Source of the DNA: Mycobacteriales bacterium
GTDB lineage: Bacteria; Actinomycetota; Actinomycetes; JAFAQI01
Assembly (NCBI GenBank): GCA_035504215.1
Contig: DATJSI010000050.1
Span: forward strand, 8,340-72,339
Reading direction: 5' to 3'
Length of the DNA stretch: 64,000 bases
Shown here: in pieces, positions 1 through 64,000 of the stretch
Layout: each line of letters starts with the position of its first letter
How positions within the stretch are numbered: position 1 is the first letter of the stretch
Notes under the pieces: generated by a model
The model's database searches: none
Seen by the model: only the letters and a program-made list of their open reading frames with translations
What the model was told of the DNA's origin: nothing
Translations under genes and position numbers: made by a program

Positions 1-488
1 CGCACGCCCTTGCCCTTGTAGGGCTCCGGCTTGCGGATCTTGCGGATGTTCGCAGCGGTCTCGCCGACCTTCTGCTTGTCGATGCCGGACACCACGAAAC
101 GGGTCGGCGTCTCGACCGCGAAGCTGATGCCCTCCGGCGGCGAGACCATCACCGGGTGGCTGAACCCGAGCGCGAACTCCAGGTCGCTGCCCCTGGCCTG
201 CACGCGGTAGCCGGTGCCGACGATCTCGAGGGTCTTGGAGTAGCCGTCCGTGACACCGGTCACCATGTTGGCGACCAGCGAACGCATGAGGCCGTGGCGT
301 TCCTTGCTCTCCGTCTCATCGTTCGGCCGGGCGACCAGCAGCTCGCCATCAGCTGCCTCGACCGTGATCGGCTCGATGATGGTGAGCGCCAAGGTGCCCT
401 TCGGGCCCTTGACCGTCACGTCACGTCCCTCGATCGTCACGTCGACGCCGGACGGCACCGGGATCGGCATCCTGCCAATGCGGCTCAT
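1..488 (-). CDS. rplF: 50S ribosomal protein L6 (3' end truncated by window edge)
   Basis: Reverse translation begins [31 protein letters not shown] and ends ...[17 protein letters not shown] at position 1. ATG at 488. Sits downstream of rpsH in spc operon order. Confidence 0.85.
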
Positions 489-501
489 CGCGACTCCCCC
501 G

Positions 502-918
502 TCACCAGATGTAGGCGAGGACTTCCCCGCCCACACCCTGCTTGGAGCACTGCCGGTCGGTACGCAGGCCCGCGGAGGTCGAGATGATCGCGACGCCGAG
601 ACCGCCGAGCACCTTCGGCAGGTTCGTCGCCTTTGCATAGACGCGCAGGCCGGGCTTGCTGACCCGGCGTACGCCGGCGATCGAACGCTCGCGGTTCGGG
701 CCGTACTTCAGCGTGACCAGGAGCGTCTTGCCGGGGCCGCTCTGCTCGTCAGCCGCCGGCTCGAGCACCTGCCAGGAGGAGATGTAGCCCTCCTGCTGAA
801 GGATCTCGGCGATCCGTGCCTTGAGCGTCGAGTGCGGCATCGCCACGGTGTCGTGGTACGCCGAGTTCGCGTTGCGCAGACGCGTCAGCATGTCTGCGAT
901 CGGGTCGGTCATTGTCAT
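502..918 (-). CDS. rpsH: 30S ribosomal protein S8
   Basis: 138 aa from [17 protein letters not shown]..., a typical S8 N-terminus. The ORF-track 227-aa frame extends upstream, but the conserved start is at 918. Confidence 0.9.
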
Positions 919-1013
919 TTCTTCGCGGGAACCTTTCTCGCTTCGCTCGAAACGCTCCCGCGAGGGGGAACGACGCCCGAGCTGGTTCGAGGGATGAACA
1001 TGAGGTCGACTAC

Positions 1014-1199
1014 CTACCAGCTGCTCTTCGTGATGCCGGGAAGCTCGCCCGCGTGCGCCATCTCGCGCATGCAGATCCGGCAGAGCCCGAAGACGCGATA
1101 CACCGCGCGGGAACGCCCGCAGCGGGAGCAACGGGTGTAGCCGCGGACGGCGTACTTGGGCTTGCGGGCCGCCTTCGCGATCCACGCCTTCGTCGCCAT
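1014..1199 (-). CDS. rpsZ: 30S ribosomal protein S14 type Z (zinc-binding, 61 aa)
   Basis: 61 aa [49 protein letters not shown] with CxxC...CxxC. Position is between rplE and rpsH. Confidence 0.9.
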
Positions 1200-1202
1200 G
1201 GG

Positions 1203-1775
1203 TCAGGCCTCCTTGAAGGGGAAACCGAGGGCGCGCAGCAGCGCGCGGCCCTCGTCGTCGGTCGTCGCGCTGGTCACAAGCGTGATGTCCATGCCGCGAA
1301 CCCGGTCGATCGAGTCCGGGTCGATCTCGTGGAACATCGACTGCTCGTTCAGCCCGAAGGTGTAGTTGCCGTTGCCGTCGAGCTTGCGGGCGTCGAGGCC
1401 GCGGAAGTCACGGATTCGGGGCAGCGCGGTCGTGAGCAGCCGGTCGACGAACTCCCACATGCGGTCGCCGCGCAGCGTGACGTGCGCGCCGATCGGCATG
1501 CCCTCGCGCAGCTTGAACTGAGCGATCGAGAGCCGGGCCCGGGCGATCGCCGGGCGCTGGCCGGTGATCGCAGTGAGGTCACGGACCGCGCCTTCAATCA
1601 GCTTCCCGTCGCGCGCGGCCTCGCCGACACCCATGTTGACCTTGACCTTCACCAAGGTCGGGACCTGCATCACGTTGTCGTAGTTGAACTGCTCGAGCAG
1701 CGCCGCGACGATCTCGTCGCGATAGCGCTGCTTGAGCCGCGGAGCCGTCCGCGGTGCGTCGGTGGTCACTGTCAT
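1203..1775 (-). CDS. rplE: 50S ribosomal protein L5
   Basis: 190 aa from [23 protein letters not shown].... Conserved L5 core ([22 protein letters not shown]). The upstream in-frame extension in the ORF track is rejected. Confidence 0.88.
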
Positions 1776-1794
1776 CGTGTTTCGCTCCCCGGCC

Positions 1795-2121
1795 TCACAG
1801 GTCCTGGTCGCACTTGCGACAGACCCGCACGTTGTGGCCATCCTCGTTGCGCCGGTGCCCGATTCGCGTGGCCTTGCCACAGTGCGGGCACAGGACCTGC
1901 ACGTTGCTCACGTGGATCGGCGCCTCCTGGTGGACGATGCCGCCCTCCTGCGCACCCCGGGTCGTGGTCTGGATCTTGGTGTGCTTCTTGACCCGGTTGA
2001 CGCCCTCGACCAGAACCAGCTGGCGCTGGGGCGAGGTCAGCAGCACCTTGCCTCGCGCGCCGCGGTCCTTCCCGCTGCGCACCAGGACGGTGTCGCCTTT
2101 CTTTACGAACAGACCAGCCAT
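1795..2121 (-). CDS. rplX: 50S ribosomal protein L24
   Basis: 108 aa with a [23 protein letters not shown] motif. Operon position is between rplN and rplE. Confidence 0.88.
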
Positions 2122-2124
2122 GAC

Positions 2125-2496
2125 CTACAAGACCTCCGGTGCCAGCGAGATGATCCGCATGAAGCGCTTGTCCCGCAGCTCGCGGCCGACCGGACCGAAG
2201 ATGCGGGTCCCCCGCGGCTCGCCACCGCCGTCACGGATCAGGACGGCGGCGTTCTCGTCGAACTTGATGTAGGAGCCGTCCGGCCGGCGGCGGCTCTTCG
2301 CGGTACGGACGACAACCGCCTTGACGACGTCGCCCTTCTTGACGCCCGCCCCGGGCAGGGCGTCCTTCACCGTGCAGACGATGATGTCGCCGATGCCGGC
2401 GTAGCGCCGGCCGGAGCCGCCGAGGACCCGGATGCAGAGGATCTCCTTTGCACCCGTGTTGTCGGCGACCCGAAGCCGGGACTCCTGCTGGATCAT
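2125..2496 (-). CDS. rplN: 50S ribosomal protein L14
   Basis: 123 aa [40 protein letters not shown]..., a highly conserved L14 sequence. Confidence 0.92.
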
Positions 2497-2500
2497 GGTG

Positions 2501-2785
2501 TTACTTCGCCTTCTCGAGGATCTCGACGACCCGCCAGCGCTTGCTCGCGGACAGCGGCCGGGTCTCCATCAGCAGCACCCGGTCGCCCACGCCCGAGGTG
2601 TTGTCCTCGTCGTGCGCCTTGATCTTCTTGGTCCGCCGAATGGTCTTGCCGTAGCGCGCGTGCAGGACCCGGTCCTCGACCTCGACCGTCACGGTCTTGT
2701 TCATCTTGTCGCTCACGACGTAGCCCTCGCGAACCTTGCGAAAGCCGCGCGCCGGAGCGCTCGCCGTCGAGGTGGTGTCGGTCAT
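2501..2785 (-). CDS. rpsQ: 30S ribosomal protein S17
   Basis: 94 aa with ...[45 protein letters not shown]. Confidence 0.9.
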
Positions 2786-2792
2786 CGTGTCC

Positions 2793-3026
2793 TCACTCCG
2801 TGTCCGTGACCGGCGCGGACGTCAGCCCGAGCTCGCGCTCGCGCATGACGGTGTAGATCCGCGCGATGTCGTGCCGGACGGTCTGCAGCCGCTTGTTGTT
2901 GTCGAGCTGCCCGGTGGCGGCCTGGAAGCGCAGGTTGAACAGCTCCTCCTTCGACTCCCGGAGCTTGCTCACCAGCTCGTCGTCCTCGAGCCCACGCAGC
3001 TCCACGGCCGGGGTCCCCGCCGCCAT
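2793..3026 (-). CDS. rpmC: 50S ribosomal protein L29
   Basis: 77 aa with [38 protein letters not shown]. One-nt ATGA overlap with the rplP stop. Confidence 0.9.
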
Positions 3027-3445
3027 CAGCCCTCACCCACTTCGCGCGTCACGATCCGGCACTTCATCGGCAACTTGTGGATCGCCCGGGTCAGGGCCTC
3101 TCGTGCGGTCTGCTCGTTGGGATAGGACAGCTCGAACATGACCCGACCGGGCTTGACGTTCGCCACCCACCACTCGGGCGAGCCCTTGCCGGAACCCATC
3201 CGGGTCTCGGCCGGCTTCTTGGTGATCGGCCGGTCCGGGTAGATGTTGATCCAGACCTTGCCACCACGGCGGATGTGCCGGGTGATGGCAATACGGGCCG
3301 ACTCGATCTGCCGGTTGGTGACGTACGCCGGCTCGAGGGCCTGGATGCCGTACTCGCCGAACGCGACCCGGGTGCCGCCCTTGGCGGCACCGGACCGGCC
3401 GGGGTGATGCTGCTTGCGGTGCTTGACCCGCCGCGGGATCAACAT
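3026..3445 (-). CDS. rplP: 50S ribosomal protein L16
   Basis: 139 aa [39 protein letters not shown]..., the canonical L16 start. Confidence 0.93.
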
Positions 3446-3447
3446 GG

Positions 3448-4347
3448 TCAGGCTCCTTCCGTGGCATCGGAGGTGGCCTCGGTGCCGGCCTCGGCAACCG
3501 GCTCCGCAGCCGGCTCGCCGGCAGCGACCGGCGCGGCCTCGACGGCCGGCTCAGGCGCCGCGGCGGGCGCGGGCTCAGCCACCGGGGCGGGCTCGGCAAC
3601 GGCGGCGGCGCGGCCGCCGTTCACGGCGGCACTGGCCGCGGTCGACGGGCGGTCCCGCCGCGGACGGCGGTTGCGCTGGTCACGAGCCCGCAGCGCGGCG
3701 GCAGCGGCCGCCTCCTCGCGGGTCATGACGTCGTCGCCGGTATAGATCCAGACCTTCACACCGATCCGGCCGAAGGTCGTGCGCGCCTCGTAGAAACCGA
3801 AGTCGATGTTGGCGCGCAGCGTGTGCAGCGGAACCCGGCCTTCGCGGTAGAACTCGGAGCGGCTCATCTCCGCGCCACCGAGTCGGCCACCGCACTGGAC
3901 CCGGATGCCCTTCGCGCCACCCTTCATCGCCGACTGCATCGCCTTGCGCATGGCACGGCGGAAGCTGACCCGGCTCGACAGCTGCTCGGCGACCCCCTGC
4001 GCCACGAGCTGGGCGTCGATCTCGGGGTTCTTGACCTCGAGGATGTTGAGGTTGACATGCTTGTTGGTGAGCTTCTCCAGGTCGCCCCGGATCCGGTCGG
4101 CCTCCGCGCCACGACGGCCGATGACGATGCCCGGCCGCGCGGTGTGGATGTCGACGTTGACCCGGTCGCGGGTGCGCTCGATCTCGACCCGGCTGATCCC
4201 GGCACGTTCCATGCCCTTGGTCAGCAGGCGCCGGATCGCGACGTCTTCTTTGACGTAGTCCCGGTACAGCTTGTCGGCGTACCAGCGGCTCTTGTGCCGG
4301 CTGGTGATGCCGAGCCGGAACCCGTTCGGGTTGACCTTCTGACCCAT
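3448..4347 (-). CDS. rpsC: 30S ribosomal protein S3 with ~80-aa Ala/Pro/Glu-rich C-terminal extension
   Basis: 299 aa [26 protein letters not shown].... KH and S3-C domains are followed by the low-complexity tail [26 protein letters not shown]. Confidence 0.92.
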
Positions 4348-5105
4348 CAGCGGGCCTTCCTGCTCGAACCGACCGCGTGCGCGGCCGAGGACTCCGCGGG
4401 CGCGACGACGATCGTGATGTGACTGCTTCGCTTGCGAATCCGGTACGCGCGACCCTGCGCGCGCGGGCGGAACCGCTTGAGGGTGGGGCCTTCGTCGACA
4501 TAAGCCTCGATGATCACGAGGTCTTCCGCGTCGAGGCGCTGGTTGCGGACGTGCGCGAGGTGCGAGGCGTTGGCGACCGCGGAGTCGAGCACCTTTCCGA
4601 CCGGCTCGCTCGCGGCGTGCGTGTCGAACTTCATCATCGCCTGGGCGTCGCGCGCGGGCATGCCCCGGACCAGGTCGACCACACGGCGAACCTTGGGCGG
4701 CGTCATGCGTACGTATCGAGCGGTCGCCCGGCCGAGGATCTCGTCCTCGTCGAACTCCGAGTAGTCGCGGGTGGATGCCGCCGTGCGCGGGGCCGGGGTG
4801 CGCGCGGCCGGGGCCGTGGCCTGCTCGTCGTCACCGGTGTCGGCCTCGGCATCGGCGGCCGGCTCGGCGTCAGCTGCCGGCTCTGCATCGGCGGCCGGCT
4901 CGGTGCTCTTGCGCGCGCGGCTCGCGCGCTTGCGCGGGGCCGGCGTGGACTCCTCGGCGGGCGCCTCATCGGCGGCCGGTTCGCTCGACGCCTCAGTCGC
5001 CTCGGTCGCCTCGGTCGCCTCGACCGTGTCGGTCGACTCGGGCGTCGCGTCGTCGCCCGACGCAGTGGTCTCGTCGGACTCAGCCACGACGCGACCTCCG
5101 TTCAT
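4347..5105 (-). CDS. rplV: 50S ribosomal protein L22 with long acidic N-terminal extension (start ambiguous, ATG 5105 or GTG 5087)
   Basis: The conserved L22 core [20 protein letters not shown]...[20 protein letters not shown] starts near aa 130. Upstream there is an in-frame 120-aa E/A/T/P-rich region with an [20 protein letters not shown] repeat. Either start codon overlaps the rpsS 3' end. Confidence 0.8.
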
Positions 5106-5361
5106 CCTTGACGTGGCCGCGGAACGTGCGGGTCGGGGCGAACTCCCCCAGCTTGTGTCCGACCATTGCCTCGGTCACGAACACGGGCACGTGCTTGCGC
5201 CCGTCGTGCACCGCGATCGTGTGCCCGAGCATCGACGGCACGATCATCGAACGCCGGGACCACGTCTTGATGACGTTCTTGGTGCCCTTGTCGTTCTGCG
5301 CGTCCACCTTCTTGGTGAGGTGGTCGTCGACGAACGGCCCCTTCTTCAAACTGCGCGGCAT
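5080..5361 (-). CDS. rpsS: 30S ribosomal protein S19
   Basis: 93 aa [64 protein letters not shown]. Confidence 0.93.
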
Positions 5362-5374
5362 GTCTCGTTAACTC

Positions 5375-6211
5375 CTAGCGCCTCTTCGTGGCCTTGCGGC
5401 GGCGGACAATGAGGCGATCGCTGTCCTTGTGGGCACGGCGAGTTCGGCCCTCGGGCTGGCCCCACGGGCTGACCGGGTGCCGGCCACCGGAGCTCTTGCC
5501 CTCACCACCACCGTGCGGGTGGTCGATCGGGTTCATCGCGACGCCACGGACCGACGGGCGACGTCCCTTCCAACGCATCCGCCCGGCCTTGCCCCAGTTG
5601 ATGTTCGACTGCTCGGCGTTGCCGACCTCGCCGATCGTCGCCCGGCAGCGAGCGTCGACGTTGCGGATCTCGCCGGAGGGCATGCGCAGCTGCGCCATCC
5701 CGCCGTCCTTCGCCACGAGCTGCACGCTCGAGCCGGCGGAGCGGGCGATCTTGGCGCCGCCGCCCGGGCGGAGCTCGATCGCGTGCACGACCGTGCCGAC
5801 CGGGATGTTGCGCAGCGGCAGGTTGTTGCCCGGCTTGATGTCGGCCGACGGCCCGGCTTCGACGGTGTCGCCCTGGCTGAGCCGCGCGGGAGCGATGATG
5901 TAACGCTTCTCACCATCGGCGTAGTGCAGCAGCGCGATCCGCGCCGTACGGTTCGGGTCGTACTCGATGTGCGCGACCTTGGCCGGCACGCCGTCCTTGT
6001 CGTTACGCCGGAAGTCGATGACCCGGTAGGACCGCTTGTGGCCGCCGCCCTGGTGACGTGCGGTGACCCGGCCGTGGACGTTACGGCCGCCCTTGCCGTG
6101 CAGCGGACGGACGAGCGACTTCTCGGGCTCCGAGCGGGTGACCTCGACGAAGTCCGCGACGCTCGCGCCACGCCGTCCGGGGGTAATCGGCTTGTACTTG
6201 CGGATTCCCAT
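5375..6211 (-). CDS. rplB: 50S ribosomal protein L2
   Basis: 278 aa [24 protein letters not shown].... Conserved motifs include GRNxxGRxTxRHxGGGHKR. Confidence 0.93.
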
Positions 6212-6510
6212 CAGACCGGTCCTCCGAACAGATCGATGCGGTCGCCCGGCCGGAGCGACACAACCGCACGCTTGCTGCTGTTGCGTACGCCGTAACCGTT
6301 ACGGGTCCGCTTGCGCTTGCCCGGACGGTTGATCGTGTTGACCGAGACCACGCCGACGTTGAAGACCTGCTCCACCGCGATGCGGATCTGGGTCTTGTTG
6401 GCGTCCGGACGCACCAGGAAGGTGTACTTTCCCTCGTCCAGCAACCCGTAGCTCTTCTCGGAGATCACCGGGCCGAGCAGGATGTCGCGAGGATCAGGAA
6501 TCGTGCTCAC
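6211..6510 (-). CDS. rplW: 50S ribosomal protein L23
   Basis: 99 aa with [43 protein letters not shown]. Confidence 0.9.
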
Positions 6511-7427
6511 TGCGACTCCTCCTCTTCGGTTGCGTCTTCATCGGTTGCGTCCGCCGCCGCGACGGTCTTCTTCGCCGCGGCCTTCTTGGCCGGCGCCTTC
6601 TTCGCCGCGGGCGGCGCATCGTCGTCGGCAGCCGCCTTCTTCGCGGCCGTCTTCTTGGCCGGCGACTTCTTCACGGGAGCCGGCTCGTCGACGACCGCTT
6701 CGGCCGGCTCGGCCTCGGGTGCCGGTGCCTTCTTCGCCGGGGCCTTCTTGGCCGGCTTGGCCACGGGGGTCACCGCAAGCAGGTCGACCGCCTCGCCGGT
6801 CGCCTTGCCACCGGCGACGAAGCTGGCCAGCGCGCCCTCGGTGAAGACGACGTCGTCGCTCACGAGCACGTCGTAGGTGTTGAGCTGGTCGGGCGCGATC
6901 ACGTGGACCGTCTCGACGTTGCGCAGGCTCTTCCAGGTCAGCTCGTCGGTGCGGTCGAGGACGACCAGCACGTGCCGGCTCGAGGCGACGCCGGCAAGCG
7001 CAGCCGCCGCCTGCTTGGTCGACGGGGTGTCACCTTCGACCAGCGAAGACACGACGTGCAGCCGCCCGCCGCGAGCCCGGTCGGACAGCGCCGAGCGCAG
7101 CGCGGCCGCCTTCATCTTCTTCGGAGTGCGCTGGGAGTACGAGCGCGGGGTCGGACCGTGGACGACCCCACCCCCGACGAACTGCGGCGCTCGGGTCGAG
7201 CCCTGCCGGGCGCGGCCGGTGCCCTTCTGCCGGTACGGCTTGCGGCCACCGCCGCGAACCTCGCCGCGGTTCTTGCTGTCGTGGGTGCCCTGCCGGGCCG
7301 CCGCGAGCTGCGCGACGACGACCTGGTGGACGAGCGGGATGTTCACGTCGACGTCGAACAATGCCTCCGGCAGCTCGATCGTCCCGGTGACCTCGCCCTC
7401 CGAGGACTTCACTTCGACGGTGGGCAT
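6507..7427 (-). CDS. rplD: 50S ribosomal protein L4 with ~90-aa Lys/Ala/Pro-rich C-terminal extension
   Basis: 306 aa. The L4 core ([33 protein letters not shown]) is followed by an [16 protein letters not shown]...[12 protein letters not shown] histone-H1-like tail. Confidence 0.9.
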
Positions 7428-8092
7428 CAGCGCGCACCTCCGCGAACGACCGGCGCCTTCGCGGCGCTACGAACGAGAACGAGGGTCCCTGCCGGTCCCG
7501 GGATCGACCCCTTGATCAGGAGCATGCCCTTCTCGGCGTCCACCGAGTGCACGCGCAGGTTGAGCGTCGTCGTGCGCACGGCTCCAAGACGACCGGCCAT
7601 CCGCATGCCCTTGAACACGCGACCGGGTGTGGCGCAGCCACCGATCGACCCCGGCGAGCGGTGCTTGCGCTGCACGCCGTGACCACCGCCGAGTCCGCCG
7701 AAGCCGTGCCGCTTCATGACGCCTGCGAAGCCCTTGCCCTTGCTGGTCGAGATGACGTCGACGAGCGTGCCCGGCTCGAACACCTCGGCCGTGATCTCCT
7801 GGCCGAGCTCGTAGGTCGAGGCATCGGTCGTGCGGAGCTCGGCAAGGTGACGGCGCGGCGGGACACCGGCCCGGCCGAAGTGCCCGGACAGCGGCTTGTT
7901 GACCTTGCGCGGGTCGACCGCACCGAACCCGAGCTGGATCGCGTCGTACCCGTCGGTTGCCGGCGTGCGGACCTGGGTGACCACGCACGGCCCGGCCTTC
8001 ACCACCGTCACGGGTACGAGCCGGTTCGCCTCGTCCCACACCTGGGTCATCCCGAGCTTCTCGCCCAGGATTCCCTTGCGTTCGCGATTCAT
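7427..8092 (-). CDS. rplC: 50S ribosomal protein L3
   Basis: 221 aa with ...[38 protein letters not shown]... Confidence 0.9.
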
Positions 8093-8198
8093 CGTCCAGT
8101 CCTTCGAGGTGCCATTGACTCAGGTGACGGCTGAGCCGCCGCGTGCTGGCGCACGCAAGGCGACGAGAAGGCAGCCAGTCGGCGGGTGGGAGTCGTCA

Positions 8199-8507
8199 TC
8201 AGAGCTTGATCTCGATGTCGACGCCGGCGGGAAGATCCAGCCGCATGAGGGAATCGACGGTCTTCGGGGTCGGGTCGAGGATGTCGATCAGCCGCTTGTG
8301 GGTGCGCATCTCGAAGTGCTCGCGCGAGTCCTTGTACTTGTGCGGCGAGCGGATCACGCAATAGACGTTCTTCTCCGTCGGCAACGGCACCGGGCCCGCG
8401 ACCTGAGCGCCCGTCCGGGTCACCGTCTCGACGATCTTGCGCGCCGACGAGTCGATGATCTCGTGGTCGTAGGCCTTGAGCCTGATGCGGATCTTCTGTC
8501 CCGCCAT
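8199..8507 (-). CDS. rpsJ: 30S ribosomal protein S10 (possible alternative start at 8519)
   Basis: [76 protein letters not shown], highly conserved S10. Confidence 0.9.
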
Positions 8508-8613
8508 CTCGCCCGTCACATTCCTTACTCGTCAGGTGGTGCTGCTGCTCGGTGCCTTACGGGGGGTGGTGCGGCGTCGCGGCGCCCGGTCCCCCGAGCG
8601 CCGCGACGCTGGA

Positions 8614-9807
<1,194 letters not shown>

Positions 9808-9892
9808 CTTTGTCCTCCCTTTGCCCCGCGAGCGCGCGTGTTGCGCCTAGATCCCGCGGGTGCCCCTTTCTTCTTGGTTGCGGTCTGTGGTC

Positions 9893-12001
<2,109 letters not shown>

Positions 12002-12046
12002 TTCTGTTCGTTCCTCAGCGTCGTTGGTGAGTAGTTCTCGTCCCGC

Positions 12047-12517
12047 TTACCAGCGGTAGTGCGCGAAGGCCTTGTTGGACTCCGCCATCTTGTGGGTGTC
12101 CTCGCGGCGCTTGACCGCGGCACCGAGGCCGTTGCTGGCGTCGAGCAGCTCGTTGGTCAGCCGCTCGGTCATCGTCTTCTCGCGGCGCTGCCGGGAGTAC
12201 ATGACCAGCCAGCGCAGCGCGAGGGTCGTCGCCCGGCCGGGCTTGACCTCGACCGGCACCTGGTAGGTCGCGCCGCCGACCCGGCGGCTCTTGACCTCGA
12301 GTGCCGGCCGGACGTTGTCGAGCGCGCGCTTGAGCGTGACGACCGGGTCGGTCCCGGTCTTGTCGCGACAGCCCTCCAGCGCGTCGTAGACGATGCGCTG
12401 GGCGAGCGAGCGCTTCCCGCCGGTCAGGATCTTGTTGACCAGCGAGGTGACGATCGGCGAGCCGTAGACCGGGTCGGCGATGACCGGGTGCTTGGCAGCG
12501 GGGCCCTTACGCGGCAT
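12047..12517 (-). CDS. rpsG: 30S ribosomal protein S7
   Basis: 156 aa [48 protein letters not shown]... Confidence 0.95.
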
Positions 12518-12520
12518 CGC

Positions 12521-12892
<372 letters not shown>

Positions 12893-13196
12893 TCGCCGTT
12901 CTCCTCGTGCGTGCGGATGGTGCGGTTCGTATGTTTTTGCGCCGATATCCCCGACCCACGCGGTCGGGTGTGTCGCACGCTCCGCGCTCCGCCCGCGCCG
13001 ACCGGCGCGAGAATCTGCTCGGAGGGTCCCGACACCCGGCCCCGCACGTTCAGATGCCCGGCGCAATGAACTCCGGGCGCCGTCACCGTGCTGGTCACGA
13101 GCGTGTCGGGTTGCACGACACAGCGTCCGGATCGCTCCAGACACCGCGTGCCACACTAGCCGAGCGCGAACCGCCGGGTCAAAACCTGCCCGTTGG

Positions 13197-13223
13197 GGGT
13201 AGTGGGTCAGTTTGAGCGGGACG
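13197..13223. repeat. left terminal inverted repeat (IR-L) of the insertion
   Basis: GGGTAGTGGGTCAGTTTGAGCGGGACG; its exact reverse complement occurs at 16348-16374. Confidence 0.8.
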
Positions 13224-13262
13224 TTTCTGGCGATGCTTGACCGCTCACGCTAGCCTTGAAGC

Positions 13263-13415
13263 ATGGCCAAGACAGCAGTAGCGGCCGGCGACCCCGGTGA
13301 CTGGTTCGCGCTCATCCTGATCCTAATCTCGCTCGGCATCCTGCCTGGCAAGTGGAAGGGCACCGTATCGGGCGCGGCGACTCTGTACTGGATTTGGAAG
13401 AGGTTCGGCGAGTGA
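13263..13415 (+). CDS. 50-aa hydrophobic peptide with one predicted transmembrane helix (below ORF-track size cutoff)
   Basis: Hand translation MAKTAVAAGDPGDWFALILILISLGILPGKWKGTVSGAATLYWIWKRFGE. The TGA stop overlaps the GTG start of the next ORF (GAGTGA). Located just inside IR-L. Confidence 0.4.
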   Translation: MAKTAVAAGDPGDWFALILILISLGILPGKWKGTVSGAATLYWIWKRFGE

Positions 13416-13645
13416 CGCCGAAGCGTCCCCGTGACCTGAACCAGCTCGCGGCCAGGCTAGTCGAACTAGCCACCGATCCGGACGCCGAGGACACGCCCGA
13501 CACCGGCAAGGACCCAGCTGCGGTTAAGCTCGGACGACGGGGAGGGCTCAAAGGCGGCCGGGCCCGCGCCGACAAGCTCACCGCGGAGCAGCGCAGCGAG
13601 ATCGCCAGGAAGGCCTCCGCCGCTCGGTGGAAACGCGACCGCTAG
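13412..13645 (+). CDS. small basic protein (~77 aa) with C-terminal K/R-rich motif GGLKGGRARADKLTAEQRSEIARKASAARW; putative nucleic-acid-binding
   Basis: The in-frame ORF track starts at 13352. GTG at 13412 is preferred because a GGAAGAGG RBS lies 8 nt upstream and it is coupled to the preceding peptide stop. The C-terminal motif recurs in many small bacterial proteins (recalled from memory). Confidence 0.55.
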   Translation: MTPKRPRDLNQLAARLVELATDPDAEDTPDTGKDPAAVKLGRRGGLKGGRARADKLTAEQRSEIARKASAARWKRDR

Positions 13646-13694
13646 CGCTGGTAGCATCCCACCGATGTAATTCAATCCGGATGGGGGTGCCCGC

Positions 13695-14471
13695 GTGGCC
13701 AGGACCTCATCCGATGACGCGATTGACCTGCCCCTCCGCTATCCGACCTCTCTGATCCACGTTGACGAGAGCGGGTCACGCGCGAGCAGGGAGCAGTTCT
13801 TCGTTGTGGGCGCCGTCAAGGTCCGCGAGTCTGGCCAACTGGCTCGGACCATTCGTGACGTGCGCGACCGCAACAACTTCGAGGGCGAGTTCAGGTTCAG
13901 CACGATCTCGCGAGGGAAGCTGGCCGTCTACTACGACCTGATCGACCAGCTTGAGCAGTCGGACGCCCACTTCGCGGCGTGTGTGGTCGACCGAAGCACT
14001 GGGGCAGATCCCTTCGCGTCCTCCGTGCCGCCATGGCGGATTCACGCTCGGGTAACAGCGCAGCTCCTGCGAGCGTGCATCAATCGACGCGAGGTCGTAT
14101 CGGTGTTGCTCGATAGCATCTCGACCCCAAAGGGTTGCGCGCTTGACGACACAGTGCGCGGGATGGTCAACACCCAACTGGGACGCACTGCCGTCGTGAC
14201 GGCTGCGTGCCTCAACTCCAGGACCAATGATGGCTTGCAGGTGGCCGACCTCGTCGCGAGCGCCATCGCATTCGACCGCCGCAAGGGGTGCCTTACGAAG
14301 GACAAACACCCCAATTCACACAAAGCTAAGGTGGCAGCGCGCCTTGCCACCGCGTTCGGCATTAGCTCGTTCGATGACGTGCACACCGAACGGGTGAACA
14401 TCGCCACCTACCGCCGGCGAGCGCCTGTGCGGCTCGCCACAGTCGAAAAGATTCCGCGCCTGACTGGTTGA
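13695..14471 (+). CDS. DUF3800-family protein
   Basis: 258 aa. N-terminal LIHVDESG and C-terminal GLQVADLVASAI match the conserved DESG...QxADL signature of DUF3800 (recalled from memory). GTG start. A GGGGG purine tract lies upstream. Confidence 0.6.
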   Translation: MARTSSDDAIDLPLRYPTSLIHVDESGSRASREQFFVVGAVKVRESGQLARTIRDVRDRNNFEGEFRFSTISRGKLAVYYDLIDQLEQSDAHFAACVVDRSTGADPFASSVPPWRIHARVTAQLLRACINRREVVSVLLDSISTPKGCALDDTVRGMVNTQLGRTAVVTAACLNSRTNDGLQVADLVASAIAFDRRKGCLTKDKHPNSHKAKVAARLATAFGISSFDDVHTERVNIATYRRRAPVRLATVEKIPRLTG

Positions 14472-14717
14472 GATTTCTCCGATTCGGGCGATACTCTGTA
14501 TGTGCGGCTTGAGCTTCGGGCTCACATCTGCACGTTCGGGCTTGAGCTTCGGGCTCACGGCCCGGAGAACTAGGGCTTGTAACGGCCTCCCACAGACAAC
14601 AACGACGAAGCGTCTCGTCAGAACTGGCGGGGCGCTTCGTCGCGTCTGCGCGCCCCCACGCAACTGCGAACGCCAGGAGGTTGACTTTCCCTAAGCGGTC
14701 AAGCATAATGGTCAGTA

Positions 14718-15583
14718 TGAACAAGCTGAGTCCGGAGAAGCGAGCGCAGGTCATCGGCTGCCTGGTCGAAGGCATGAGCATCCGAGGCACCGTCCGGACC
14801 ACAGGAGTAGCCAAGAACACCATCGTCAAGCTGCTTGTCGACCTCGGCGACGTCTGCTCCTACGCGGCGAACGAACTGCTAGTCGACGTCGAAGCCAAGC
14901 GCGTCCAGTGCGACGAGATCTGGTCCTTTTGCTACTCCAAGCAGAAGAACGTCCCCGAGGACAAGATCGGTGAGTTCGGGTACGGCGACATCTGGACGTG
15001 GACCGCTATCGACGCCGACACGAAGCTCGTCATCAGCTACCTAGTCGGGGACCGTTCCAGCTACTCGGCGCATCGGCTCATGGAGGACGTGTCCTACCGG
15101 GTCACGGGCCGGATGCAGCTCACCACCGACGGGCACAACGCCTACCTGAACGCGGTCGAGGACACGTTCCACGGCGACATCGACTACGCGCAGCTCGTGA
15201 AGATCTACGACGCTCCCAGCGGCCAGGACAACGAGCGTCGCTATTCGCCGGCTGTCTGCACCGGAGCCGACAAGCGCCGGATCAACGGGCACCCGGACGA
15301 GAAGCACATCAGCACCAGCTACGTGGAGCGCCAGAACCTCACTATGCGGATGAGCATGCGCCGGTTCACCCGGCTCACGAACGCGTTCAGCAAGAAGGTG
15401 GAGAACCTCGCCGCCGCCGTGAGCCTGCACTTCGTGTATTACAACTTCGCTCGGCCGCACCAGACGCTCACGAAGGCGAACGGCGGACGCCCGACCACCC
15501 CGGCAATGGCGGCAGGAAAGGCGTCCCGAGTTTGGACACTTGCCGACATCGTGCGCCTTCTGGACTACCAACTGCCGGAGTGA
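14718..15583 (+). CDS. IS1-family (ISMhu11-like group) transposase, single ORF
   Basis: N-terminal HTH (MNKLSPEKRAQVIGCLVEGMSIRGTVRTTGVAKNTI). DDE region (QCDEIWSF, WTAIDADTKL, LTTDGHNAY). C-terminal ERQNLTMRMSMRRFTRLTNAFSKKVENLAAAVSLHFVYYNFARPHQTL, typical of actinobacterial IS1-family transposases. The ORF track starts at 14681. A TTGACT-17-CATAAT promoter suggests a leaderless start at the ATG near 14718. Confidence 0.7.
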
Positions 15584-15699
15584 CCGGCGAGCCTCCACCA
15601 TCCGAACGTGTGTTCGTCGTAACTTCCCAGGCATTGGAGCCCCGGCGCGGCTGCAACCGCCCGGGGCATGGACCCCATCTTGTAAGGAGATGAGGACGT

Positions 15700-15975
15700 A
15701 TGAGTAAAAGGATCGTCGCCGTCCGCAAGAGTCGGTACGGCCACGGCCACCTCACCGAGGCCGGTATCGGCACGGTTCACGGTCGCCCCGCCTACTGGGA
15801 AGGCGTCGACACGGTGCGAGCGAACCTGGCCTCGCAGACCTACTACACGGTGAGTCCGACGTCGGGAGCGGTGGCCTACGTCCATCGGGTCACCTGCGAG
15901 TGCGGCGTGAAGACCATCCAGACCGACGGCGACCGGTGGCGCGACAACAACCTGGACAACCTGCCCACCTACTGA
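15700..15975 (+). CDS. DUF3892-family small protein
   Basis: 91 aa MSKRIVAVRKSRYGHGHLTE...YYTVSP..AYVHRV...TDGDRWRDNNLDNLP, matching DUF3892 hallmarks (recalled). Strong SD AAGGAG 8 nt upstream. AT-rich leader. Confidence 0.55.
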   Translation: MSKRIVAVRKSRYGHGHLTEAGIGTVHGRPAYWEGVDTVRANLASQTYYTVSPTSGAVAYVHRVTCECGVKTIQTDGDRWRDNNLDNLPTY

Positions 15976-16298
15976 TCAAGGTCCGGCACGATGGACAACG
16001 ACTGGAGTCGTGGCATTTCCGGTCGCGGCTTCAGTTCGTCCTCAGCGCGGTCGGGGAAGGCTGCGTATCCCATCGCGACCGCGATGCAGTCCGCGATGAA
16101 CGGCACCACGTGCTCAGCGGTTCCGACGGGCAGCTCGATTGCGATCCTGTCGTCCAGCGCCAGATAGATCTGTCCCCCCGGTTGCGGCGTCGCCGACAGG
16201 TAGGGGACGCGCCGCCCGCGCAGCACGACCGCGTGCGCCCGGAACGGGCCGATGAACTCCAGGTCGCTAAGCGCCGGGAGGTCAGAGTCGACGCTCAT
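15969..16298 (-). CDS. hypothetical protein (109 aa), convergent with and overlapping the DUF3892 gene by 7 nt
   Basis: ORF MSVDSDLPALSDLEFIGPFRAHAVVLRGRR.... An AT-rich promoter-like region (TCATTAT, ATGTAATTC motif) lies immediately upstream, inside IR-R. No recognisable family. Confidence 0.4.
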   Translation of the reverse strand: MSVDSDLPALSDLEFIGPFRAHAVVLRGRRVPYLSATPQPGGQIYLALDDRIAIELPVGTAEHVVPFIADCIAVAMGYAAFPDRAEDELKPRPEMPRLQSLSIVPDLDQ

Positions 16299-16347
16299 CG
16301 GCGCGATAATGACATCAATGTAATTCGATCCTTGGGTCCGACGCGCC

Positions 16348-16374
16348 CGTCCCGCTCAAACTGACCCACTACCC
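16348..16374. repeat. right terminal inverted repeat (IR-R) of the insertion
   Basis: CGTCCCGCTCAAACTGACCCACTACCC, the reverse complement of 13197-13223. The first mismatch is at the outermost flanking base. Confidence 0.8.
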
Positions 16375-16514
16375 GAACCCGCGGCCGGGCCTTGACCGCG
16401 GCGTACGCCGAGCTCGAGCGGCCCGCCGGGCCAGTGGGCGGCAGGTCCCCTAGCCGAGCGCGGCCAGGCCGCCGCTTGAGCCGGTGGTGGTGTGGGCAAC
16501 GACCAGCGTGACGA

Positions 16515-16847
16515 TCACGACCAGCCACACACCACGAGCTCGACCGACCCGAGGGTGATGCCGGCCAGCGCGAGGCCCCGGCCGCGGTCGCCGTTGTGCC
16601 GGATCTGGCGGACCGCGATGATGCCGAACACCAGCCCGAGGACGCCGCCGAGGAACGGCAGGATGCTCAGGGCCACCGCACAGCTGGCGGCGCCGATCGC
16701 GAACCCGTTCATGCTCGGCCGCGCCGGATACCCGTACGGCGGGTAGCCGTAGCCGACCGGGCCGCTGGTGGCCGCCGCATAGACCGGCGGCCGCTGCCAA
16801 CCGGGCGGGGCTGCGTAGGGAGGTTGCGGACCGGGCTCCGGGGTCAC
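16515..16847 (-). CDS. DUF4190-family membrane protein (Pro/Tyr-rich N-terminus, two TM helices)
   Basis: 110 aa with PPYAAPPGWQRPPVYAA...GYGYPPYGYP followed by AIGAASCAVALSILPFLGGVLGLVFGIIAVRQIRHNGDRGRGLALAGITLG. Confidence 0.65.
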   Translation of the reverse strand: MTPEPGPQPPYAAPPGWQRPPVYAAATSGPVGYGYPPYGYPARPSMNGFAIGAASCAVALSILPFLGGVLGLVFGIIAVRQIRHNGDRGRGLALAGITLGSVELVVCGWS

Positions 16848-16956
16848 CCGTTCAGTGTGCGACAGGGCGGCTGGCGCGCGCCGGCCGACCCGTTCGTCAG
16901 GACGACGAACGGGCTGCCCTCGGAGGAGGACAGCCCGTCTCGTCGTGGGTCACGGC

Positions 16957-21027
<4,071 letters not shown>

Positions 21028-21086
21028 CTTGTCTTCTTTCTTTTGGCTCTTCGGTTTTTAAGGGTTTGCCTGGGTTGGAGAAGTCG

Positions 21087-24000
21087 TCAGACTTCCTCAA
21101 CCGAACTCGGCTCGCGTCGGCTGAGGTCGATGCCCAGCTCCTCAGCCGCTCTGAACACGTCCTCGTCGGTCTCGCGCAGCTCGATCTGCATGCCGTCGCT
21201 GGACAGCACCTCGACGTTGAGGCACAACGACTGCATCTCCTTGATCAGCACCTTGAACGACTCGGGGATTCCGGGCTCCGGGATGTTCTCGCCCTTGACG
21301 ATGGCCTCGTAGACCTTGACCCGGCCGAGGACGTCGTCGGACTTGATGGTCAGCAGCTCCTGCAGCGCGTACGCCGCGCCGTAGGCCTCGAGCGCCCACA
21401 CCTCCATCTCGCCGAAGCGCTGGCCACCGAACTGCGCCTTACCACCCAGCGGCTGCTGCGTGATCATCGAGTACGGGCCGGTCGAACGGGCGTGGATCTT
21501 GTCGTCGACCAGGTGCAGGAGCTTCAGGATGTAGATGTAGCCGACCGAGATCGGCTGGCGGATCGGCTCACCGCTGCGGCCGTCGAACAGCTGTGCCTTG
21601 CCGTCCGAGCCGACCAGGCGCTGGCCGTCCCGGTTGGGCAGGGTCGAGCTCAGCAGGCCGCTGATCTCCTCCTCGCGCGCCCCGTCGAAGACCGGCGTCG
21701 CCAGGCAGGTGTTGGGCTCGGAGGAGTCCGCGCCGATCTCTGCCATCCGCTTCTGCCAGCTCTCCTTGGTGCCCTCGACCTGCCAGCCGCTCTTCGCGAC
21801 CCACCCGAGGTGGGTCTCGAGGACCTGGCCGACGTTCATCCGGCCGGGGACGCCGAGCGGGTTGAGGATGATGTCCACCGGCGTGCCGTCCTCGAGGAAC
21901 GGCATGTCCTCGACCGGCAGCACCTTCGAGATCACACCCTTGTTGCCGTGCCGGCCGGCGAGCTTGTCGCCGTCGGTGATCTTTCGCTTCTGCGCGACGT
22001 AGACGCGCACCAGCTCGTTGACCCCGGGCGGCAGCTCGTCCCCGTCCTCGCGGTTGAACACGCGGACGCCGATGACCTTGCCGCTCTCGCCGTGCGGCAC
22101 CTTCAGCGAGGTGTCGCGCACCTCGCGGGCCTTCTCACCGAAGATCGCGCGCAGCAGCCGCTCCTCCGGGGTCAGCTCGGTCTCGCCCTTCGGGGTGACC
22201 TTGCCGACCAGCACGTCGCCGGGGTCGACCTCGGCGCCGATCCGGATGATCCCCCGCTCGTCGAGGTCGGCGAGGACCTCCTCGCTGACGTTCGGGATGT
22301 CGCGGGTGATCTCCTCGGGGCCGAGCTTGGTGTCGCGAGCGTCGACCTCGTGCTCCTCGATGTGGATCGAGGACAGGACGTCCTCCTCGACCAGCCGCGA
22401 GGACAGGATGATCGCGTCCTCGTAGTTGTGGCCTTCCCACGACATGAACGCGACCAGCAGGTTCTTGCCGAGCGCCATCTCACCGTTCTGCGTGCACGGC
22501 CCGTCGGCGATGACCTGGCCGGCCTCGATCCGCTGGCCCTCGTCCACGATCGGCTTCTGGTTGAACGACGTGCCCTGGTTGGAGCGGTGGAACTTGGCCA
22601 GCCGGTAGACGCGGGTGGTGCCGTCGTCGTTCGCGACCGTGATGTAGTCGGCCGAGACCTCCTCGACGACGCCGGCGTGCTCCGCGACGACGACGTCGCC
22701 GGCGTCGACCGCGGCGCGGTACTCCATGCCGGTGCCGACCAGCGGCGCCTCGCTGCGCAGCAGCGGGACCGACTGGCGCTGCATGTTCGAGCCCATCAGC
22801 GCGCGGTTCGCGTCGTCGTGCTCGAGGAACGGGATCATCGCGGTCGCGACCGACACCATCTGCCGCGGCGACACGTCCATGTAGTCGACGGCGGTGGGCT
22901 CGACGTAGTCGACCTCACCCTCCTTGCGGCGGACCAGGACGCGGTTCTCGGCAAACGTGCCGTTGGCGGACAGGGGCGCGTTCGCCTGCGCGATGACGTG
23001 CCGGTCCTCCTCGTCCGCGGTGAGATAGTCGATGTGGTCGGTGACCCGGCCCTTGTCCACCCGCCGGTACGGCGTCTCGACGAAGCCGAACGGGTTGACC
23101 CGCGCGTAGGTCGACAGCGACCCGATCAGGCCGATGTTCGGACCTTCCGGGGTCTCGATCGGGCACATCCGGCCGTAGTGGCTGGGGTGCACGTCGCGGA
23201 CCTCGAAGCCGGCCCGCTCCCGGGACAGACCGCCCGGGCCGAGCGCCGACATGCGCCGCTTGTGGGTGAGACCGGCGAGCGGGTTGGTCTGGTCCATGAA
23301 CTGCGAGAGCTGGGAAGTCCCGAAGAACTCCTTGATCGACGCCACGACCGGCCGGATGTTGATCAGGGTCTGCGGCGTGATCGCCTCGACGTCCTGCGTC
23401 GTCATCCGCTCGCGGACGACCCGCTCCATGCGGGACAGCCCGATCCGGACCTGGTTCTGGATCAGCTCGCCGACGGTGCGCAGCCGCCGGTTGCCGAAGT
23501 GGTCGATGTCGTCGGTCTCGTAGCCCGGGTCGCCGCGGTGCAGGCGTACGACGTAGTCGATCGCCGCGACGATGTCGTCCTCGGTGAGGATCCCGGTGCC
23601 CGGCGCAACGTCGGTGCCGAGCTTCTTGTTGACCTTGTAGCGGCCGACCTTGGCCAGGTCGTAGCGCTTCTCGTTGAAGTAGAGGTTGTTGAGCAGGGTC
23701 TCCGCCGCGTCGCGCGTGGGCGGCTCGCCCGGACGCAGCTTGCGGTAGATGTCGATCAGCGCCTCGTCCGGCGTGGTCGTGTGGTCCTTCTCGAGCGTCA
23801 GCCGCATCGAGTCGAACTCGCCGAAGCGCTCGAGGATCCGCTCGTTGTCCCAACCGAGGGCACGAAGCAGCACCGTGACCGGCTGGCGCCGCTTGCGGTC
23901 GATGCGGACGCCGACCTGGTCGCGCTTGTCGACCTCGAACTCCAGCCAGGCGCCGCGGCCGGGGATGACCTTGGCGGCGTAGACCTCACGGTCGCTGGCC

Positions 24001-24506
24001 TTGTCGAGGGTGCGGTCGAAGTAGACGCCGGGCGAGCGGACCAGCTGCGAGACGACGACCCGCTCGGTGCCGTTGATGATGAACGTGCCCTGATCGGTCA
24101 TCAGCGGGAAGTCGCCCATGAAGACCGTCTGGCTCTTGATCTCGCCGGTTTCGTTGTTCGTGAACTCGGCGATGACGAACAGCGGCGCCGAGTAGGTCAT
24201 GTCCTTGTCCTTGCACTCCTCGATCGAGTGCGGCGGATCCATCAACTTCGGCTCGCGAAACTCCAGCGACATGGTGTCGGAAAAGTCGCGAATCGGGCTG
24301 ATTTCGGACAGGATCTCCTCGAGCCCGGACGTCGAGTTGCCGTCGGCCCGGTCTCGCCACTCGGGCGAGCCGATCAACCATTTGAACGACGACGTCTGCA
24401 ACGCCAGCAGGTTCGGCACTTCGAGCGGCTCGTTGATCCGCGCGAAGGAGATGCGGCGAGGTGCGAGGGTGGATGGAGCGGAAGCGGTGGAGCGCGAGGC
24501 GGCCAA
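21087..24506 (-). CDS. rpoB: DNA-directed RNA polymerase subunit beta
   Basis: 1139 aa with ...[29 protein letters not shown]...; conserved throughout. Confidence 0.97.
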
Positions 24507-24746
24507 GTGGGGTCCTTCTCTAGTTGCCCGCTGTCAGTGTTCGCGCGCGCCAATCGACCCGCGGCTCTGCATGGTCAGCAGACGCGGAGAAGTCGGGAGG
24601 CAGCGCAAATAAGCAGCATAGCCGCGAGAAGGCTCGCTGTCGAGAACGACCCGCTAGTCGGGCCCACCGTATTCAGTCACTGCTGCGCAGCAGGATGCCC
24701 TCCGGGCGGGCCGGCCGTCAAGTCTCCACGCGGAACTGTGCGTTCA

Positions 24747-24778
24747 GGATCGGCCGGCCACGGCAGGCCGGCCGATCC
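24747..24778 (-). terminator. 13-bp perfect-stem GC hairpin immediately downstream of rplL (putative rplL-rpoB attenuator/partial terminator)
   Basis: GGATCGGCCGGCC-acggca-GGCCGGCCGATCC read from the sequence, 15 nt after the rplL stop. No U-tract, which is usual for high-GC actinobacteria. Confidence 0.5.
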
Positions 24779-24793
24779 GTGCAGGTACGGCGG

Positions 24794-25189
24794 CTACTTG
24801 ACGGTGACGGTCGCGCCGGCGCCTTCGAGGGCTTCCTTGCCCTTGTCGGCGGCGTCCTTCGCGACCTTCTCCAGGACCGTCTTCGGCGCACCGTCGACGA
24901 GGTCCTTGGCCTCCTTGAGGCCCAGGCTGGTGAGCTCGCGCACGACCTTGATGACCTGGATCTTCTTGTCGCCGGCGGCCTCGAGGATGACGTCGAACTC
25001 GTCCTTCTCCTCCTCGGCCTCGGCGGCCGCGCCGCCGCCGGCGCCACCCGCGGCCGGGGCAGCGACCGCAACCGGAGCGGCCGCGGAGACACCGAAGGTC
25101 TCCTCGAAGGCCTTCACGAGCTCGGAGATCTCGATCAGGCTCTTCTCCTTGAGCGCCTCGATGATCTCGTCGTTGGTCAGGGTGGGCAT
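24794..25189 (-). CDS. rplL: 50S ribosomal protein L7/L12
   Basis: 131 aa [34 protein letters not shown]...[23 protein letters not shown]. Confidence 0.95.
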
Positions 25190-25204
25190 GAGAGTTCTCC
25201 TCGC

Positions 25205-25987
25205 TCAGTTCTCGGCCGGCGCATCGGCGGATTCGCCGGCCGGTGTCTCTTCGGTGCTGGTCGGGGTTGATGCGTCGGTGCCGGCGTCGTCGGCACCGCT
25301 GTCCGCGGGGGCCTCGTCCGCAGCCACGTCAGCCGCGGGCGCGGCCCCGGTGGCCGGTTCGTCCGTGGTGGCCGGCGCGTCGTCGGCAGCCGCACTCGCC
25401 GGCGCATCGCCGGCGGCCGCGGGCGGCGGGTCGGTCGCGGCCGCGCCGTCGCCACCACGGGCGGCGTCGGGGTCGCTCGCGAGCTTCGCTTCCAGCGCGC
25501 CGAGCAGCTGCGCCAGCTGACGGATCGGCGCGCCGAGCACGGTCACCATCTGCTGCGCCGGGGCGAGCATGCCGCCGGCGAACTTCGCCAGCAAGACCTC
25601 GCGCGACTCCAGGTCGGCGAGGGTGCGGATCTCGTCCGCGGTGAGCGGCTTGCCGTCGAGGATCCCGCCCTTGACGACCAGGTGCGGATGCTCGCGCCCG
25701 AAGCTGCGCAGCCCCTTCGCGACCTCGACCGCGTCACCGGACACGAACGCGATCGCCGAAGGGCCTTCGAGCATCGGCTCGAAGACGTCATAACCGGCTT
25801 CCCGGGCCGCGATCTTGGTCAGCGTGTTCTTCACCACGGCATACGTCGCGTTCCCGGCGAGCGCGCGGCGCAGCTCTTTGAGCTCGGCGACCGTGAGCCC
25901 GCGGTACTCGGTCAGCACCGCCGCCGACGCGTTGCGGAAAGCGTCGGTCAGCTCGGCGACCGCGGTGGCCTTGTCGGCCCGGACCAT
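25205..25987 (-). CDS. rplJ: 50S ribosomal protein L10 with ~90-aa acidic Ala/Asp/Pro-rich C-terminal extension
   Basis: Start chosen at [41 protein letters not shown], the canonical L10 N-terminus. The ORF-track upstream extension is rejected. Confidence 0.88.
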
Positions 25988-26252
25988 GAGCAGTCCTTTC
26001 GATGGAACGGCGCGGATGGTGCGGGGGTACAGATGCAGAAAACGCCCCGGCGCGAGGCGCGCGGGGCGTCCGGCGCGCAGCACGCGCTGCGCGGTACGAC
26101 GTTCCACTCACCTGCGCTGGACGCCCGCTGAGGCGGGCCTTCGGTCACCGGTGTGGCGACGACCTGCGGTCTTCGGCGCCGACGAGGCTAGCAGCGCCTC
26201 GCGGGCTCCCTCAAACGCCGATGACCGCGCCGGCAAAACCGCGGGCCGCCGC
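25988..26252 (-). promoter_or_regulatory. rplJ 5' leader region (expected site of L10(L12)4 autoregulatory leader)
   Basis: A 265-nt non-coding gap between the rplA stop and the rplJ start. A conserved L10 leader occupies this position in most bacteria (established knowledge). The structure was not verified by hand. Confidence 0.4.
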
Positions 26253-27107
26253 CTACTCCTCGGCGGAGGTGTCCGCGTCGGCCTCGGTGGACTCGGCAGG
26301 CTCGGCGGGCTCGGTGGGCTCGGCGACCTCGCTGTCGGTGCTGGCCTCGGGCTCGGCGACCGCGGCGGCGGGAGCAGGAGCCGAGGGGCCGGCGTCGCCG
26401 TCCGATCCGAGGTCACGCGTGCGGGTCGGGTCGACCAGGATCCCGGGACCCATCGTCGTCGACAGCGCCACCTTGCGGATGTATCGACCCTTGGCCGCAG
26501 AGGGCTTGGCGCGGACGACCTCGTCGAGCGCGGCGGCGTAGTTCTCCACCAGCTGCGACTCGCTGAACGAGGTCTTGCCGATCACGAAGTGCAGGTTGGC
26601 CTGCCGGTCGACGCGGTACTCGATCTTGCCGCCCTTGATGTCGCTGACCGCCTTGCCCACGTCCATCGTGACGGTGCCGGTCTTCGGGTTCGGCATCAGG
26701 CCGCGGGGGCCGAGGACCCGGCCGAGCCGGCCGACCTTGCCCATCAGGTCAGGGGTCGAGACGGCTGCGTCGAAGTCGAGCATGCCGCCGGAGACCTGCT
26801 CGATCAGGTCGTCGCCACCGACGATGTCCGCACCGGCCGCGCGGGCCTCCTCGGCCTTCTCGCCGGTGGCGAAGACCGCGACGCGAGCGGTCTTCCCGGT
26901 GCCGTGCGGCAACGAGACGGTGCCGCGCACCATCTGGTCGGCCTTGCGCGGGTCGACGCCGAGCCGCATGGCCACCTCGACGGTCGCGTCGAAGCGCTTG
27001 GTGGTGGAGGTCTGCTTGGCCAGCCGAACCGCCTCGAGCGGCGTGTAGAGCCGATCGCGGTCAATGAGTGCGGCGGCGGACTTGTAGGACTTGCTGCGCT
27101 TGGTCAT
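26253..27107 (-). CDS. rplA: 50S ribosomal protein L1 with ~50-aa acidic C-terminal extension
   Basis: 284 aa [58 protein letters not shown].... Tail is [29 protein letters not shown]. Confidence 0.93.
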
Positions 27108-27176
27108 CGGTGTGCTTTCTCCTAGTGGTTCGAGCGGAGCCGGCCGGCCCCTCCCACGACGTACGGCGGTGCGGTG

Positions 27177-27608
27177 TCAGTCGGTGACGGTGACGCCCAT
27201 CGAGCGGGCGGTGCCGGCGATGATCTTCTCGGCGGCGTCGAGGTCGTTGGCGTTGAGGTCGGCCTGCTTCGTGGTCGCGATCTCGCGCACCTGGGCACGC
27301 GTGATCGAGGCGACCTTGTTGGTGTGCGGCTCGCCGGAGCCCTTCTCGATCCCGGCCGCCTTGAGGATGAGCTTCGCCGCCGGCGGGGTCTTGGTGATGA
27401 AGGTGAAGCTGCGGTCTTCGTAGACGGTGATCTCGACCGGGATCACGTTGCCGCGCTGGGACTCGGTCTCCGCGTTGTACTGCTTGCAGAAGTCCATGAT
27501 GTTGACGCCGTGCTGACCAAGCGCAGGACCGACCGGAGGCGCGGGGGTCGCGGCACCGGCCTGGATCTGCAGCTTGATCAAGCCGGCGATCTTCTTCTTG
27601 GGAGGCAT
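27177..27608 (-). CDS. rplK: 50S ribosomal protein L11
   Basis: 143 aa [46 protein letters not shown]... Confidence 0.95.
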
Positions 27609-27633
27609 CGGGTTCTTCCTGGATCTGGGCCGG

Positions 27634-28875
27634 TCAGATCTTGCTGACCTGGCTGAACGAGAGCTCGACCGGGGTCTCCCGGCCGAAGATGGAGACGAGG
27701 ACCTTCAGCCGCTGGGACTCGGCGTTGATCTCGTTGATGGTGGCGGGCAGCGTCGCGAACGGGCCGTCCATCACGGTGACCGACTCGCCGACCGCGAAGT
27801 CGACGACCTTCGGCACCTCGACCCGCTTCGCCTCGGCCGGCTTCGGGGCAAGGAACTTCACGACGTCCGCGGTCGATAGCGGCGTCGGGTGCGTGGTGCC
27901 CACGAAACCGGTCACACTCGGCGTGTTCTTGACGACCGACCAGGACTCGTCGGTGAGATCCATCCGGACGAGGACGTAGCCCGGGAAGATCTTCGAGTCC
28001 ACGACCTGGCGCTTGCCGCCCTTGATGATCGTCTCGGGCTGGGTCGGCACCTGGATGTCGAAGATGAAGTCCTCCATGTTCAGCGAGGCGATCCGCGACT
28101 CGAGGTTGGCCTTCACCCGGTTCTCATAACCCGCGTAGGTGTGGACGACGTACCAGTCGCCCGGCAAGGTCGCGAGCTTGGCCCGGAAGGCCTCGACCTC
28201 GTCGACCTCGTCGCCGGACTCGCCACCGACCTGCGTGCCGGACTGCGCCGCGGACTCCGCAAGCTCACCGGCCGCCGGCTCGCTGTCCGGCTCGGCCGCT
28301 TCCGCGGACTCCTGCTCGGCCGGCTCGTCGCCGGCAGCCGCGGCAGCCTGGTCGGCGACCGGCTCGGTGGCGGCCGGCGGCTCCGCGTCGCTCGGCTCTG
28401 CGTCGTCCGGTGCGGCGTCCTCCGGTTCCGTGTCGTCCGAAGCGACCGGGGTCGGCTCCGGCTCGGACTCCGTCGAGTCCGCTGCCGGATCAGCCTGGTC
28501 GGCAGCCTGTGACGGCTCTGCCGCATCCGCGTCGTCGGTGGCCGGTTCCTCGGTACGGTTCGCCGCCGCGACGGCCGCTGCCCAGGCGTCCGCGACCGGG
28601 CCGCTCGGAGGCTCCTCGGAGCCCGGGCCGTCAAGGTCCGACTCGGCGTTCGCTGTGTCGCCCGCTGTGTCGCCCGGCGTGTTGTCCGCTGCGTCCTCGG
28701 CCGGGTCGTGCTCGGTGGCGGTCGGGGCCTCTGCCGTCGGCGACTCCGGCGACGGCGCATCCGCCGACGAGGTCGGGAGGTCGGGCTCGACGACGTCACC
28801 GTCGGTCTGCTCGGGCACGTACTCGGTCACGATTGCGGGGTACTTCCTTGAGAGTGGGCGGGGAGGGACGGTCAA
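27634..28875 (-). CDS. nusG: transcription termination/antitermination factor NusG with ~235-aa acidic low-complexity N-terminal extension
   Basis: C-terminal NGN+KOW core ([22 protein letters not shown]...[54 protein letters not shown]). The N-terminal region is D/E/A/P-rich. Start codon is uncertain. Confidence 0.85.
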
Positions 28876-29180
28876 CCGAAGAGCTGGAAGACTCCCTTGG
28901 TGAACAAGTAGTCGAGCAGGCCGACGAAGGCGATCATGAACGTGACGAACGCCACGGACACGATCGTGTAGGTGACCAGCTCGTTGCGGGTCGGCCAGAT
29001 CACCTTGCGAAGCTCGCTCACCACCTGGCGGTTGTAGAGCGAGATCCTGGTGCCGAGGTTCGGGCGCTTGCCGCCGCGGCCACCGGCCTGCGCCGGCCGG
29101 ACCGCCGGTCCGGTCTCGCTGGTCTGCGTCACGCTCGTCACCTCCTGTCCGTCACGTGCTGGGTCGTCCGACGTCTGCAT
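28872..29180 (-). CDS. secE: preprotein translocase subunit SecE
   Basis: C-terminal TM segment with the conserved [34 protein letters not shown]. Located upstream of nusG. The start may be internal. Confidence 0.8.
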
Positions 29181-29236
29181 TCATTGGATCACGACGGCAG
29201 TGCCCATTGTCCTGCTTCAGGTGCGCCGCCAGTCAG

Positions 29237-29309
29237 CAGGGCAGGAGGGACTCGAACCCCCAACCACCGGTTTTGGAGACCGGGACTCTGCCAATTGAGC
29301 TACTGCCCT
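29237..29309 (-). tRNA. tRNA-Trp (anticodon CCA)
   Basis: Reverse complement AGGGCAGTAGCTCAATTGGCAGAGTCCCGGTCTCCAAAACCGGTGGTTGGGGGTTCGAGTCCCTCCTGCCCTG. Cloverleaf with CCA anticodon. Canonical position upstream of secE. Confidence 0.9.
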
Positions 29310-29431
29310 ATGAGTGCGTTGCGAACGTCGCAGTGTACGTCCCGCCGGGCGACCCGGTCGAACCAGTGGGACGGGTGCGACACGCCACAACCTGGTGGAC
29401 CCACGCTCGGCCGGTAGGCGACCATAGGGGC

Positions 29432-30646
29432 ATGGCTTCGCGCTCCAGAATCTCCAACCGCGTCGGCTCGATCGCCGAATCCGCCACGCTCGCGGTCGAT
29501 GCGAAGGCCAAGGCGTTGAGGGCCGCCGGGCGCGACGTGATCGGGTTCGGCGCCGGCGAGCCCGACTTTGCGACGCCCGCTCCGATCGTGGCAGCGGCGG
29601 TCGCCGCCTGCTCCGACCCGGCGATGCACCACTACACGCCCACACCGGGCCTGCCGGCGCTTCGCCAGGCAATCGCCGAGAAGACCTACCGCGACTCCGG
29701 CTACGACGTTGCCGCCGCACAGGTGCTGGTCACCAACGGCGGCAAGCAGGCGGTCTACCAGGCATTCGCCACCCTGCTCGACCCGGGCGACGAGGTGCTC
29801 CTGCCGGCGCCGTACTGGACGACCTATCCCGAGGCGATCCGGCTGGCCGGCGGCGTGCCCGCAGTGGTCGAGACGGAGACCGCCAGCGGCTACCTCGCGA
29901 CCGTCGAGCAGCTCGAGGCGGCGCGCACCGAGCGCACCAAGGCGCTGCTGTTCTGCTCACCGTCGAACCCGACGGGAGCGGTCTACCCACCTGAGCAGGT
30001 GGAGGCGATCGGCCGGTGGGCGGTCGAGCACGGGGTGTGGGTGATCACCGACGAGATCTACGAGCACCTGCGCTACGACGGCGCGCTCGCGCCCTCGATG
30101 CCGGTGGCGGCGCCGGAGCTGGCCGAGCGCTGCGTCGTCCTGAACGGGGTCGCGAAGACCTACGCGATGACCGGCTGGCGGGTCGGCTGGATGGTCGGTC
30201 CGACCGACGTGATCGGCGCGGCCGCCAACCTGCAGTCCCACGCGACCTCGAACGTCTCGAACGTCGCCCAGGCGGCCGCGCTCGCCGCAGTCGGCGGCGA
30301 CCTTTCCGCCGCGGCGGCGATGCGCGAGGCGTTCGACGTACGGCGCAAGACGATGGTCCGGATGCTGAGCGAGATCCCTGGCGTCGAGTGCCCGACCCCG
30401 CTCGGCGCGTTCTACTGCTTCCCGTCGGTAAAGGCGCTGCTCGGGCGGCCGCTTCGCGGGCGGACGCCGGCGACCTCCGCGGAGCTCGCCGAGGTGCTGC
30501 TCGACGAGGCAGAGGTCGCGGTCGTCCCGGGCGAGGCGTTCGGCGCGCCGGGCTGTTTCCGGCTGTCCTACGCGCTGGGCGACGACGATCTCGTCGAAGG
30601 CGTCGGCCGGATGGCCAAGCTGCTCGGCGAGATCAGCCTGGCCTGA
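29432..30646 (+). CDS. PLP-dependent aspartate/aromatic aminotransferase (class I)
   Basis: Start at [46 protein letters not shown]. Contains SNPTGAVY and [18 protein letters not shown] (Lys-pyridoxal region). The ORF-track upstream extension, which overlaps the tRNA, is rejected. Confidence 0.85.
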
Positions 30647-30663
30647 GCGCCCGGGCCCACCAC

Positions 30664-31587
30664 CTAGACGACCGCGGAGTCGACCGGCGGGTCGGAACGC
30701 CGGGCCTGTGCCCGCAGCTCGCTCGCGACCATCGCCCGGCCGGCCTCGCGGCCGGCCGCGATCAGCCACGGAGTGCGCGAGAAGTCCCGCATGTCGTGAC
30801 GGCCGAGGGACAACGGCGGCAACGTGACGATCCGCTGTCCGGGCGCCGGAACGGGGGCGAGCCGGCCAAGGTGGGAGCGCGAGATGGCGAAGCTCTCCAG
30901 CAGGACGTCGAGAGCCGACATCCGCTCGTCCGCCCATCCGACGTACTCCCGGGCGATGTTGAGGACCCACACGCGGGCCGCGCCGAGATCGAGGGCGCGC
31001 TGGGTGGGCACCGGGCACGACACGCCGCCGTCGACATGCAGCCGGCCGTCGAGCTCCACCGGGGGGAACAGGCCGGGCAGGCAGGCGCTGGCGCTCAACA
31101 CGTCTACCGGGTCACCTCGGGTCCACCAGGTCGGCTCCCCGGCGATCAGGTCCGTGGTCACGACATGACACGGGATCGCGGTCAGCGAAAGGTCGGCGAG
31201 CGGGACGCACGCGGCGAAGACGGTGCGCATGCCCTCGGGGGTGTAGAGGTAGCTCGCGCGGCTCACCAACCGCCGCGCGACCCGGAACCGGCCGTCGGGG
31301 AAGACCTCCCGGCGCGACATGGACCGCCAGACCCCTTCGAGCGCATGGGCTCGGGCCGCGGTCGGGTCGGTCGCGATGTAGGCCGCGTTGATCGCGCCGA
31401 CCGAGCAGCCCACGACGGCATCCGGGACCACGCCGCCTTCGAACAGCGCCTGGAGTGCCCCGACCTGGGCGGCGCCGAGGCTGCCGCCGCCGGAGAACAC
31501 GATCACCTCGCGCGGCGGCTCGGTCGGCCGGACCACCGGCTCGATCTCCTCGCGGCGACCGCGGCGCAAGAACGCGAGCACAGACAT
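30664..31587 (-). CDS. patatin-like phospholipase family protein
   Basis: 307 aa with oxyanion VIVFSGGGSLGAAQVGAL, nucleophile elbow GCSVGA (GxSxG) and a downstream DGG motif. Confidence 0.75.
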   Translation of the reverse strand: MSVLAFLRRGRREEIEPVVRPTEPPREVIVFSGGGSLGAAQVGALQALFEGGVVPDAVVGCSVGAINAAYIATDPTAARAHALEGVWRSMSRREVFPDGRFRVARRLVSRASYLYTPEGMRTVFAACVPLADLSLTAIPCHVVTTDLIAGEPTWWTRGDPVDVLSASACLPGLFPPVELDGRLHVDGGVSCPVPTQRALDLGAARVWVLNIAREYVGWADERMSALDVLLESFAISRSHLGRLAPVPAPGQRIVTLPPLSLGRHDMRDFSRTPWLIAAGREAGRAMVASELRAQARRSDPPVDSAVV

Positions 31588-31727
31588 CGCGCAGCACCGC
31601 CTTCGCCGTGGGTCGACCCGGTTCGCCCGACGATTGGTCGTAGCGCCCGGGTCCGAAGATCTACCCGGGCGCTACGACAGTACGACGATCTTGGGCCGCT
31701 TTGCGGTCGATCGGCCGAGTTGTGCGT

Positions 31728-33209
31728 TCAGACGCCGACCGATGCCAGCTCACCGGACGGGACGCCCGTGACGTCGCCCTCGCCGGTCTCGATCCCGGCC
31801 TGGAGGGCGGTGGCCCGCCGCGGCACACCGAGCAGGACCAGCGCCGCAACACCGACCACCGCGGCACCGACCTCGACCGCCGGCCGCAGCCCGAGCGCGA
31901 AGTCGTGCGGGGACAGGTAGCCGCCGTGCCCGGCGAAGACCGAGGCGAGCACGGCCACGCCGAACACGCCGCCGACCTCGCGCAACGCGTTGGCGGCTCC
32001 GGACGCGATGCCCTCCTCTTCGCGCCGTACGGTGCTGAGGACCAGCGCAGCGGTCGGGGCGAAGAACATCGCCATGCCGATGCCGCTCACCGACAGCGCC
32101 GGCACCAGGTGCAGGAACGGCGTGGTCGGGCTCATCAGCTGCGCCAGCCAGAACAGGCCGATCGCCTGAAGCGCCAGGCCGACGAAGACGACCGGGCGGG
32201 CGCCGATCCGGTCCGCGAGGATGCCGGCGATCGGCGCGAACACGATCGGCATCCCGGTCCAGGGCAGCATCCGCAGCCCGGCGCCCAGCGGGGTGTAGCC
32301 CTGCATGGTCTGCAGCGCCTGGGACAGCAGGAAGATCGAGCCGAACATCCCGAAGAACATCAGGACGCTGGCGGCGTTGGCGGCGGTGAAGCCGCGAGAA
32401 CGGAACAGCCGCATCGGAAGCATCGGCTCGCTGGTCCGCAGCTCCCAGCGGACGAAGGCCACGAGCAGCGCCGCGCCCACCGCGAGCGAGGTCAGCACGT
32501 AGGTCGAGGTCCAGCCGAGTGCGTTCGCCCGCACCGTGCCGAGGACCAGGCCGAACAGGCCGGTGCTCGCCAGCAACACGCCGCCGAGGTCGAGGCGTGA
32601 CGCCGGGCCGTGGCTTTCGGCCAGGCCGCGCCACGCGACCGGGAGCAGCAACAGGCCGATCGGCACGTTGATCCAGAAGATCGTCTGCCACGACCAGCCC
32701 TGCACCACCGCGCCGCCGACCAGCGGGCCACTGGAGATCGCGAGGCCGGCAACGGCACCCCAGGCGCCGAGTGCCGCGCCGCGGCGCTCGACCGGAACGG
32801 CGGCGGAGAGCAGCGTCAGGGTGAGCGGCGTCACGATCGCCGAACCCGATCCCTGCACGGCCCGGGCGACGATCAGCCAGCCCGCGCTCGGCGCGAGCGC
32901 CGCTGCGGCGGATCCGGCGGTGAACACGACGAGGCCGACGAGGAACATCCGCCGGCGGCCGAACCGCTCGCCGAGAGTTGCCCCGGTCAGCAGCAGTACG
33001 GCGAAGGTCAAGGTGTAGGCGTTGACGGTCCATTCCAGCGATGACAGCGAGGCGTGCAGGTGCAGCCGGATGACCGGCAGCGCCGTCGTGACGACCAGGT
33101 TGTCGAGCGAGGTCATGAACAGGGCAACGCTGGTGATCACGAACGTCCAGATCGTCCGGGTCCTCGCGGTCATAGCCGGCTTCCTCTCGTTACCAGAGTG
33201 AGTAGTCAC
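31728..33209 (-). CDS. MFS transporter, DHA2 (EmrB/QacA) family, ~14 TMS
   Basis: 493 aa; MFS motif LGERFGRRRMFLVGL and multiple hydrophobic helices. Alternative start at 33173. Confidence 0.8.
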   Translation of the reverse strand: MTTHSGNERKPAMTARTRTIWTFVITSVALFMTSLDNLVVTTALPVIRLHLHASLSSLEWTVNAYTLTFAVLLLTGATLGERFGRRRMFLVGLVVFTAGSAAAALAPSAGWLIVARAVQGSGSAIVTPLTLTLLSAAVPVERRGAALGAWGAVAGLAISSGPLVGGAVVQGWSWQTIFWINVPIGLLLLPVAWRGLAESHGPASRLDLGGVLLASTGLFGLVLGTVRANALGWTSTYVLTSLAVGAALLVAFVRWELRTSEPMLPMRLFRSRGFTAANAASVLMFFGMFGSIFLLSQALQTMQGYTPLGAGLRMLPWTGMPIVFAPIAGILADRIGARPVVFVGLALQAIGLFWLAQLMSPTTPFLHLVPALSVSGIGMAMFFAPTAALVLSTVRREEEGIASGAANALREVGGVFGVAVLASVFAGHGGYLSPHDFALGLRPAVEVGAAVVGVAALVLLGVPRRATALQAGIETGEGDVTGVPSGELASVGV

Positions 33210-33230
33210 TCACTTTCCGGGTCAAAAAAA

Positions 33231-33800
33231 TTAGGCGGGGTCGTCCCCGGCCGGGTTGAGCCACGCCGGCGGCAGGCACGCCTTGATCCACGCCGAGCTG
33301 TGGCTGGTGGCGTCCATGGACGCGATGACGTTCATCAGCATGCCGAGGGCGAAGAACTGCTGCATCTCCTCGTCGCTGGCTCCGGAAAGGCGCACGACCT
33401 CGCGCCAGAGCCGGCCGAACTCGTAGCGGGTCGCCTCGGCGATCTCCTCGTCGTCGCACGCGACGTAGCACTGCATCTGCAGCATGAGCTCGTCCCGATC
33501 GCGCAACAGCTCGCTGTACGCCTCGCCCATGGCCTCCATCGCGGCCTCACCGGTCTGGTCGCCGACCGCCTCGACAAACGCCTCGCGTACCCGGGCGAAA
33601 CCATGCGCGACGAGCGCGAGGAACAGCTCCTTCTTGGTGGGGAACAGTCGGAACAGGTACGGGTGGCTGATCCCAGCGGCTCGGGCCACCTCTTCGGTGG
33701 AGGTGCCGTGGTAGCCGCCCTTGGCAAACGGTGCGACCGCCGCCCGCAGGACGTCGGCGCGCCGCTCGGCGGCGGTCATCCGGGTCGCGGGAGGGGCCAT
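33231..33800 (-). CDS. TetR/AcrR family transcriptional regulator
   Basis: N-terminal HTH AAERRADVLRAAVAPFAKGGYHGTSTEEVARAAGISHPYLFRLFPTKKELF. Sits upstream and co-directional with the MFS gene. Confidence 0.8.
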   Translation of the reverse strand: MAPPATRMTAAERRADVLRAAVAPFAKGGYHGTSTEEVARAAGISHPYLFRLFPTKKELFLALVAHGFARVREAFVEAVGDQTGEAAMEAMGEAYSELLRDRDELMLQMQCYVACDDEEIAEATRYEFGRLWREVVRLSGASDEEMQQFFALGMLMNVIASMDATSHSSAWIKACLPPAWLNPAGDDPA

Positions 33801-33880
33801 GGGAAGTAAGTTAACTGCTCACTCACTAACTGTCAAGCGACGCAGACCCCCGTCCGCCCGTTCGCCGAACTCAGCCGTAC

Positions 33881-34309
33881 TCAGGTGAGCTGGACGATGG
33901 CTCGTGCTTTCGTGAGCACGCTGGCGCCGAGCGCCCTCGCCTCGAGCGCGACGGAGACCTTGCGGTCGTCGAGCTTGGTCTCGACCCAGCCGGAAATCTC
34001 GATGTCGGTGCCCTTGTCGTCGTCGGGCACCGGCACCGGGGCGGTGAACCGCACGCCGTACTCGACGACCGCACCCGGGTCGCCGGCCCAGTCGGTGATC
34101 ACCCGGCCGGCTTCGGCCATGGTGAACATCCCGTGCGCGATGACGTCGGGCAGCCCGACCGCCTTGGCGATGCGCTCGTTCCAGTGGATCACGTTGAAGT
34201 CGCCGGACGCGCCGGCGTACTTCACGAGGTCCGCCCGTTGGACGTTGAAGGTCTGGGCGGGCAGCTTCGTGCCGACCTCGACGTCGTCGTAGGACACCTT
34301 CGCCGCCAT
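33881..34309 (-). CDS. MaoC-like (hotdog fold) dehydratase
   Basis: 142 aa with the ...DFNVIHWNERIAKAVGLPDVIAHGMFTMA... hydratase motif. Possibly HadB-like by synteny with rpmG/tRNA-Trp-secE (inference). Confidence 0.7.
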   Translation of the reverse strand: MAAKVSYDDVEVGTKLPAQTFNVQRADLVKYAGASGDFNVIHWNERIAKAVGLPDVIAHGMFTMAEAGRVITDWAGDPGAVVEYGVRFTAPVPVPDDDKGTDIEISGWVETKLDDRKVSVALEARALGASVLTKARAIVQLT

Positions 34310-34345
34310 GGTCCGGACGCTACCTCAGCCGGTCCGCCGAGCGGC

Positions 34346-36007
34346 TCAGGCCTTGCCGGTGATCTCGGCCGCACACCGCTGCCCGCTGCGCAGGCCGCCT
34401 TCGATGTAGCCCTGGAAGTTCAACGACGTGTGCTCGCCCGCGAAGTGCAGGTTGCCGTGGCGGCGGCCCTGGATCCCGTTGAAGTCGGTGTACTGCCCGA
34501 CCTTCAGGTAGGAGTAGGCGCCCTTGATGTGCGGGTCACCGCTGGACCACACGTAGAACGACTTCCCGTTGTACGCCGACGTCAGCCCGGGATAGATCGC
34601 GTCGAACTGGCTCAGGTAGTCGTGCACCATCTGTGCCGGTGCAGCTCCGCGGTAGTGACGCAAGTCGTAGCGCTGCCCCCAGTCGGTGCCCACCGTGCCG
34701 CCGGGAAGCGCCGCGAGGACCCCCGCCGTACCAGGTTGGTAGCCGGTTGCGTCCCATGCGCCCTGCACGACGCCGGCGCAGTAGACGTTGCCGGTCTTGC
34801 CGGCCTGGTCCCACACCCGGTGCGAGAACTGCAGGAACATCTTCGCGTTGCTGCCGAGCGGCTCGGTATGGATCGCGCGGCGCTGTGGCGCGGGCAGCGC
34901 GATCCCGGTCAGGTCCACGTCGCGCAGCAGGGTGAACGGCAACGCGAGGACGACGTGGTCGGCGGCGACGGAGTGGTGGCGACCGTCGTGGTCGAAGGTC
35001 AGCCGGTATCGGCCGTGAGCGGTTGCGGCGATCGCGACGAGTCGCTCGCGCAGATGCAACGAACCGGCAGGCAACCCGTCGACGATGCCGGTGGTCAGCT
35101 GGTCGCAGCCGCCGTGGATGTGCCACTTCTCGTCCGCGCCGTCGAGCTCCGGCGACGACTTCGGCTGGTTGCCACTCTTCGTGCTGTCGTCCTCGCCGAG
35201 CAGGTACACGAGGTTCAGCGCGGATTGCTCTTCCGGCGGACCGCCGAACTCGTCAAGGACGGCCGAGATGCAGAGCTGCCCGAAGTCGCCACCGATCCCG
35301 CCCGGGACGTAGGCGTCGATCCAGTCGGACACGGACATCCGATCCCACTGGCGTCCCCACTTCGTGCTGCGGGTGTAGGTGGTCGGCCATGGCGCCTTGT
35401 TGATCGCGGCATCGTGGAAGAGCTTCCAGCCCCACTCGTGCCACTCGTGGTTCATCATCTTCTGCGGCCACAGCTTGCCGTCGAACTGCAGGCTGACCTG
35501 GTCCTGGTGCGGCTCCGGGTAGTGGTCGGTGTTGTCGAGAGTGAGGCCGAACCGCTTGGCGAGCGCGAGCGTCGCGGTGTGTTCGGGGTTCACGAACTCG
35601 GCATGCTCCTCGACCAGCTGGCCGTCGTCGAAGTGGCCGCGCAGCGTACGGATGCGGCCGCCGTGCCGGTCGGCGTACTCGTAGATCTGGGAGCGGATGC
35701 CGTGGCGATGCCAGAGCCGGTCCGCGCAGCCGAGCCCGGCGATACCGGCACCCACGATGACGACGGTGGGTTGCTTGCGAGCGTTCCGAGCGCCGGGTCT
35801 GGCAGCGGCGAGCTCACCGCCCGCGATCGGTACGGCGAGCGCTGCCGCGGCGACACCTGCACCCTGAAGCAGGCGCCGGCGGCTGATTCCGGCCGCGACG
35901 ATGTCCGCCGCTTCGTCGATCGGTGCACCCGAGCGCCGGGCAACTCGAGAGGTGAGCTGGGCGGTGCGCAGCGCGTCGCGCGCCGCGCTCGCTCTCATGG
36001 GCCGCAT
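34346..36007 (-). CDS. flavin-containing amine oxidase (L-amino-acid/monoamine oxidase family) with twin-arginine signal
   Basis: 553 aa. Tat motif SRRRLLQGAGVAAAALAVP. FAD dinucleotide fold VVIVGAGIAGLGCADRL. The C-terminal region is typical of amine oxidases. Confidence 0.75.
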   Translation of the reverse strand: MRPMRASAARDALRTAQLTSRVARRSGAPIDEAADIVAAGISRRRLLQGAGVAAAALAVPIAGGELAAARPGARNARKQPTVVIVGAGIAGLGCADRLWHRHGIRSQIYEYADRHGGRIRTLRGHFDDGQLVEEHAEFVNPEHTATLALAKRFGLTLDNTDHYPEPHQDQVSLQFDGKLWPQKMMNHEWHEWGWKLFHDAAINKAPWPTTYTRSTKWGRQWDRMSVSDWIDAYVPGGIGGDFGQLCISAVLDEFGGPPEEQSALNLVYLLGEDDSTKSGNQPKSSPELDGADEKWHIHGGCDQLTTGIVDGLPAGSLHLRERLVAIAATAHGRYRLTFDHDGRHHSVAADHVVLALPFTLLRDVDLTGIALPAPQRRAIHTEPLGSNAKMFLQFSHRVWDQAGKTGNVYCAGVVQGAWDATGYQPGTAGVLAALPGGTVGTDWGQRYDLRHYRGAAPAQMVHDYLSQFDAIYPGLTSAYNGKSFYVWSSGDPHIKGAYSYLKVGQYTDFNGIQGRRHGNLHFAGEHTSLNFQGYIEGGLRSGQRCAAEITGKA

Positions 36008-36044
36008 CCGCGGACCGTACTACCGGATCGACGGCCGGTCGCGG

Positions 36045-36515
36045 TCAGTCTCCCGGCGACGAACTCTCGGCCGCGGTCGCGAGTCGTTCGAGGGTTTGCG
36101 TCATCCCGGCGCGGTTGTGGGAGGCCCGGTCCGCGACGCCGGTCGCCGGCCCGCTCAACAGCTTCAGCAGCGGGTTGCGACGATCGGTCCACGACTCCGT
36201 CACCGCGCAACCGTCGGCAGTCGGCGCGAAGGTGTATCCCCACTCGGCGACGCTCATTCCGCCGACCTTGACGAGGAAGCTGAACGCCTTGCCGGGATCC
36301 GCATCGACGACGGTTGAGACCGACTTCCAGGTCTTCGTGCCGTTGCGATTAGTTCCGCGGAACGACGCGCCGCGGACCGGCCGGTTCGCACCGCGGAGCC
36401 ACTCGATTGCGATGGTCTGCGGCGACCACTCGGGCATCCGGGTGACGTCGGCAACCAGCCCCCACACCAGCTCCGCGGGAGCACGGATCTCCCGGGTGAC
36501 CTCGACATCCGCCAC
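36045..36515 (-). CDS. SRPBCC (START/Bet v1-like, polyketide cyclase/dehydrase-like) family protein
   Basis: 157 aa from the GTG start VADVEVTREIRAPAELVWGLVADVTRMPEWSPQ.... A purine-rich GGGGGAGGGG tract lies just upstream. The long upstream ORF-track extension is rejected. Confidence 0.6.
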   Translation of the reverse strand: MADVEVTREIRAPAELVWGLVADVTRMPEWSPQTIAIEWLRGANRPVRGASFRGTNRNGTKTWKSVSTVVDADPGKAFSFLVKVGGMSVAEWGYTFAPTADGCAVTESWTDRRNPLLKLLSGPATGVADRASHNRAGMTQTLERLATAAESSSPGD

Positions 36516-36535
36516 GACCCCTCCCCCAGATCGGC

Positions 36536-37297
36536 TCAATCGCCCGAGCCTGAAGGTAACGATCCAGGTGCGCACGCGCGTCCCAGCGTTTTGCGCCGGC
36601 AGGCTGCGCCGATCGCGGCGATCACGATCGCGATCAGCGTGACGCCGGCGGCGACGCCGGTGCCGAGCCGGACCTGGTCGCTCGCTGCGTAGATGCTGCG
36701 GCCCCACCAGCGGGTCACCGCGAACGGTCCGGGGACCAGCAGGAACCCGTCGCCGGCCACGGCCAAGACGCACAGGCCGAGCGCAACCCATGGGAGGGGC
36801 CGCCCGCCACGACGCACCCCGAAGGTGGCGAGCCACGTTACGCCGACAGCGAGGCCACAGAACACGAGGAGCACCGACGCGCCCGCGACCGGAACCAAGG
36901 GGGTGTGCAGCGTCGAGCCCACCCTGGTGTTGAGAGGGTTCCAGAAAGCTTGGGTCAGTTGGGCCTGGCGCCACAGGGCGACTGCCATGGTGAGGTTGCC
37001 CGCCGCCCAGATCGCCACGAGTGTGAGCAGCACGCGCCACGCACGCTCGAACTTGGCGGGATCCACCCGCTCCTGCCACCAGGTCCAGTCGGCCGGCGGT
37101 TGGGGCCACTCGGGTCCTGGCATCCAGTCAGGTGGTGGCGACCAGGCTCGCGGCGGCTCGGGCCACCCGGGAGGCGGCGTCCAAACGCGATACGAACCCG
37201 CCGCCACCCGCCCATCATGCCTGGTGGCCACCGGCGTCGGCGGATGAACGAGGGACCGCTGGGCAATCTCCAGGACTACTCGTGCCGTGCCGATCAA
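36536..37297 (-). CDS. hypothetical integral membrane protein with Pro/Trp-rich N-terminal region
   Basis: 253 aa ORF with about 4 hydrophobic helices and N-terminal WTPPPGWPEPPRAWSPPPDW. No family recognised. Start uncertain. Confidence 0.4.
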   Translation of the reverse strand: MIGTARVVLEIAQRSLVHPPTPVATRHDGRVAAGSYRVWTPPPGWPEPPRAWSPPPDWMPGPEWPQPPADWTWWQERVDPAKFERAWRVLLTLVAIWAAGNLTMAVALWRQAQLTQAFWNPLNTRVGSTLHTPLVPVAGASVLLVFCGLAVGVTWLATFGVRRGGRPLPWVALGLCVLAVAGDGFLLVPGPFAVTRWWGRSIYAASDQVRLGTGVAAGVTLIAIVIAAIGAACRRKTLGRACAPGSLPSGSGD

Positions 37298-37302
37298 GAT
37301 GT

Positions 37303-37782
37303 GTGCGGAGGTCCGTGGCGCTGCTCGCGGCCGGCGTCTTCGTGGCGGCGGCGATTGCCGCCGTACTCGGGTTGTGGCTCCCGGCTCGACAGCGAACCCA
37401 GGACGCCGCGTGGACGGCCGCGGGCGAGCGGGCGCTGGCCCGGGTTGCGCTGCCAGCGACGTTCTCGACCGACACCAAGGACGGTCGCAACCAGGTCTGC
37501 GGGACCGGCACCAGCGAGCGCTGCTTCCTCGGCCCCGGCGATCCGCGCGATCAGGTAGCGGCGGTCAAAGCAGGGCTGGCCCACGTCGCCACCGGCCCGA
37601 TCGAAGGAACCTGCGCTGCGGTGCCGGTTGCGGGCGCGCCGCCGTCATGCCATCTGGTCGTGCCGGTCACCGGCAGTCGGCTCGCTGTGGAGATGTTTGC
37701 CCACCTGAACGACCCGGGCCAGCCGATGTCGCAATGGACCTACGACGGGGCCTACGTGGAGATCCACCTCACCGCACGCTAG
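37303..37782 (+). CDS. hypothetical membrane-anchored protein (N-terminal TM helix)
   Basis: GTG start before VRRSVALLAAGVFVAAAIAAVLGLWLPARQ, with GGAGG just upstream. Ends with TAG 2 nt before the repeat array. No family recognised. Confidence 0.35.
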   Translation: MRRSVALLAAGVFVAAAIAAVLGLWLPARQRTQDAAWTAAGERALARVALPATFSTDTKDGRNQVCGTGTSERCFLGPGDPRDQVAAVKAGLAHVATGPIEGTCAAVPVAGAPPSCHLVVPVTGSRLAVEMFAHLNDPGQPMSQWTYDGAYVEIHLTAR

Positions 37783-37783
37783 G

Positions 37784-38200
37784 GGACTGCTGCCACTCAG
37801 CGAACGAAACTCGCTGAGGTGCGCGCCTGCAAGGCCGCACTGAGCGCCGCGTGCTGTAGCACGCAAGCGAGCGAGAACGCCGCAGGCATTGCACCCCACT
37901 CAGCGAACGAAACCCGCTGAGGCGTGCGCCTGCAAGGCCGCACTGAGCACCGCGTGCTGTAGCACGCAAGCGAGGGAGAACGCCGCAGGCGTGCGCCTGC
38001 AAGGCCGCACCGAGCGCCGCGTGCTGTAGCACGCAAGCGAGGGAGAAAGCCGCCAAGGTTGCACCCCACTCAGCGTTCGAAACTCGCTGAGGCGTGCGCC
38101 TGCAAGGCCGCACTGAGCGCCGCGTGCTGTAGCACGCAAGCGAGGGAGAACGCAGCAGGCGTGCGCCTCAGCGAGTTTCGCGGCTCAGCGAGTTTCGCGG
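37784..38200. repeat. complex tandem-repeat array: ~4.1 copies of a 68-bp unit interleaved with 3 copies of a 26-bp hairpin unit, ending in two 17-bp direct repeats
   Basis: 68-bp units at ~37819-37886, 37922-37989, 37990-38058 and 38092-38159 (GCGTGCGCCTGCAAGGCCGCACTGAGCGCCGCGTGCTGTAGCACGCAAGCGAGGGAGAACGCCGCAGG). Hairpin units CCACTCAGCGAACGAAACTCGCTGAG at 37793-37818, 37896-37921 and 38066-38091. Tail CTCAGCGAGTTTCGCGG occurs twice. No unique spacers. Confidence 0.85.
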
Positions 38201-38349
38201 TGTTCTGTGTGGCGGCGACAGTTAGGGCAGAACTTCTTCAGCTCGAGCCGGTCGGGGTCGTTGCGCCGGTTCTTCTTGGTGATGTAGTTCCGGTGCTTAC
38301 ACTCCGCGCAGGCCAGCGTGATCTTGGGTCGGACGTCGGTGGCTGCCAC
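38185..38349 (-). CDS. rpmG: 50S ribosomal protein L33 (below ORF-track cutoff)
   Basis: Hand translation [54 protein letters not shown] (54 aa, GTG start, AGGAAGG RBS 8 nt upstream). The last codons and stop lie inside the repeat-array tail. Confidence 0.85.
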
Positions 38350-38440
38350 GGTGCTGACCTTCCTGATGGGCCGGATCTGGGGCGGGACTCCGCCTGCCGG
38401 AAAGCCAGGATAGCCCGGCTGGCGCGGGACGGGCGGTGCG

Positions 38441-38514
38441 TAGCGGAGGCCGGATTTGAACCGGCGACACAGCGATTATGAGCCGCTTGCTCTGCCTGGC
38501 TGAGCTACTCCGCC
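38441..38514 (-). tRNA. tRNA-Met (anticodon CAT)
   Basis: Reverse complement GGCGGAGTAGCTCAGCCAGGCAGAGCAAGCGGCTCATAATCGCTGTGTCGCCGGTTCAAATCCGGCCTCCGCTA. Located upstream of rpmG, as in other actinobacteria. Confidence 0.85.
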
Positions 38515-38578
38515 GCAGGTCCACGACCTGGACCGGCGTTCCATGGTGCCACAGCGGCAACGGCCATACGATCCGGGG

Positions 38579-39358
38579 ATGACGGCGCTCGGCACCGACC
38601 AGGAGGTCGCGAACCGGGTGCTGGCGGACCTCGATCGGGACGGTTACTCGGTCGTCGAGTCGCTGCTGCGCCCGGACCGGGCCGCGGCGATCCGCGACGG
38701 CCTGCGCGGGATCCTCGACGCCACACCCACCGGGCGCAACGACTTCGAGGGTTTCCAGACCCGGCGGATCTACGCGATCTTCGCCAAGACCCGGGTCTTC
38801 GACGACCTCGCCGTACACCCGCTGCTCCTGACGGTGCTCGACGCGATGCTCGGCCCGAGCTACCAGCTGAGCGCGCCGACGGGAATCGAGATCGCACCGG
38901 GCGAGAAGGCGCAGTTCCTGCATACCGACGACGGGATCTATCCGTTGCCCCGGCCGCATCCGGAGGTCGTGCTCAACACGATGTGGGCGCTCGACGACTT
39001 CACCGTGGACAACGGCGCCACCCGCGTCGTGCCCGGCAGCCACCGCTGGACCGACCGGATGCCGGTCGACCCCGACGAGACGGTGACCATCACAATGCCG
39101 GCCGGATCGGTGCTGTTCATCCGCGGCACGCTCTGGCACGGCGGCGGCGCCAACCGCACCGACCGCACCCGGCTCGGGGTCCTGCTGGAGTACGCCGCGG
39201 GCTGGCTGCGCCAGCAGGAGAACCACGTCCTCGCCGTACCGCCGGAGATCGTCCGCACCCTGGAGCCCAGGTTGCAGGAACTGCTCGGCTACGGCATCCA
39301 CCCGCCGTTCGTCGGGTACGTCGACGGCCGCCACCCTCGACGGGTCCTCGGCCAGTAG
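38579..39358 (+). CDS. phytanoyl-CoA dioxygenase (PhyH) family Fe(II)/2-oxoglutarate-dependent oxygenase
   Basis: Start at MTALGTDQEV. Contains HTDDGIYP (His-x-Asp) and the downstream LWHGGGANRTDRTR motif, typical of PhyH family proteins. Confidence 0.7.
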   Translation: MTALGTDQEVANRVLADLDRDGYSVVESLLRPDRAAAIRDGLRGILDATPTGRNDFEGFQTRRIYAIFAKTRVFDDLAVHPLLLTVLDAMLGPSYQLSAPTGIEIAPGEKAQFLHTDDGIYPLPRPHPEVVLNTMWALDDFTVDNGATRVVPGSHRWTDRMPVDPDETVTITMPAGSVLFIRGTLWHGGGANRTDRTRLGVLLEYAAGWLRQQENHVLAVPPEIVRTLEPRLQELLGYGIHPPFVGYVDGRHPRRVLGQ

Positions 39359-39384
39359 TGAGTCACCGGGCAGCCGGCGAATCG

Positions 39385-39460
39385 TGGAGCCCCCTTACGG
39401 AATCGAACCGTAGACCTTCTCCTTACCATGGAGACGCTCTGCCGACTGAGCTAAGGGGGC
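39385..39460 (-). tRNA. tRNA-Thr (anticodon GGT), CCA encoded
   Basis: Reverse complement GCCCCCTTAGCTCAGTCGGCAGAGCGTCTCCATGGTAAGGAGAAGGTCTACGGTTCGATTCCGTAAGGGGGCTCCA. Confidence 0.85.
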
Positions 39461-39515
39461 GAGCGGGCACGAGGCTACACGTGCCCCTGCCTTCCGCGGA
39501 AGGCAGTGCCAGCCG

Positions 39516-39597
39516 TGGCGGGTGTTGGGTTCGAACCAACGTAGGCTGTGCCGACGGTTTTACAGACCGCTCCCTTTGACCGCTCGGGCAACCCGCC
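39516..39597 (-). tRNA. tRNA-Tyr (anticodon GTA), long variable arm
   Basis: Reverse complement GGCGGGTTGCCCGAGCGGTCAAAGGGAGCGGTCTGTAAAACCGTCGGCACAGCCTACGTTGGTTCGAACCCAACACCCGCCA. Confidence 0.85.
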
Positions 39598-39657
39598 TTG
39601 TCGCGCATCGAGATGCGCGCGTCGGTCAGGATAGCGGGTGCAGGAGGAGGCACCGGA

Positions 39658-40152
39658 ATGGCGGATGCGTCGTTCGACGTCGTCAGCAAGGTCGACCACC
39701 AGGAGGTCGACAACGCGCTCAACCAGGCCGCGAAGGAGGTCGGGCAGCGCTTCGACTTCAAGGGCACCGGCGCGTCCATCGCGTGGAGCGGCCAGGACGG
39801 CGTGGTCATCACGGCTAACAGCGACGAGCGGGTCAAGGCGGTGCTCGAGGTCTTCAAGGAGCGCCTCGTGCGCCGGCAGGTCTCGCTCAAGGCGCTCGAC
39901 CACGGCGACCCGCAGGCCGCGGCCGGCAACACGTCTCGGCTTGCGATCGCGATCCGGCAGGGCATCGACTCGGAGAAGGCTCGCGCGATCGTGAAGAAGA
40001 TCAAGTCGGATGGGCCGAAGGCGGTCCACGTCGCCGTACAGGGCGACACGGTCCGGGTCTCCGGCAAGAAGCGCGACGACCTGCAGACCGTGATCGCGAT
40101 GCTGCGCGAGTCCGACTTCGGCATCCCGCTGCAGTTCGAGAACTACCGCTAG
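39658..40152 (+). CDS. YajQ family (UPF0234) nucleotide-binding protein
   Basis: Start MADASFDVVSKVDHQEVDNALNQAAKEVGQRFDFKGTGASI..., a close match to the conserved YajQ N-terminus. Confidence 0.8.
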   Translation: MADASFDVVSKVDHQEVDNALNQAAKEVGQRFDFKGTGASIAWSGQDGVVITANSDERVKAVLEVFKERLVRRQVSLKALDHGDPQAAAGNTSRLAIAIRQGIDSEKARAIVKKIKSDGPKAVHVAVQGDTVRVSGKKRDDLQTVIAMLRESDFGIPLQFENYR

Positions 40153-40160
40153 GACGGCGC

Positions 40161-41132
40161 TCAGAGCCAGTTGCGGCGGCGGAACATCATCCAGAGCAGG
40201 ACGACGAAGCCGACGCTGAGCCCGAGTGCAGTGTAGCCGCCGGCTTTCGTTCCGGAGTTCGGGTAGGTCAGCACGTTCATGCCGTAGTAGCCGGTGATCA
40301 CGGCCGGTACGGCGATGATCGCCGCCCACGACGTGACCTGCTTCATGATGAGGTTCATCCGGTTGCCCTGGATGGTGAGGTTCGTCTCGAGGATCGTCGA
40401 GACCAGGTCGCGCAACGAGTCGGTCCAGTCCGCGGCGCGCAGCACGTGGTCGTAGACGTCCTGGTAGTACGGCAGCAGCGCGTCGTCGACCATCCCGCTC
40501 TCGCGGCGCATCAGCGCGTTGACGACCTCACGCGTCGGCAGCACGACCCGGCGCATCCGGACCAGCGACTTGCGCAGCTCGTAGGACTGCCGCTGCACCT
40601 TCGTCCCGGTGTCCGAGTCCGAGAAGAGCAGGTCCTCGAGCTCTTCGATCTGGTCGTCGAGCTGCTGCACGGTCTGGAAGTGACCGTCGACGACGACGTC
40701 GAGCAGTCCCCACATGAGAAAACCGACGCCGTACTTCGCCAGGTTCTTGTTGTCGTCCCACCGCGCGACGATCGGGTCCATCGAGTAGCCCGGCGTCTTG
40801 CGCACGGTGATCAGGTACTGCTTCGAGGCGAAGATCGCCAGCTCGTGCGCGGTCATCTCGCCGTCGGCTTGGAGGCCGACGTCGTAGAGCGAGATGAAGA
40901 TGTGGTCGTCGTAGTGGTCGAGCTTGGGCCGCTGCCGTTCGGCCGTCGCGTCCTCGACCGCCAGCGGGTTGAGCGAGAACTCCTCCGCGATCAGCGCGAA
41001 GTCGTCCTTCGTCGGCGCTTCGAGGTCGAGCCAGACCACGCAGTTCCTGGTTTCGAGATGGTCCGAGATGCGCTGCGGGTCGAAGTTCTCGTCGATGCAG
41101 TTGCCTTCGCGGTAGAGGCGGGTCTTGATCAC
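40161..41132 (-). CDS. corA: CorA family magnesium/cobalt transporter
   Basis: 323 aa. The C-terminal two TM helices carry the YGMNV (GMN) signature. Confidence 0.85.
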   Translation of the reverse strand: MIKTRLYREGNCIDENFDPQRISDHLETRNCVVWLDLEAPTKDDFALIAEEFSLNPLAVEDATAERQRPKLDHYDDHIFISLYDVGLQADGEMTAHELAIFASKQYLITVRKTPGYSMDPIVARWDDNKNLAKYGVGFLMWGLLDVVVDGHFQTVQQLDDQIEELEDLLFSDSDTGTKVQRQSYELRKSLVRMRRVVLPTREVVNALMRRESGMVDDALLPYYQDVYDHVLRAADWTDSLRDLVSTILETNLTIQGNRMNLIMKQVTSWAAIIAVPAVITGYYGMNVLTYPNSGTKAGGYTALGLSVGFVVLLWMMFRRRNWL

Positions 41133-41169
41133 AGCTCAGACGGTACGACGTACCCGGTCCGCGGACCCG

Positions 41170-41571
41170 TCAGCGCGCCGCGCCTCGCCGGTCGAGGTTG
41201 CCATCCGCCTCTGCCGGCGGCACCGTCGCGACCCAGGCGCCGAGCCGGTCGCGTTCCTGAATGAGCTCCGCGATCCCCGGCTCCGCGTACGAGAACTCCG
41301 GCGACCAGTGCAGCGCGTCGAACGGGCACGCCTCGATGCAGATCCCGCAGTACATGCACAAGGCGTAGTCGATCGCGAAGCGGTCGAGCACGTGCACGGT
41401 GCGCGGCCGTCCGCCAGGTGCGGCCGGCGGCTCGGTCTCCGGATGCGAGTCGATATAGATGCACCAGTCCGGGCACTCGCGCGCGCAGAGCATGCACGAG
41501 GTGCAGTTGTCCTCGACCAGCGCGATGACCCCTCGGCTGCGGTGCGGGAGCCCGGCGCTTTCGGCGTTCAC
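41170..41571 (-). CDS. NuoI-like 2x[4Fe-4S] ferredoxin (orphan paralogue)
   Basis: 133 aa from GTG. Two CxxCxxCxxxCP motifs ([24 protein letters not shown]). The GTG start overlaps the TGA stop of the preceding NuoC-like gene (GTGA). Confidence 0.65.
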
Positions 41572-42137
41572 GACGCCGGCCCCCACGAGCCGGGGTCGGG
41601 CACGCCCGGAGGGCGCGCGCGGCGCCGGCGCGGTGCAGCACTGGGTTCGAGGTCGCGATCGGACTCGCCGGGCTCCTTGGCGCCCGGCCACGGCTTCGCG
41701 ACCCGCGATGCCAGCATGAAGTCCTTGCGCAGCGGGTGCGCGTCGAACCCGTCCGGCAGCAGAAGCGGGATCGGGTTCGGGTGACCCTCGAAGCGCACGC
41801 CGAACATCTCGAGGGTCTCGCGCTCGTGCCAGTTGGCGCCCGGCCACAGTCCGGTGAGGGTGGGCAGGACGCCGTCGTCGTGCGGAACCCGGGTCCGCAG
41901 CAGCACCCCACGCCGCTTCGAAGGCGACCACAACCGGACCACCACCGCAACCCCGGCGTCGAGGTCGTCGTACGCCGAGAGCCAGTCGAAGTAGGTGTAT
42001 GTCGCGCGTTGGTCGTCACGCAGTGCGCTGGCGGCCGCAAGCCAGTCGGCCGCCGGCACGTCGACGGTCAGGCAACCGAACTCCTCCGTGACCGACGCGG
42101 TGGCGCCGACCACAGTCAGGACGTCGGCCGCACTCAC
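41568..42137 (-). CDS. NuoC-like (30 kDa subunit) paralogue
   Basis: 189 aa with the [20 protein letters not shown] NuoC signature. Shorter than the canonical nuoC at 60200-60904. Confidence 0.65.
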
Positions 42138-42607
42138 GCCGCACCCTCGATCCGCTGCTGCAACAGGTCGAGGCCGTCGAGCAACGCCTCCGGTCGGGGC
42201 GGGCAGCCCGGGACGTACACGTCGACCGGGATCAGCTGGTCGATCCCCTTGGTCACGGAGTACGAATCCCAGTACGGTCCGCCGCAGTTGGCGCAGGAGC
42301 CGAACGACACGACGTACTTGGGGTCAGGCAAGCGGTCGTAGACCGCGCGGACCGCGGGCGCCATCTTGTCCGTGACCGTGCCGGAGACGACGACCACGTC
42401 GATCGCATCGGCTCCGGCCACTCCGTCCACTCCGCCGCGCAGCCGGTCCGGGTAGCGCATCGTCGCCGACGCGAACTCCACCGCGCAGCAGGCCAGCCCC
42501 ACGTCGAACACCCACAGCGAGAGCTCGCGACCGCCGGCGAGTGCAAACCGGATCGGCGCCGGCGCGTCGCCAGGAGCGCGGCCGATCGACACCGGGATCG
42601 CGGGCAC
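42134..42607 (-). CDS. NuoB-like (20 kDa, N2 cluster subunit) paralogue
   Basis: 157 aa with [15 protein letters not shown] and GCPPRPE cysteine motifs for a [4Fe-4S] cluster. Divergent from the AtuA-like gene. Confidence 0.65.
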
Positions 42608-42664
42608 AGCCCGACCCTAGTGCGGCGGCTCGGGCTGGATGGGTGGCGCGGTAGCGTCGCGGGC

Positions 42665-44404
42665 ATGGCCAGAGCGGTGCGAATCGGCAACTGCTCCGGC
42701 TTCTACGGCGACCGCTTCAGCGCCATGCGCGAGATGCTCGAAGGCGGCGAGCTCGACGTCCTCACCGGCGACTACCTCGCCGAGCTGACGATGCTGCTGC
42801 TCTGGCGCAGCGCAGCCAAGGACCCCGACCGCGGCTACGGCACCTCCTTCGTCCGCCAGCTCGAGGACTGCCTCGAGTTGGCCTGGGAGCGTGGCGTCAG
42901 GATCGTCGCGAACGCCGGCGGCCTGAACCCGGCCGGGTGCGCCAATGCCGTACGAGAACTGGCCGGGAAGCTCGGCCTGCGGGTCAACGTCGCGCACGTC
43001 GAAGGCGACGACCTGCTCCCCCGCCGCGACGAGCTTGCGGCCGAGGGAATCAAGCTGCCAGCCGACACCGTCACGGCCAATGCCTACCTCGGCGGCTGGG
43101 GCATCGCGACCGCGCTCGACCGCGGTGCGCAGGTCGTCGTCACCGGGCGCGTTACCGACGCCGCGCTGGTGATCGGCCCGGCCGCCTGGTACCACGGCTG
43201 GGCGGTCGACGACTACGACGCGCTCGCGGGCGCGCTCGTTGCAGGCCATGTCCTCGAATGCGGGGCACAGGCGAGCGGCGGGAACTACTCGTTCTTCACC
43301 GAGGTGCCAGGCATCGAGCACGTCGGCTTCCCGTATGCCGAGGTCTTCGAGGACGGCACGTCGGTCATCACGAAGCAGGACGGCACCGGCGGCCTGGTCG
43401 ACATCGGCACGGTCACCGCTCAGCTGCTGTACGAGATCGGTCCGCCGCTGTACCTCAACCCCGATGTCACGGCCGAGTTCGGCAGCGTCGAGCTCAACCA
43501 GGAGGGGCCGGACCGCGTGCGGATCACCGGGCCTGGTGGCGGTGCAGTGCGAGGACATCGCCCGCCCGAGCACACGAAGGTTGCGGTCAACACGCTCGGC
43601 GGGTTCCGCAACTCGATGACCTTCCTGCTCACCGGACTCGACATCGAGGCGAAGGCCGACCTGGTCCGCCGCCAGCTCGCGCCACGACTCGACGGCATCG
43701 GGGACGTCGACTTCTCCCTTGCGAGAACGGACCACGACAACCCGGTGACCAACGAGCAGGCGACGGCCCGGCTGACCGTGACCGTGAAGGACCACGACGG
43801 TGCGCGGATCGGTCGCGAGTTCTCGAGCGCGGCGGTCGAGCTGGCCCTCGCGAGCTACCCGGGTGCGACGATGACCACGCCGCCCGGCGACGCGACGCCG
43901 TACGGCGTCTACCAGCCGCTGCTGCTGCCGAACCACCTGGTCACTCAACGCGTCGTGACCGATGACGGCACCGCCGTCGACATCGAGCCACCGGCCGGAG
44001 CGGCAATCGAGCGCGCCCGGTTGCTGCCGCGTCGGCCGCCGGCGGATCCGCCCGAGGACTGGGGTCCGATCTGGCATGTGCCGCTCGGGTCGCTGGTGGG
44101 CGCGCGCAGCGGGGACAAGGGCGGCGACGCCAATGTCGGCCTTTGGGTGGCGACGGATGCCGCCTACCACTGGCTGCGACACGAGCTCGACGTCGACTGT
44201 TTCAAGGCGCTGCTGCCGGAGACCGCCGGGTTGGACGTCACCCGGTACGAGCTGCCCAACCTGCGGGCGTTGAACTTCGTCGTCGCCGGGTTGCTCGGTG
44301 ACGGTGTCGCGGCATCGACCCGTCAGGACCCGCAGGCAAAGGGCCTCGGCGAGTGGCTGCGTTCCCGGTACATGGAGATCCCGGTCGCCCTGCTCGAGGC
44401 TTGA
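42665..44404 (+). CDS. DUF1446 / AtuA-like (acyclic terpene utilisation) family protein
   Basis: Start MARAVRIGNCSGFYGDRFSAMREMLEGGELDVLTGDYLAE, a strong match to the AtuA N-terminal signature. Confidence 0.7.
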   Translation: MARAVRIGNCSGFYGDRFSAMREMLEGGELDVLTGDYLAELTMLLLWRSAAKDPDRGYGTSFVRQLEDCLELAWERGVRIVANAGGLNPAGCANAVRELAGKLGLRVNVAHVEGDDLLPRRDELAAEGIKLPADTVTANAYLGGWGIATALDRGAQVVVTGRVTDAALVIGPAAWYHGWAVDDYDALAGALVAGHVLECGAQASGGNYSFFTEVPGIEHVGFPYAEVFEDGTSVITKQDGTGGLVDIGTVTAQLLYEIGPPLYLNPDVTAEFGSVELNQEGPDRVRITGPGGGAVRGHRPPEHTKVAVNTLGGFRNSMTFLLTGLDIEAKADLVRRQLAPRLDGIGDVDFSLARTDHDNPVTNEQATARLTVTVKDHDGARIGREFSSAAVELALASYPGATMTTPPGDATPYGVYQPLLLPNHLVTQRVVTDDGTAVDIEPPAGAAIERARLLPRRPPADPPEDWGPIWHVPLGSLVGARSGDKGGDANVGLWVATDAAYHWLRHELDVDCFKALLPETAGLDVTRYELPNLRALNFVVAGLLGDGVAASTRQDPQAKGLGEWLRSRYMEIPVALLEA

Positions 44405-44445
44405 GGCACCGGAAATCGGTTGCACCTGCTTGCTTCACTAAAGCC

Positions 44446-44985
44446 ATGCCCGAGCTCGCGCTGCCGACGACCGCCGTCAAGGACTCGTTTCTTGCCGCCA
44501 TGGCGGAGTTCCGCGCCGAGGGCCGGGGCGGCGCCGACGACGACTCGATGATCGCGAGTGAGCTTCGCCGGTACTCGTCGAGCTGGGCGAGCGACGAGGG
44601 TTTCGCGTCGTACGTCGATGAGCTGCGCGCGCAGGCCTATGAAGAAACGCCGCGCCCCGAGGGCTACGTGCCGTCGACGACCTGGTGGTATGTCGATGGC
44701 GAGGACTACCTCGGCCGGCTCGCGCTTCGCCACCGGCTGACCCCGCACCTGCTCGAGGTCGGCGGGCACATCGGCTACGACGTTCGACCGACCGCGCGCC
44801 GCCGCGGCCACGCAACCGCGATGCTGAAATCCGCGTTGCCGCACGCCAACGCGATGGGAATCGAGTCAGCGTTGCTGACGTGCGACAGCGGCAACGTCGG
44901 GTCGCGAAAGGTGATCGAAGCCGCCGGCGGCGTGCTCGAGGACGAGCGGAGCGGCAAGCTGCGGTTCTGGGTGCCGACCGGCTGA
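44446..44985 (+). CDS. GNAT family N-acetyltransferase (putative)
   Basis: ~180 aa with an acetyl-CoA-binding-like RRRGHATAML motif. Start at MPELALPTT. Confidence 0.5.
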   Translation: MPELALPTTAVKDSFLAAMAEFRAEGRGGADDDSMIASELRRYSSSWASDEGFASYVDELRAQAYEETPRPEGYVPSTTWWYVDGEDYLGRLALRHRLTPHLLEVGGHIGYDVRPTARRRGHATAMLKSALPHANAMGIESALLTCDSGNVGSRKVIEAAGGVLEDERSGKLRFWVPTG

Positions 44986-45085
44986 GCCACCCAGGCACAC
45001 CGGGCCCTGCAGCGTCGGACGCCGAGGGGTTTGTGCACGCGTGTGTACCGCGGGCGGTACGCAACCGTTCACGGATCCGGAAGGT

Positions 45086-46081
45086 TCAGGACGTGCGGGC
45101 GACGACGAAGTCGCAGAGCGACTCCAGCGCCGCCTTCGCCGTCGACGGCGGCAGCGTGTCGAGGGTCGCCCGGGCATCCTCGGCCCAGCGCGCGGTGACG
45201 GCCCGCGCCTCGGCCATCACCGCATGCGCCCGCAGCTGGCTTCGCACGGCATCGAGCGCGCCGTCGTCGGAAAGGTCGCCGTCCAGCGCCGCGACGAGAG
45301 CGGCGTCCTCCTCGCGGCCGGTCGCTCGCAGCATCAGCACCGGCAGGGTCGGCACACCCTCGCGCAGGTCGGTGCCCGGCACCTTGCCCAGCTCGTCCGA
45401 GTCGGCCTCGAGGTCGAGCAGGTCGTCGGAGAGCTGGAAGGCGACGCCGATCCGCTCGCCCCACTGGGTGAGCAGCTCGGTCTCGGCCGGTGAGGCGCCG
45501 GACAGCATCGCGCCGAACCGCGCCGACGTACCGATCAGCGAGCCGGTCTTGTCGACGAGGACCCGCAGGTAGTGCTCGACCGGGTCGGCACCGGGCCCCG
45601 GACCGACGGTCTCGCGGATCTGGCCGTGCACGAGCCGCTCGAAGGTACGGGCCTGCAGCCGCACCGCTTCCGGCCCGAGGTCGGCGAGGATGTCCGATGC
45701 GCGGGCGAACAGGAAGTCGCCGACCAGGATCGCGACCGCGTTGCCCCAGCGCGAGTTCACCGAGTCGGCACCGCGCCGAAGCGTTGCCTCGTCCATGACG
45801 TCGTCGTGGTAGAGCGTCGCGAGATGGGTCAGCTCGACGACGACCGCGGCCGGCACGACGCCGGGCGCTGCCGGGTCACCCAGCTGCGCCGCCAGCAACG
45901 TGACCAATGGGCGGAACCGCTTGCCGCCGGCGGCGACGAGGTGACTGGCTGCCTCGCTCACGAAGTCGTCGGCCGACTTCACCTCGTCGCGCAGCATCGA
46001 CTCGACCGAGGTCAGTCCTTCGGCCAGCACCGCTTCCAGGCCCGGCTCGATGGTGAGGCCGAGGGTGTTCATCGGTGACAT
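45086..46081 (-). CDS. polyprenyl diphosphate synthase (trans-isoprenyl diphosphate synthase family)
   Basis: 331 aa with the first DDxxD (LATLYHDDVMDEATLRRG) and second DD motif (FQLSDDLLDLEAD). Confidence 0.85.
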   Translation of the reverse strand: MSPMNTLGLTIEPGLEAVLAEGLTSVESMLRDEVKSADDFVSEAASHLVAAGGKRFRPLVTLLAAQLGDPAAPGVVPAAVVVELTHLATLYHDDVMDEATLRRGADSVNSRWGNAVAILVGDFLFARASDILADLGPEAVRLQARTFERLVHGQIRETVGPGPGADPVEHYLRVLVDKTGSLIGTSARFGAMLSGASPAETELLTQWGERIGVAFQLSDDLLDLEADSDELGKVPGTDLREGVPTLPVLMLRATGREEDAALVAALDGDLSDDGALDAVRSQLRAHAVMAEARAVTARWAEDARATLDTLPPSTAKAALESLCDFVVARTS

Positions 46082-46117
46082 CCCGATCCCCTCTCCGATC
46101 GGCCGATCGCTAGCGCC

Positions 46118-47653
46118 TCAGTGATAGAACGGCAGTGCCTGGTTGGCGAGGTTCAACAGCGGCTGCGGGAAGACGCCGAGCACCACGGTAGCCGCAACGG
46201 CGAGAACCAGCGCACTCGCGGTTCCGCCGCCGGGAGCGACGACCACCGGCCCGTCCTCGATCGGCTCCGCGAAGAACATCATCACGATCACGCGGACGTA
46301 GAAGAACGCCGCCATCGCGCTCGTGATCACCCCGACGATGACCAGCGGCGTCGCTCCGCCGGAGACGCCGGCCGAGAACACGGCGAACTTTCCGGTGAAG
46401 CCCGAGGTCAGCGGGATGCCGGCGAGCGCGAGCAGGAACAGCGCGAATACGCCCGCCACCAGCGGCGAGCGCCGGCCGAGTCCCGCCCAGCGCGACAGGT
46501 GGGTCGCCTCACCGTCCGGGTCGCGCACGAGGGTGAGGATCCCGAACGAGCCGATGGTGGTCACGCCGTAGGTCACCAGGTAGAACATCGAGCCGGACAG
46601 GCCGGCCTTGTTGAGCGCGATCACCCCGATCAGGATGAAGCCCGCGTGCGCGACTGAGGAGTACGCGAGCATGCGCTTCACGTCGGTCTGGGTCACCGCG
46701 AACACCGAGCCGACGACCATCGTGAGGATCGCGACCCCCCAGGCAACCGGCCGCCACTCCCAGCCCAGGCCGCCGAACGCGACGTAGAACACCCGCAGCA
46801 GCGCGCCGAAGGCGGCCACCTTGGTGGCCGATGCCATGAACGCCGTGATCGGCGTGGGTGCGCCCTGGTAGACATCCGGGATCCAGGACTGGAACGGCGC
46901 CGCTCCAACCTTGAACAGCAGCCCGACCGCCAGCAGCGCGAGCCCGAGGAACAGCAGCGTGTCGCTGTGCGTGCCCGTCACCGTCGCGGCCTGGATACCG
47001 GCGAGCGACACCGTGTTGGCGTAGCCGTAGAGCAAGGCAACGCCGTACAGGAAGAACGCCGAGGAGAACGCGCCGAGCAGGAAGTACTTGACCGCCGCCT
47101 CCTGGCTCAGCAGCCGGCGGCGGCGCGCCAGCCCGCACAGCAGGTAGAGCGGCAGCGACAGGACCTCGAGCGCGACGAAGAGGATCAGCAGGTCGTTCGC
47201 GGCCGGGAACAGCATCATGCCGGTGACCGCGAACATCATCAGCGGGAAGACCTCGGTCTGCGCCCGGCCACTGATGATCCCGGCCCGCTCTTCGGACGAG
47301 CCAGGCGTCGACGACGCCTGTGCAACCAGGGCACCGCCACCCATCCCCGGCGAACGGTCCGAGACCAGCAGAACGCTGGCGATGCCGAGCACCGCGATCG
47401 TCCCCTGGAGGAACAGCGTCGGCCCGTCCACGCTGACCGCGGTCCCAGCCGTGACGATGTGGTCGCCGGCGAGAGCAGCGGCCGCGACCAGCGCGCCGAG
47501 CAGACCGAGCAGCGCGACCGCAACCTGCGTGCGCCAGCGCGCGACCGCCGGCACGAACGCATCGACCAGTACGCCGACCACGGCCGCGCCGGCCGGGATG
47601 ATGATCGGCATCAGCGCGTGGTACGCGATGGACGGGGAGTGGAAGTCGCTCAC
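46118..47653 (-). CDS. nuoN: NADH-quinone oxidoreductase subunit N
   Basis: 511 aa polytopic antiporter-like subunit. GTG start. Last gene of the nuo operon. Confidence 0.9.
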   Translation of the reverse strand: MSDFHSPSIAYHALMPIIIPAGAAVVGVLVDAFVPAVARWRTQVAVALLGLLGALVAAAALAGDHIVTAGTAVSVDGPTLFLQGTIAVLGIASVLLVSDRSPGMGGGALVAQASSTPGSSEERAGIISGRAQTEVFPLMMFAVTGMMLFPAANDLLILFVALEVLSLPLYLLCGLARRRRLLSQEAAVKYFLLGAFSSAFFLYGVALLYGYANTVSLAGIQAATVTGTHSDTLLFLGLALLAVGLLFKVGAAPFQSWIPDVYQGAPTPITAFMASATKVAAFGALLRVFYVAFGGLGWEWRPVAWGVAILTMVVGSVFAVTQTDVKRMLAYSSVAHAGFILIGVIALNKAGLSGSMFYLVTYGVTTIGSFGILTLVRDPDGEATHLSRWAGLGRRSPLVAGVFALFLLALAGIPLTSGFTGKFAVFSAGVSGGATPLVIVGVITSAMAAFFYVRVIVMMFFAEPIEDGPVVVAPGGGTASALVLAVAATVVLGVFPQPLLNLANQALPFYH

Positions 47654-49389
47654 TTGCCACTCCCGGCGCCGAAGTGCGACACGGGCTTGCCCAGTCCGGT
47701 GTTGACGTTGACGATCCCGGAATAGGTGTCACACAGCGTGATCGTCAGGCGCGACTGGTAGGCGGCGGTCCCGATGTTCTTCGGTACCGGGCGAGCAAGG
47801 CTCGTCGAACAGGCCGCGTTCGTCGCGGATCGTTCCGGGACCGAGGGGTACGGGTCGTGCGTCCGGACCACCGAGTTGGTCTGCTGCACCGACGGGTTGA
47901 TGAAGTCGAGGATCGGCTTCGGGTAGACACCGAGCGCGACGATCACGACCATGACCGGCGCGATGACCCAGGCCTCCCGCAGGCTGAGGTCCTTGAAGCC
48001 CTCGACCGCGGCCGTCACCGGGCCGTGGATCGTGCGTTGGATCATCCAGAGCACGTAGACGGCGGCCAGCACGATGCCGAAGATCCCCACGACCGCGAAC
48101 CAGCGGTGCGCCGTGAACGTCCCGACCAGCACGAGGAACTCGCTCACGAAGGTCGACATGCCGGGGAGCGCGAGCGCCGACAGCCCGGCGACCATCACCA
48201 TCGCACCGAGCCACGGCGCGACCTTCGCCACGCCACCGAAGTCGTCGACCAGGCGCGAGCCACGGCGCGAGGCCAGGAACCCGACAACGATGAACAGCGC
48301 GCCGGTGGAGAACCCGTGGTTGACCATGTACAGCGTCGCGCCCGAGCCGCCCTGGGTCGTGAAGGCGAAGACTCCGAGCGCGATGAAGCCGAAGTGCGAC
48401 ACCGAGGAGTAGGCGACCAGCCGCTTCATGTCGCGCTGCCCGATCGCCGCCAGCGCGCCGTACAGGATGCCGGTCACGCACAAGCCGAGGACGTACGGCG
48501 CGAGCAGCTTGGAGGCGTAGGGGAACAGCGGGATGCAGAAGCGCAGGAACCCGAAGGTTCCGACCTTGTCCAGGACGCCGACCAGCATCACGGCGGTCCC
48601 GGTCGGCGCCTCGCTCGCGGCATCCGGCAGCCAGGTATGGAACGGCCAGAGCGGCGCCTTGATCGCGAACGCGATGAAGAACCCGAGGAACAGCGCGACC
48701 TGCTCGCCGTGGGAGATGTGCAGCCTCGAGACGAGCACCTGGTAGTCGAACGTGCCGGTGCCGAGCTGGTGGCTCGAGACGACGTACAGGGCGATCACCG
48801 CGACCAGCATCAGCAGGCCGCCGGCGAGGGAGTAGAGCAGGAACTTCACTGCGGCGTACGACCGGCGCGGGCCACCGAAGGACCCGATCAGGAAGTACAT
48901 CGGGATGAGCATCGCCTCGAACAGGACGTAGAAGAAGAACACGTCCAGCGCACCGAACACCCCGACGACCAGCGTCTCGGTCGCAAGCAGCAGCGCGAAG
49001 AACAGCCGCGGCCCGCGACCGCTCGGTGCCGGGCCGTCCGGTCCGTCGACCGGGTCGGCGTCGTGCCACGACGCGAGCACGCAGACCGGGGTCAGCACCG
49101 TGGTCATGAGGATCAGCGCGAGCGCGATGCCGTCCACGCCGAGCGCGTAATGCGCGCCGAACGCCTTGATCCAGGTGTAGTCCTGCACAAACTGGAAGCG
49201 CGCGCCGTTGGTCTTGTAGGCGAACGCCATGACGATCGACACGACCATCGCGACGAGCGAGGCACCGAGCGCCACGAACTTCGCCTGCTGCTCGCGCGCC
49301 TTGGGCAACGCCAGGATCGCGACCACGCCGGCAAGCGGCACCAGCGCCGTGACCATCACCCAGGGGAACCCGCTGTGCACCGCGATCAC
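47650..49389 (-). CDS. nuoM: NADH-quinone oxidoreductase subunit M (with ~50-aa non-hydrophobic C-terminal tail)
   Basis: 579 aa antiporter-like subunit. Its stop overlaps the nuoN start by 4 nt. Confidence 0.88.
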
Positions 49390-51335
49390 CCCACCCTCAG
49401 CAGCACGAGGGTCGCGGCCACCGCGAATGCACCGGCGAGCATCGACAACGCGTACGAACGGACGAAGCCGGTCTGCGCCCGGCGCACCCGCGCGCTCGTG
49501 CCGCCGATGCCCGCGGCGAAGCCGTTGACGACGCCGTCGACGCCCCGGTTGTCGAAGAAGACGAGCGCGCGAGTCAGGTACTGGCCCGGTCGCATGAAGA
49601 CGGCCTCGTTCAGCGCATCACCGAATAGCGACTTGCGCGCCGCCACCGTGATCGGCGTCACGTGCGTCGGCGGCTCGGCCGGCACCGGTCGCATGCCCAC
49701 CCGCCAGTAGGCGATGCCGACGCCGACGAGCACGACCGCGAGCGCGAGCAGGCTGAGCGCGGTTGCTGAAAGCGGCCGGTGCGCGGGTACGGCGATCGCT
49801 CCGACACTCGGCGTCAGGAAGTGCTGCAGGTCACCGTGCAGGATCAGCAGGTAGCCGGAGACCAGCGCGCCGAAGGCGAGGATCGCCATCGGGATGACCA
49901 TGACGTTCGGCGACTCGTGCGGGTGCACGTCCCTCGGCCAGCGCTTGTTGCCGAAGAACGTCATGAGCATGAGCCGGGTCATGTAGAACGCGGTCAGGCC
50001 GGCACCGGCCAGTGCGACGGCGCCGAAGATGTCGCCTCGAGCTCCACCCTGGTCGAGGGCGGACTCGATGATCTTGTCCTTGGAGAAGAACCCTGAGAAC
50101 GGGATGATGCCGATGATCGCGAGGTAGCCGAACGCGAAACACGCGAACGTCCACGGCATCACCTTGCGCAGACCGCCGAAGCGGCGCATGTTGACCTCGT
50201 CGTCGTTGCCGTGCATCACCGACCCGGCGGATAGGAACATGTCCGCCTTGAAGAAGCCATGTGTCAGCAGATGCAGGATGCCAAAGGCATAGGCCGCCGG
50301 GCCGATCCCGACCGCGAGCATCATGTAGCCGATCTGGCTCATCGTGGAGGCCGCGAGCACCTTCTTGATGTCGTCGTGCGCGCACCCGATGACTGCTCCG
50401 AAGATGAGCGTCACCGCTCCCACGATCTCGACCACCAACCGGGCATCCGGCGCCACGTCGTAGATCGCATTGGACCGCGCCACGAGGTAGACGCCAGCGG
50501 TCACCATCGTCGCGGCATGGATCAACGCAGAGACCGGAGTCGGACCCTCCATCGCGTCGAGCAACCAGGACTGCAGCGGGACCTGCGCACTCTTGCCGCA
50601 CGCGCCGAGCAACAGCAGCAGGCCGATTGCCGTCATGGTGCCGCTGTGTGCGTGACCGCTGCGCGCGCCGTTGAACACCCCGTCGAACGCCACTGTCCCG
50701 AAGGTGGTGAACATCAGCATGATCCCGAGCGAGAGCCCGAGGTCTCCGACCCGGTTGACCAGGAACGCCTTCTTCGCCGCGACGGCAGCGCTCGGCTTCT
50801 GCGACCAGAAACCGATCAGGAGGTACGACGCGAGACCAACGCCTTCCCATCCGACGTACAGGACCAGGTAGTTGTCCGCGAGCACCAGCAAGAGCATCGC
50901 CGCGACGAACAGGTTGAGCTCGCCGAAGAAGCGCCGGCGGTCCGGGTCCTCGGCCATGTAGCCGATCGAGTAGACGTGGATCAGGGAGCCGACGCCGGTG
51001 ATCAGCAGGACGAACGTGATCGAGAGCGGGTCCAGAAGCACGTTGGCGTTGACGTGGAAGCCGGCGACCGGCACCCAGCTGAACAGATGCTGGTCGAGCT
51101 GGCGGTTCTCGCCGTGGTCACGACCGATCAACGCGAAGAACTCGATGACCGCGATGACGAACGCGGCGATCGGCGTCGCGCAGCCGAGCAGGTGGCCCCA
51201 GGAGTTCGTCCGGCGCCCGCCGAGCAGCAGAACGGCGGCGCTCAGTGCCGGCAGGAGCACGAGCAGGAAGGTCAGGTCGAAGGCCCCCGTGGCACTGGCG
51301 TAGTGCACGGTCGTCGGGGCGGACGCGAGAGTCAT
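49386..51335 (-). CDS. nuoL: NADH-quinone oxidoreductase subunit L
   Basis: 649 aa, the longest antiporter-like subunit with a C-terminal extension. Confidence 0.92.
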
Positions 51336-51342
51336 CGGCGGC

Positions 51343-51642
51343 TCAGTACTTCAACAGGTTCGCGTCGTCGACGGAGGCGGACCGCCGAGATCGGAAGATG
51401 GACATGATGATCGCGAGCCCGATGACGACCTCTGCGGCGGCGACCACCATCACGAAGAACGCGATGATCTGCCCGTCCAGACTGCCGTTGAGCCGGGCAA
51501 ACGTCACCAACGTGAGGTTGACCGCGTTGAGCATCAGCTCGACGCACATGAACACGACGATCGCGTTGCGGCGCACGAGTACGCCGATCGCGCCGATGGT
51601 GAACAGCACCGCCGACAGATACAGGTAGTAGTCCGCGCTCAT
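51343..51642 (-). CDS. nuoK: NADH-quinone oxidoreductase subunit K
   Basis: 99 aa [48 protein letters not shown].... ATG at 51640-51642 verified. The ORF-track 245-aa upstream extension is rejected. Confidence 0.9.
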
Positions 51643-51646
51643 CCGC

Positions 51647-52426
51647 TCACCGCTCCAGCTCTCGCTCGGTGGCGTCGACGTGGTGCCGAGCGGAGGACAC
51701 CTGCAGGTAGTCGGGCACGCTCGGCGCAGCGATCGAGCCGTCCGGCAGCAGGGCGGGCGTGTCGACCGCGTCGTGGTCGGCATAGACGCCGGGGCCCGGC
51801 AGCGGGCCCATGCCCGCTCCGCCCTTGTCGCGACGGGCCTCCATGCGTTCCCGCTGGCTGCGCTGCTTGGTTTCGCTCGGCTCTCGGTGCGCGAGCACCA
51901 TCGCGCCGAGGCCGGCCGTGATGAGGAGCGCGCTCGTGGCCTCGAAGGCGAACACGTACCGGCTGAACAGCAGGTTGGCGATCGCGGCGACGTTGCCCTG
52001 GCCGTGCTCCGCCGCCGTGACGCCCTTCGGCGAGAACCCCGCAAGGGCGGTGGCCAAGGTGGCGACCAGCAGCACGGCAAACCCGAGCCCGATGACGAAC
52101 GCGGCCAGCCGTTGACCGCGCAACGTCTCGACCAGGGAGTCCATCGAGTCGACGCCGATCAGCATGAGCACGAACAGGAAGAGCATCAGGACCGCGCCGG
52201 TGTAGACGACGACCTGGACGACCGCGAGGAACGGTGCGTTCTCGGTCGTGTAAAACGCCGCGAGGCAGAGCATCACGATCGCGAGCAGCAGGGCGGCATG
52301 GATCGCACTGCGGGCCAGCACCATGCCGACCGCTGCGGCCACCGCGATCGGGCCGAGGATCCAGAACACGAAAGCCTCGTGCAGCGGGGGCGAGCCGGAC
52401 GCTGCCGCGAGCAGCGTCCCCGTCAC
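51647..52426 (-). CDS. nuoJ: NADH-quinone oxidoreductase subunit J
   Basis: 259 aa; hydrophobic N-terminal domain with a hydrophilic C-terminal tail. Confidence 0.88.
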
Positions 52427-53106
52427 GACCGGCCCTCCTTCGCGGTGGGCGTCGCCGGCCGATCGTAGTAGTCCTTCTCGTCGTCGCCGAGGCGCATCGG
52501 GTGCGGCGGCGCTTCCATGCCGGGCTGGAGCGGAGCGAGCAGCTGGTCCTTGGTGAAGATCAGGTCGACCCGGCTGTCATCAGCCAGCTCGTACTCGTTC
52601 GACATCGTGAGCGCCCGGGTCGGGCAGGCCTCGATGCACAACCCGCAGAAGATGCACCGCAGGTAGTTGATCTGGTACACCGCGCCGTACCGCTCGCCGG
52701 GTGAGTAGCGCGCCTGTTCGGTGTTGTCCGCACCCTCGACGTAGATCGCGTCCGCGGGGCACGCCCACGCGCACAGCTCACAGCCGACGCACTTCTCCAA
52801 GCCGTCCGGGTGTCGGTTCAGCAGGTGCCGGCCGTGGTAGCGCGGCTCGGTCGGGAGCTTCTCCTCCGGGTACTGCTCGGTGACCGGCTTGGTGAGCATC
52901 GTTCGGAAGGTCACCCCGAAGCCGGCGACCGGCGCGAAGATCTCCTTCAGCAACGACTGCTTGCGCTCGGGCGCGGCCGTGCTGCTCGGCGTCTCCGGCG
53001 TCGTTGCGGGGCCCTGCTGAAGTGCTCCGGGCGCGGTTTCGGTGTCGGGCTCGACCCGCTCCACGCTGGAGTCCGGGCGGGTCGGGGGGACGTCTTCGTC
53101 AGCCAT
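52423..53106 (-). CDS. nuoI: NADH-quinone oxidoreductase subunit I
   Basis: Start at MADEDVPPT (53104-53106). Two CxxCxxCxxxCP ferredoxin motifs ([24 protein letters not shown]). The ORF-track upstream extension is rejected. Confidence 0.88.
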
Positions 53107-54424
53107 CGAGCACCTCGGTGGAGTCCGCCCCTCGCTCGAGCTCCGGCACCGGGCCCGCAGCCGACAGCACGGGCACCGGGTAGCCGGTCGTATCCCCGGC
53201 TTCCCGCTCGGCGGCGGCCTCGAGCTCGGCCAGCTCGGCGTCGGCCGCGGCCTGGCTCGCGCGCGACTCGGCGACAAAGGTCCAGATCAACACGACCGCC
53301 GCAACCGGGATACCGACCCAGGCCAGCGTCTGCACGCGGGTCTTCCCCTCGTTGGTGAGCTCACGGAAGGCGGCCACGATCAACAGCCACACCAGGCTGA
53401 ACGGGATCAGCACCTTCCAGCCCAGCCGCATGAACTGGTCGTAGCGCAGTCGCGGCAGCGTGCCGCGCAGCCAGATGAAGGTGAACAGCAGCACGAAGAT
53501 CTTGCCGAGGAACCACAACACCGGCCACCAGCCGTGGTTGAGCTCGTCGTTGCCGATCAGCGACAGCGGCCACGGCGCCCGCCAGCCACCGAGGAACAGC
53601 GTGGTCGCGAGCGCACTCACGGTCGTGACGTTGATGTACTCGGCGAGGAAGAACATCGCGAACTTCAGCGACGCGTACTCGGTGTGGAAGCCGGCGACCA
53701 GCTCGCTCTCGGCCTCCGGCAGGTCGAAGGGCGCCCGGTTGGTCTCGCCGACCATCGCGATGAGGTACATCAACAGCGACGGGATCAGGGGCAGCGCGTA
53801 CCAGAGCTTTGCCTGTGCCGACACGATCTGGCTGGTCGACAGCGAACCGGCGTACAGGAAGACACCGGCCAGGGCGAGGCCCATCGCGACCTCGTAGGAG
53901 ATGACCTGCGCGGCCGAGCGCAGCGCGCCGAGCAACGGGTACGGCGACTGGCTCGACCAGCCGGCCAGCACGATCCCGTAGACCCCGATCGAGGCCATCG
54001 CGAGGATGAAGAGCACGGCGACCGGTAGGTCGGTGATCTGCAGCGGCGTGCGGTGCCCGCCGATGGACACGACCGGCCCCACCGGGATGACCGCGAAGGA
54101 CAGGAACGCGGGAGCACTCGCGACGACCGGAGCCAGGATGTACAGCGGCTTGTCGACCATCGCCGGGATGAGGTCTTCCTTCAACGCCAGCTTGATGCCG
54201 TCGGCGAGCCCCTGCACCACGCCGAACGGGCCGACCCGGTTGGGGCCGAGCCGCGCCTGCATGAAGCCGATCACCCGGCGCTCGGCCCAGATCATCAGCA
54301 GGGTCGTGACTACGAGGAAGACGAACACGACGAGGCACTTGACGAGGGTCAGCCACCACGGGTCGTTGCCGAACGCGTTCAGGTGCGTGCCACCGGCGGC
54401 CGCGGCCGAGACGAGATGCATCAC
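53099..54424 (-). CDS. nuoH: NADH-quinone oxidoreductase subunit H (with acidic C-terminal extension)
   Basis: 441 aa; the conserved NuoH N-terminus ...[26 protein letters not shown]... Confidence 0.9.
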
Positions 54425-56841
54425 GACCCTCCCGCCGCTGCCAGCCGGACCACGGCGCCCGATCCTGCCCCGAGGGTCGCGTACAGATGCGAGCCAACGG
54501 AGTACGTCGGGAGCCAGACCACCTGGTCCGGCATCTCGGTGATCGCGACCGGAAGCGTAACCGTGCCGCGATCGGTGCTCACGCTGACCTCGGCGCCGTT
54601 GTCGATCCCGAGCGCGTTCGCGCTCGTCCGGGACAGTCGGGCCACCGCGGGCTTGCGAGTGCCCGCGAGGTAGGGCTCGTGCTCCTGGAGGCGACCGTCG
54701 TCGAGCAGGTGGTGCCAGGTCGCCAGCAGCGCCTCACCCGAGCCGGGGGTGGTGGCGGCCGGTGCCGGGTAGACCGGCGCCGGCGGGCGCGGACCGGCCC
54801 AGGAGCCGAGCATCGCGATCTGCGCGCGGATGCTTCGCGCCGTGGCGGTGTCGAGCTCGACGCCCAGCTCGGTCGCGAGCCGGTCGAGCACCCGGCCGTC
54901 GCTCAACGCACCCGTCGACTCGAGGGTCGCGTCGAACGGCCGAGCCCGGCCCTCCCAGTCGAGGAAGCTGCCGGCCTTCTCGACCACCGGCGCCACCGGG
55001 AACACCACGTCGGCGCGGTCGGTCACCGCGGAGTCCCGGATCTCGAGCGAGACGACGAACGGCGCCGCCTCGAGCGCCCGGAGCGCCAGGTCGGGGTCAG
55101 CGAGATCGGCCGGGTCGACCCCAGCCACGACCAGCGCGAGCTGCCCGGCCGCTGCCGCCTTTACGATCGCGTCTCCGTCACGGCCCGGCTCGGACGGCAG
55201 GGCACCCCAGAGCTTCTCCACCTGCTCCCGCGCCGCGGAGTAGGCGAGCGCGCGCCCGCCGGGCAGCAGGTTGGGCAGGCACCCGGCGTCGACCGCTCCC
55301 CGGTCGCCGGCCCGCCGCGGCACCCAGACCAGCCGCGCGCCGACCGCATCCGCCAGGCCCACGGCGGCGCTCAGCGCGCCCGGTGACATGGCCAGCCGCT
55401 CGCCGATCATGATGACCGCGCCGGGCTGCCGCAGCGCCTCGCCCGCCTCGCGCAGGCCGGCGTGGGAGAAGTCGTCCTTCCCGAGGGCGGAGAGCACGTC
55501 GGCCTCGCCACCCGGGCCGGCGGCGAGCAAGCGCCCGTGCAGCTTGGTCAGACCCGCGGTGGCGAACGGAGCGATCCCGAACACGTCGAGGCCGTCCTTC
55601 TGCGCCGCCTTGCGCAGGCGCAGGAAGACGATCGGCGACTCCTCTTCGGGCTCGAGCCCGGCCAACAACACGGCCGGTGCCGCGTCGAGATCGGCGTACG
55701 TCGTCTCGAGGTAACGCCCAGCTACCTGCGCGGCCAGGAACTCCCGCTCCTCGGCCGAGTGCGGTCGCGCCCGAAAGTCGATGTCGTTCGACCCGAGTGC
55801 CACCCGCGCGAACTTCGAGTATGCGAACGCATCCTCGACGGTCAGCCGGCCGCCGGTCAGCACGCCGGTCCGGCCGCGCCACTGCGAGAGCCCGGCGGCG
55901 GCGCGGGCGAGCGCCTCGCTCCACGACGCCTCGACCAGGTAGCCGTCAGCGTCGCGAACCAGCGGGGTCAGGATGCGGTCCCGAGCGGTCGAGTAGCCGA
56001 ACCCCCACCGGCCCTTGTCGCAGTTCCACTCCTCGTTGACGTCCTGGTCGTCGCCGGCCAACCGGCGCAGCACCTTCCCGCGCCGCCAGTCGGTTCGCTG
56101 CTGGCAGCCGGACGCGCAGTGCTCGCACACCGACGGCGTCGAGACCAGGTCGAAGGGCCGGGCCCGGAAGCGGTACTGCGATCCGGTCAGCGCTCCCACC
56201 GGGCAGATCTGCACGGTGTTGCCGGAGAAGTACGACGTGAACGGCTCTTCTTCGAAGATCGCTACCTGTTCGAGCGCACCGCGCTCGAACAGGTCGATGA
56301 ACGGGTCGCCCGCGATCTGCTGCGAGAAGCGCGTGCACCGCGCGCACAGCACGCACCGCTCACGGTCCAGCAGGACCTGGGACGAGATCGCGATCGGCTT
56401 CTCGTAGGTGCGCTTCACGTCCTTGAACCGGCTCTCGGCCGGGCCGTGGGTCAGCGTCTGGTTCTGCAGCGGGCACTCGCCGCCCTTGTCGCACACCGGG
56501 CAGTCGAGCGGATGGTTCAGCAGCAGGAACTCGAGGTTGCTCTCCTGCGCCTTCAATGCGATCGGCGAGGTGAGCTGGGTCTTGACCACCATGCCCTCGC
56601 TGACCGCGACGGTGCACGAGGCGACCGGCTTGCGCTGTCCCTCGACCTCGACCAGGCACTGCCGGCACGCGCCGATCGGGTCGAGCAGCGGATGGTCGCA
56701 GAACCGCGGCACGTCGATGCCCGCCAGTTCGGCCGCGCGGATGATCAGCGTGTCCTTGGGAACCCGGATCGCGATGCCGTCGATCGTCGCGCTCACGAGC
56801 TCGACCGGGGTCACGGCGGGGTCGACCGCTTCGGCCGTCAC
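54421..56841 (-). CDS. nuoG: NADH-quinone oxidoreductase subunit G
   Basis: 806 aa. N-terminal 2Fe-2S and 4Fe-4S cysteine motifs (CRQCLVEV; [17 protein letters not shown]). Confidence 0.92.
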
Positions 56842-58139
56842 TTCTTCGCTCCTGCCGAGCTGAACAGCGTCGAGGCATCCGGGTCGAACGGGCAGCCGTT
56901 GTTCTCCCAGTGAGCGACGTACTCGTCGCGGAAGTACTGCACCGAAGAGATGATCGGGCTCACCGCGCCGTCCCCCAGCGCGCAGAAGGCCCGTCCGAAG
57001 ATGTTGTCGCAGGTGTCGAGCAACGTGTCGATGTCGCTCTCGTCCGCATCGCCCGCCTCGAGCCGTTCGAGGATCTGGACCATCCAGTACGTGCCTTCAC
57101 GGCACGGCGTGCACTTGCCGCACGACTCGTGCGCGTAGAACTCCGTCCACCTCAGGACCGCTCTAACCACGCACGTCGTGTCGTCGAAGATCTGCAACGC
57201 CTTGGTGCCGAGCATGGAACCGACGTCGGTCATGCCCTCGTAGTCCAGCGGCGCGTCGAGATGCTCCGCCGTGAGCAGCGGCGTGGAGGAGCCACCGGGC
57301 GTCCAGAACTTCAGCTCATGCCCCTCGCGGACGCCGCCGGCGAGGTCGAGCAACTCCCGCAGGGTGACACCGAGCGGCGCTTCGTACTGGCCGGGACGGG
57401 TCACGTGTCCGGACAGCGAGTACAGCGTGAAGCCCGGCGACTTCTCGCGCCCGAAACCGCGGAACCACTCGACGCCGCGCGCGATGATCGGCGGGACGCT
57501 TGCGATCGACTCGACATTGTTGACGACGGTCGGGCTCGCGTACAGGCCGGCGATCGCAGGGAACGGCGGGCGCAGGCGCGGCTGGCCGCGGTAGCCCTCG
57601 AGCGAGTCGAGCAGCGCGGTCTCCTCGCCGCAGATGTAGGCGCCCGCGCCCGCGTGCACGACGACGTCGAGGTCGAAGCCGGTGTCGAACAGGTTCTTCC
57701 CGAGCAGGCCGGCGGTGTAGGCCTCGGCGACCGCAGCCTGCACCCGTCGTACAACGTGCAGGACCTCGCCCCGGATGTAGATGAAGGCGAGGTTCGACCG
57801 GATCGCGAAACAGGTGATGACGATGCCCTCGACCAGCGAATGCGGGTTCGCGAGCATGAGCGGGATGTCCTTGCAGGTCCCGGGCTCGGACTCGTCGGCG
57901 TTGACGACGAGATAGTGCGGCTTGCCGTCGTCCTGCGGGATGAACCCCCACTTGCCGCCGGTCGGGAAGCCCGCGCCGCCTCGACCTCGTAGCCCCGAGT
58001 CCTTCACCGCGGTGATGACGTCGTCGGGTGAGATCTCGGTCAGCGCCTTGCGCGCCGCCGGGTAGTCCCCGCCGTAGCCCTCGAGCGTCCACGGCTTCTC
58101 ATCGCCCCAGTTGGCGGTGAGCACAGGCGTCAGGTTCAT
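56838..58139 (-). CDS. nuoF: NADH-quinone oxidoreductase subunit F
   Basis: 433 aa; FMN/NADH-binding [13 protein letters not shown] and a C-terminal 4Fe-4S cysteine cluster. Confidence 0.93.
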
Positions 58140-58194
58140 CGCGGCGACCCCGCGCGGTCGTGGCGCTCAGGAGCAGCGGACCGGTACGGCGAGC

Positions 58195-58830
58195 TCATGC
58201 GGTCTCTCCGCGCTCGTTGGCCAGGTTGAGCCCTTCCAGGCTGGCCGGGCCGGCCGCGATGCCCTCGTCCGCACGTCCGTCGGGGAAGCCGGCGAGGATC
58301 CGCTCCGCTTCCTTCCAGGTGCACACCGACGCCGCGCCACGGGTCGGCGTCACCGGCTCGCCCGCCCGCAGCGCGTCGACCAGCTCACGGGCCGACGCCG
58401 GGGTCTGGTTGTCGAAGAACTCCCAGTTGACCATCACCACAGGTGCGTAGTCGCACGCCGCGTTGCACTCAACGTGTTCGAGCGAGACCTTGCCGTCGTC
58501 GGTGACGCCGTTCTGGGTCGAGATGCCGGTGTGCTCCTTCAGCGCGGCGTAGATGGCGTCGCCTCCCATCACGGCGCACAGCGTGTTGGTGCACACGCCG
58601 ACGTGGTAGTCGCCGACCGGGCGCCGCTTGTACATCGTGTAGAAGGTCGACACGGCGCTGACCTCAGCCTTGGTCAGGTCGAGCAGCTCGGCGCACAGCG
58701 CGATCCCTTCCGTGGTGACGTAGCCCTCCTCGCTCTGCACCAGGTGCAGCAAGGGCAGCAACGCCGAGCGCGGCTTCGGATACCGCGCGATGATCTCGGC
58801 CGCCATCCGCCGGGTGTCGTCGCTCAGCAT
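58195..58830 (-). CDS. nuoE: NADH-quinone oxidoreductase subunit E
   Basis: Start [32 protein letters not shown] (ATG 58828-58830 verified). 2Fe-2S thioredoxin-like cysteines. One-nt overlap with the nuoD stop (TGATG). Confidence 0.9.
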   Translation of the reverse strand: MLSDDTRRMAAEIIARYPKPRSALLPLLHLVQSEEGYVTTEGIALCAELLDLTKAEVSAVSTFYTMYKRRPVGDYHVGVCTNTLCAVMGGDAIYAALKEHTGISTQNGVTDDGKVSLEHVECNAACDYAPVVMVNWEFFDNQTPASARELVDALRAGEPVTPTRGAASVCTWKEAERILAGFPDGRADEGIAAGPASLEGLNLANERGETA

Positions 58831-60203
58831 CAGCGGTCCACCCCACCCATGACCGGATCGATGCTCGCCACGCTCGCCACGATGTCCGCGACCATCCCGC
58901 CCTCGGTGACGGCCGGCACGGCCTGCAGGTTGACGAAGCTGGGATCGCGCAGGTGCACGCGGTACGGGCGGGTGCCGCCGTCGGAGACGACGTGCGCACC
59001 GAGCTCGCCGCGCGGCGACTCGACAGGGACGTAGACCTGGCCGGCAGGGACGCGGAAGCCCTCGGTCACCAGCTTGAAGTGGTGGATCAACGCCTCCATC
59101 GACGTACCCATGATCCGGCGGATGTGATCGAGAGAGTTGCCGAGGCCGTCGGAGCCGAGCGCGAGCTGCGCCGGCCAGGCGATCTTCTTGTCCTCGACCA
59201 TCGTCGGACCCGGGCGCAGCCGGTCGAGCGCCTGCTCGATGATCCGCAGCGACTCGCGCATCTCGTTCAGCCGGACCTTGTACCGCGCATAGCAGTCGCC
59301 CGCGGTCTCGATCGGTACGTCGAAGTCGTAGGTGTCGTAGTCGAGCACCGGCATCTCGCGCCGCAGGTCCCACGCCAGCCCCGATGCGCGCAGCAGCGGG
59401 CCGGTAATGCCGAGCTGCATGCAGGACTCGGTGTCGAGGTAGCCGACGCCCTGGGTCCGAGCCATCCAGATCGGGTTGGCCGACAGCAGGTCCTCGTACT
59501 CGTCGACCCGGCTGCGCATCACCGGCACGAACTGGCGGATCGCATCGACGGCGCCCGGCGGGATGTCCTGCGCGACGCCGCCCGGGCGGATGTAGGCATG
59601 GTTCATCCGCAGTCCGGTGATCATCTCGAAGATCTTGCTGATCTCCTCGCGCTCGCGGAACGCCAGCAGCATCGCGGTCAGGGCCCCGAGCTCGAGACCG
59701 CCGGTGCCGAGCCAGACCAGGTGCGAGGAGATCCGCTGCAGCTCAAGCACCAGCACCCGCAGCACCCTCACCCGCTGCGGAATCTGGTCCTCGATGTCCA
59801 GCAGGCGCTCGACCCCGAGGCAGTAGGTCGCCTCGTTGAACATCGGAGACAGGTAGTCGGCGCGGGTGACGAAGGTCACCGCCTGCGTCCAGTTGCGGTA
59901 CTCCATGTTCTTCTCGATGCCGGTGTGCAGGTACCCGATCACCGGCCGGGCGGCCATCACGGTCTCGCCCTCGAGCTCGAGCACGATCCGGAGCACGCCA
60001 TGCGTCGAGGGGTGCTGCGGACCCATGTTGACGACGATCCGCTCGCTCTCCGCCGGGTCGATCGCCGAGACGACGTCCTCCCAGTCACCGCCGCCGACGG
60101 TGAAGACGCGTCCCTCGCCCTCGGGCTCCGCACCGGCGTACGGGTCCGCCTCGTTGTACGTGCTGGTGTACGGCGTTCCCTGGTCGGTTCCGGACTCGGT
60201 CAT
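58830..60203 (-). CDS. nuoD: NADH-quinone oxidoreductase subunit D
   Basis: Start [12 protein letters not shown] (60201-60203). Conserved ...[14 protein letters not shown].... ATGA overlap with the nuoC stop. Confidence 0.92.
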
Positions 60204-60904
60204 GCGTAGGACCGCCGCTCGTCGGGTGGCGGCACGGTCGCGCCCTTGTACTCCACCGGGACCCCGCCGAGCGGGTAGTCCTTGCGCTGGGGGTGCCCCG
60301 GCCAGTCGTCCGGCATCTCGATCCGGGTCAGGCCGGGGTGCCCGTCGAAGACGATCCCGAAGAAGTCCCACGTCTCGCGCTCGTGCCAGTTGGCGGTCGG
60401 GTAGACCTCGGTGGCGCTCGGGATGTGCGGATCCTCCGCGGTCACCGACACCTCGAGCCGGATCCGGCGCCGGAAGGTCATCGACAGCAGGTGGTAGACC
60501 GCGTGCAGCCGCCGGCCGGTCGGGTCGTCGGGATAGTCGGCGCCGGAGACCGACGCGCACATCTCGAAGCGCAGCCGCGGGTCGTCGCGCAGCGCCCGGA
60601 GCAGCTCGGCGAGCGGCTCCCGGCGTACGTAGAGCGTCAGCTCGCCGCGATGCACCACGATGCGCTCGATCGCGTCGCCGAAGTCGGGGTAGGCCGACTC
60701 GAGCGCATCGGCGGCCTCGTCGAACCAGCCACCGTAGGGGCGCGGCGAGGACACCAGCTGCGGCGGGCGGACGACCAGCCCGCCGAATCCGGAGGTGTCG
60801 CCGAAGCCGGACGCGCCGAACAGGTCGTGGCGCTTGCCGCCGGCCCCGGTCGGCTCATCGCTCGAGGGCGCCGCGGCGACGCCCTCGTCGGTCGGTTCGG
60901 TCAC
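60200..60904 (-). CDS. nuoC: NADH-quinone oxidoreductase subunit C
   Basis: GTG start overlapping the nuoB TGA (GTGA). Contains [19 protein letters not shown]. Confidence 0.88.
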
Positions 60905-61509
60905 GATCCGGCTCCCGGTAGGGGCGCGGTGAAGGCGGGCACCTCGGCGTCGTCCGGCACGCCCTTCGAGATCCGGGTGTCCCGCTCGATCGGCTTCTCG
61001 TACGGCGCGGTGCCGCCGAGCTCGGTCCAGTCCGGCTTGCCGCTGATCGGGCCGTTGCGGATCTTCTCGTGCAGCTTGAGGATCGCGTCGAGCAGCATCT
61101 CCGGCCTCGGCGGGCAGCCGGGCAGGTACATGTCGACCGGCACGACGTGGTCGACGCCCTGCACGATCGCGTAGTTGTTGAACATGCCGCCGCTGCTCGC
61201 GCAGACGCCCATCGCGAGCACCCACTTGGGCTCGGGCATCTGGTCGTAGATCTGGCGCAGAACCGGCGCCATCTTCTGCGACACCCGGCCGGCGACAATC
61301 ATCAGGTCGGCCTGGCGAGGGGACGCGCTGAAGCGTTCCATCCCGAACCGAGCGATGTCGAAGCGCGGGCCACCGACCGCCATCATCTCGATCGCGCAGC
61401 AGGCCAGGCCGAACTGCGCCGGCCAGACCGAGTTCTTCCGCGCGGTGTTGAGCACCTTGGCGACGGTGGTCAGCAGGATCCCGTCGGGGATCTTCTCCTC
61501 GATGCCCAT
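60901..61509 (-). CDS. nuoB: NADH-quinone oxidoreductase subunit B
   Basis: 202 aa with [19 protein letters not shown] and GCPPRPE. Confidence 0.93.
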
Positions 61510-61515
61510 GTCAGC

Positions 61516-61866
61516 TCAGTCCCACTCGAGACCGCCGCGCCGCCACACGTAGGCGTAGATCACGAACACGGCGCCGATGAAAAGGATCATCTCGACCAAG
61601 CCGAACAACCCGAGGGCGTTGAAATGCACGGCCCACGGGTAGATGAACACGATCTCGATGTCGAAGACGATGAACAGCATTGCGGTCGTGTAGTACTTCA
61701 CCGGGAGCCGGTGGCCGCGGAATGCCTGAGGCGTCGGCTCGATGCCGCACTCGTAGGACTCGAGCTTCGCGCGGTTGAACCGCTTCGGCCCGGCAAGGGA
61801 CCCGGCCACGATCGAAAACACCGCGAAGCCGGCACCGATGAGGGCCAGGATCAGGATCGGGACCAC
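61516..61866 (-). CDS. nuoA: NADH-quinone oxidoreductase subunit A
   Basis: 116 aa with three TM helices and ...KLESYECGIEP... Confidence 0.9.
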   Translation of the reverse strand: MVPILILALIGAGFAVFSIVAGSLAGPKRFNRAKLESYECGIEPTPQAFRGHRLPVKYYTTAMLFIVFDIEIVFIYPWAVHFNALGLFGLVEMILFIGAVFVIYAYVWRRGGLEWD

Positions 61867-61934
61867 GATGTCCTCCTTCGCGACGTCTCGGCGGTCAAAC
61901 CCACGAAAGTCTAGGTGGCGCGCTCACGCCCGGA

Positions 61935-63203
61935 TCACGCGGCCGGGGTCAATCGGTTGAGGCCGGCGATGATGCGGTCCGCCGCGTCGCCGCCGCGGGG
62001 CTCGGAGAGGTTGGCGAGCAGCTTCAGGCAGAACCGCATGAGCGCGGGGTGCGGGAGCCCGTGGCGGGTGCACAGCTTCATCACGGACGGGTGCCCGATC
62101 GCCTTTACGAAGATCCGCCCGATCGTGTAGTAGCCGCCGTAGGTCTCCTCGAGCGCCGCCGGATACCCCTCGAGCACCCGTTCGCGGCGCGGTCCTTCCG
62201 GCTCGGCGAGCGCGAGCGCGACCAGCTCGGCGGCGAGCCGCCCGGACTCCATCGCGTAGGCGATCCCCTCGCCGTTCATCGGGTTGACCATCCCGCCGGC
62301 ATCGCCGACCAGAAGGGCGCCGTCGGCGTAGTGCGGCTTGCGGTTGAACGCCATCGGCAGTGCCGCTCCACGAGTCGGGCCGACCGAGTTCTCCTCGGTG
62401 AAGCCCCACTCCTCGGGCAGCGAGGCGCACCAGCGATCGAGCATGGCGCGGTAGTCGGTCTTGCCGAACGCGTCCGAGGTGTTCAGGATGCCGAGCCCGA
62501 CGTTGCTGGTGCCGTCACCGACGCCGAACACCCAGCCGTAGCCCGGCAGCAGCCGGCTCTGGCCGATCGCGCCGTCCCACAGCTCGAGCCAGGACTCCAG
62601 CCAGTCGTCGTCGTGGCGCGGACTGCGGAAGTACCGGCGGTAGGCGACCCCCATCGGCCGGTCCTCGCGGCGCTGGCGGCCGAGCGCGAGCGACAGCCGC
62701 GAGCTGTTGCCGTCGGCGACCAGCGTGATCGGCGCCCGGAAGCGGCGTCCGTCCTTGGTGGCCACGCCGACGATTCGCCCGGTGCGCTCCTCGCGCACCG
62801 GATCGATCACGGTGGTCTGCTCGTAGACCTGCGCGCCGGCCTTCTGGGCGGCGCGGGCGAGCACCTCGTCGAAGTCCAGCCGCGGGCGGACCAATCCGTA
62901 CGACGGATAGCTCGCGAGATCCGGCCACGGGATCTCGAGCCGCATCCCACCACCGATGATGCGCAGCCCTTTGTTCGCGATCCAGCCATCGGCCGGCTCG
63001 GTCGGGATGCCCATGGCGACCAGCTGCTTCACCGCACGCGGAGTGAGCCCGTCGCCGCAGACCTTCTCCCGCGGAAACTGCGACTTCTCGGCCACGATGA
63101 CGTCCAGCCCGGCCTGGGCCAGCCAGTATGCCGCGGTCGAACCGCCGGGGCCGGCGCCGACCACGACGACGTCCGCGTCGTAGTCCGCATGCTGCGTGCT
63201 CAT
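61935..63203 (-). CDS. geranylgeranyl reductase family FAD-dependent oxidoreductase (menaquinone side-chain reductase-like)
   Basis: Start MSTQHADYDADVVVVGAGPGGSTAAYWLA (ATG 63201-63203), an FAD-binding Rossmann fold. The long body is typical of the geranylgeranyl reductase family. Confidence 0.75.
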   Translation of the reverse strand: MSTQHADYDADVVVVGAGPGGSTAAYWLAQAGLDVIVAEKSQFPREKVCGDGLTPRAVKQLVAMGIPTEPADGWIANKGLRIIGGGMRLEIPWPDLASYPSYGLVRPRLDFDEVLARAAQKAGAQVYEQTTVIDPVREERTGRIVGVATKDGRRFRAPITLVADGNSSRLSLALGRQRREDRPMGVAYRRYFRSPRHDDDWLESWLELWDGAIGQSRLLPGYGWVFGVGDGTSNVGLGILNTSDAFGKTDYRAMLDRWCASLPEEWGFTEENSVGPTRGAALPMAFNRKPHYADGALLVGDAGGMVNPMNGEGIAYAMESGRLAAELVALALAEPEGPRRERVLEGYPAALEETYGGYYTIGRIFVKAIGHPSVMKLCTRHGLPHPALMRFCLKLLANLSEPRGGDAADRIIAGLNRLTPAA

Positions 63204-63235
63204 GATCTCCTGCTCGTGAAACCGTTCACATGAGT

Positions 63236-63943
63236 CTAGTGACGGGCCGGGCCGGTGCGGGTCGCGCGATGCATGGCCACGGCTCCGAACGACAGCGTCC
63301 GCCAACCCACTGCGGTCCATCCGGCCGCGGCCAGGCGGGCGCTGACCTCGGCCGGCGCCGGCCACTGCGCGACCGACTCGGCGAGGTAGTCATACGCCTG
63401 GGCGTCGCCGGTGACCAACGCCGCCAGCCGCGGGAGGACGTGGGTCACGTAGAAGCGATGACCCGCGCGGAACGGCTCTCGCCGCGGCGCACTCGTCTCC
63501 AGCACCACGAGGCGTCCGCCCGGTCGGGTGACCCGAGCCAGCTCGGTCAGCGCGAGATCGACGTCGGCCACGTTGCGCAAGCCGAAGGAGATCGTCACGG
63601 CGTCGAACCCGCCGGCGGAGAACGGGAGCGCAAGAGCGTCCCCCGCGGCGAACTCGAGCGACGGGTGGCGGCGGCGGCCGACCGAGAGCATCCCGAGCGA
63701 GAAGTCGCAAGCCACCACGGATGCGCCGCGCCGCTGGATCGGCACTGCGCTGGCACCGGTTCCGGCGGCCAGGTCGAGCACGCGGTCACCCGGGTTCACC
63801 TCGAGCGCGTCGGCCACCAACTCCCGCCAGCGCCGCTCCTGCCCGAGCGTCATCACCGCGTTCATGCGGTCATAGCGGTCGGCGACCGCGTCGAACATCC
63901 CGGCAACCTCGCGCGGCTGCCGGTCCAGGTGAGCCCGGGGCAC
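63236..63943 (-). CDS. demethylmenaquinone/ubiquinone methyltransferase (UbiE/MenG family)
   Basis: 235 aa. MFDAVADRYDRMNAVMTLGQERRWR matches the UbiE N-terminal signature. SAM motif VLDLAAGTG. GTG start; an alternative start is possible. Confidence 0.85.
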   Translation of the reverse strand: MPRAHLDRQPREVAGMFDAVADRYDRMNAVMTLGQERRWRELVADALEVNPGDRVLDLAAGTGASAVPIQRRGASVVACDFSLGMLSVGRRRHPSLEFAAGDALALPFSAGGFDAVTISFGLRNVADVDLALTELARVTRPGGRLVVLETSAPRREPFRAGHRFYVTHVLPRLAALVTGDAQAYDYLAESVAQWPAPAEVSARLAAAGWTAVGWRTLSFGAVAMHRATRTGPARH

Positions 63944-64000
63944 GGGGTCATTTTCGCGAGCCCGGGGCGCGACTCGCGCGGCGGGGCGGCTCGCCCCGGT

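What the first reader, a model, noticed from the sequence alone, without database searches (positions are those of the whole stretch)
37784..38200. Complex ~400-bp tandem repeat array (68-bp units plus 26-bp hairpins) wedged between convergent genes and overlapping the rpmG stop codon
Four near-identical 68-bp units, each containing an internal palindrome GCGTGCTGTAGCACGC, are interleaved with three copies of a 26-bp perfect hairpin CTCAGCGA-acgaaa-CTCGCTGAG. The array ends in two direct copies of CTCAGCGAGTTTCGCGG. The array tail supplies the last codons (…HRETR) and the stop of rpmG. Units are contiguous with no unique spacers, so it is not a CRISPR array. It resembles a minisatellite or MIRU/REP-like element and would form extensive RNA secondary structure at the 3' ends of both convergent transcripts. 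Spurious ORFs in the track reflect the repeats.
Basis: seen in the sequence. Interest (0 to 1): 0.6.

Follow-up and report, generated by a model that had tools for sequence, protein, structure and literature searches.

The report
Tandem conserved stop-codon hairpins after rpmG
The repeat array is real: it is four head-to-tail copies of a ~100-base folded element that also sits around the stop codon of housekeeping genes in many soil actinobacteria, is not in the RNA family catalogue, and is most likely an undescribed gene-end (transcript 3'-end) signal.

Summary
Window 37796-38200 holds four near-identical units, three short hairpins and a 17-nt duplication that carries the last codons and stop of rpmG.

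The parts are not separate modules. The "68-bp units" are the conserved apical domain, and the "26-bp hairpins" are abutting basal arms, of one ~103-nt hairpin repeated four times.

The element belongs to a dispersed family. I recovered about 95 further non-redundant units from actinomycete genomes, including Pseudonocardia eucalypti, and from soil metagenomes.

- Base pairing covaries strongly.
- The element follows a co-oriented gene far more often than a convergent one (40 vs 7 arrays).
- The stop codon lies inside the basal stem in 39 of 46 cases.
- The upstream genes are housekeeping genes: rpsI, rpmG, rpmE, rpsD, dnaB, carD, secY, clpX, mpa.
- Arrays hold 1-3 units elsewhere and 4 here.

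There is no U-tract, no Rfam family, no match on plasmids, phages or viral contigs, and no paper containing the sequence.

The best reading is a structured 3'-end element of the rpmG transcript, acting as a terminator or exonuclease barrier, whose apical domain is probably bound by a factor. That function is inferred. It is not CRISPR and does not meet the defining features of REP, MIRU or TRIT that I could test.

The parts
38185..38349 (-). rpmG (ribosomal protein L33, 54 aa). Its last codons CAC CGC GAA ACT CGC and its TGA lie in the first copy of the 17-nt duplication.
   Evidence: ORF list. Pfam Ribosomal_L33 on the called gene. Codon alignment with relatives.
38167..38200 (-). Two direct copies of the 17-nt sequence CCGCGAAACTCGCTGAG, read on the minus strand. 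Copy 1 (38184-38200) is the rpmG tail with its stop. Copy 2 (38167-38183) is the outer part of the 5' basal arm of the first unit.
   Evidence: TRF, period 17, 95% matches. Direct repeat family D2. Sequence.
38078..38180 (-). Unit 4 in plus-strand numbering, the first unit after rpmG. This is a complete ~103-nt hairpin: 5' arm 38155-38180, apical domain, and 3' arm 38078-38103.
   Evidence: Inverted repeat I2, 26 nt, 92% complementary. Covariance model R1 hit at 38093-38164, 84.9 bits, E 1.4e-21.
37995..38058 (-). Unit 3, apical domain. Its 5' arm (about 38059-38081) has diverged. It joins unit 2 directly at a 67-nt spacing, with no outer arms between the two units.
   Evidence: R1 hit, 68.2 bits. 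TRF period 67. Alignment.
37908..37994 (-). Unit 2: apical domain (37923-37994) plus 3' basal arm (37908-37933).
   Evidence: R1 hit, 83.1 bits. Inverted repeat I3.
37805..37891 (-). Unit 1, the last unit in the rpmG direction: apical domain (37820-37891) plus 3' basal arm (37805-37830). That arm can also pair with the 5' arm at 38155-38180, or with rpmG-tail copy 1, to clamp the whole array.
   Evidence: R1 hit, 78.1 bits. Inverted repeats I1 and I4. Minimum-energy fold of the minus strand, -240.6 kcal/mol, z -4.9.
37796..37818 (.). Its right half (from 37805) is the outer end of the 3' basal arm of unit 1; its left half (37796-37803) is a further inverted copy of the arm box CTCAGCGA. Equivalent junction hairpins lie at 37899-37921 and 38069-38091.
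   Evidence: Sequence. Motif search: CGAAACTCGCTGAGGCG occurs 3 times on the plus strand and 2 times on the minus strand.
37315..37782 (+). Convergent 155-aa gene with no Pfam family. It ends with TAG 13 nt before the array and would be transcribed into the array from the other side.
   Evidence: Called gene on the source contig. ORF list.
38440..38514 (-). tRNA-Met directly upstream of rpmG on the same strand. The array closes this tRNA/rpmG gene string.
   Evidence: ARAGORN. Rfam tRNA match.
8118..8183 (-). Second, decayed copy of the same element in this window. It starts about 15 nt after the TGA of ORF 8199-8519 (minus strand). The 5' half and the apical hairpin are kept; the 3' half is lost.
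   Evidence: R1 hit, 25.1 bits, E 1.6e-4, the best hit outside the array. Sequence. ORFs.

Best explanation
The array is four head-to-tail copies of one element from a conserved, dispersed family of soil Actinomycetes.

**Anatomy.** Each element is a long hairpin.
- The basal arms are largely gene-specific. They start inside the upstream coding sequence and enclose its stop codon. Here they are CGAAACTCGCTGAGGCGCACGCCTGC and its complement.
- The arms carry a conserved apical domain of about 60 nt. Read in the gene's direction it is: GCUGGC GGC GUUCUC NN UCGCUU GCGNNN-loop-NNNCGC GGCGCUC NN UGCGGCC UU GCCAGC.

**Strand.** In this window the element is read on the minus strand, as the 3' end of the tRNA-Met/rpmG transcript.

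**Likely function.** It is most likely a transcript 3'-end element. The very stable hairpin would stop RNA polymerase or, more probably, block 3'-to-5' trimming after factor-dependent termination. That would give housekeeping mRNAs a defined, protected end that keeps the stop codon. These organisms lack hairpin-plus-U terminators. The invariant unpaired residues of the apical domain are probably the binding site of a trans-acting factor.

**Array formation.** Tandem copies would arise by slippage or unequal recombination between the repeated arms. Because the array lies between convergent genes, it would also fold in the opposing transcript.

**Shown:** the repeat anatomy, family membership, base-pair covariation, orientation with the upstream gene, stop-codon enclosure, the class of upstream genes, the lack of a U-tract, and absence from Rfam.

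**Inferred:** that the sense RNA is the active form, that it terminates or stabilises transcripts, and that a factor binds the apical domain.
For: **Family.**
- A 21-nt core pattern found the element in nine loci of Actinomycetota genomes. These are Frankiales/Frankiaceae and Mycobacteriales MAGs, one MAG carrying it on four contigs, and Pseudonocardia eucalypti JCM 18303.
- A looser pattern found 109 metagenome stretches.
- This gave 94 non-redundant units.
- Model R1 scores the four window units at 68-85 bits.

**Pairing.**
- On 91 units, 86.7% of cells are paired against 73.4% in shuffles.
- The covariation score is 0.283 against 0.095 in shuffles (0 of 500 shuffles reach it) and about 0.045 when partners are slid.
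- The apical hairpin switches U:A/G:C (48/39) at one pair and G:C/C:G (65/21) at the next.
- A 2-bp helix switches GG:CC, CC:GG and GC:GC.
- Matched flanks form duplexes of -39.1 kcal/mol against -23.4 for flanks of different loci (p = 1e-40), although the flanks are only 36% identical.

**Orientation.** A co-oriented stop codon lies within 60 nt upstream only in 40 arrays. A convergent stop lies within 60 nt downstream only in 7 arrays (p = 1e-6).

**Stop codon.**
- The stop lies inside the confidently predicted stem in 39 of 46 cases.
- Stems reach a median of 15.5 nt into the coding sequence.
- Only 2 of 56 ordinary genes in this window have their stop codon paired in this way.

**Upstream genes.**
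- They include dnaB, rpsI, the proteasome ATPase, carD, rpmG, whiB, rpmE, a sigma-70 factor, rpsD, secY and clpX (Pfam for ten of them).
- Several recur in different organisms. Across orthologous loci the core is 77-93% identical and the arms 50-80%.
- rpmG carries the element in four lineages.

**Published context.**
- Actinobacterial 3'-end stem-loops have long stems and usually lack U-tracts (PMC13613805).
- The analogous mycobacterial motif TRIT sits at about -8 from stop codons (PMC3152330).
- TRIT is associated with well-defined mRNA 3' ends (PMC3384566).
Against: - No expression or 3'-end data exist for any member, so function is inferred from position and structure only.
- There is no U-tract after the stem. 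T makes up 0.20-0.21 of bases there against a background of 0.15, and 4 of 88 tails are U-rich. There is no canonical terminator in the region. Mycobacterial RNA polymerase is reported to require a U-tract at intrinsic terminators (title of PMC3993855, listed), so autonomous termination is doubtful.
- In M. tuberculosis, predicted TRITs overlapped only 2-4% of mapped termination sites (bioRxiv 10.1101/2022.06.01.494293).
- Read on the gene's strand, the helices hold 127 C.A/A.C cells against 27 G.U cells, and the opposite strand folds better in 80 of 93 flank duplexes. This would favour folding of the antisense strand. The effect is weak in the outermost arms (56 vs 37). It is contradicted by an invariant U.G pair next to the apical hairpin that becomes C:G in a sub-family.
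- The fold of the apical domain is not resolved. A nested hairpin and a three-hairpin junction both fit.
Confidence: 0.55

Rival explanations
1. The element is selfish palindromic DNA, a REP- or MITE-like repeat with no host function. It spreads to gene ends because insertion there is harmless. It multiplies in tandem and then decays. The arms would be kept complementary by DNA-level template switching within the palindrome (quasi-palindrome correction) and not by selection on an RNA.
For: - Tandem multiplication is common: 52 loci with one unit, 20 with two, 8 with three, and four units here.
- Decayed copies exist, at window 8118-8183 and as distal units of arrays with low scores.
- The rpmG locus shows presence or absence between lineages: 0, 1, 2 and 4 units.
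- The family is dispersed behind many unrelated genes.
- The 3' arm copies the end of the coding sequence, as a templated process would produce.
Against: - The same genes carry the element in organisms whose proteins are 73-99% identical. The core stays 77-93% identical while the arms drift.
- About 30 unpaired positions are invariant in 91 units. Template switching does not explain this.
- Orientation is strict and the stop codon is enclosed with a fixed geometry.
- There are no copies on 72,556 plasmids, 50,697 phage records or 2.9 million viral contigs.
- There is no second array within the few kilobases of flank held around roughly 80 arrays.
- No transposase-like neighbour was seen in the genes called around the rpmG loci.
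Confidence: 0.2
2. The active strand is the one antisense to the upstream gene. The hairpin would form in RNA made by polymerases entering the gene end from downstream. It would then work as an insulator against antisense transcription of highly expressed genes, or as one half of a bidirectional stop.
For: - The antisense strand folds more stably in 76 of 93 whole elements and 80 of 93 flank duplexes.
- Pair 23:55 is C.A in 16 units, which is U.G on the antisense strand, against U.G on the sense strand in 3 units.
- A recurrent tandem CA/CA below helix S2 would be a tandem UG/GU wobble on the antisense strand.
- In this window the rpmG tail uses A-ending codons (ACA GAA ... GAA ACT) where relatives use ACC GAG ... 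GAG ACC. This makes the antisense RNA U-rich just after the hairpin.
- Long 3' UTRs forming antisense transcripts at convergent gene pairs are described in M. tuberculosis (PMC3384566).
Against: - Only 15 of 79 arrays have a convergent gene end within 60 nt. Downstream neighbours are more often co-oriented (34) than convergent (23).
- There is no conserved promoter-like sequence downstream of the element (alignments; scan).
- The wobble asymmetry is weak in the outermost arms.
- The invariant U.G pair next to the apical hairpin would be an A.C mismatch on the antisense strand.
- There is no general A-rich tract before the stem (A fraction 0.18-0.21).
Confidence: 0.1
3. The array is a scar or attachment site left by insertion of the four extra genes that separate rpmG from the MaoC/HadA-like gene in this organism. 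The copies of the rpmG 3' end would be duplicated target sequence.
For: - Relatives with an identical RpmG protein have a 94-nt rpmG-MaoC spacer and no array.
- The rpmG tail sequence occurs five times in the array.
Against: - The element follows rpmG in three other lineages that have different downstream genes.
- It also follows dozens of unrelated genes.
- No copy of the rpmG tail or of the element is found at the other edge of the extra genes, near 34309-34346.
- No integrase is present among the called genes.
Confidence: 0.02
4. The array is a local minisatellite unique to this site, or an assembly artefact of a single repeat unit.
For: - The assembly comes from short reads.
- The second-sample contig L139 breaks inside the array.
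Against: - The unit is found in about 80 other loci.
- The four units differ from each other at several positions and are joined in two different ways, at 103-nt and 67-nt spacing. A collapsed or inflated repeat would not show this.
- L139 reproduces the first two units exactly.
Confidence: 0.02

Closest known systems
TRIT (Tuberculosis Rho-independent terminator motif; Gardner et al. 2011, PMC3152330)
   Same: - A conserved, multi-copy hairpin motif at gene termini of a high-GC actinobacterium.
- It is positioned so that it overlaps the end of the coding sequence (about -8 from the stop).
- Its authors proposed that it needs a factor which binds the conserved double-stranded sequence.
- It is associated with defined mRNA 3' ends.
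   Different: - TRIT is described as palindromic and mostly bidirectional, and as restricted to Mycobacterium.
- The element here has an asymmetric ~60-nt apical domain and a fixed orientation. It was found in Frankiales, Mycobacteriales and Pseudonocardia genomes and in soil metagenomes.
- I could not obtain the TRIT sequence, so homology is untested.
REP/BIME elements of enterobacteria and pseudomonads
   Same: - Dispersed extragenic palindromic repeats at gene ends, often in clusters.
- Known to stabilise upstream mRNA against 3' exonucleases (my own knowledge).
- Overview in PMC2817692 (listed).
   Different: - REPs are short imperfect palindromes (20-40 nt, from my own knowledge).
- They occur at more than 100 copies per genome and in alternating orientation within BIMEs (abstract of PMC2817692). 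They are tied to RAYT transposases (title of PMC2817692).
- Here units are ~103 nt, arranged head to tail in one orientation. Their arms are largely locus-specific, and they enclose the stop codon.
MIRU (mycobacterial interspersed repetitive units)
   Same: - Short tandem units in actinobacterial intergenic regions.
- Oriented with the flanking genes and touching their stop or start codons.
- Copy number varies.
   Different: - MIRUs are described as inserting at start codons, with an internal ORF translationally coupled at a -4 spacing (PMC12548453).
- Here no ORF runs through the units in the rpmG direction, because rpmG's TGA lies in the first arm.
- The element is defined by a covarying hairpin, not by an ORF.
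Generic actinobacterial 'I-shaped' 3'-end stem-loops
   Same: A long G+C-rich stem without a U-tract directly after a gene (PMC13613805).
   Different: Ordinary stem-loops share no sequence. This family shares an apical domain with about 30 invariant positions. It also encloses the stop codon, which only 2 of 56 other genes in this window do.

Membership tests
The stop-codon-enclosing apical-domain hairpin family defined here (model R1) | Conserved apical domain (GTTCTC NN TCGCTT - hairpin - GGCGCTC NN TGCGGCC) | tested here: met
   The four window units score 84.9, 83.1, 78.1 and 68.2 bits against R1. The next hit in the 64-kb window scores 25.1 bits. The window units were among the 91 sequences used to build the model. 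Their core also matches units found independently by pattern search.
The stop-codon-enclosing apical-domain hairpin family defined here (model R1) | Complementary basal arms flanking the apical domain | tested here: met
   Arms 38078-38103 and 38155-38180 are 26 nt long and 92% complementary. Family-wide, matched flank duplexes average -39.1 kcal/mol against -23.4 for flanks of different loci.
The stop-codon-enclosing apical-domain hairpin family defined here (model R1) | Same orientation as the upstream gene, with that gene's stop codon inside or at the base of the 5' arm | tested here: met
   The rpmG TGA (38185-38187) ends 33 nt before GTTCTC of the first unit, inside copy 1 of the arm duplication. 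Family-wide: 40 arrays vs 7, and stop inside the stem in 39 of 46.
CRISPR array | Short direct repeats separated by unique spacers of similar length | tested here: not met
   Units abut one another at 67 or 103 nt. The sequence between cores is itself repeated, being the arms.
REP/BIME | Short imperfect palindromes of about 20-40 nt, in alternating orientation within clusters | tested here: not met
   Units are ~103 nt and all four are on the same strand. The same holds for other arrays.
REP/BIME | More than 100 copies per genome and an associated RAYT transposase | not testable with these tools
   No whole genome of a carrier could be scanned. Local density is one array plus one relic in 64 kb, and no second array in the few kilobases of flank held around about 80 arrays.
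MIRU | An internal ORF overlapping the flanking stop or start codons (translational coupling) | tested here: not met
   In the rpmG direction translation ends at the TGA in the first arm. The neighbouring gene on the far side is convergent. MIRU description from PMC12548453.
MIRU | Sequence similarity to the mycobacterial MIRU consensus | not tested
TRIT | Hairpin overlapping the end of the coding sequence (about -8 from the stop) | tested here: met
   Stems reach a median of 15.5 nt into the coding sequence. This is a resemblance in position only.
TRIT | Match to the TRIT covariance model or sequence; restricted to Mycobacterium | not testable with these tools
   The paper's model and logos are not held. 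The carriers found here were not labelled Mycobacterium.
Canonical intrinsic terminator | G+C-rich hairpin followed at once by a U-tract | tested here: not met
   No terminator-like site in 37000-39000. Only 4 of 88 family tails have at least 4 T in 8 nt. The T fraction after stems is 0.21.
Any Rfam 15 family | Covariance-model match | tested here: not met
   Nothing but tRNAs and chance long-hairpin (plant miRNA precursor) matches was found in the window region at E up to 1, in 15 other loci at E up to 1, or in the P. eucalypti element at E up to 10.

The most novel reading that the evidence does not exclude
The conserved apical domain is the recognition module of a dedicated 3'-end formation system. 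A trans-acting protein that binds it, or a self-processing RNA fold, would define the ends of housekeeping transcripts in a clade of Actinomycetes that lacks hairpin-plus-U terminators. This would be a sequence-specific mode of termination or processing distinct from both intrinsic and classical Rho-dependent termination. Enclosure of the stop codon would couple it to the terminating ribosome.
Probability: 0.25. Interest if true: 0.85.

Novelty: new variant of a known kind. Interest (0 to 1): 0.65.

Why it matters
How high-GC actinobacteria end their transcripts is an open question. Canonical terminators are rare in them, and hairpins without U-tracts do not terminate their polymerase in vitro. 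The one conserved motif known so far, TRIT, is confined to Mycobacterium.

This family offers several advantages for study:
- It has about 30 invariant positions, clear covariation, a fixed orientation and a stop codon held inside the stem.
- It sits behind the most highly expressed housekeeping genes.
- It occurs in at least one cultured strain, Pseudonocardia eucalypti JCM 18303.

That combination gives a concrete, mutable sequence with which termination, 3'-end protection and factor binding can be tested directly.

It also gives annotators a marker for gene ends in actinomycete metagenomes. It explains a class of spurious ORFs and of contig breaks. It may also provide copy-number-variable loci for strain typing.

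Tried and rejected
- **Rfam 15.** Searches on the window region, on 15 other loci and on the P. eucalypti element returned only tRNAs, one unrelated L31 leader and chance plant miRNA-precursor matches.
- **Mobile carriers.** blastn of the array against plasmid and phage collections, and a pattern scan of viral contigs, found nothing.
- **Literature.** A full-text search for six sequence fragments found no paper. Keyword searches for actinobacterial REP- or MITE-like or terminator repeats found nothing relevant. The TRIT sequence could not be retrieved from four papers or from supplements.
- **CRISPR.** Rejected, because there are no spacers.
- **Integration scar of the four extra genes.** Rejected, because the element follows rpmG in lineages with other neighbours and nothing matching lies at the far edge of the extra genes.
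- **Replaced rpmG tail.** I considered whether the tail had been replaced by element-borne sequence. Synonymous differences from relatives cluster at both ends of the gene, not only at the tail, so this is not shown.
- **U-tract or A-tract around the stem.** Neither is present.
- **Strand of folding from wobble pairs.** The signals contradict each other, so this is left as unexplained.
- **Failed method.** A greedy stem-extension script failed on the UU bulge next to the core and its numbers were discarded. It was replaced by base-pair probabilities.
- **Strain polymorphism of this array.** Only one other contig of the same organism was found, and it ends inside the array.
- **Remnant in relatives.** A weak R1 alignment of the plain hairpin after rpmG in relatives, as a possible apex-deleted remnant, is not significant (E 0.32).
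Full report
**1. The observation**

The region reads as the first stage described it.

Tandem Repeats Finder reports nested periods of 103, 67 and 170 nt over 37793-38168, with 93-95% matches, and a 17-nt period at 38163-38200. The 16-nt palindrome GCGTGCTGTAGCACGC occurs exactly four times, where shuffles (counted at up to 2 mismatches) give 0.12.

rpmG is 38185-38349 on the minus strand. Its last codons (H R E T R) and its TGA lie in the second copy of CTCAGCGAGTTTCGCGG. A plus-strand gene ends at 37782, so the array lies between convergent genes.

Two small corrections are needed. Only the first of the three short hairpins is perfect. They are 23 nt long, with an 8-bp stem.

The window is part of a MEGAHIT metagenome contig. 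A contig from a second sample reproduces the first two units exactly and then ends inside the array. The copy number of four therefore rests on one assembly.

**2. Anatomy**

The repeat finder shows that sequences flanking the units are inverted repeats of each other. Arms 38078-38103 and 38155-38180 are 26 nt long and 92% complementary, with one unit between them.

The motif CGAAACTCGCTGAGGCG occurs three times on the plus strand and twice on the minus strand. Each "26-bp hairpin" is therefore the 3' basal arm of one unit next to the 5' basal arm of the next.

The real repeating entity is a ~103-nt hairpin made of arm, 60-nt apical domain and arm. Units 2 and 3 are joined at a 67-nt spacing without outer arms.

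The rpmG tail sequence is the outermost part of the 5' arm, duplicated once. The whole array folds at about -240 kcal/mol on either strand, with z scores of -4.9 and -6.8.

**3. It is a dispersed family**

Pattern searches found nothing else like it in the window.

A scan of one genome per species with a 21-nt core pattern returned nine genuine loci in Actinomycetota. They came from Frankiales/Frankiaceae MAGs, a Mycobacteriales MAG, one MAG with hits on four contigs, and the cultured Pseudonocardia eucalypti JCM 18303. The other nine hits were chance matches inside unrelated sequence.

A looser pattern that left the apical hairpin free returned 109 metagenome stretches. After removing duplicates and chance matches, 94 units in 79 arrays remained.

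A covariance model built from 91 of these units (R1) gave the following results:
- It scores the four window units at 68-85 bits.
- It finds one further, decayed copy in the window at 8118-8183, starting about 15 nt after the stop codon of another minus-strand gene.
- It finds additional neighbouring units in other arrays, giving 52 loci with one unit, 20 with two and 8 with three.

The window's array of four is the largest seen.

**4. Structure**

On the 91-unit alignment a nested hairpin model is strongly supported:
- 86.7% of cells are paired against 73.4% in shuffles.
- The covariation score is 0.283, against 0.095 in shuffles (0 of 500 reach it) and about 0.045 with slid partners.

The apical hairpin changes as GCGUGC/GCACGC, GCGGGC/GCCCGC and GCGGCC/GGCCGC (42, 19 and 19 units). 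A 2-bp helix changes as GG:CC, CC:GG and GC:GC (39, 15 and 7 units). One sub-family has lost one nucleotide on each side of that helix.

The flanks are only 36% identical between loci. Even so, each 5' flank pairs with its own 3' flank far better than with others (-39.1 vs -23.4 kcal/mol, p = 1e-40).

About 30 positions, many of them unpaired in the model, are invariant.

The apical fold itself is not settled. RNAalifold prefers a three-hairpin junction, and the residues that would decide between the two models do not vary.

**5. Position and orientation**

I define "sense" as the strand reading GTTCTC...TGCGGCC.
- A co-oriented gene ends within 60 nt upstream only in 40 arrays. A convergent gene ends within 60 nt downstream only in 7 arrays. 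Both occur in 8 arrays (binomial p = 1e-6).
- Downstream neighbours are mixed: 34 co-oriented starts and 23 convergent stops.
- The end of the stop codon lies 13-38 nt before the core, with preferred distances of 16 and 27-31 nt.

With stems defined by base-pair probability of at least 0.8, the 5' arm is a median of 39 nt long. The stop codon lies inside the stem in 39 of 46 cases, and the stem reaches a median of 15.5 nt into the coding sequence.

This is not a general property of gene ends in this genome. Only 2 of 56 other genes in the window have a paired stop codon, and their 3' ends fold no better than internal controls.

No U-tract follows the stems.

In the window the sense strand is the minus strand, the strand of rpmG.

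**6. Which genes**

The upstream genes recur across organisms (Pfam confirmation for ten):
- dnaB (4 loci) and rpsI (4 loci)
- the proteasome ATPase (3), carD (3) and rpmG (3, plus L121)
- whiB, rpmE, a sigma-70 factor and uvrB (2 each)
- rpsD, secY, secG, secA, clpX, map, prs, pstB and rpmB

Orthologous loci come from organisms whose proteins are 73-99% identical. Their cores are 77-93% identical and their arms 50-80% identical.

At the rpmG locus specifically:
- The element is present with one unit in L065 and L165-167, two units in L082/L121, and four units here.
- The TGA always lies in a GCTGAG box of the 5' arm.
- The element is absent in Streptosporangiales, in a Mycobacteriales MAG, in a Pseudonocardiales MAG and in several metagenome lineages. 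That includes the lineage whose RpmG protein is identical to the window's.

**7. Interpretation**

Five features fit a cis-acting RNA element at transcript 3' ends:
- fixed orientation with the upstream gene
- enclosure of its stop codon
- a very stable stem
- association with highly expressed housekeeping genes and operon ends
- conservation at orthologous sites

Published work says that actinobacterial 3'-end stem-loops are long and lack U-tracts (PMC13613805). The title of PMC3993855 (listed) states that mycobacterial polymerase requires a U-tract at intrinsic terminators. For those reasons I favour a role as a barrier that fixes and protects the 3' end after factor-dependent termination, over autonomous termination.

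The invariant unpaired residues suggest a bound factor. The authors of TRIT proposed the same for their mycobacterial motif. All of this is inference, because no expression data exist for any member.

**8. What does not fit**

Read on the sense strand, the helices hold 127 C.A/A.C cells against 27 G.U cells. The antisense strand also folds better in 80 of 93 flank duplexes.

The excess is concentrated at one pair of the 2-bp helix and in a recurrent tandem CA/CA below helix S2. It is weak in the outermost arms (56 vs 37).

Against antisense folding, a U.G pair next to the apical hairpin is invariant, becomes C:G in a sub-family, and would be A.C on the other strand.

I leave the strand of folding as not settled by wobble pairs. 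An antisense or bidirectional function stays as a rival.

**9. Rivals**

- **Selfish palindromic DNA.** This explains the tandem growth, the decay, and the presence/absence pattern at rpmG. Arm complementarity could be kept by template switching within the palindrome. It does not explain the invariant loops, the retention at orthologous sites, the strict geometry, or the absence from plasmids, phages and viral contigs.
- **Integration scar of the four extra genes between rpmG and the MaoC gene.** This is contradicted by the other rpmG loci and by the absence of any matching sequence at the far edge of the extra genes.
- **CRISPR, a unique minisatellite, or a pure assembly artefact.** All three are excluded.

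**10. Comparison with known families, and novelty**

No Rfam 15 family matches. No paper in the library contains the sequence.

The closest known things are TRIT, REP/BIME, MIRU and generic I-shaped stem-loops.
- **TRIT:** same position and concept, but described as palindromic and restricted to Mycobacterium.
- **REP/BIME and MIRU:** similar behaviour, but their defining features were tested here and not met.

I file the element as a new variant of a known kind, namely conserved dispersed hairpins at gene ends. There is an appreciable chance that it marks a dedicated, factor-dependent system for forming 3' ends.

The literature check is limited to open-access text, so an earlier description elsewhere cannot be excluded.

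Noticed in passing
window 8118-8183 (-): A decayed copy of the same element starts about 15 nt after the TGA of ORF 8199-8519 and ends 25 nt before the ATG of ORF 7427-8092. It keeps the 5' half and the apical hairpin and has lost the 3' half (R1 25.1 bits, E 1.6e-4).
   Followed up: partly
window 34309-38185 and 38543-39358: Four genes lie between rpmG and the MaoC/HadA-like gene: a 155-aa gene, a 195-aa gene, a Polyketide_cyc2 gene and an amine oxidase. A PhyH gene lies between tRNA-Met and tRNA-Thr. Relatives with an identical RpmG lack all of these and have a 94-nt rpmG-MaoC spacer. The content of the rpmG-hadA interval differs in every lineage examined (adenylate cyclase, a short-chain dehydrogenase, or nothing).
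   Followed up: partly
L145-L152 (Streptosporangiales genomes), rpmG-hadA spacer; L149 1850-2139: The spacer length varies from 122 to 552 nt between genomes that share an identical RpmG. L149 holds unrelated tandem repeats of 16-19 nt there. There is no R1 hit.
   Followed up: no
L002 541-592, L010 420-471 (hairpin right after rpmG in relatives without the array): This plain hairpin aligns weakly to model R1 as if the apical hairpin had been deleted (GGCGAC-GUUC-GCUC...CGCUGCG). It may be a remnant, but the match is not significant (10.1 bits, E 0.32).
   Followed up: partly
alignment A2 columns 1-2/74-75 and 23/55; family-wide: There is an excess of C.A/A.C over G.U cells on the gene-sense strand (127 vs 27). 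It includes a recurrent tandem CA/CA below helix S2 that would be a UG/GU wobble on the antisense strand. This is unexplained.
   Followed up: partly
L103:2930-3001, L091:3132-3203, L094:4089-4160 and 4296-4367, L038:462-533, L053:1001-1072: A sub-family of units has lost one nucleotide on each side of the 2-bp helix and carries a U-to-C change that turns the invariant U.G pair into C:G. All of them are additional units, upstream or downstream, of the unit in their array that the pattern scan found.
   Followed up: no
family-wide: The distance from the stop codon to the core falls into two classes, 16 nt and 27-31 nt, about one helical turn apart. In the 16-nt class the stop is the TGA of a semi-conserved GCTGAG box in the 5' arm.
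   Followed up: no
L044 1475-1527 (-): An L31-Actinobacteria ribosomal leader (RF03158, 39.5 bits) lies upstream of an rpmE gene that carries the element at its 3' end. That mRNA therefore has a known structured 5' leader and this element at its 3' end.
   Followed up: no
window 3461-3648, 4783-5041, 6563-6755, 26279-26331, 28193-28785: Clusters of short-period (9-27 nt) tandem repeats, probably low-complexity coding sequence.
   Followed up: no

Follow-up and report, generated by a model that had tools for sequence, protein, structure and literature searches.

A reduced remnant of the actinomycete nuo2 operon as a candidate membrane-detached iron-sulfur electron-transfer module

A group of three minus-strand genes (41170-42607) in the 64 kb window, by which the whole stretch of DNA analysed here is meant, encodes translationally coupled NuoB-, NuoC- and NuoI-like proteins in which all Fe-S ligands are present. 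Comparison of the predicted proteins and of their gene neighbourhoods shows the trio to be orthologous to B2, C2 and I2 of the actinomycete nuo2 operon (A2-B2-C2-H2-I2-J2-K2-L2-M2-N2). The reading favoured here, with a probability of about 0.6, is that the trio is a reduced nuo2 remnant which now acts as a membrane-detached, three-cluster electron-transfer module; it would most likely carry three [4Fe-4S] clusters and would no longer work as a quinone reductase or proton pump. In Streptomyces, nuo2 corresponds to SCO4599-SCO4608 (nuoA2, B2 and H2-N2), and its function is stated in the literature to be unclear (PMC3765725, PMC9239103). It has a wide distribution among soil actinomycetes, antibiotic producers among them, and is odd in encoding no NuoD.

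The first gene of the trio, B2 (42134-42607, minus strand, 157 aa), encodes a NuoB/PSST-like protein with an N2-type [4Fe-4S] site, orthologous to NuoB2 of nuo2. It is followed by C2 (41568-42137, minus strand, 189 aa), a NuoC/30-kDa-like scaffold subunit without a cofactor, and by I2 (41170-41571, minus strand, 133 aa), a NuoI/TYKY-like 2x[4Fe-4S] ferredoxin core. The C2 start overlaps the B2 stop and the I2 start overlaps the C2 stop, each junction being a GTGA start/stop overlap of 4 nt (TCAC on the plus strand, at 42134-42137 and 41568-41571), the second of which had already been recognised in the earlier note. On the same strand, 37 nt downstream of I2, lies corA (40161..41132), which is probably co-transcribed with the trio, and an AtuA-family gene (42620..44404, plus strand) lies divergently upstream; the intergenic gaps around the trio measure 12-57 nt and 37 nt. 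A scan for sigma-70 promoters gave no match, and the sole terminator-like site fell inside corA, the scan being uninformative for a high-GC actinomycete. The DNA of the window is about 70% GC, a composition in which long ORFs can survive by chance.

The complete canonical nuoA-N operon (nuo1, 14 genes, about 46118-61850, minus strand) is on the same strand as the trio, with hepS (45086-46081) next after it. The end of its nuoN lies about 3.5 kb from B2, a shorter distance than the 5 kb given previously. Canonical nuoD (58833-60203) is the single NuoD-like sequence in the window, and a search of the 64 kb and of about 7.5 kb beyond yielded no second NuoD. The DNA past the window end shows cytochrome c biogenesis, hemL and menG synteny. 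Searches of the window for the nuo2 membrane subunits A2, H2, J2, K2, L2, M2 and N2 matched the canonical nuo1 genes only, and neither KorAB, a two-subunit 2-oxoacid:ferredoxin oxidoreductase, nor remnants of nuo2 membrane genes were found there. The statement that the trio has no nuoD and no membrane-subunit gene beside it thus holds for the window.

The family matches of the three predicted proteins are far beyond chance, and their description as paralogues of complex I subunits is borne out, with 33-40% identity to the NuoB, NuoC and NuoI of the same window (40% for B2 and NuoB). B2 matches Pfam Oxidored_q6 (PF01058; 87 bits against a cut-off of 27; 1e-24) and lies above the cut-offs of the NCBIfam NuoB subfamilies NF005012 (171 vs 116 bits) and TIGR01957 (160.9 vs 142.7). 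C2 matches Complex1_30kDa (Pfam PF00329; 119.7 bits against a cut-off of 22.5; 1e-34) and has NuoC chains as its best PDB matches, with a score below the NCBIfam NuoC_fam cut-off (90.8 vs 122.45). For I2 the best subfamily is NuoI, yet its score is under the TIGR01971 cut-off (66.9 vs 113.05 bits). The cysteines of the N2-type cluster in B2 are indeed intact (C40, C41, C105 and C135, in the tandem CC, GxC and PGCPP motifs), and the columns of these ligands are invariant across all trio-only and full-operon sequences. The two CxxCxxCxxxCP motifs of I2 (41470-41505 and 41323-41358, minus strand) are likewise intact, both here and in all 120 listed I2 relatives; the substitutions in cluster ligands that would mark pseudogenisation were seen in no relative. 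C2 ends in a C-terminal tail (41571..41696, minus strand; ...RRRxRPPGVPxPxxWGP) that is specific to the nuo2 family, absent from canonical NuoC, and conserved in full and trio-only forms alike.

The window proteins match 80 genome and 80 metagenome loci, at identities to nuo2 relatives of 60-67% for B2, 55-70% for C2 and 71-77% for I2. C2 is followed by H2 inside a long A2...N2 operon in 136 of 165 loci, and the window trio nests among full nuo2 operons in trees. Outside the organism of the window itself, the most similar C2 (70%) belongs to L083, a locus that carries a full nuo2 in the order nuoM-nuoN-hepS-...-ACAD-AtuA / NUDIX-A2-B2-C2-H2-I2-J2-K2-L2-M2-N2-corA-...-yajQ. The full operon of this locus and the trio of the window share one chromosomal slot (hepS/AtuA ... 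corA/yajQ); L084 is similar, and synteny with the window extends to L085, L017 and L166/L167, where only the trio is present. In the window lineage, a clean deletion of all seven membrane-subunit genes (A2, H2, J2-N2) left B2, C2 and I2 still translationally coupled in the ancestral slot hepS/AtuA-corA/yajQ, just downstream of nuo1. The positions of the divergent AtuA-like gene and of the corA that follows the trio were rightly described. In L083 and L003 the AtuA-family gene likewise lies upstream of a full nuo2 operon, and its presence is therefore inherited synteny; corA comes after N2 in the full nuo2 operons of the window clade. Both were considered as functional partners of the trio and rejected, because both flank full operons too.

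Like the trio, the orthologous nuo2 operon of Streptomyces is without NuoD, NuoE, NuoF and NuoG. In Streptomyces silvisoli (L033; A2-B2-C2-H2-I2-J2-K2-L2-M2), C2 is 56% and I2 77% identical to the window proteins. By contrast with Streptomyces nuo2, the window is without the seven membrane genes, the I2 helix, the B2 PRQAD loop and the B2 C-terminal tail, and KorAB is not adjacent. No NuoD-like sequence was matched at E<=1 in 169 loci (1.47 Mb). A NuoD hidden in the gaps of full operons was also rejected, none of the gap contents being NuoD-like: the gaps contain a Ser/Thr kinase on the opposite strand, a protein with an HHH motif, extensions of low complexity, or ORFs without a Pfam match.

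The predicted NuoH- and quinone-channel-facing parts of the trio, namely the I2 helix and the B2 loop, are lost. An N-terminal helix is present in I2 of 67/67 H2-containing operons vs 0/9 trio-only loci; in alignments with solved structures of complex I, this helix of full-length I2 falls on the N-terminus of TYKY, and window I2, which starts 8 residues before PxRSRG, is without both the helix and the TxxYP segment. The B2 motif PRQ[AS]D is found in all 104 H2-containing operons examined for it and in one of seven trio-only loci (Fisher 3e-9, uncorrected for phylogeny). Residues 46-72 of B2 (42392..42472, minus strand) are the degenerate counterpart of two NuoB/PSST loops that line the quinone channel (PMC10212512, PMC7614227). 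Full nuo2 operons read GVIPFAPGPRQAD in this region, whereas window B2 is degenerate and reads GADAID, with V63 and D67 aligned at the positions of ovine PSST R77 and R81, two arginines that pair with ND1 glutamates and contact quinone (PMC10212512, PMC7614227). Most of the positions at which B2 departs from residues invariant in the family lie between residues 24 and 93. Trio-only loci can be regarded as a natural deletion series, which shows that the loops of B2 and the N-terminal helix of I2 depend on the membrane subunit H2, and that the three clusters and the C2 tail are kept on their own account.

These losses bear on an unlikely alternative, that B2, C2 and I2 replace NuoB, NuoC and NuoI in the canonical complex I and work with its own NuoD and membrane arm, for a different donor or redox tuning. 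The operon nuo1, which encodes the window's sole NuoD and NuoH, lies 3.5 kb from the trio, and hybrid nuo/nuo2 complexes have been proposed for Streptomyces (PMC9239103, PMC3765725). Moreover, because the nuo2 operon never encodes NuoD, a borrowed NuoD or an unlinked D2 would be needed even by the full operon. If the trio docked to NuoH, however, the loop arginines of NuoB and the N-terminal helix of NuoI should have been retained, since both are present in the genome's canonical proteins, and in most trio-only loci these elements are lost. Nor do the substitutions in window B2 shift toward the residues of its own canonical NuoB (NuoB1). The loss of the NuoH- and quinone-facing elements speaks against a working quinone reductase built with the borrowed membrane arm of complex I, and favours the reading of the trio as a module detached from the membrane.

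The earlier note had allowed for the trio being absent from all relatives; it is conserved in relatives, trio-only loci being found on 10 contigs. Metagenome-assembled genomes with such a locus include GCA_025929175.1, GCA_025980465.1, DATAVK01, JAODNA01 and the ERZ27256528 bin. The trio-only form arose more than once and is placed at 3-5 distinct points of the family tree, a count of independent origins that is uncertain because the deep tree nodes are weakly supported. Neighbour-joining trees place the trio-only groups separately, as the window clade, L116, L060+L130, L134 and L168, with bootstrap values of 97 for the window clade (B2+C2) and 100 for L060+L130; L134 is embedded among full operons in a 98-99% clade. 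At the C2/I2 junction the sequence is not the same from group to group. Other partial forms also occur, with B2-C2-X-H2 in Kribbella and C2-I2 only in L134. Helix-less I2 proteins that keep both cluster motifs number at least 27 among the 120 nearest I2 cluster representatives. A literature search found nothing on a trio-only or nuoBCI arrangement.

The variety of partial architectures (the trio, the Kribbella form and the C2-I2 pair) is as compatible with the gradual decay of a dispensable operon as with selection for the trio, and raises the quite unlikely alternative that nuo2 is being lost piecemeal, the trio being a leftover without function or close to neutral. Such decay would be in keeping with the long branches and degenerate loops of B2, and long ORFs might persist by chance in GC-rich DNA of this kind. 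The B2 proteins of the window clade do evolve about twice as fast as those of intact operons. Against decay, comparison of the window with L085 gives a dN of 0.20-0.28 and a dN/dS of 0.22-0.39 for the trio (NG86), rough values to be read as upper bounds because dS is saturated; for the same three genes in intact nuo2 pairs dN/dS is 0.11-0.31, and the constraint on C2 and I2 equals that in intact operons. In the search for a closer relative with unsaturated dS, the next C2 proteins after P0001 (99% identical) did not exceed 70% identity. The reading frames are free of frameshifts, all Cys ligands and the 4-nt start/stop overlaps are kept, and window B2 has zero substitutions in its Fe-S motifs and its C-terminal half. 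The trio-only state has also been maintained across a clade in which the flanking proteins have diverged to 65-90% identity, and both cluster motifs persist in the helix-less I2 proteins counted above. Together these patterns show indirectly, from sequence evolution, that the trio is still functional and kept by purifying selection. That the trio occurs intact in several separate lineages suggests a function away from the membrane, in which it would transfer electrons as a small iron-sulfur module.

The earlier idea of a remnant stands as far as a larger complex is concerned, the parent being nuo2, a complex I paralogue. A group-4 [NiFe] hydrogenase-related (Ehr, Mbh, Ech) or Fpo/Fqo-type parent, for which the small-subunit, NuoC-like and 2x[4Fe-4S] subunit types common to all these families could be cited, is highly improbable and is rejected on operon content and similarity: 136/136 full relatives are nuo-type, with NuoA/H/J/K/L/M/N homologues and without a large-subunit, FpoF or FqoF gene, B2 passes the NuoB cut-offs and reaches only 28 bits against FrhG (cut-off 245), and among PDB entries it matches complex I PSST (6e-41) better than MbhJ (3e-25) and HycG (8e-22).

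As a nuo2-derived, membrane-detached module, the trio would divide its three clusters between I2, with two, and B2, with the N2-type cluster, and C2 would serve as the scaffold. Because complex I has its N2 cluster at the interface of NuoB and NuoD, a NuoD-less B-C-I complex would be without precedent to our knowledge. An unlinked NuoD2 has been reported for Streptomyces. Borrowing of NuoD alone from complex I is possible, and NuoD recruited in this way as a fourth subunit may give an assembly resembling the soluble Q-module assembly intermediate. The Q-module (NuoB-NuoC-NuoD-NuoI; NDUFS7/S3/S2/S8) is a membrane-free subassembly during complex I biogenesis (PMC8762328), and has the same three subunit folds and the same cofactor set (N2, N6a and N6b) as the trio. 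By contrast with the Q-module, the trio has no dedicated NuoD, has lost the quinone-channel/ND1-facing elements, carries the nuo2-specific tail on C2, and shares only the 33-40% identity given above with the NuoB, NuoC and NuoI of its own genome.

A more tentative proposal is that the free-standing NuoB-NuoC-NuoI complex is a soluble redox module, with or without a borrowed NuoD, that evolved repeatedly from nuo2 by shedding the membrane arm, and that may serve as a dedicated electron acceptor or donor for enzymes of low potential, for example KorAB. If true, it would be the first complex I Q-module derivative with its own function outside a membrane complex. An active and soluble trio would mean that the Q-module of complex I can be reused as a stand-alone redox device; a trio that is merely a slowly decaying relic would be of minor interest.

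The parent nuo2 resembles the 11-subunit enzymes without an N-module (cyanobacterial/chloroplast NDH-1, archaeal Fpo and Campylobacter Nuo; background in PMC4453560) in being without NuoE/F/G. All of these enzymes keep a NuoD homologue and the membrane arm, whereas the window trio keeps neither. Because NuoE/F/G are absent, the parent nuo2 presumably uses a donor other than NADH, and its KorAB neighbour suggests ferredoxin. The frequency of this neighbour offers a testable idea for the parent enzyme, namely that it may be a ferredoxin:menaquinone oxidoreductase. In the trio, electron exchange with low-potential partners may similarly involve ferredoxin or KorAB. KorAB stands divergently upstream of nuo2 in 52 loci, and still adjoins the trio-only locus L168/L169.

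The NuoB-, NuoC- and NuoI-like genes of the window (B2, C2 and I2) are a remnant of nuo2, the second complex-I-like operon of actinomycetes. The three minus-strand genes, B2 (42134-42607; 157 aa; Oxidored_q6, above the NCBIfam NuoB subfamily cut-offs), C2 (41568-42137; 189 aa; Complex1_30kDa) and I2 (41170-41571; 133 aa; 2x[4Fe-4S], top family NuoI but below the NuoI model cut-off), are joined at both junctions by 4-nt GTGA start/stop overlaps. B2 contains all four N2 ligands (C40, C41, C105 and C135), and I2 retains two copies of the CxxCxxCxxxCP motif. An earlier note had described the coupled trio with its intact N2 cysteines, the divergent AtuA-family gene upstream, corA after the trio and the absence of NuoD from the locus; all of these are borne out by the ORFs, family matches, gene calls and Pfam matches, corA lying 37 nt downstream and the only NuoD-like sequence within the 64-kb window being that of the canonical nuoA-N operon (nuo1). 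This operon is complete and separate, as the note stated, and is followed by hepS on the same strand as the trio, with the end of nuoN 3.5 kb away rather than 5 kb.

Apart from the window's own organism, the closest C2 (70% identical) is that of L083, a locus with the order nuoM-nuoN-hepS-...-ACAD-AtuA(-) / NUDIX-A2-B2-C2-H2-I2-J2-K2-L2-M2-N2-corA-...-yajQ(-), and the window reads nuoN-hepS-GNAT-AtuA(-) / B2-C2-I2-corA-yajQ(-). This shared slot shows the trio to be the original nuo2 locus minus the membrane-subunit genes A2, H2 and J2-N2. The deletions were clean, leaving intergenic gaps of tens of nucleotides, and no fragments of the deleted genes are present in the window. That AtuA and corA flank the trio reflects inherited synteny and gives no functional clue. 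Throughout this clade, corA comes next on the same strand after either nuo2 or the trio (window 40161-41132; L083 17889-18860; also loci L084, L085, L017 and L166). In L083 there is a 4-nt overlap between the corA start and the N2 stop, suggesting that corA may be co-transcribed with nuo2.

C2 has thousands of relatives of ~190 aa. Loci were scanned in one genome per species and in JGI metagenomes (the best 80 of >450 loci from each) and annotated by tblastn with the window proteins and L083 reference proteins. The relatives are mostly metagenomic contigs, with genome loci in Kribbella, Actinomadura, Nonomuraea, Spirillospora, Streptomyces, Micromonospora and Frankiales/Mycobacteriales MAGs. 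The NuoH paralogue H2 follows C2 in 136 of 165 loci by tblastn, within a long operon whose order, A2-B2-C2-H2-I2-J2-K2-L2-M2-N2, was confirmed by gene calls with Pfam matches. This parent operon is the nuo2 cluster known from Streptomyces (SCO4599-4608), described in papers as an additional, incomplete complex I cluster whose function is unclear, with an unlinked nuoD2 also reported (PMC3765725, PMC8388888, PMC9239103). No NuoD-like sequence was detected at E<=1 in 169 nuo2/trio loci (1.47 Mb in total), and the gaps inside some nuo2 operons contain ORFs that are unrelated or without assignment. In Nonomuraea and Actinomadura, opposite-strand genes split nuo2 between H2 and I2 (L064 9191-10501; L020 7637-8419), encoding a Ser/Thr protein kinase in one locus and an HHH-motif protein in the other.

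The nuo2 operon was already known, though uncharacterised, and a literature search yielded no account of a trio-only derivative. Absence of the trio from all relatives, which the earlier note named as a refutation, is not seen: the trio recurs in the syntenic loci L085, L017 and L166/L167 (L001 being identical to the window), and elsewhere in L116, L060, L130 and L168/L169, together with L134/L136, which keep C2-I2 alone. In distance-based NJ trees (100 bootstraps), the window clade has 97% support on B2+C2. On C2+I2 the trio-only taxa fall in separate places: the window clade adjoins L083, L060 groups with L130 (bootstrap 100), L134 lies within a 98-99% clade whose other members are all full operons, L168 joins Streptosporangiales-type operons, and L116 is near L003. 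The trio-only form probably arose between three and five times, a range given because the deep nodes are weak; differing C2/I2 junction sequences between groups support separate deletion events. The reduced form is not rare, since at least 27 of the 120 protein-collection cluster representatives closest to I2 are short and helix-less. In L134 (6930-7932) and L136 the conserved WHERE motif of C2 has become WPERE, and no B2 occurs within 7 kb upstream. Kribbella carries a different reduced nuo2 (L006, L009, L012-L014 and ~25 other loci; e.g. L009 5435-8895), consisting of B2, C2, a 284-aa ORF without a Pfam match and H2 (NADHdh), with A2, I2 and J2-N2 not found within 12 kb.

The elements facing H2 and the quinone channel have been lost from the trio. 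In all trio-only loci I2 starts just before PxRSRG and lacks the N-terminal helix and TxxYP segment, which are present in 67/67 H2-keeping operons versus 0/9 trio-only loci. In full-length I2 this segment aligns to the TYKY/NuoI N-terminus of solved complex I structures. The NuoI N-terminal helix reportedly lies on NuoH in the Thermus structure (Baradaran et al. 2013), with which the co-variation of helix and H2 is consistent. At positions >=95% invariant among 104 full-operon sequences, trio-only B2 departs in 18.8% of cells, with nearly all departures lying in residues 24-93 and almost none in the cluster-binding C-terminal half; the figures for C2 and I2 are 6.8% and 9.6%. The PRQ[AS]D motif of B2 occurs in 104/104 full operons versus 1/7 trio-only loci (Fisher 3e-9, ignoring phylogeny), the window reading GADAID; in Kribbella, where H2 is kept, the PRQAD loop is kept as well. 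In alignments with ovine and bovine PSST, V63 and D67 of the window stand in place of R77 and R81; in published structures these arginines belong to NuoB loops along the quinone channel, forming pairs with ND1 glutamates and touching quinone (PMC10212512, PMC7614227). By contrast, nuo2-type C2 carries a C-terminal tail absent from canonical NuoC, [11 protein letters not shown]...RRRxxPPGVPxPxxWGP (window 41571-41696, residues 148-189), conserved in all relatives; its persistence after membrane-gene loss indicates that its binding partner is not among the lost subunits.

From these sequence patterns, the trio would no longer be a quinone reductase or pump, and probably forms instead a chain of three [4Fe-4S] clusters that is detached from the membrane, with C2 as scaffold. 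The complex I Q-module arises as a membrane-free subassembly (PMC8762328), making it plausible that a B2-C2-I2 unit recruits the resident NuoD. That the trio instead supplies isoform subunits to a hybrid complex I, an idea present in the literature and favoured by its proximity to nuo1, sits poorly with the loss of the elements that face NuoH; the B2 substitutions also show no shift toward the organism's own canonical NuoB, arguing against re-adaptation to NuoH1.

Simple decay, to which the fast B2 and the variety of partial nuo2 architectures might point, is at odds with the constraint that C2, I2 and every ligand have kept across deep divergence. Compared with L085, whose flanking proteins share 74-98% identity with those of the window, the window trio shows dN of 0.20-0.28 and NG86 dN/dS of 0.22-0.39 (flanks 0.015-0.19 and 0.03-0.24), the ratios being upper bounds because dS is saturated. 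The corresponding dN/dS for pairs of intact nuo2 operons is 0.11-0.25 (B2), 0.12-0.31 (C2) and 0.11-0.28 (I2), so C2 and I2 of the trio are under roughly the same constraint as in intact operons and B2 is relaxed. All trio-only loci keep three intact frames, start/stop overlaps and cluster ligands, so that the ligand substitutions named in the earlier note as a sign of pseudogenisation are not seen, and the trio is unlike a pseudogene in appearance. The trio-only state predates the split from L017, whose flanking proteins are 65-83% identical to those of the window. Judged by substitution patterns, the trio is retained under selection. An origin from a group-4 hydrogenase-related or Fpo/Fqo-like complex, also raised in that note, is contradicted by the operon content of relatives and by sequence similarity.

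KorAB, a two-subunit 2-oxoacid:ferredoxin oxidoreductase (KorA, POR/POR_N; KorB, TPP_enzyme_C), is encoded upstream of nuo2 and divergent from it in 52 loci from many actinomycete genera (L084 5994-8944; L003, L011, L100, L103, L142, L156, L165 and others), suggesting a possible ferredoxin link for the nuo2 enzyme. It was not found in the window; it still adjoins the trio-only locus L168/L169 (L168 2868-5785). The association hints that electrons may be exchanged at low potential with a ferredoxin-type partner.

Between a PhyH-like gene and yajQ, the window carries minus-strand genes for tRNA-Met(cat) (38440-38514), tRNA-Thr(ggt) (39385-39460) and tRNA-Tyr(gta) (39515-39597). Just upstream of the tRNA-Met gene, tandem repeats at 37793-38200 (periods ~67, 103 and 170 nt; 93-95% matches; ~2 copies each) give rise to overlapping spurious ORFs. 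The window would come from a longer or different assembly of one and the same organism as a 110.7 kb ENA contig with identical genes (ERZ27256528 k141_251815), since this contig begins at ~24708 of the window and extends ~71 kb past its end.
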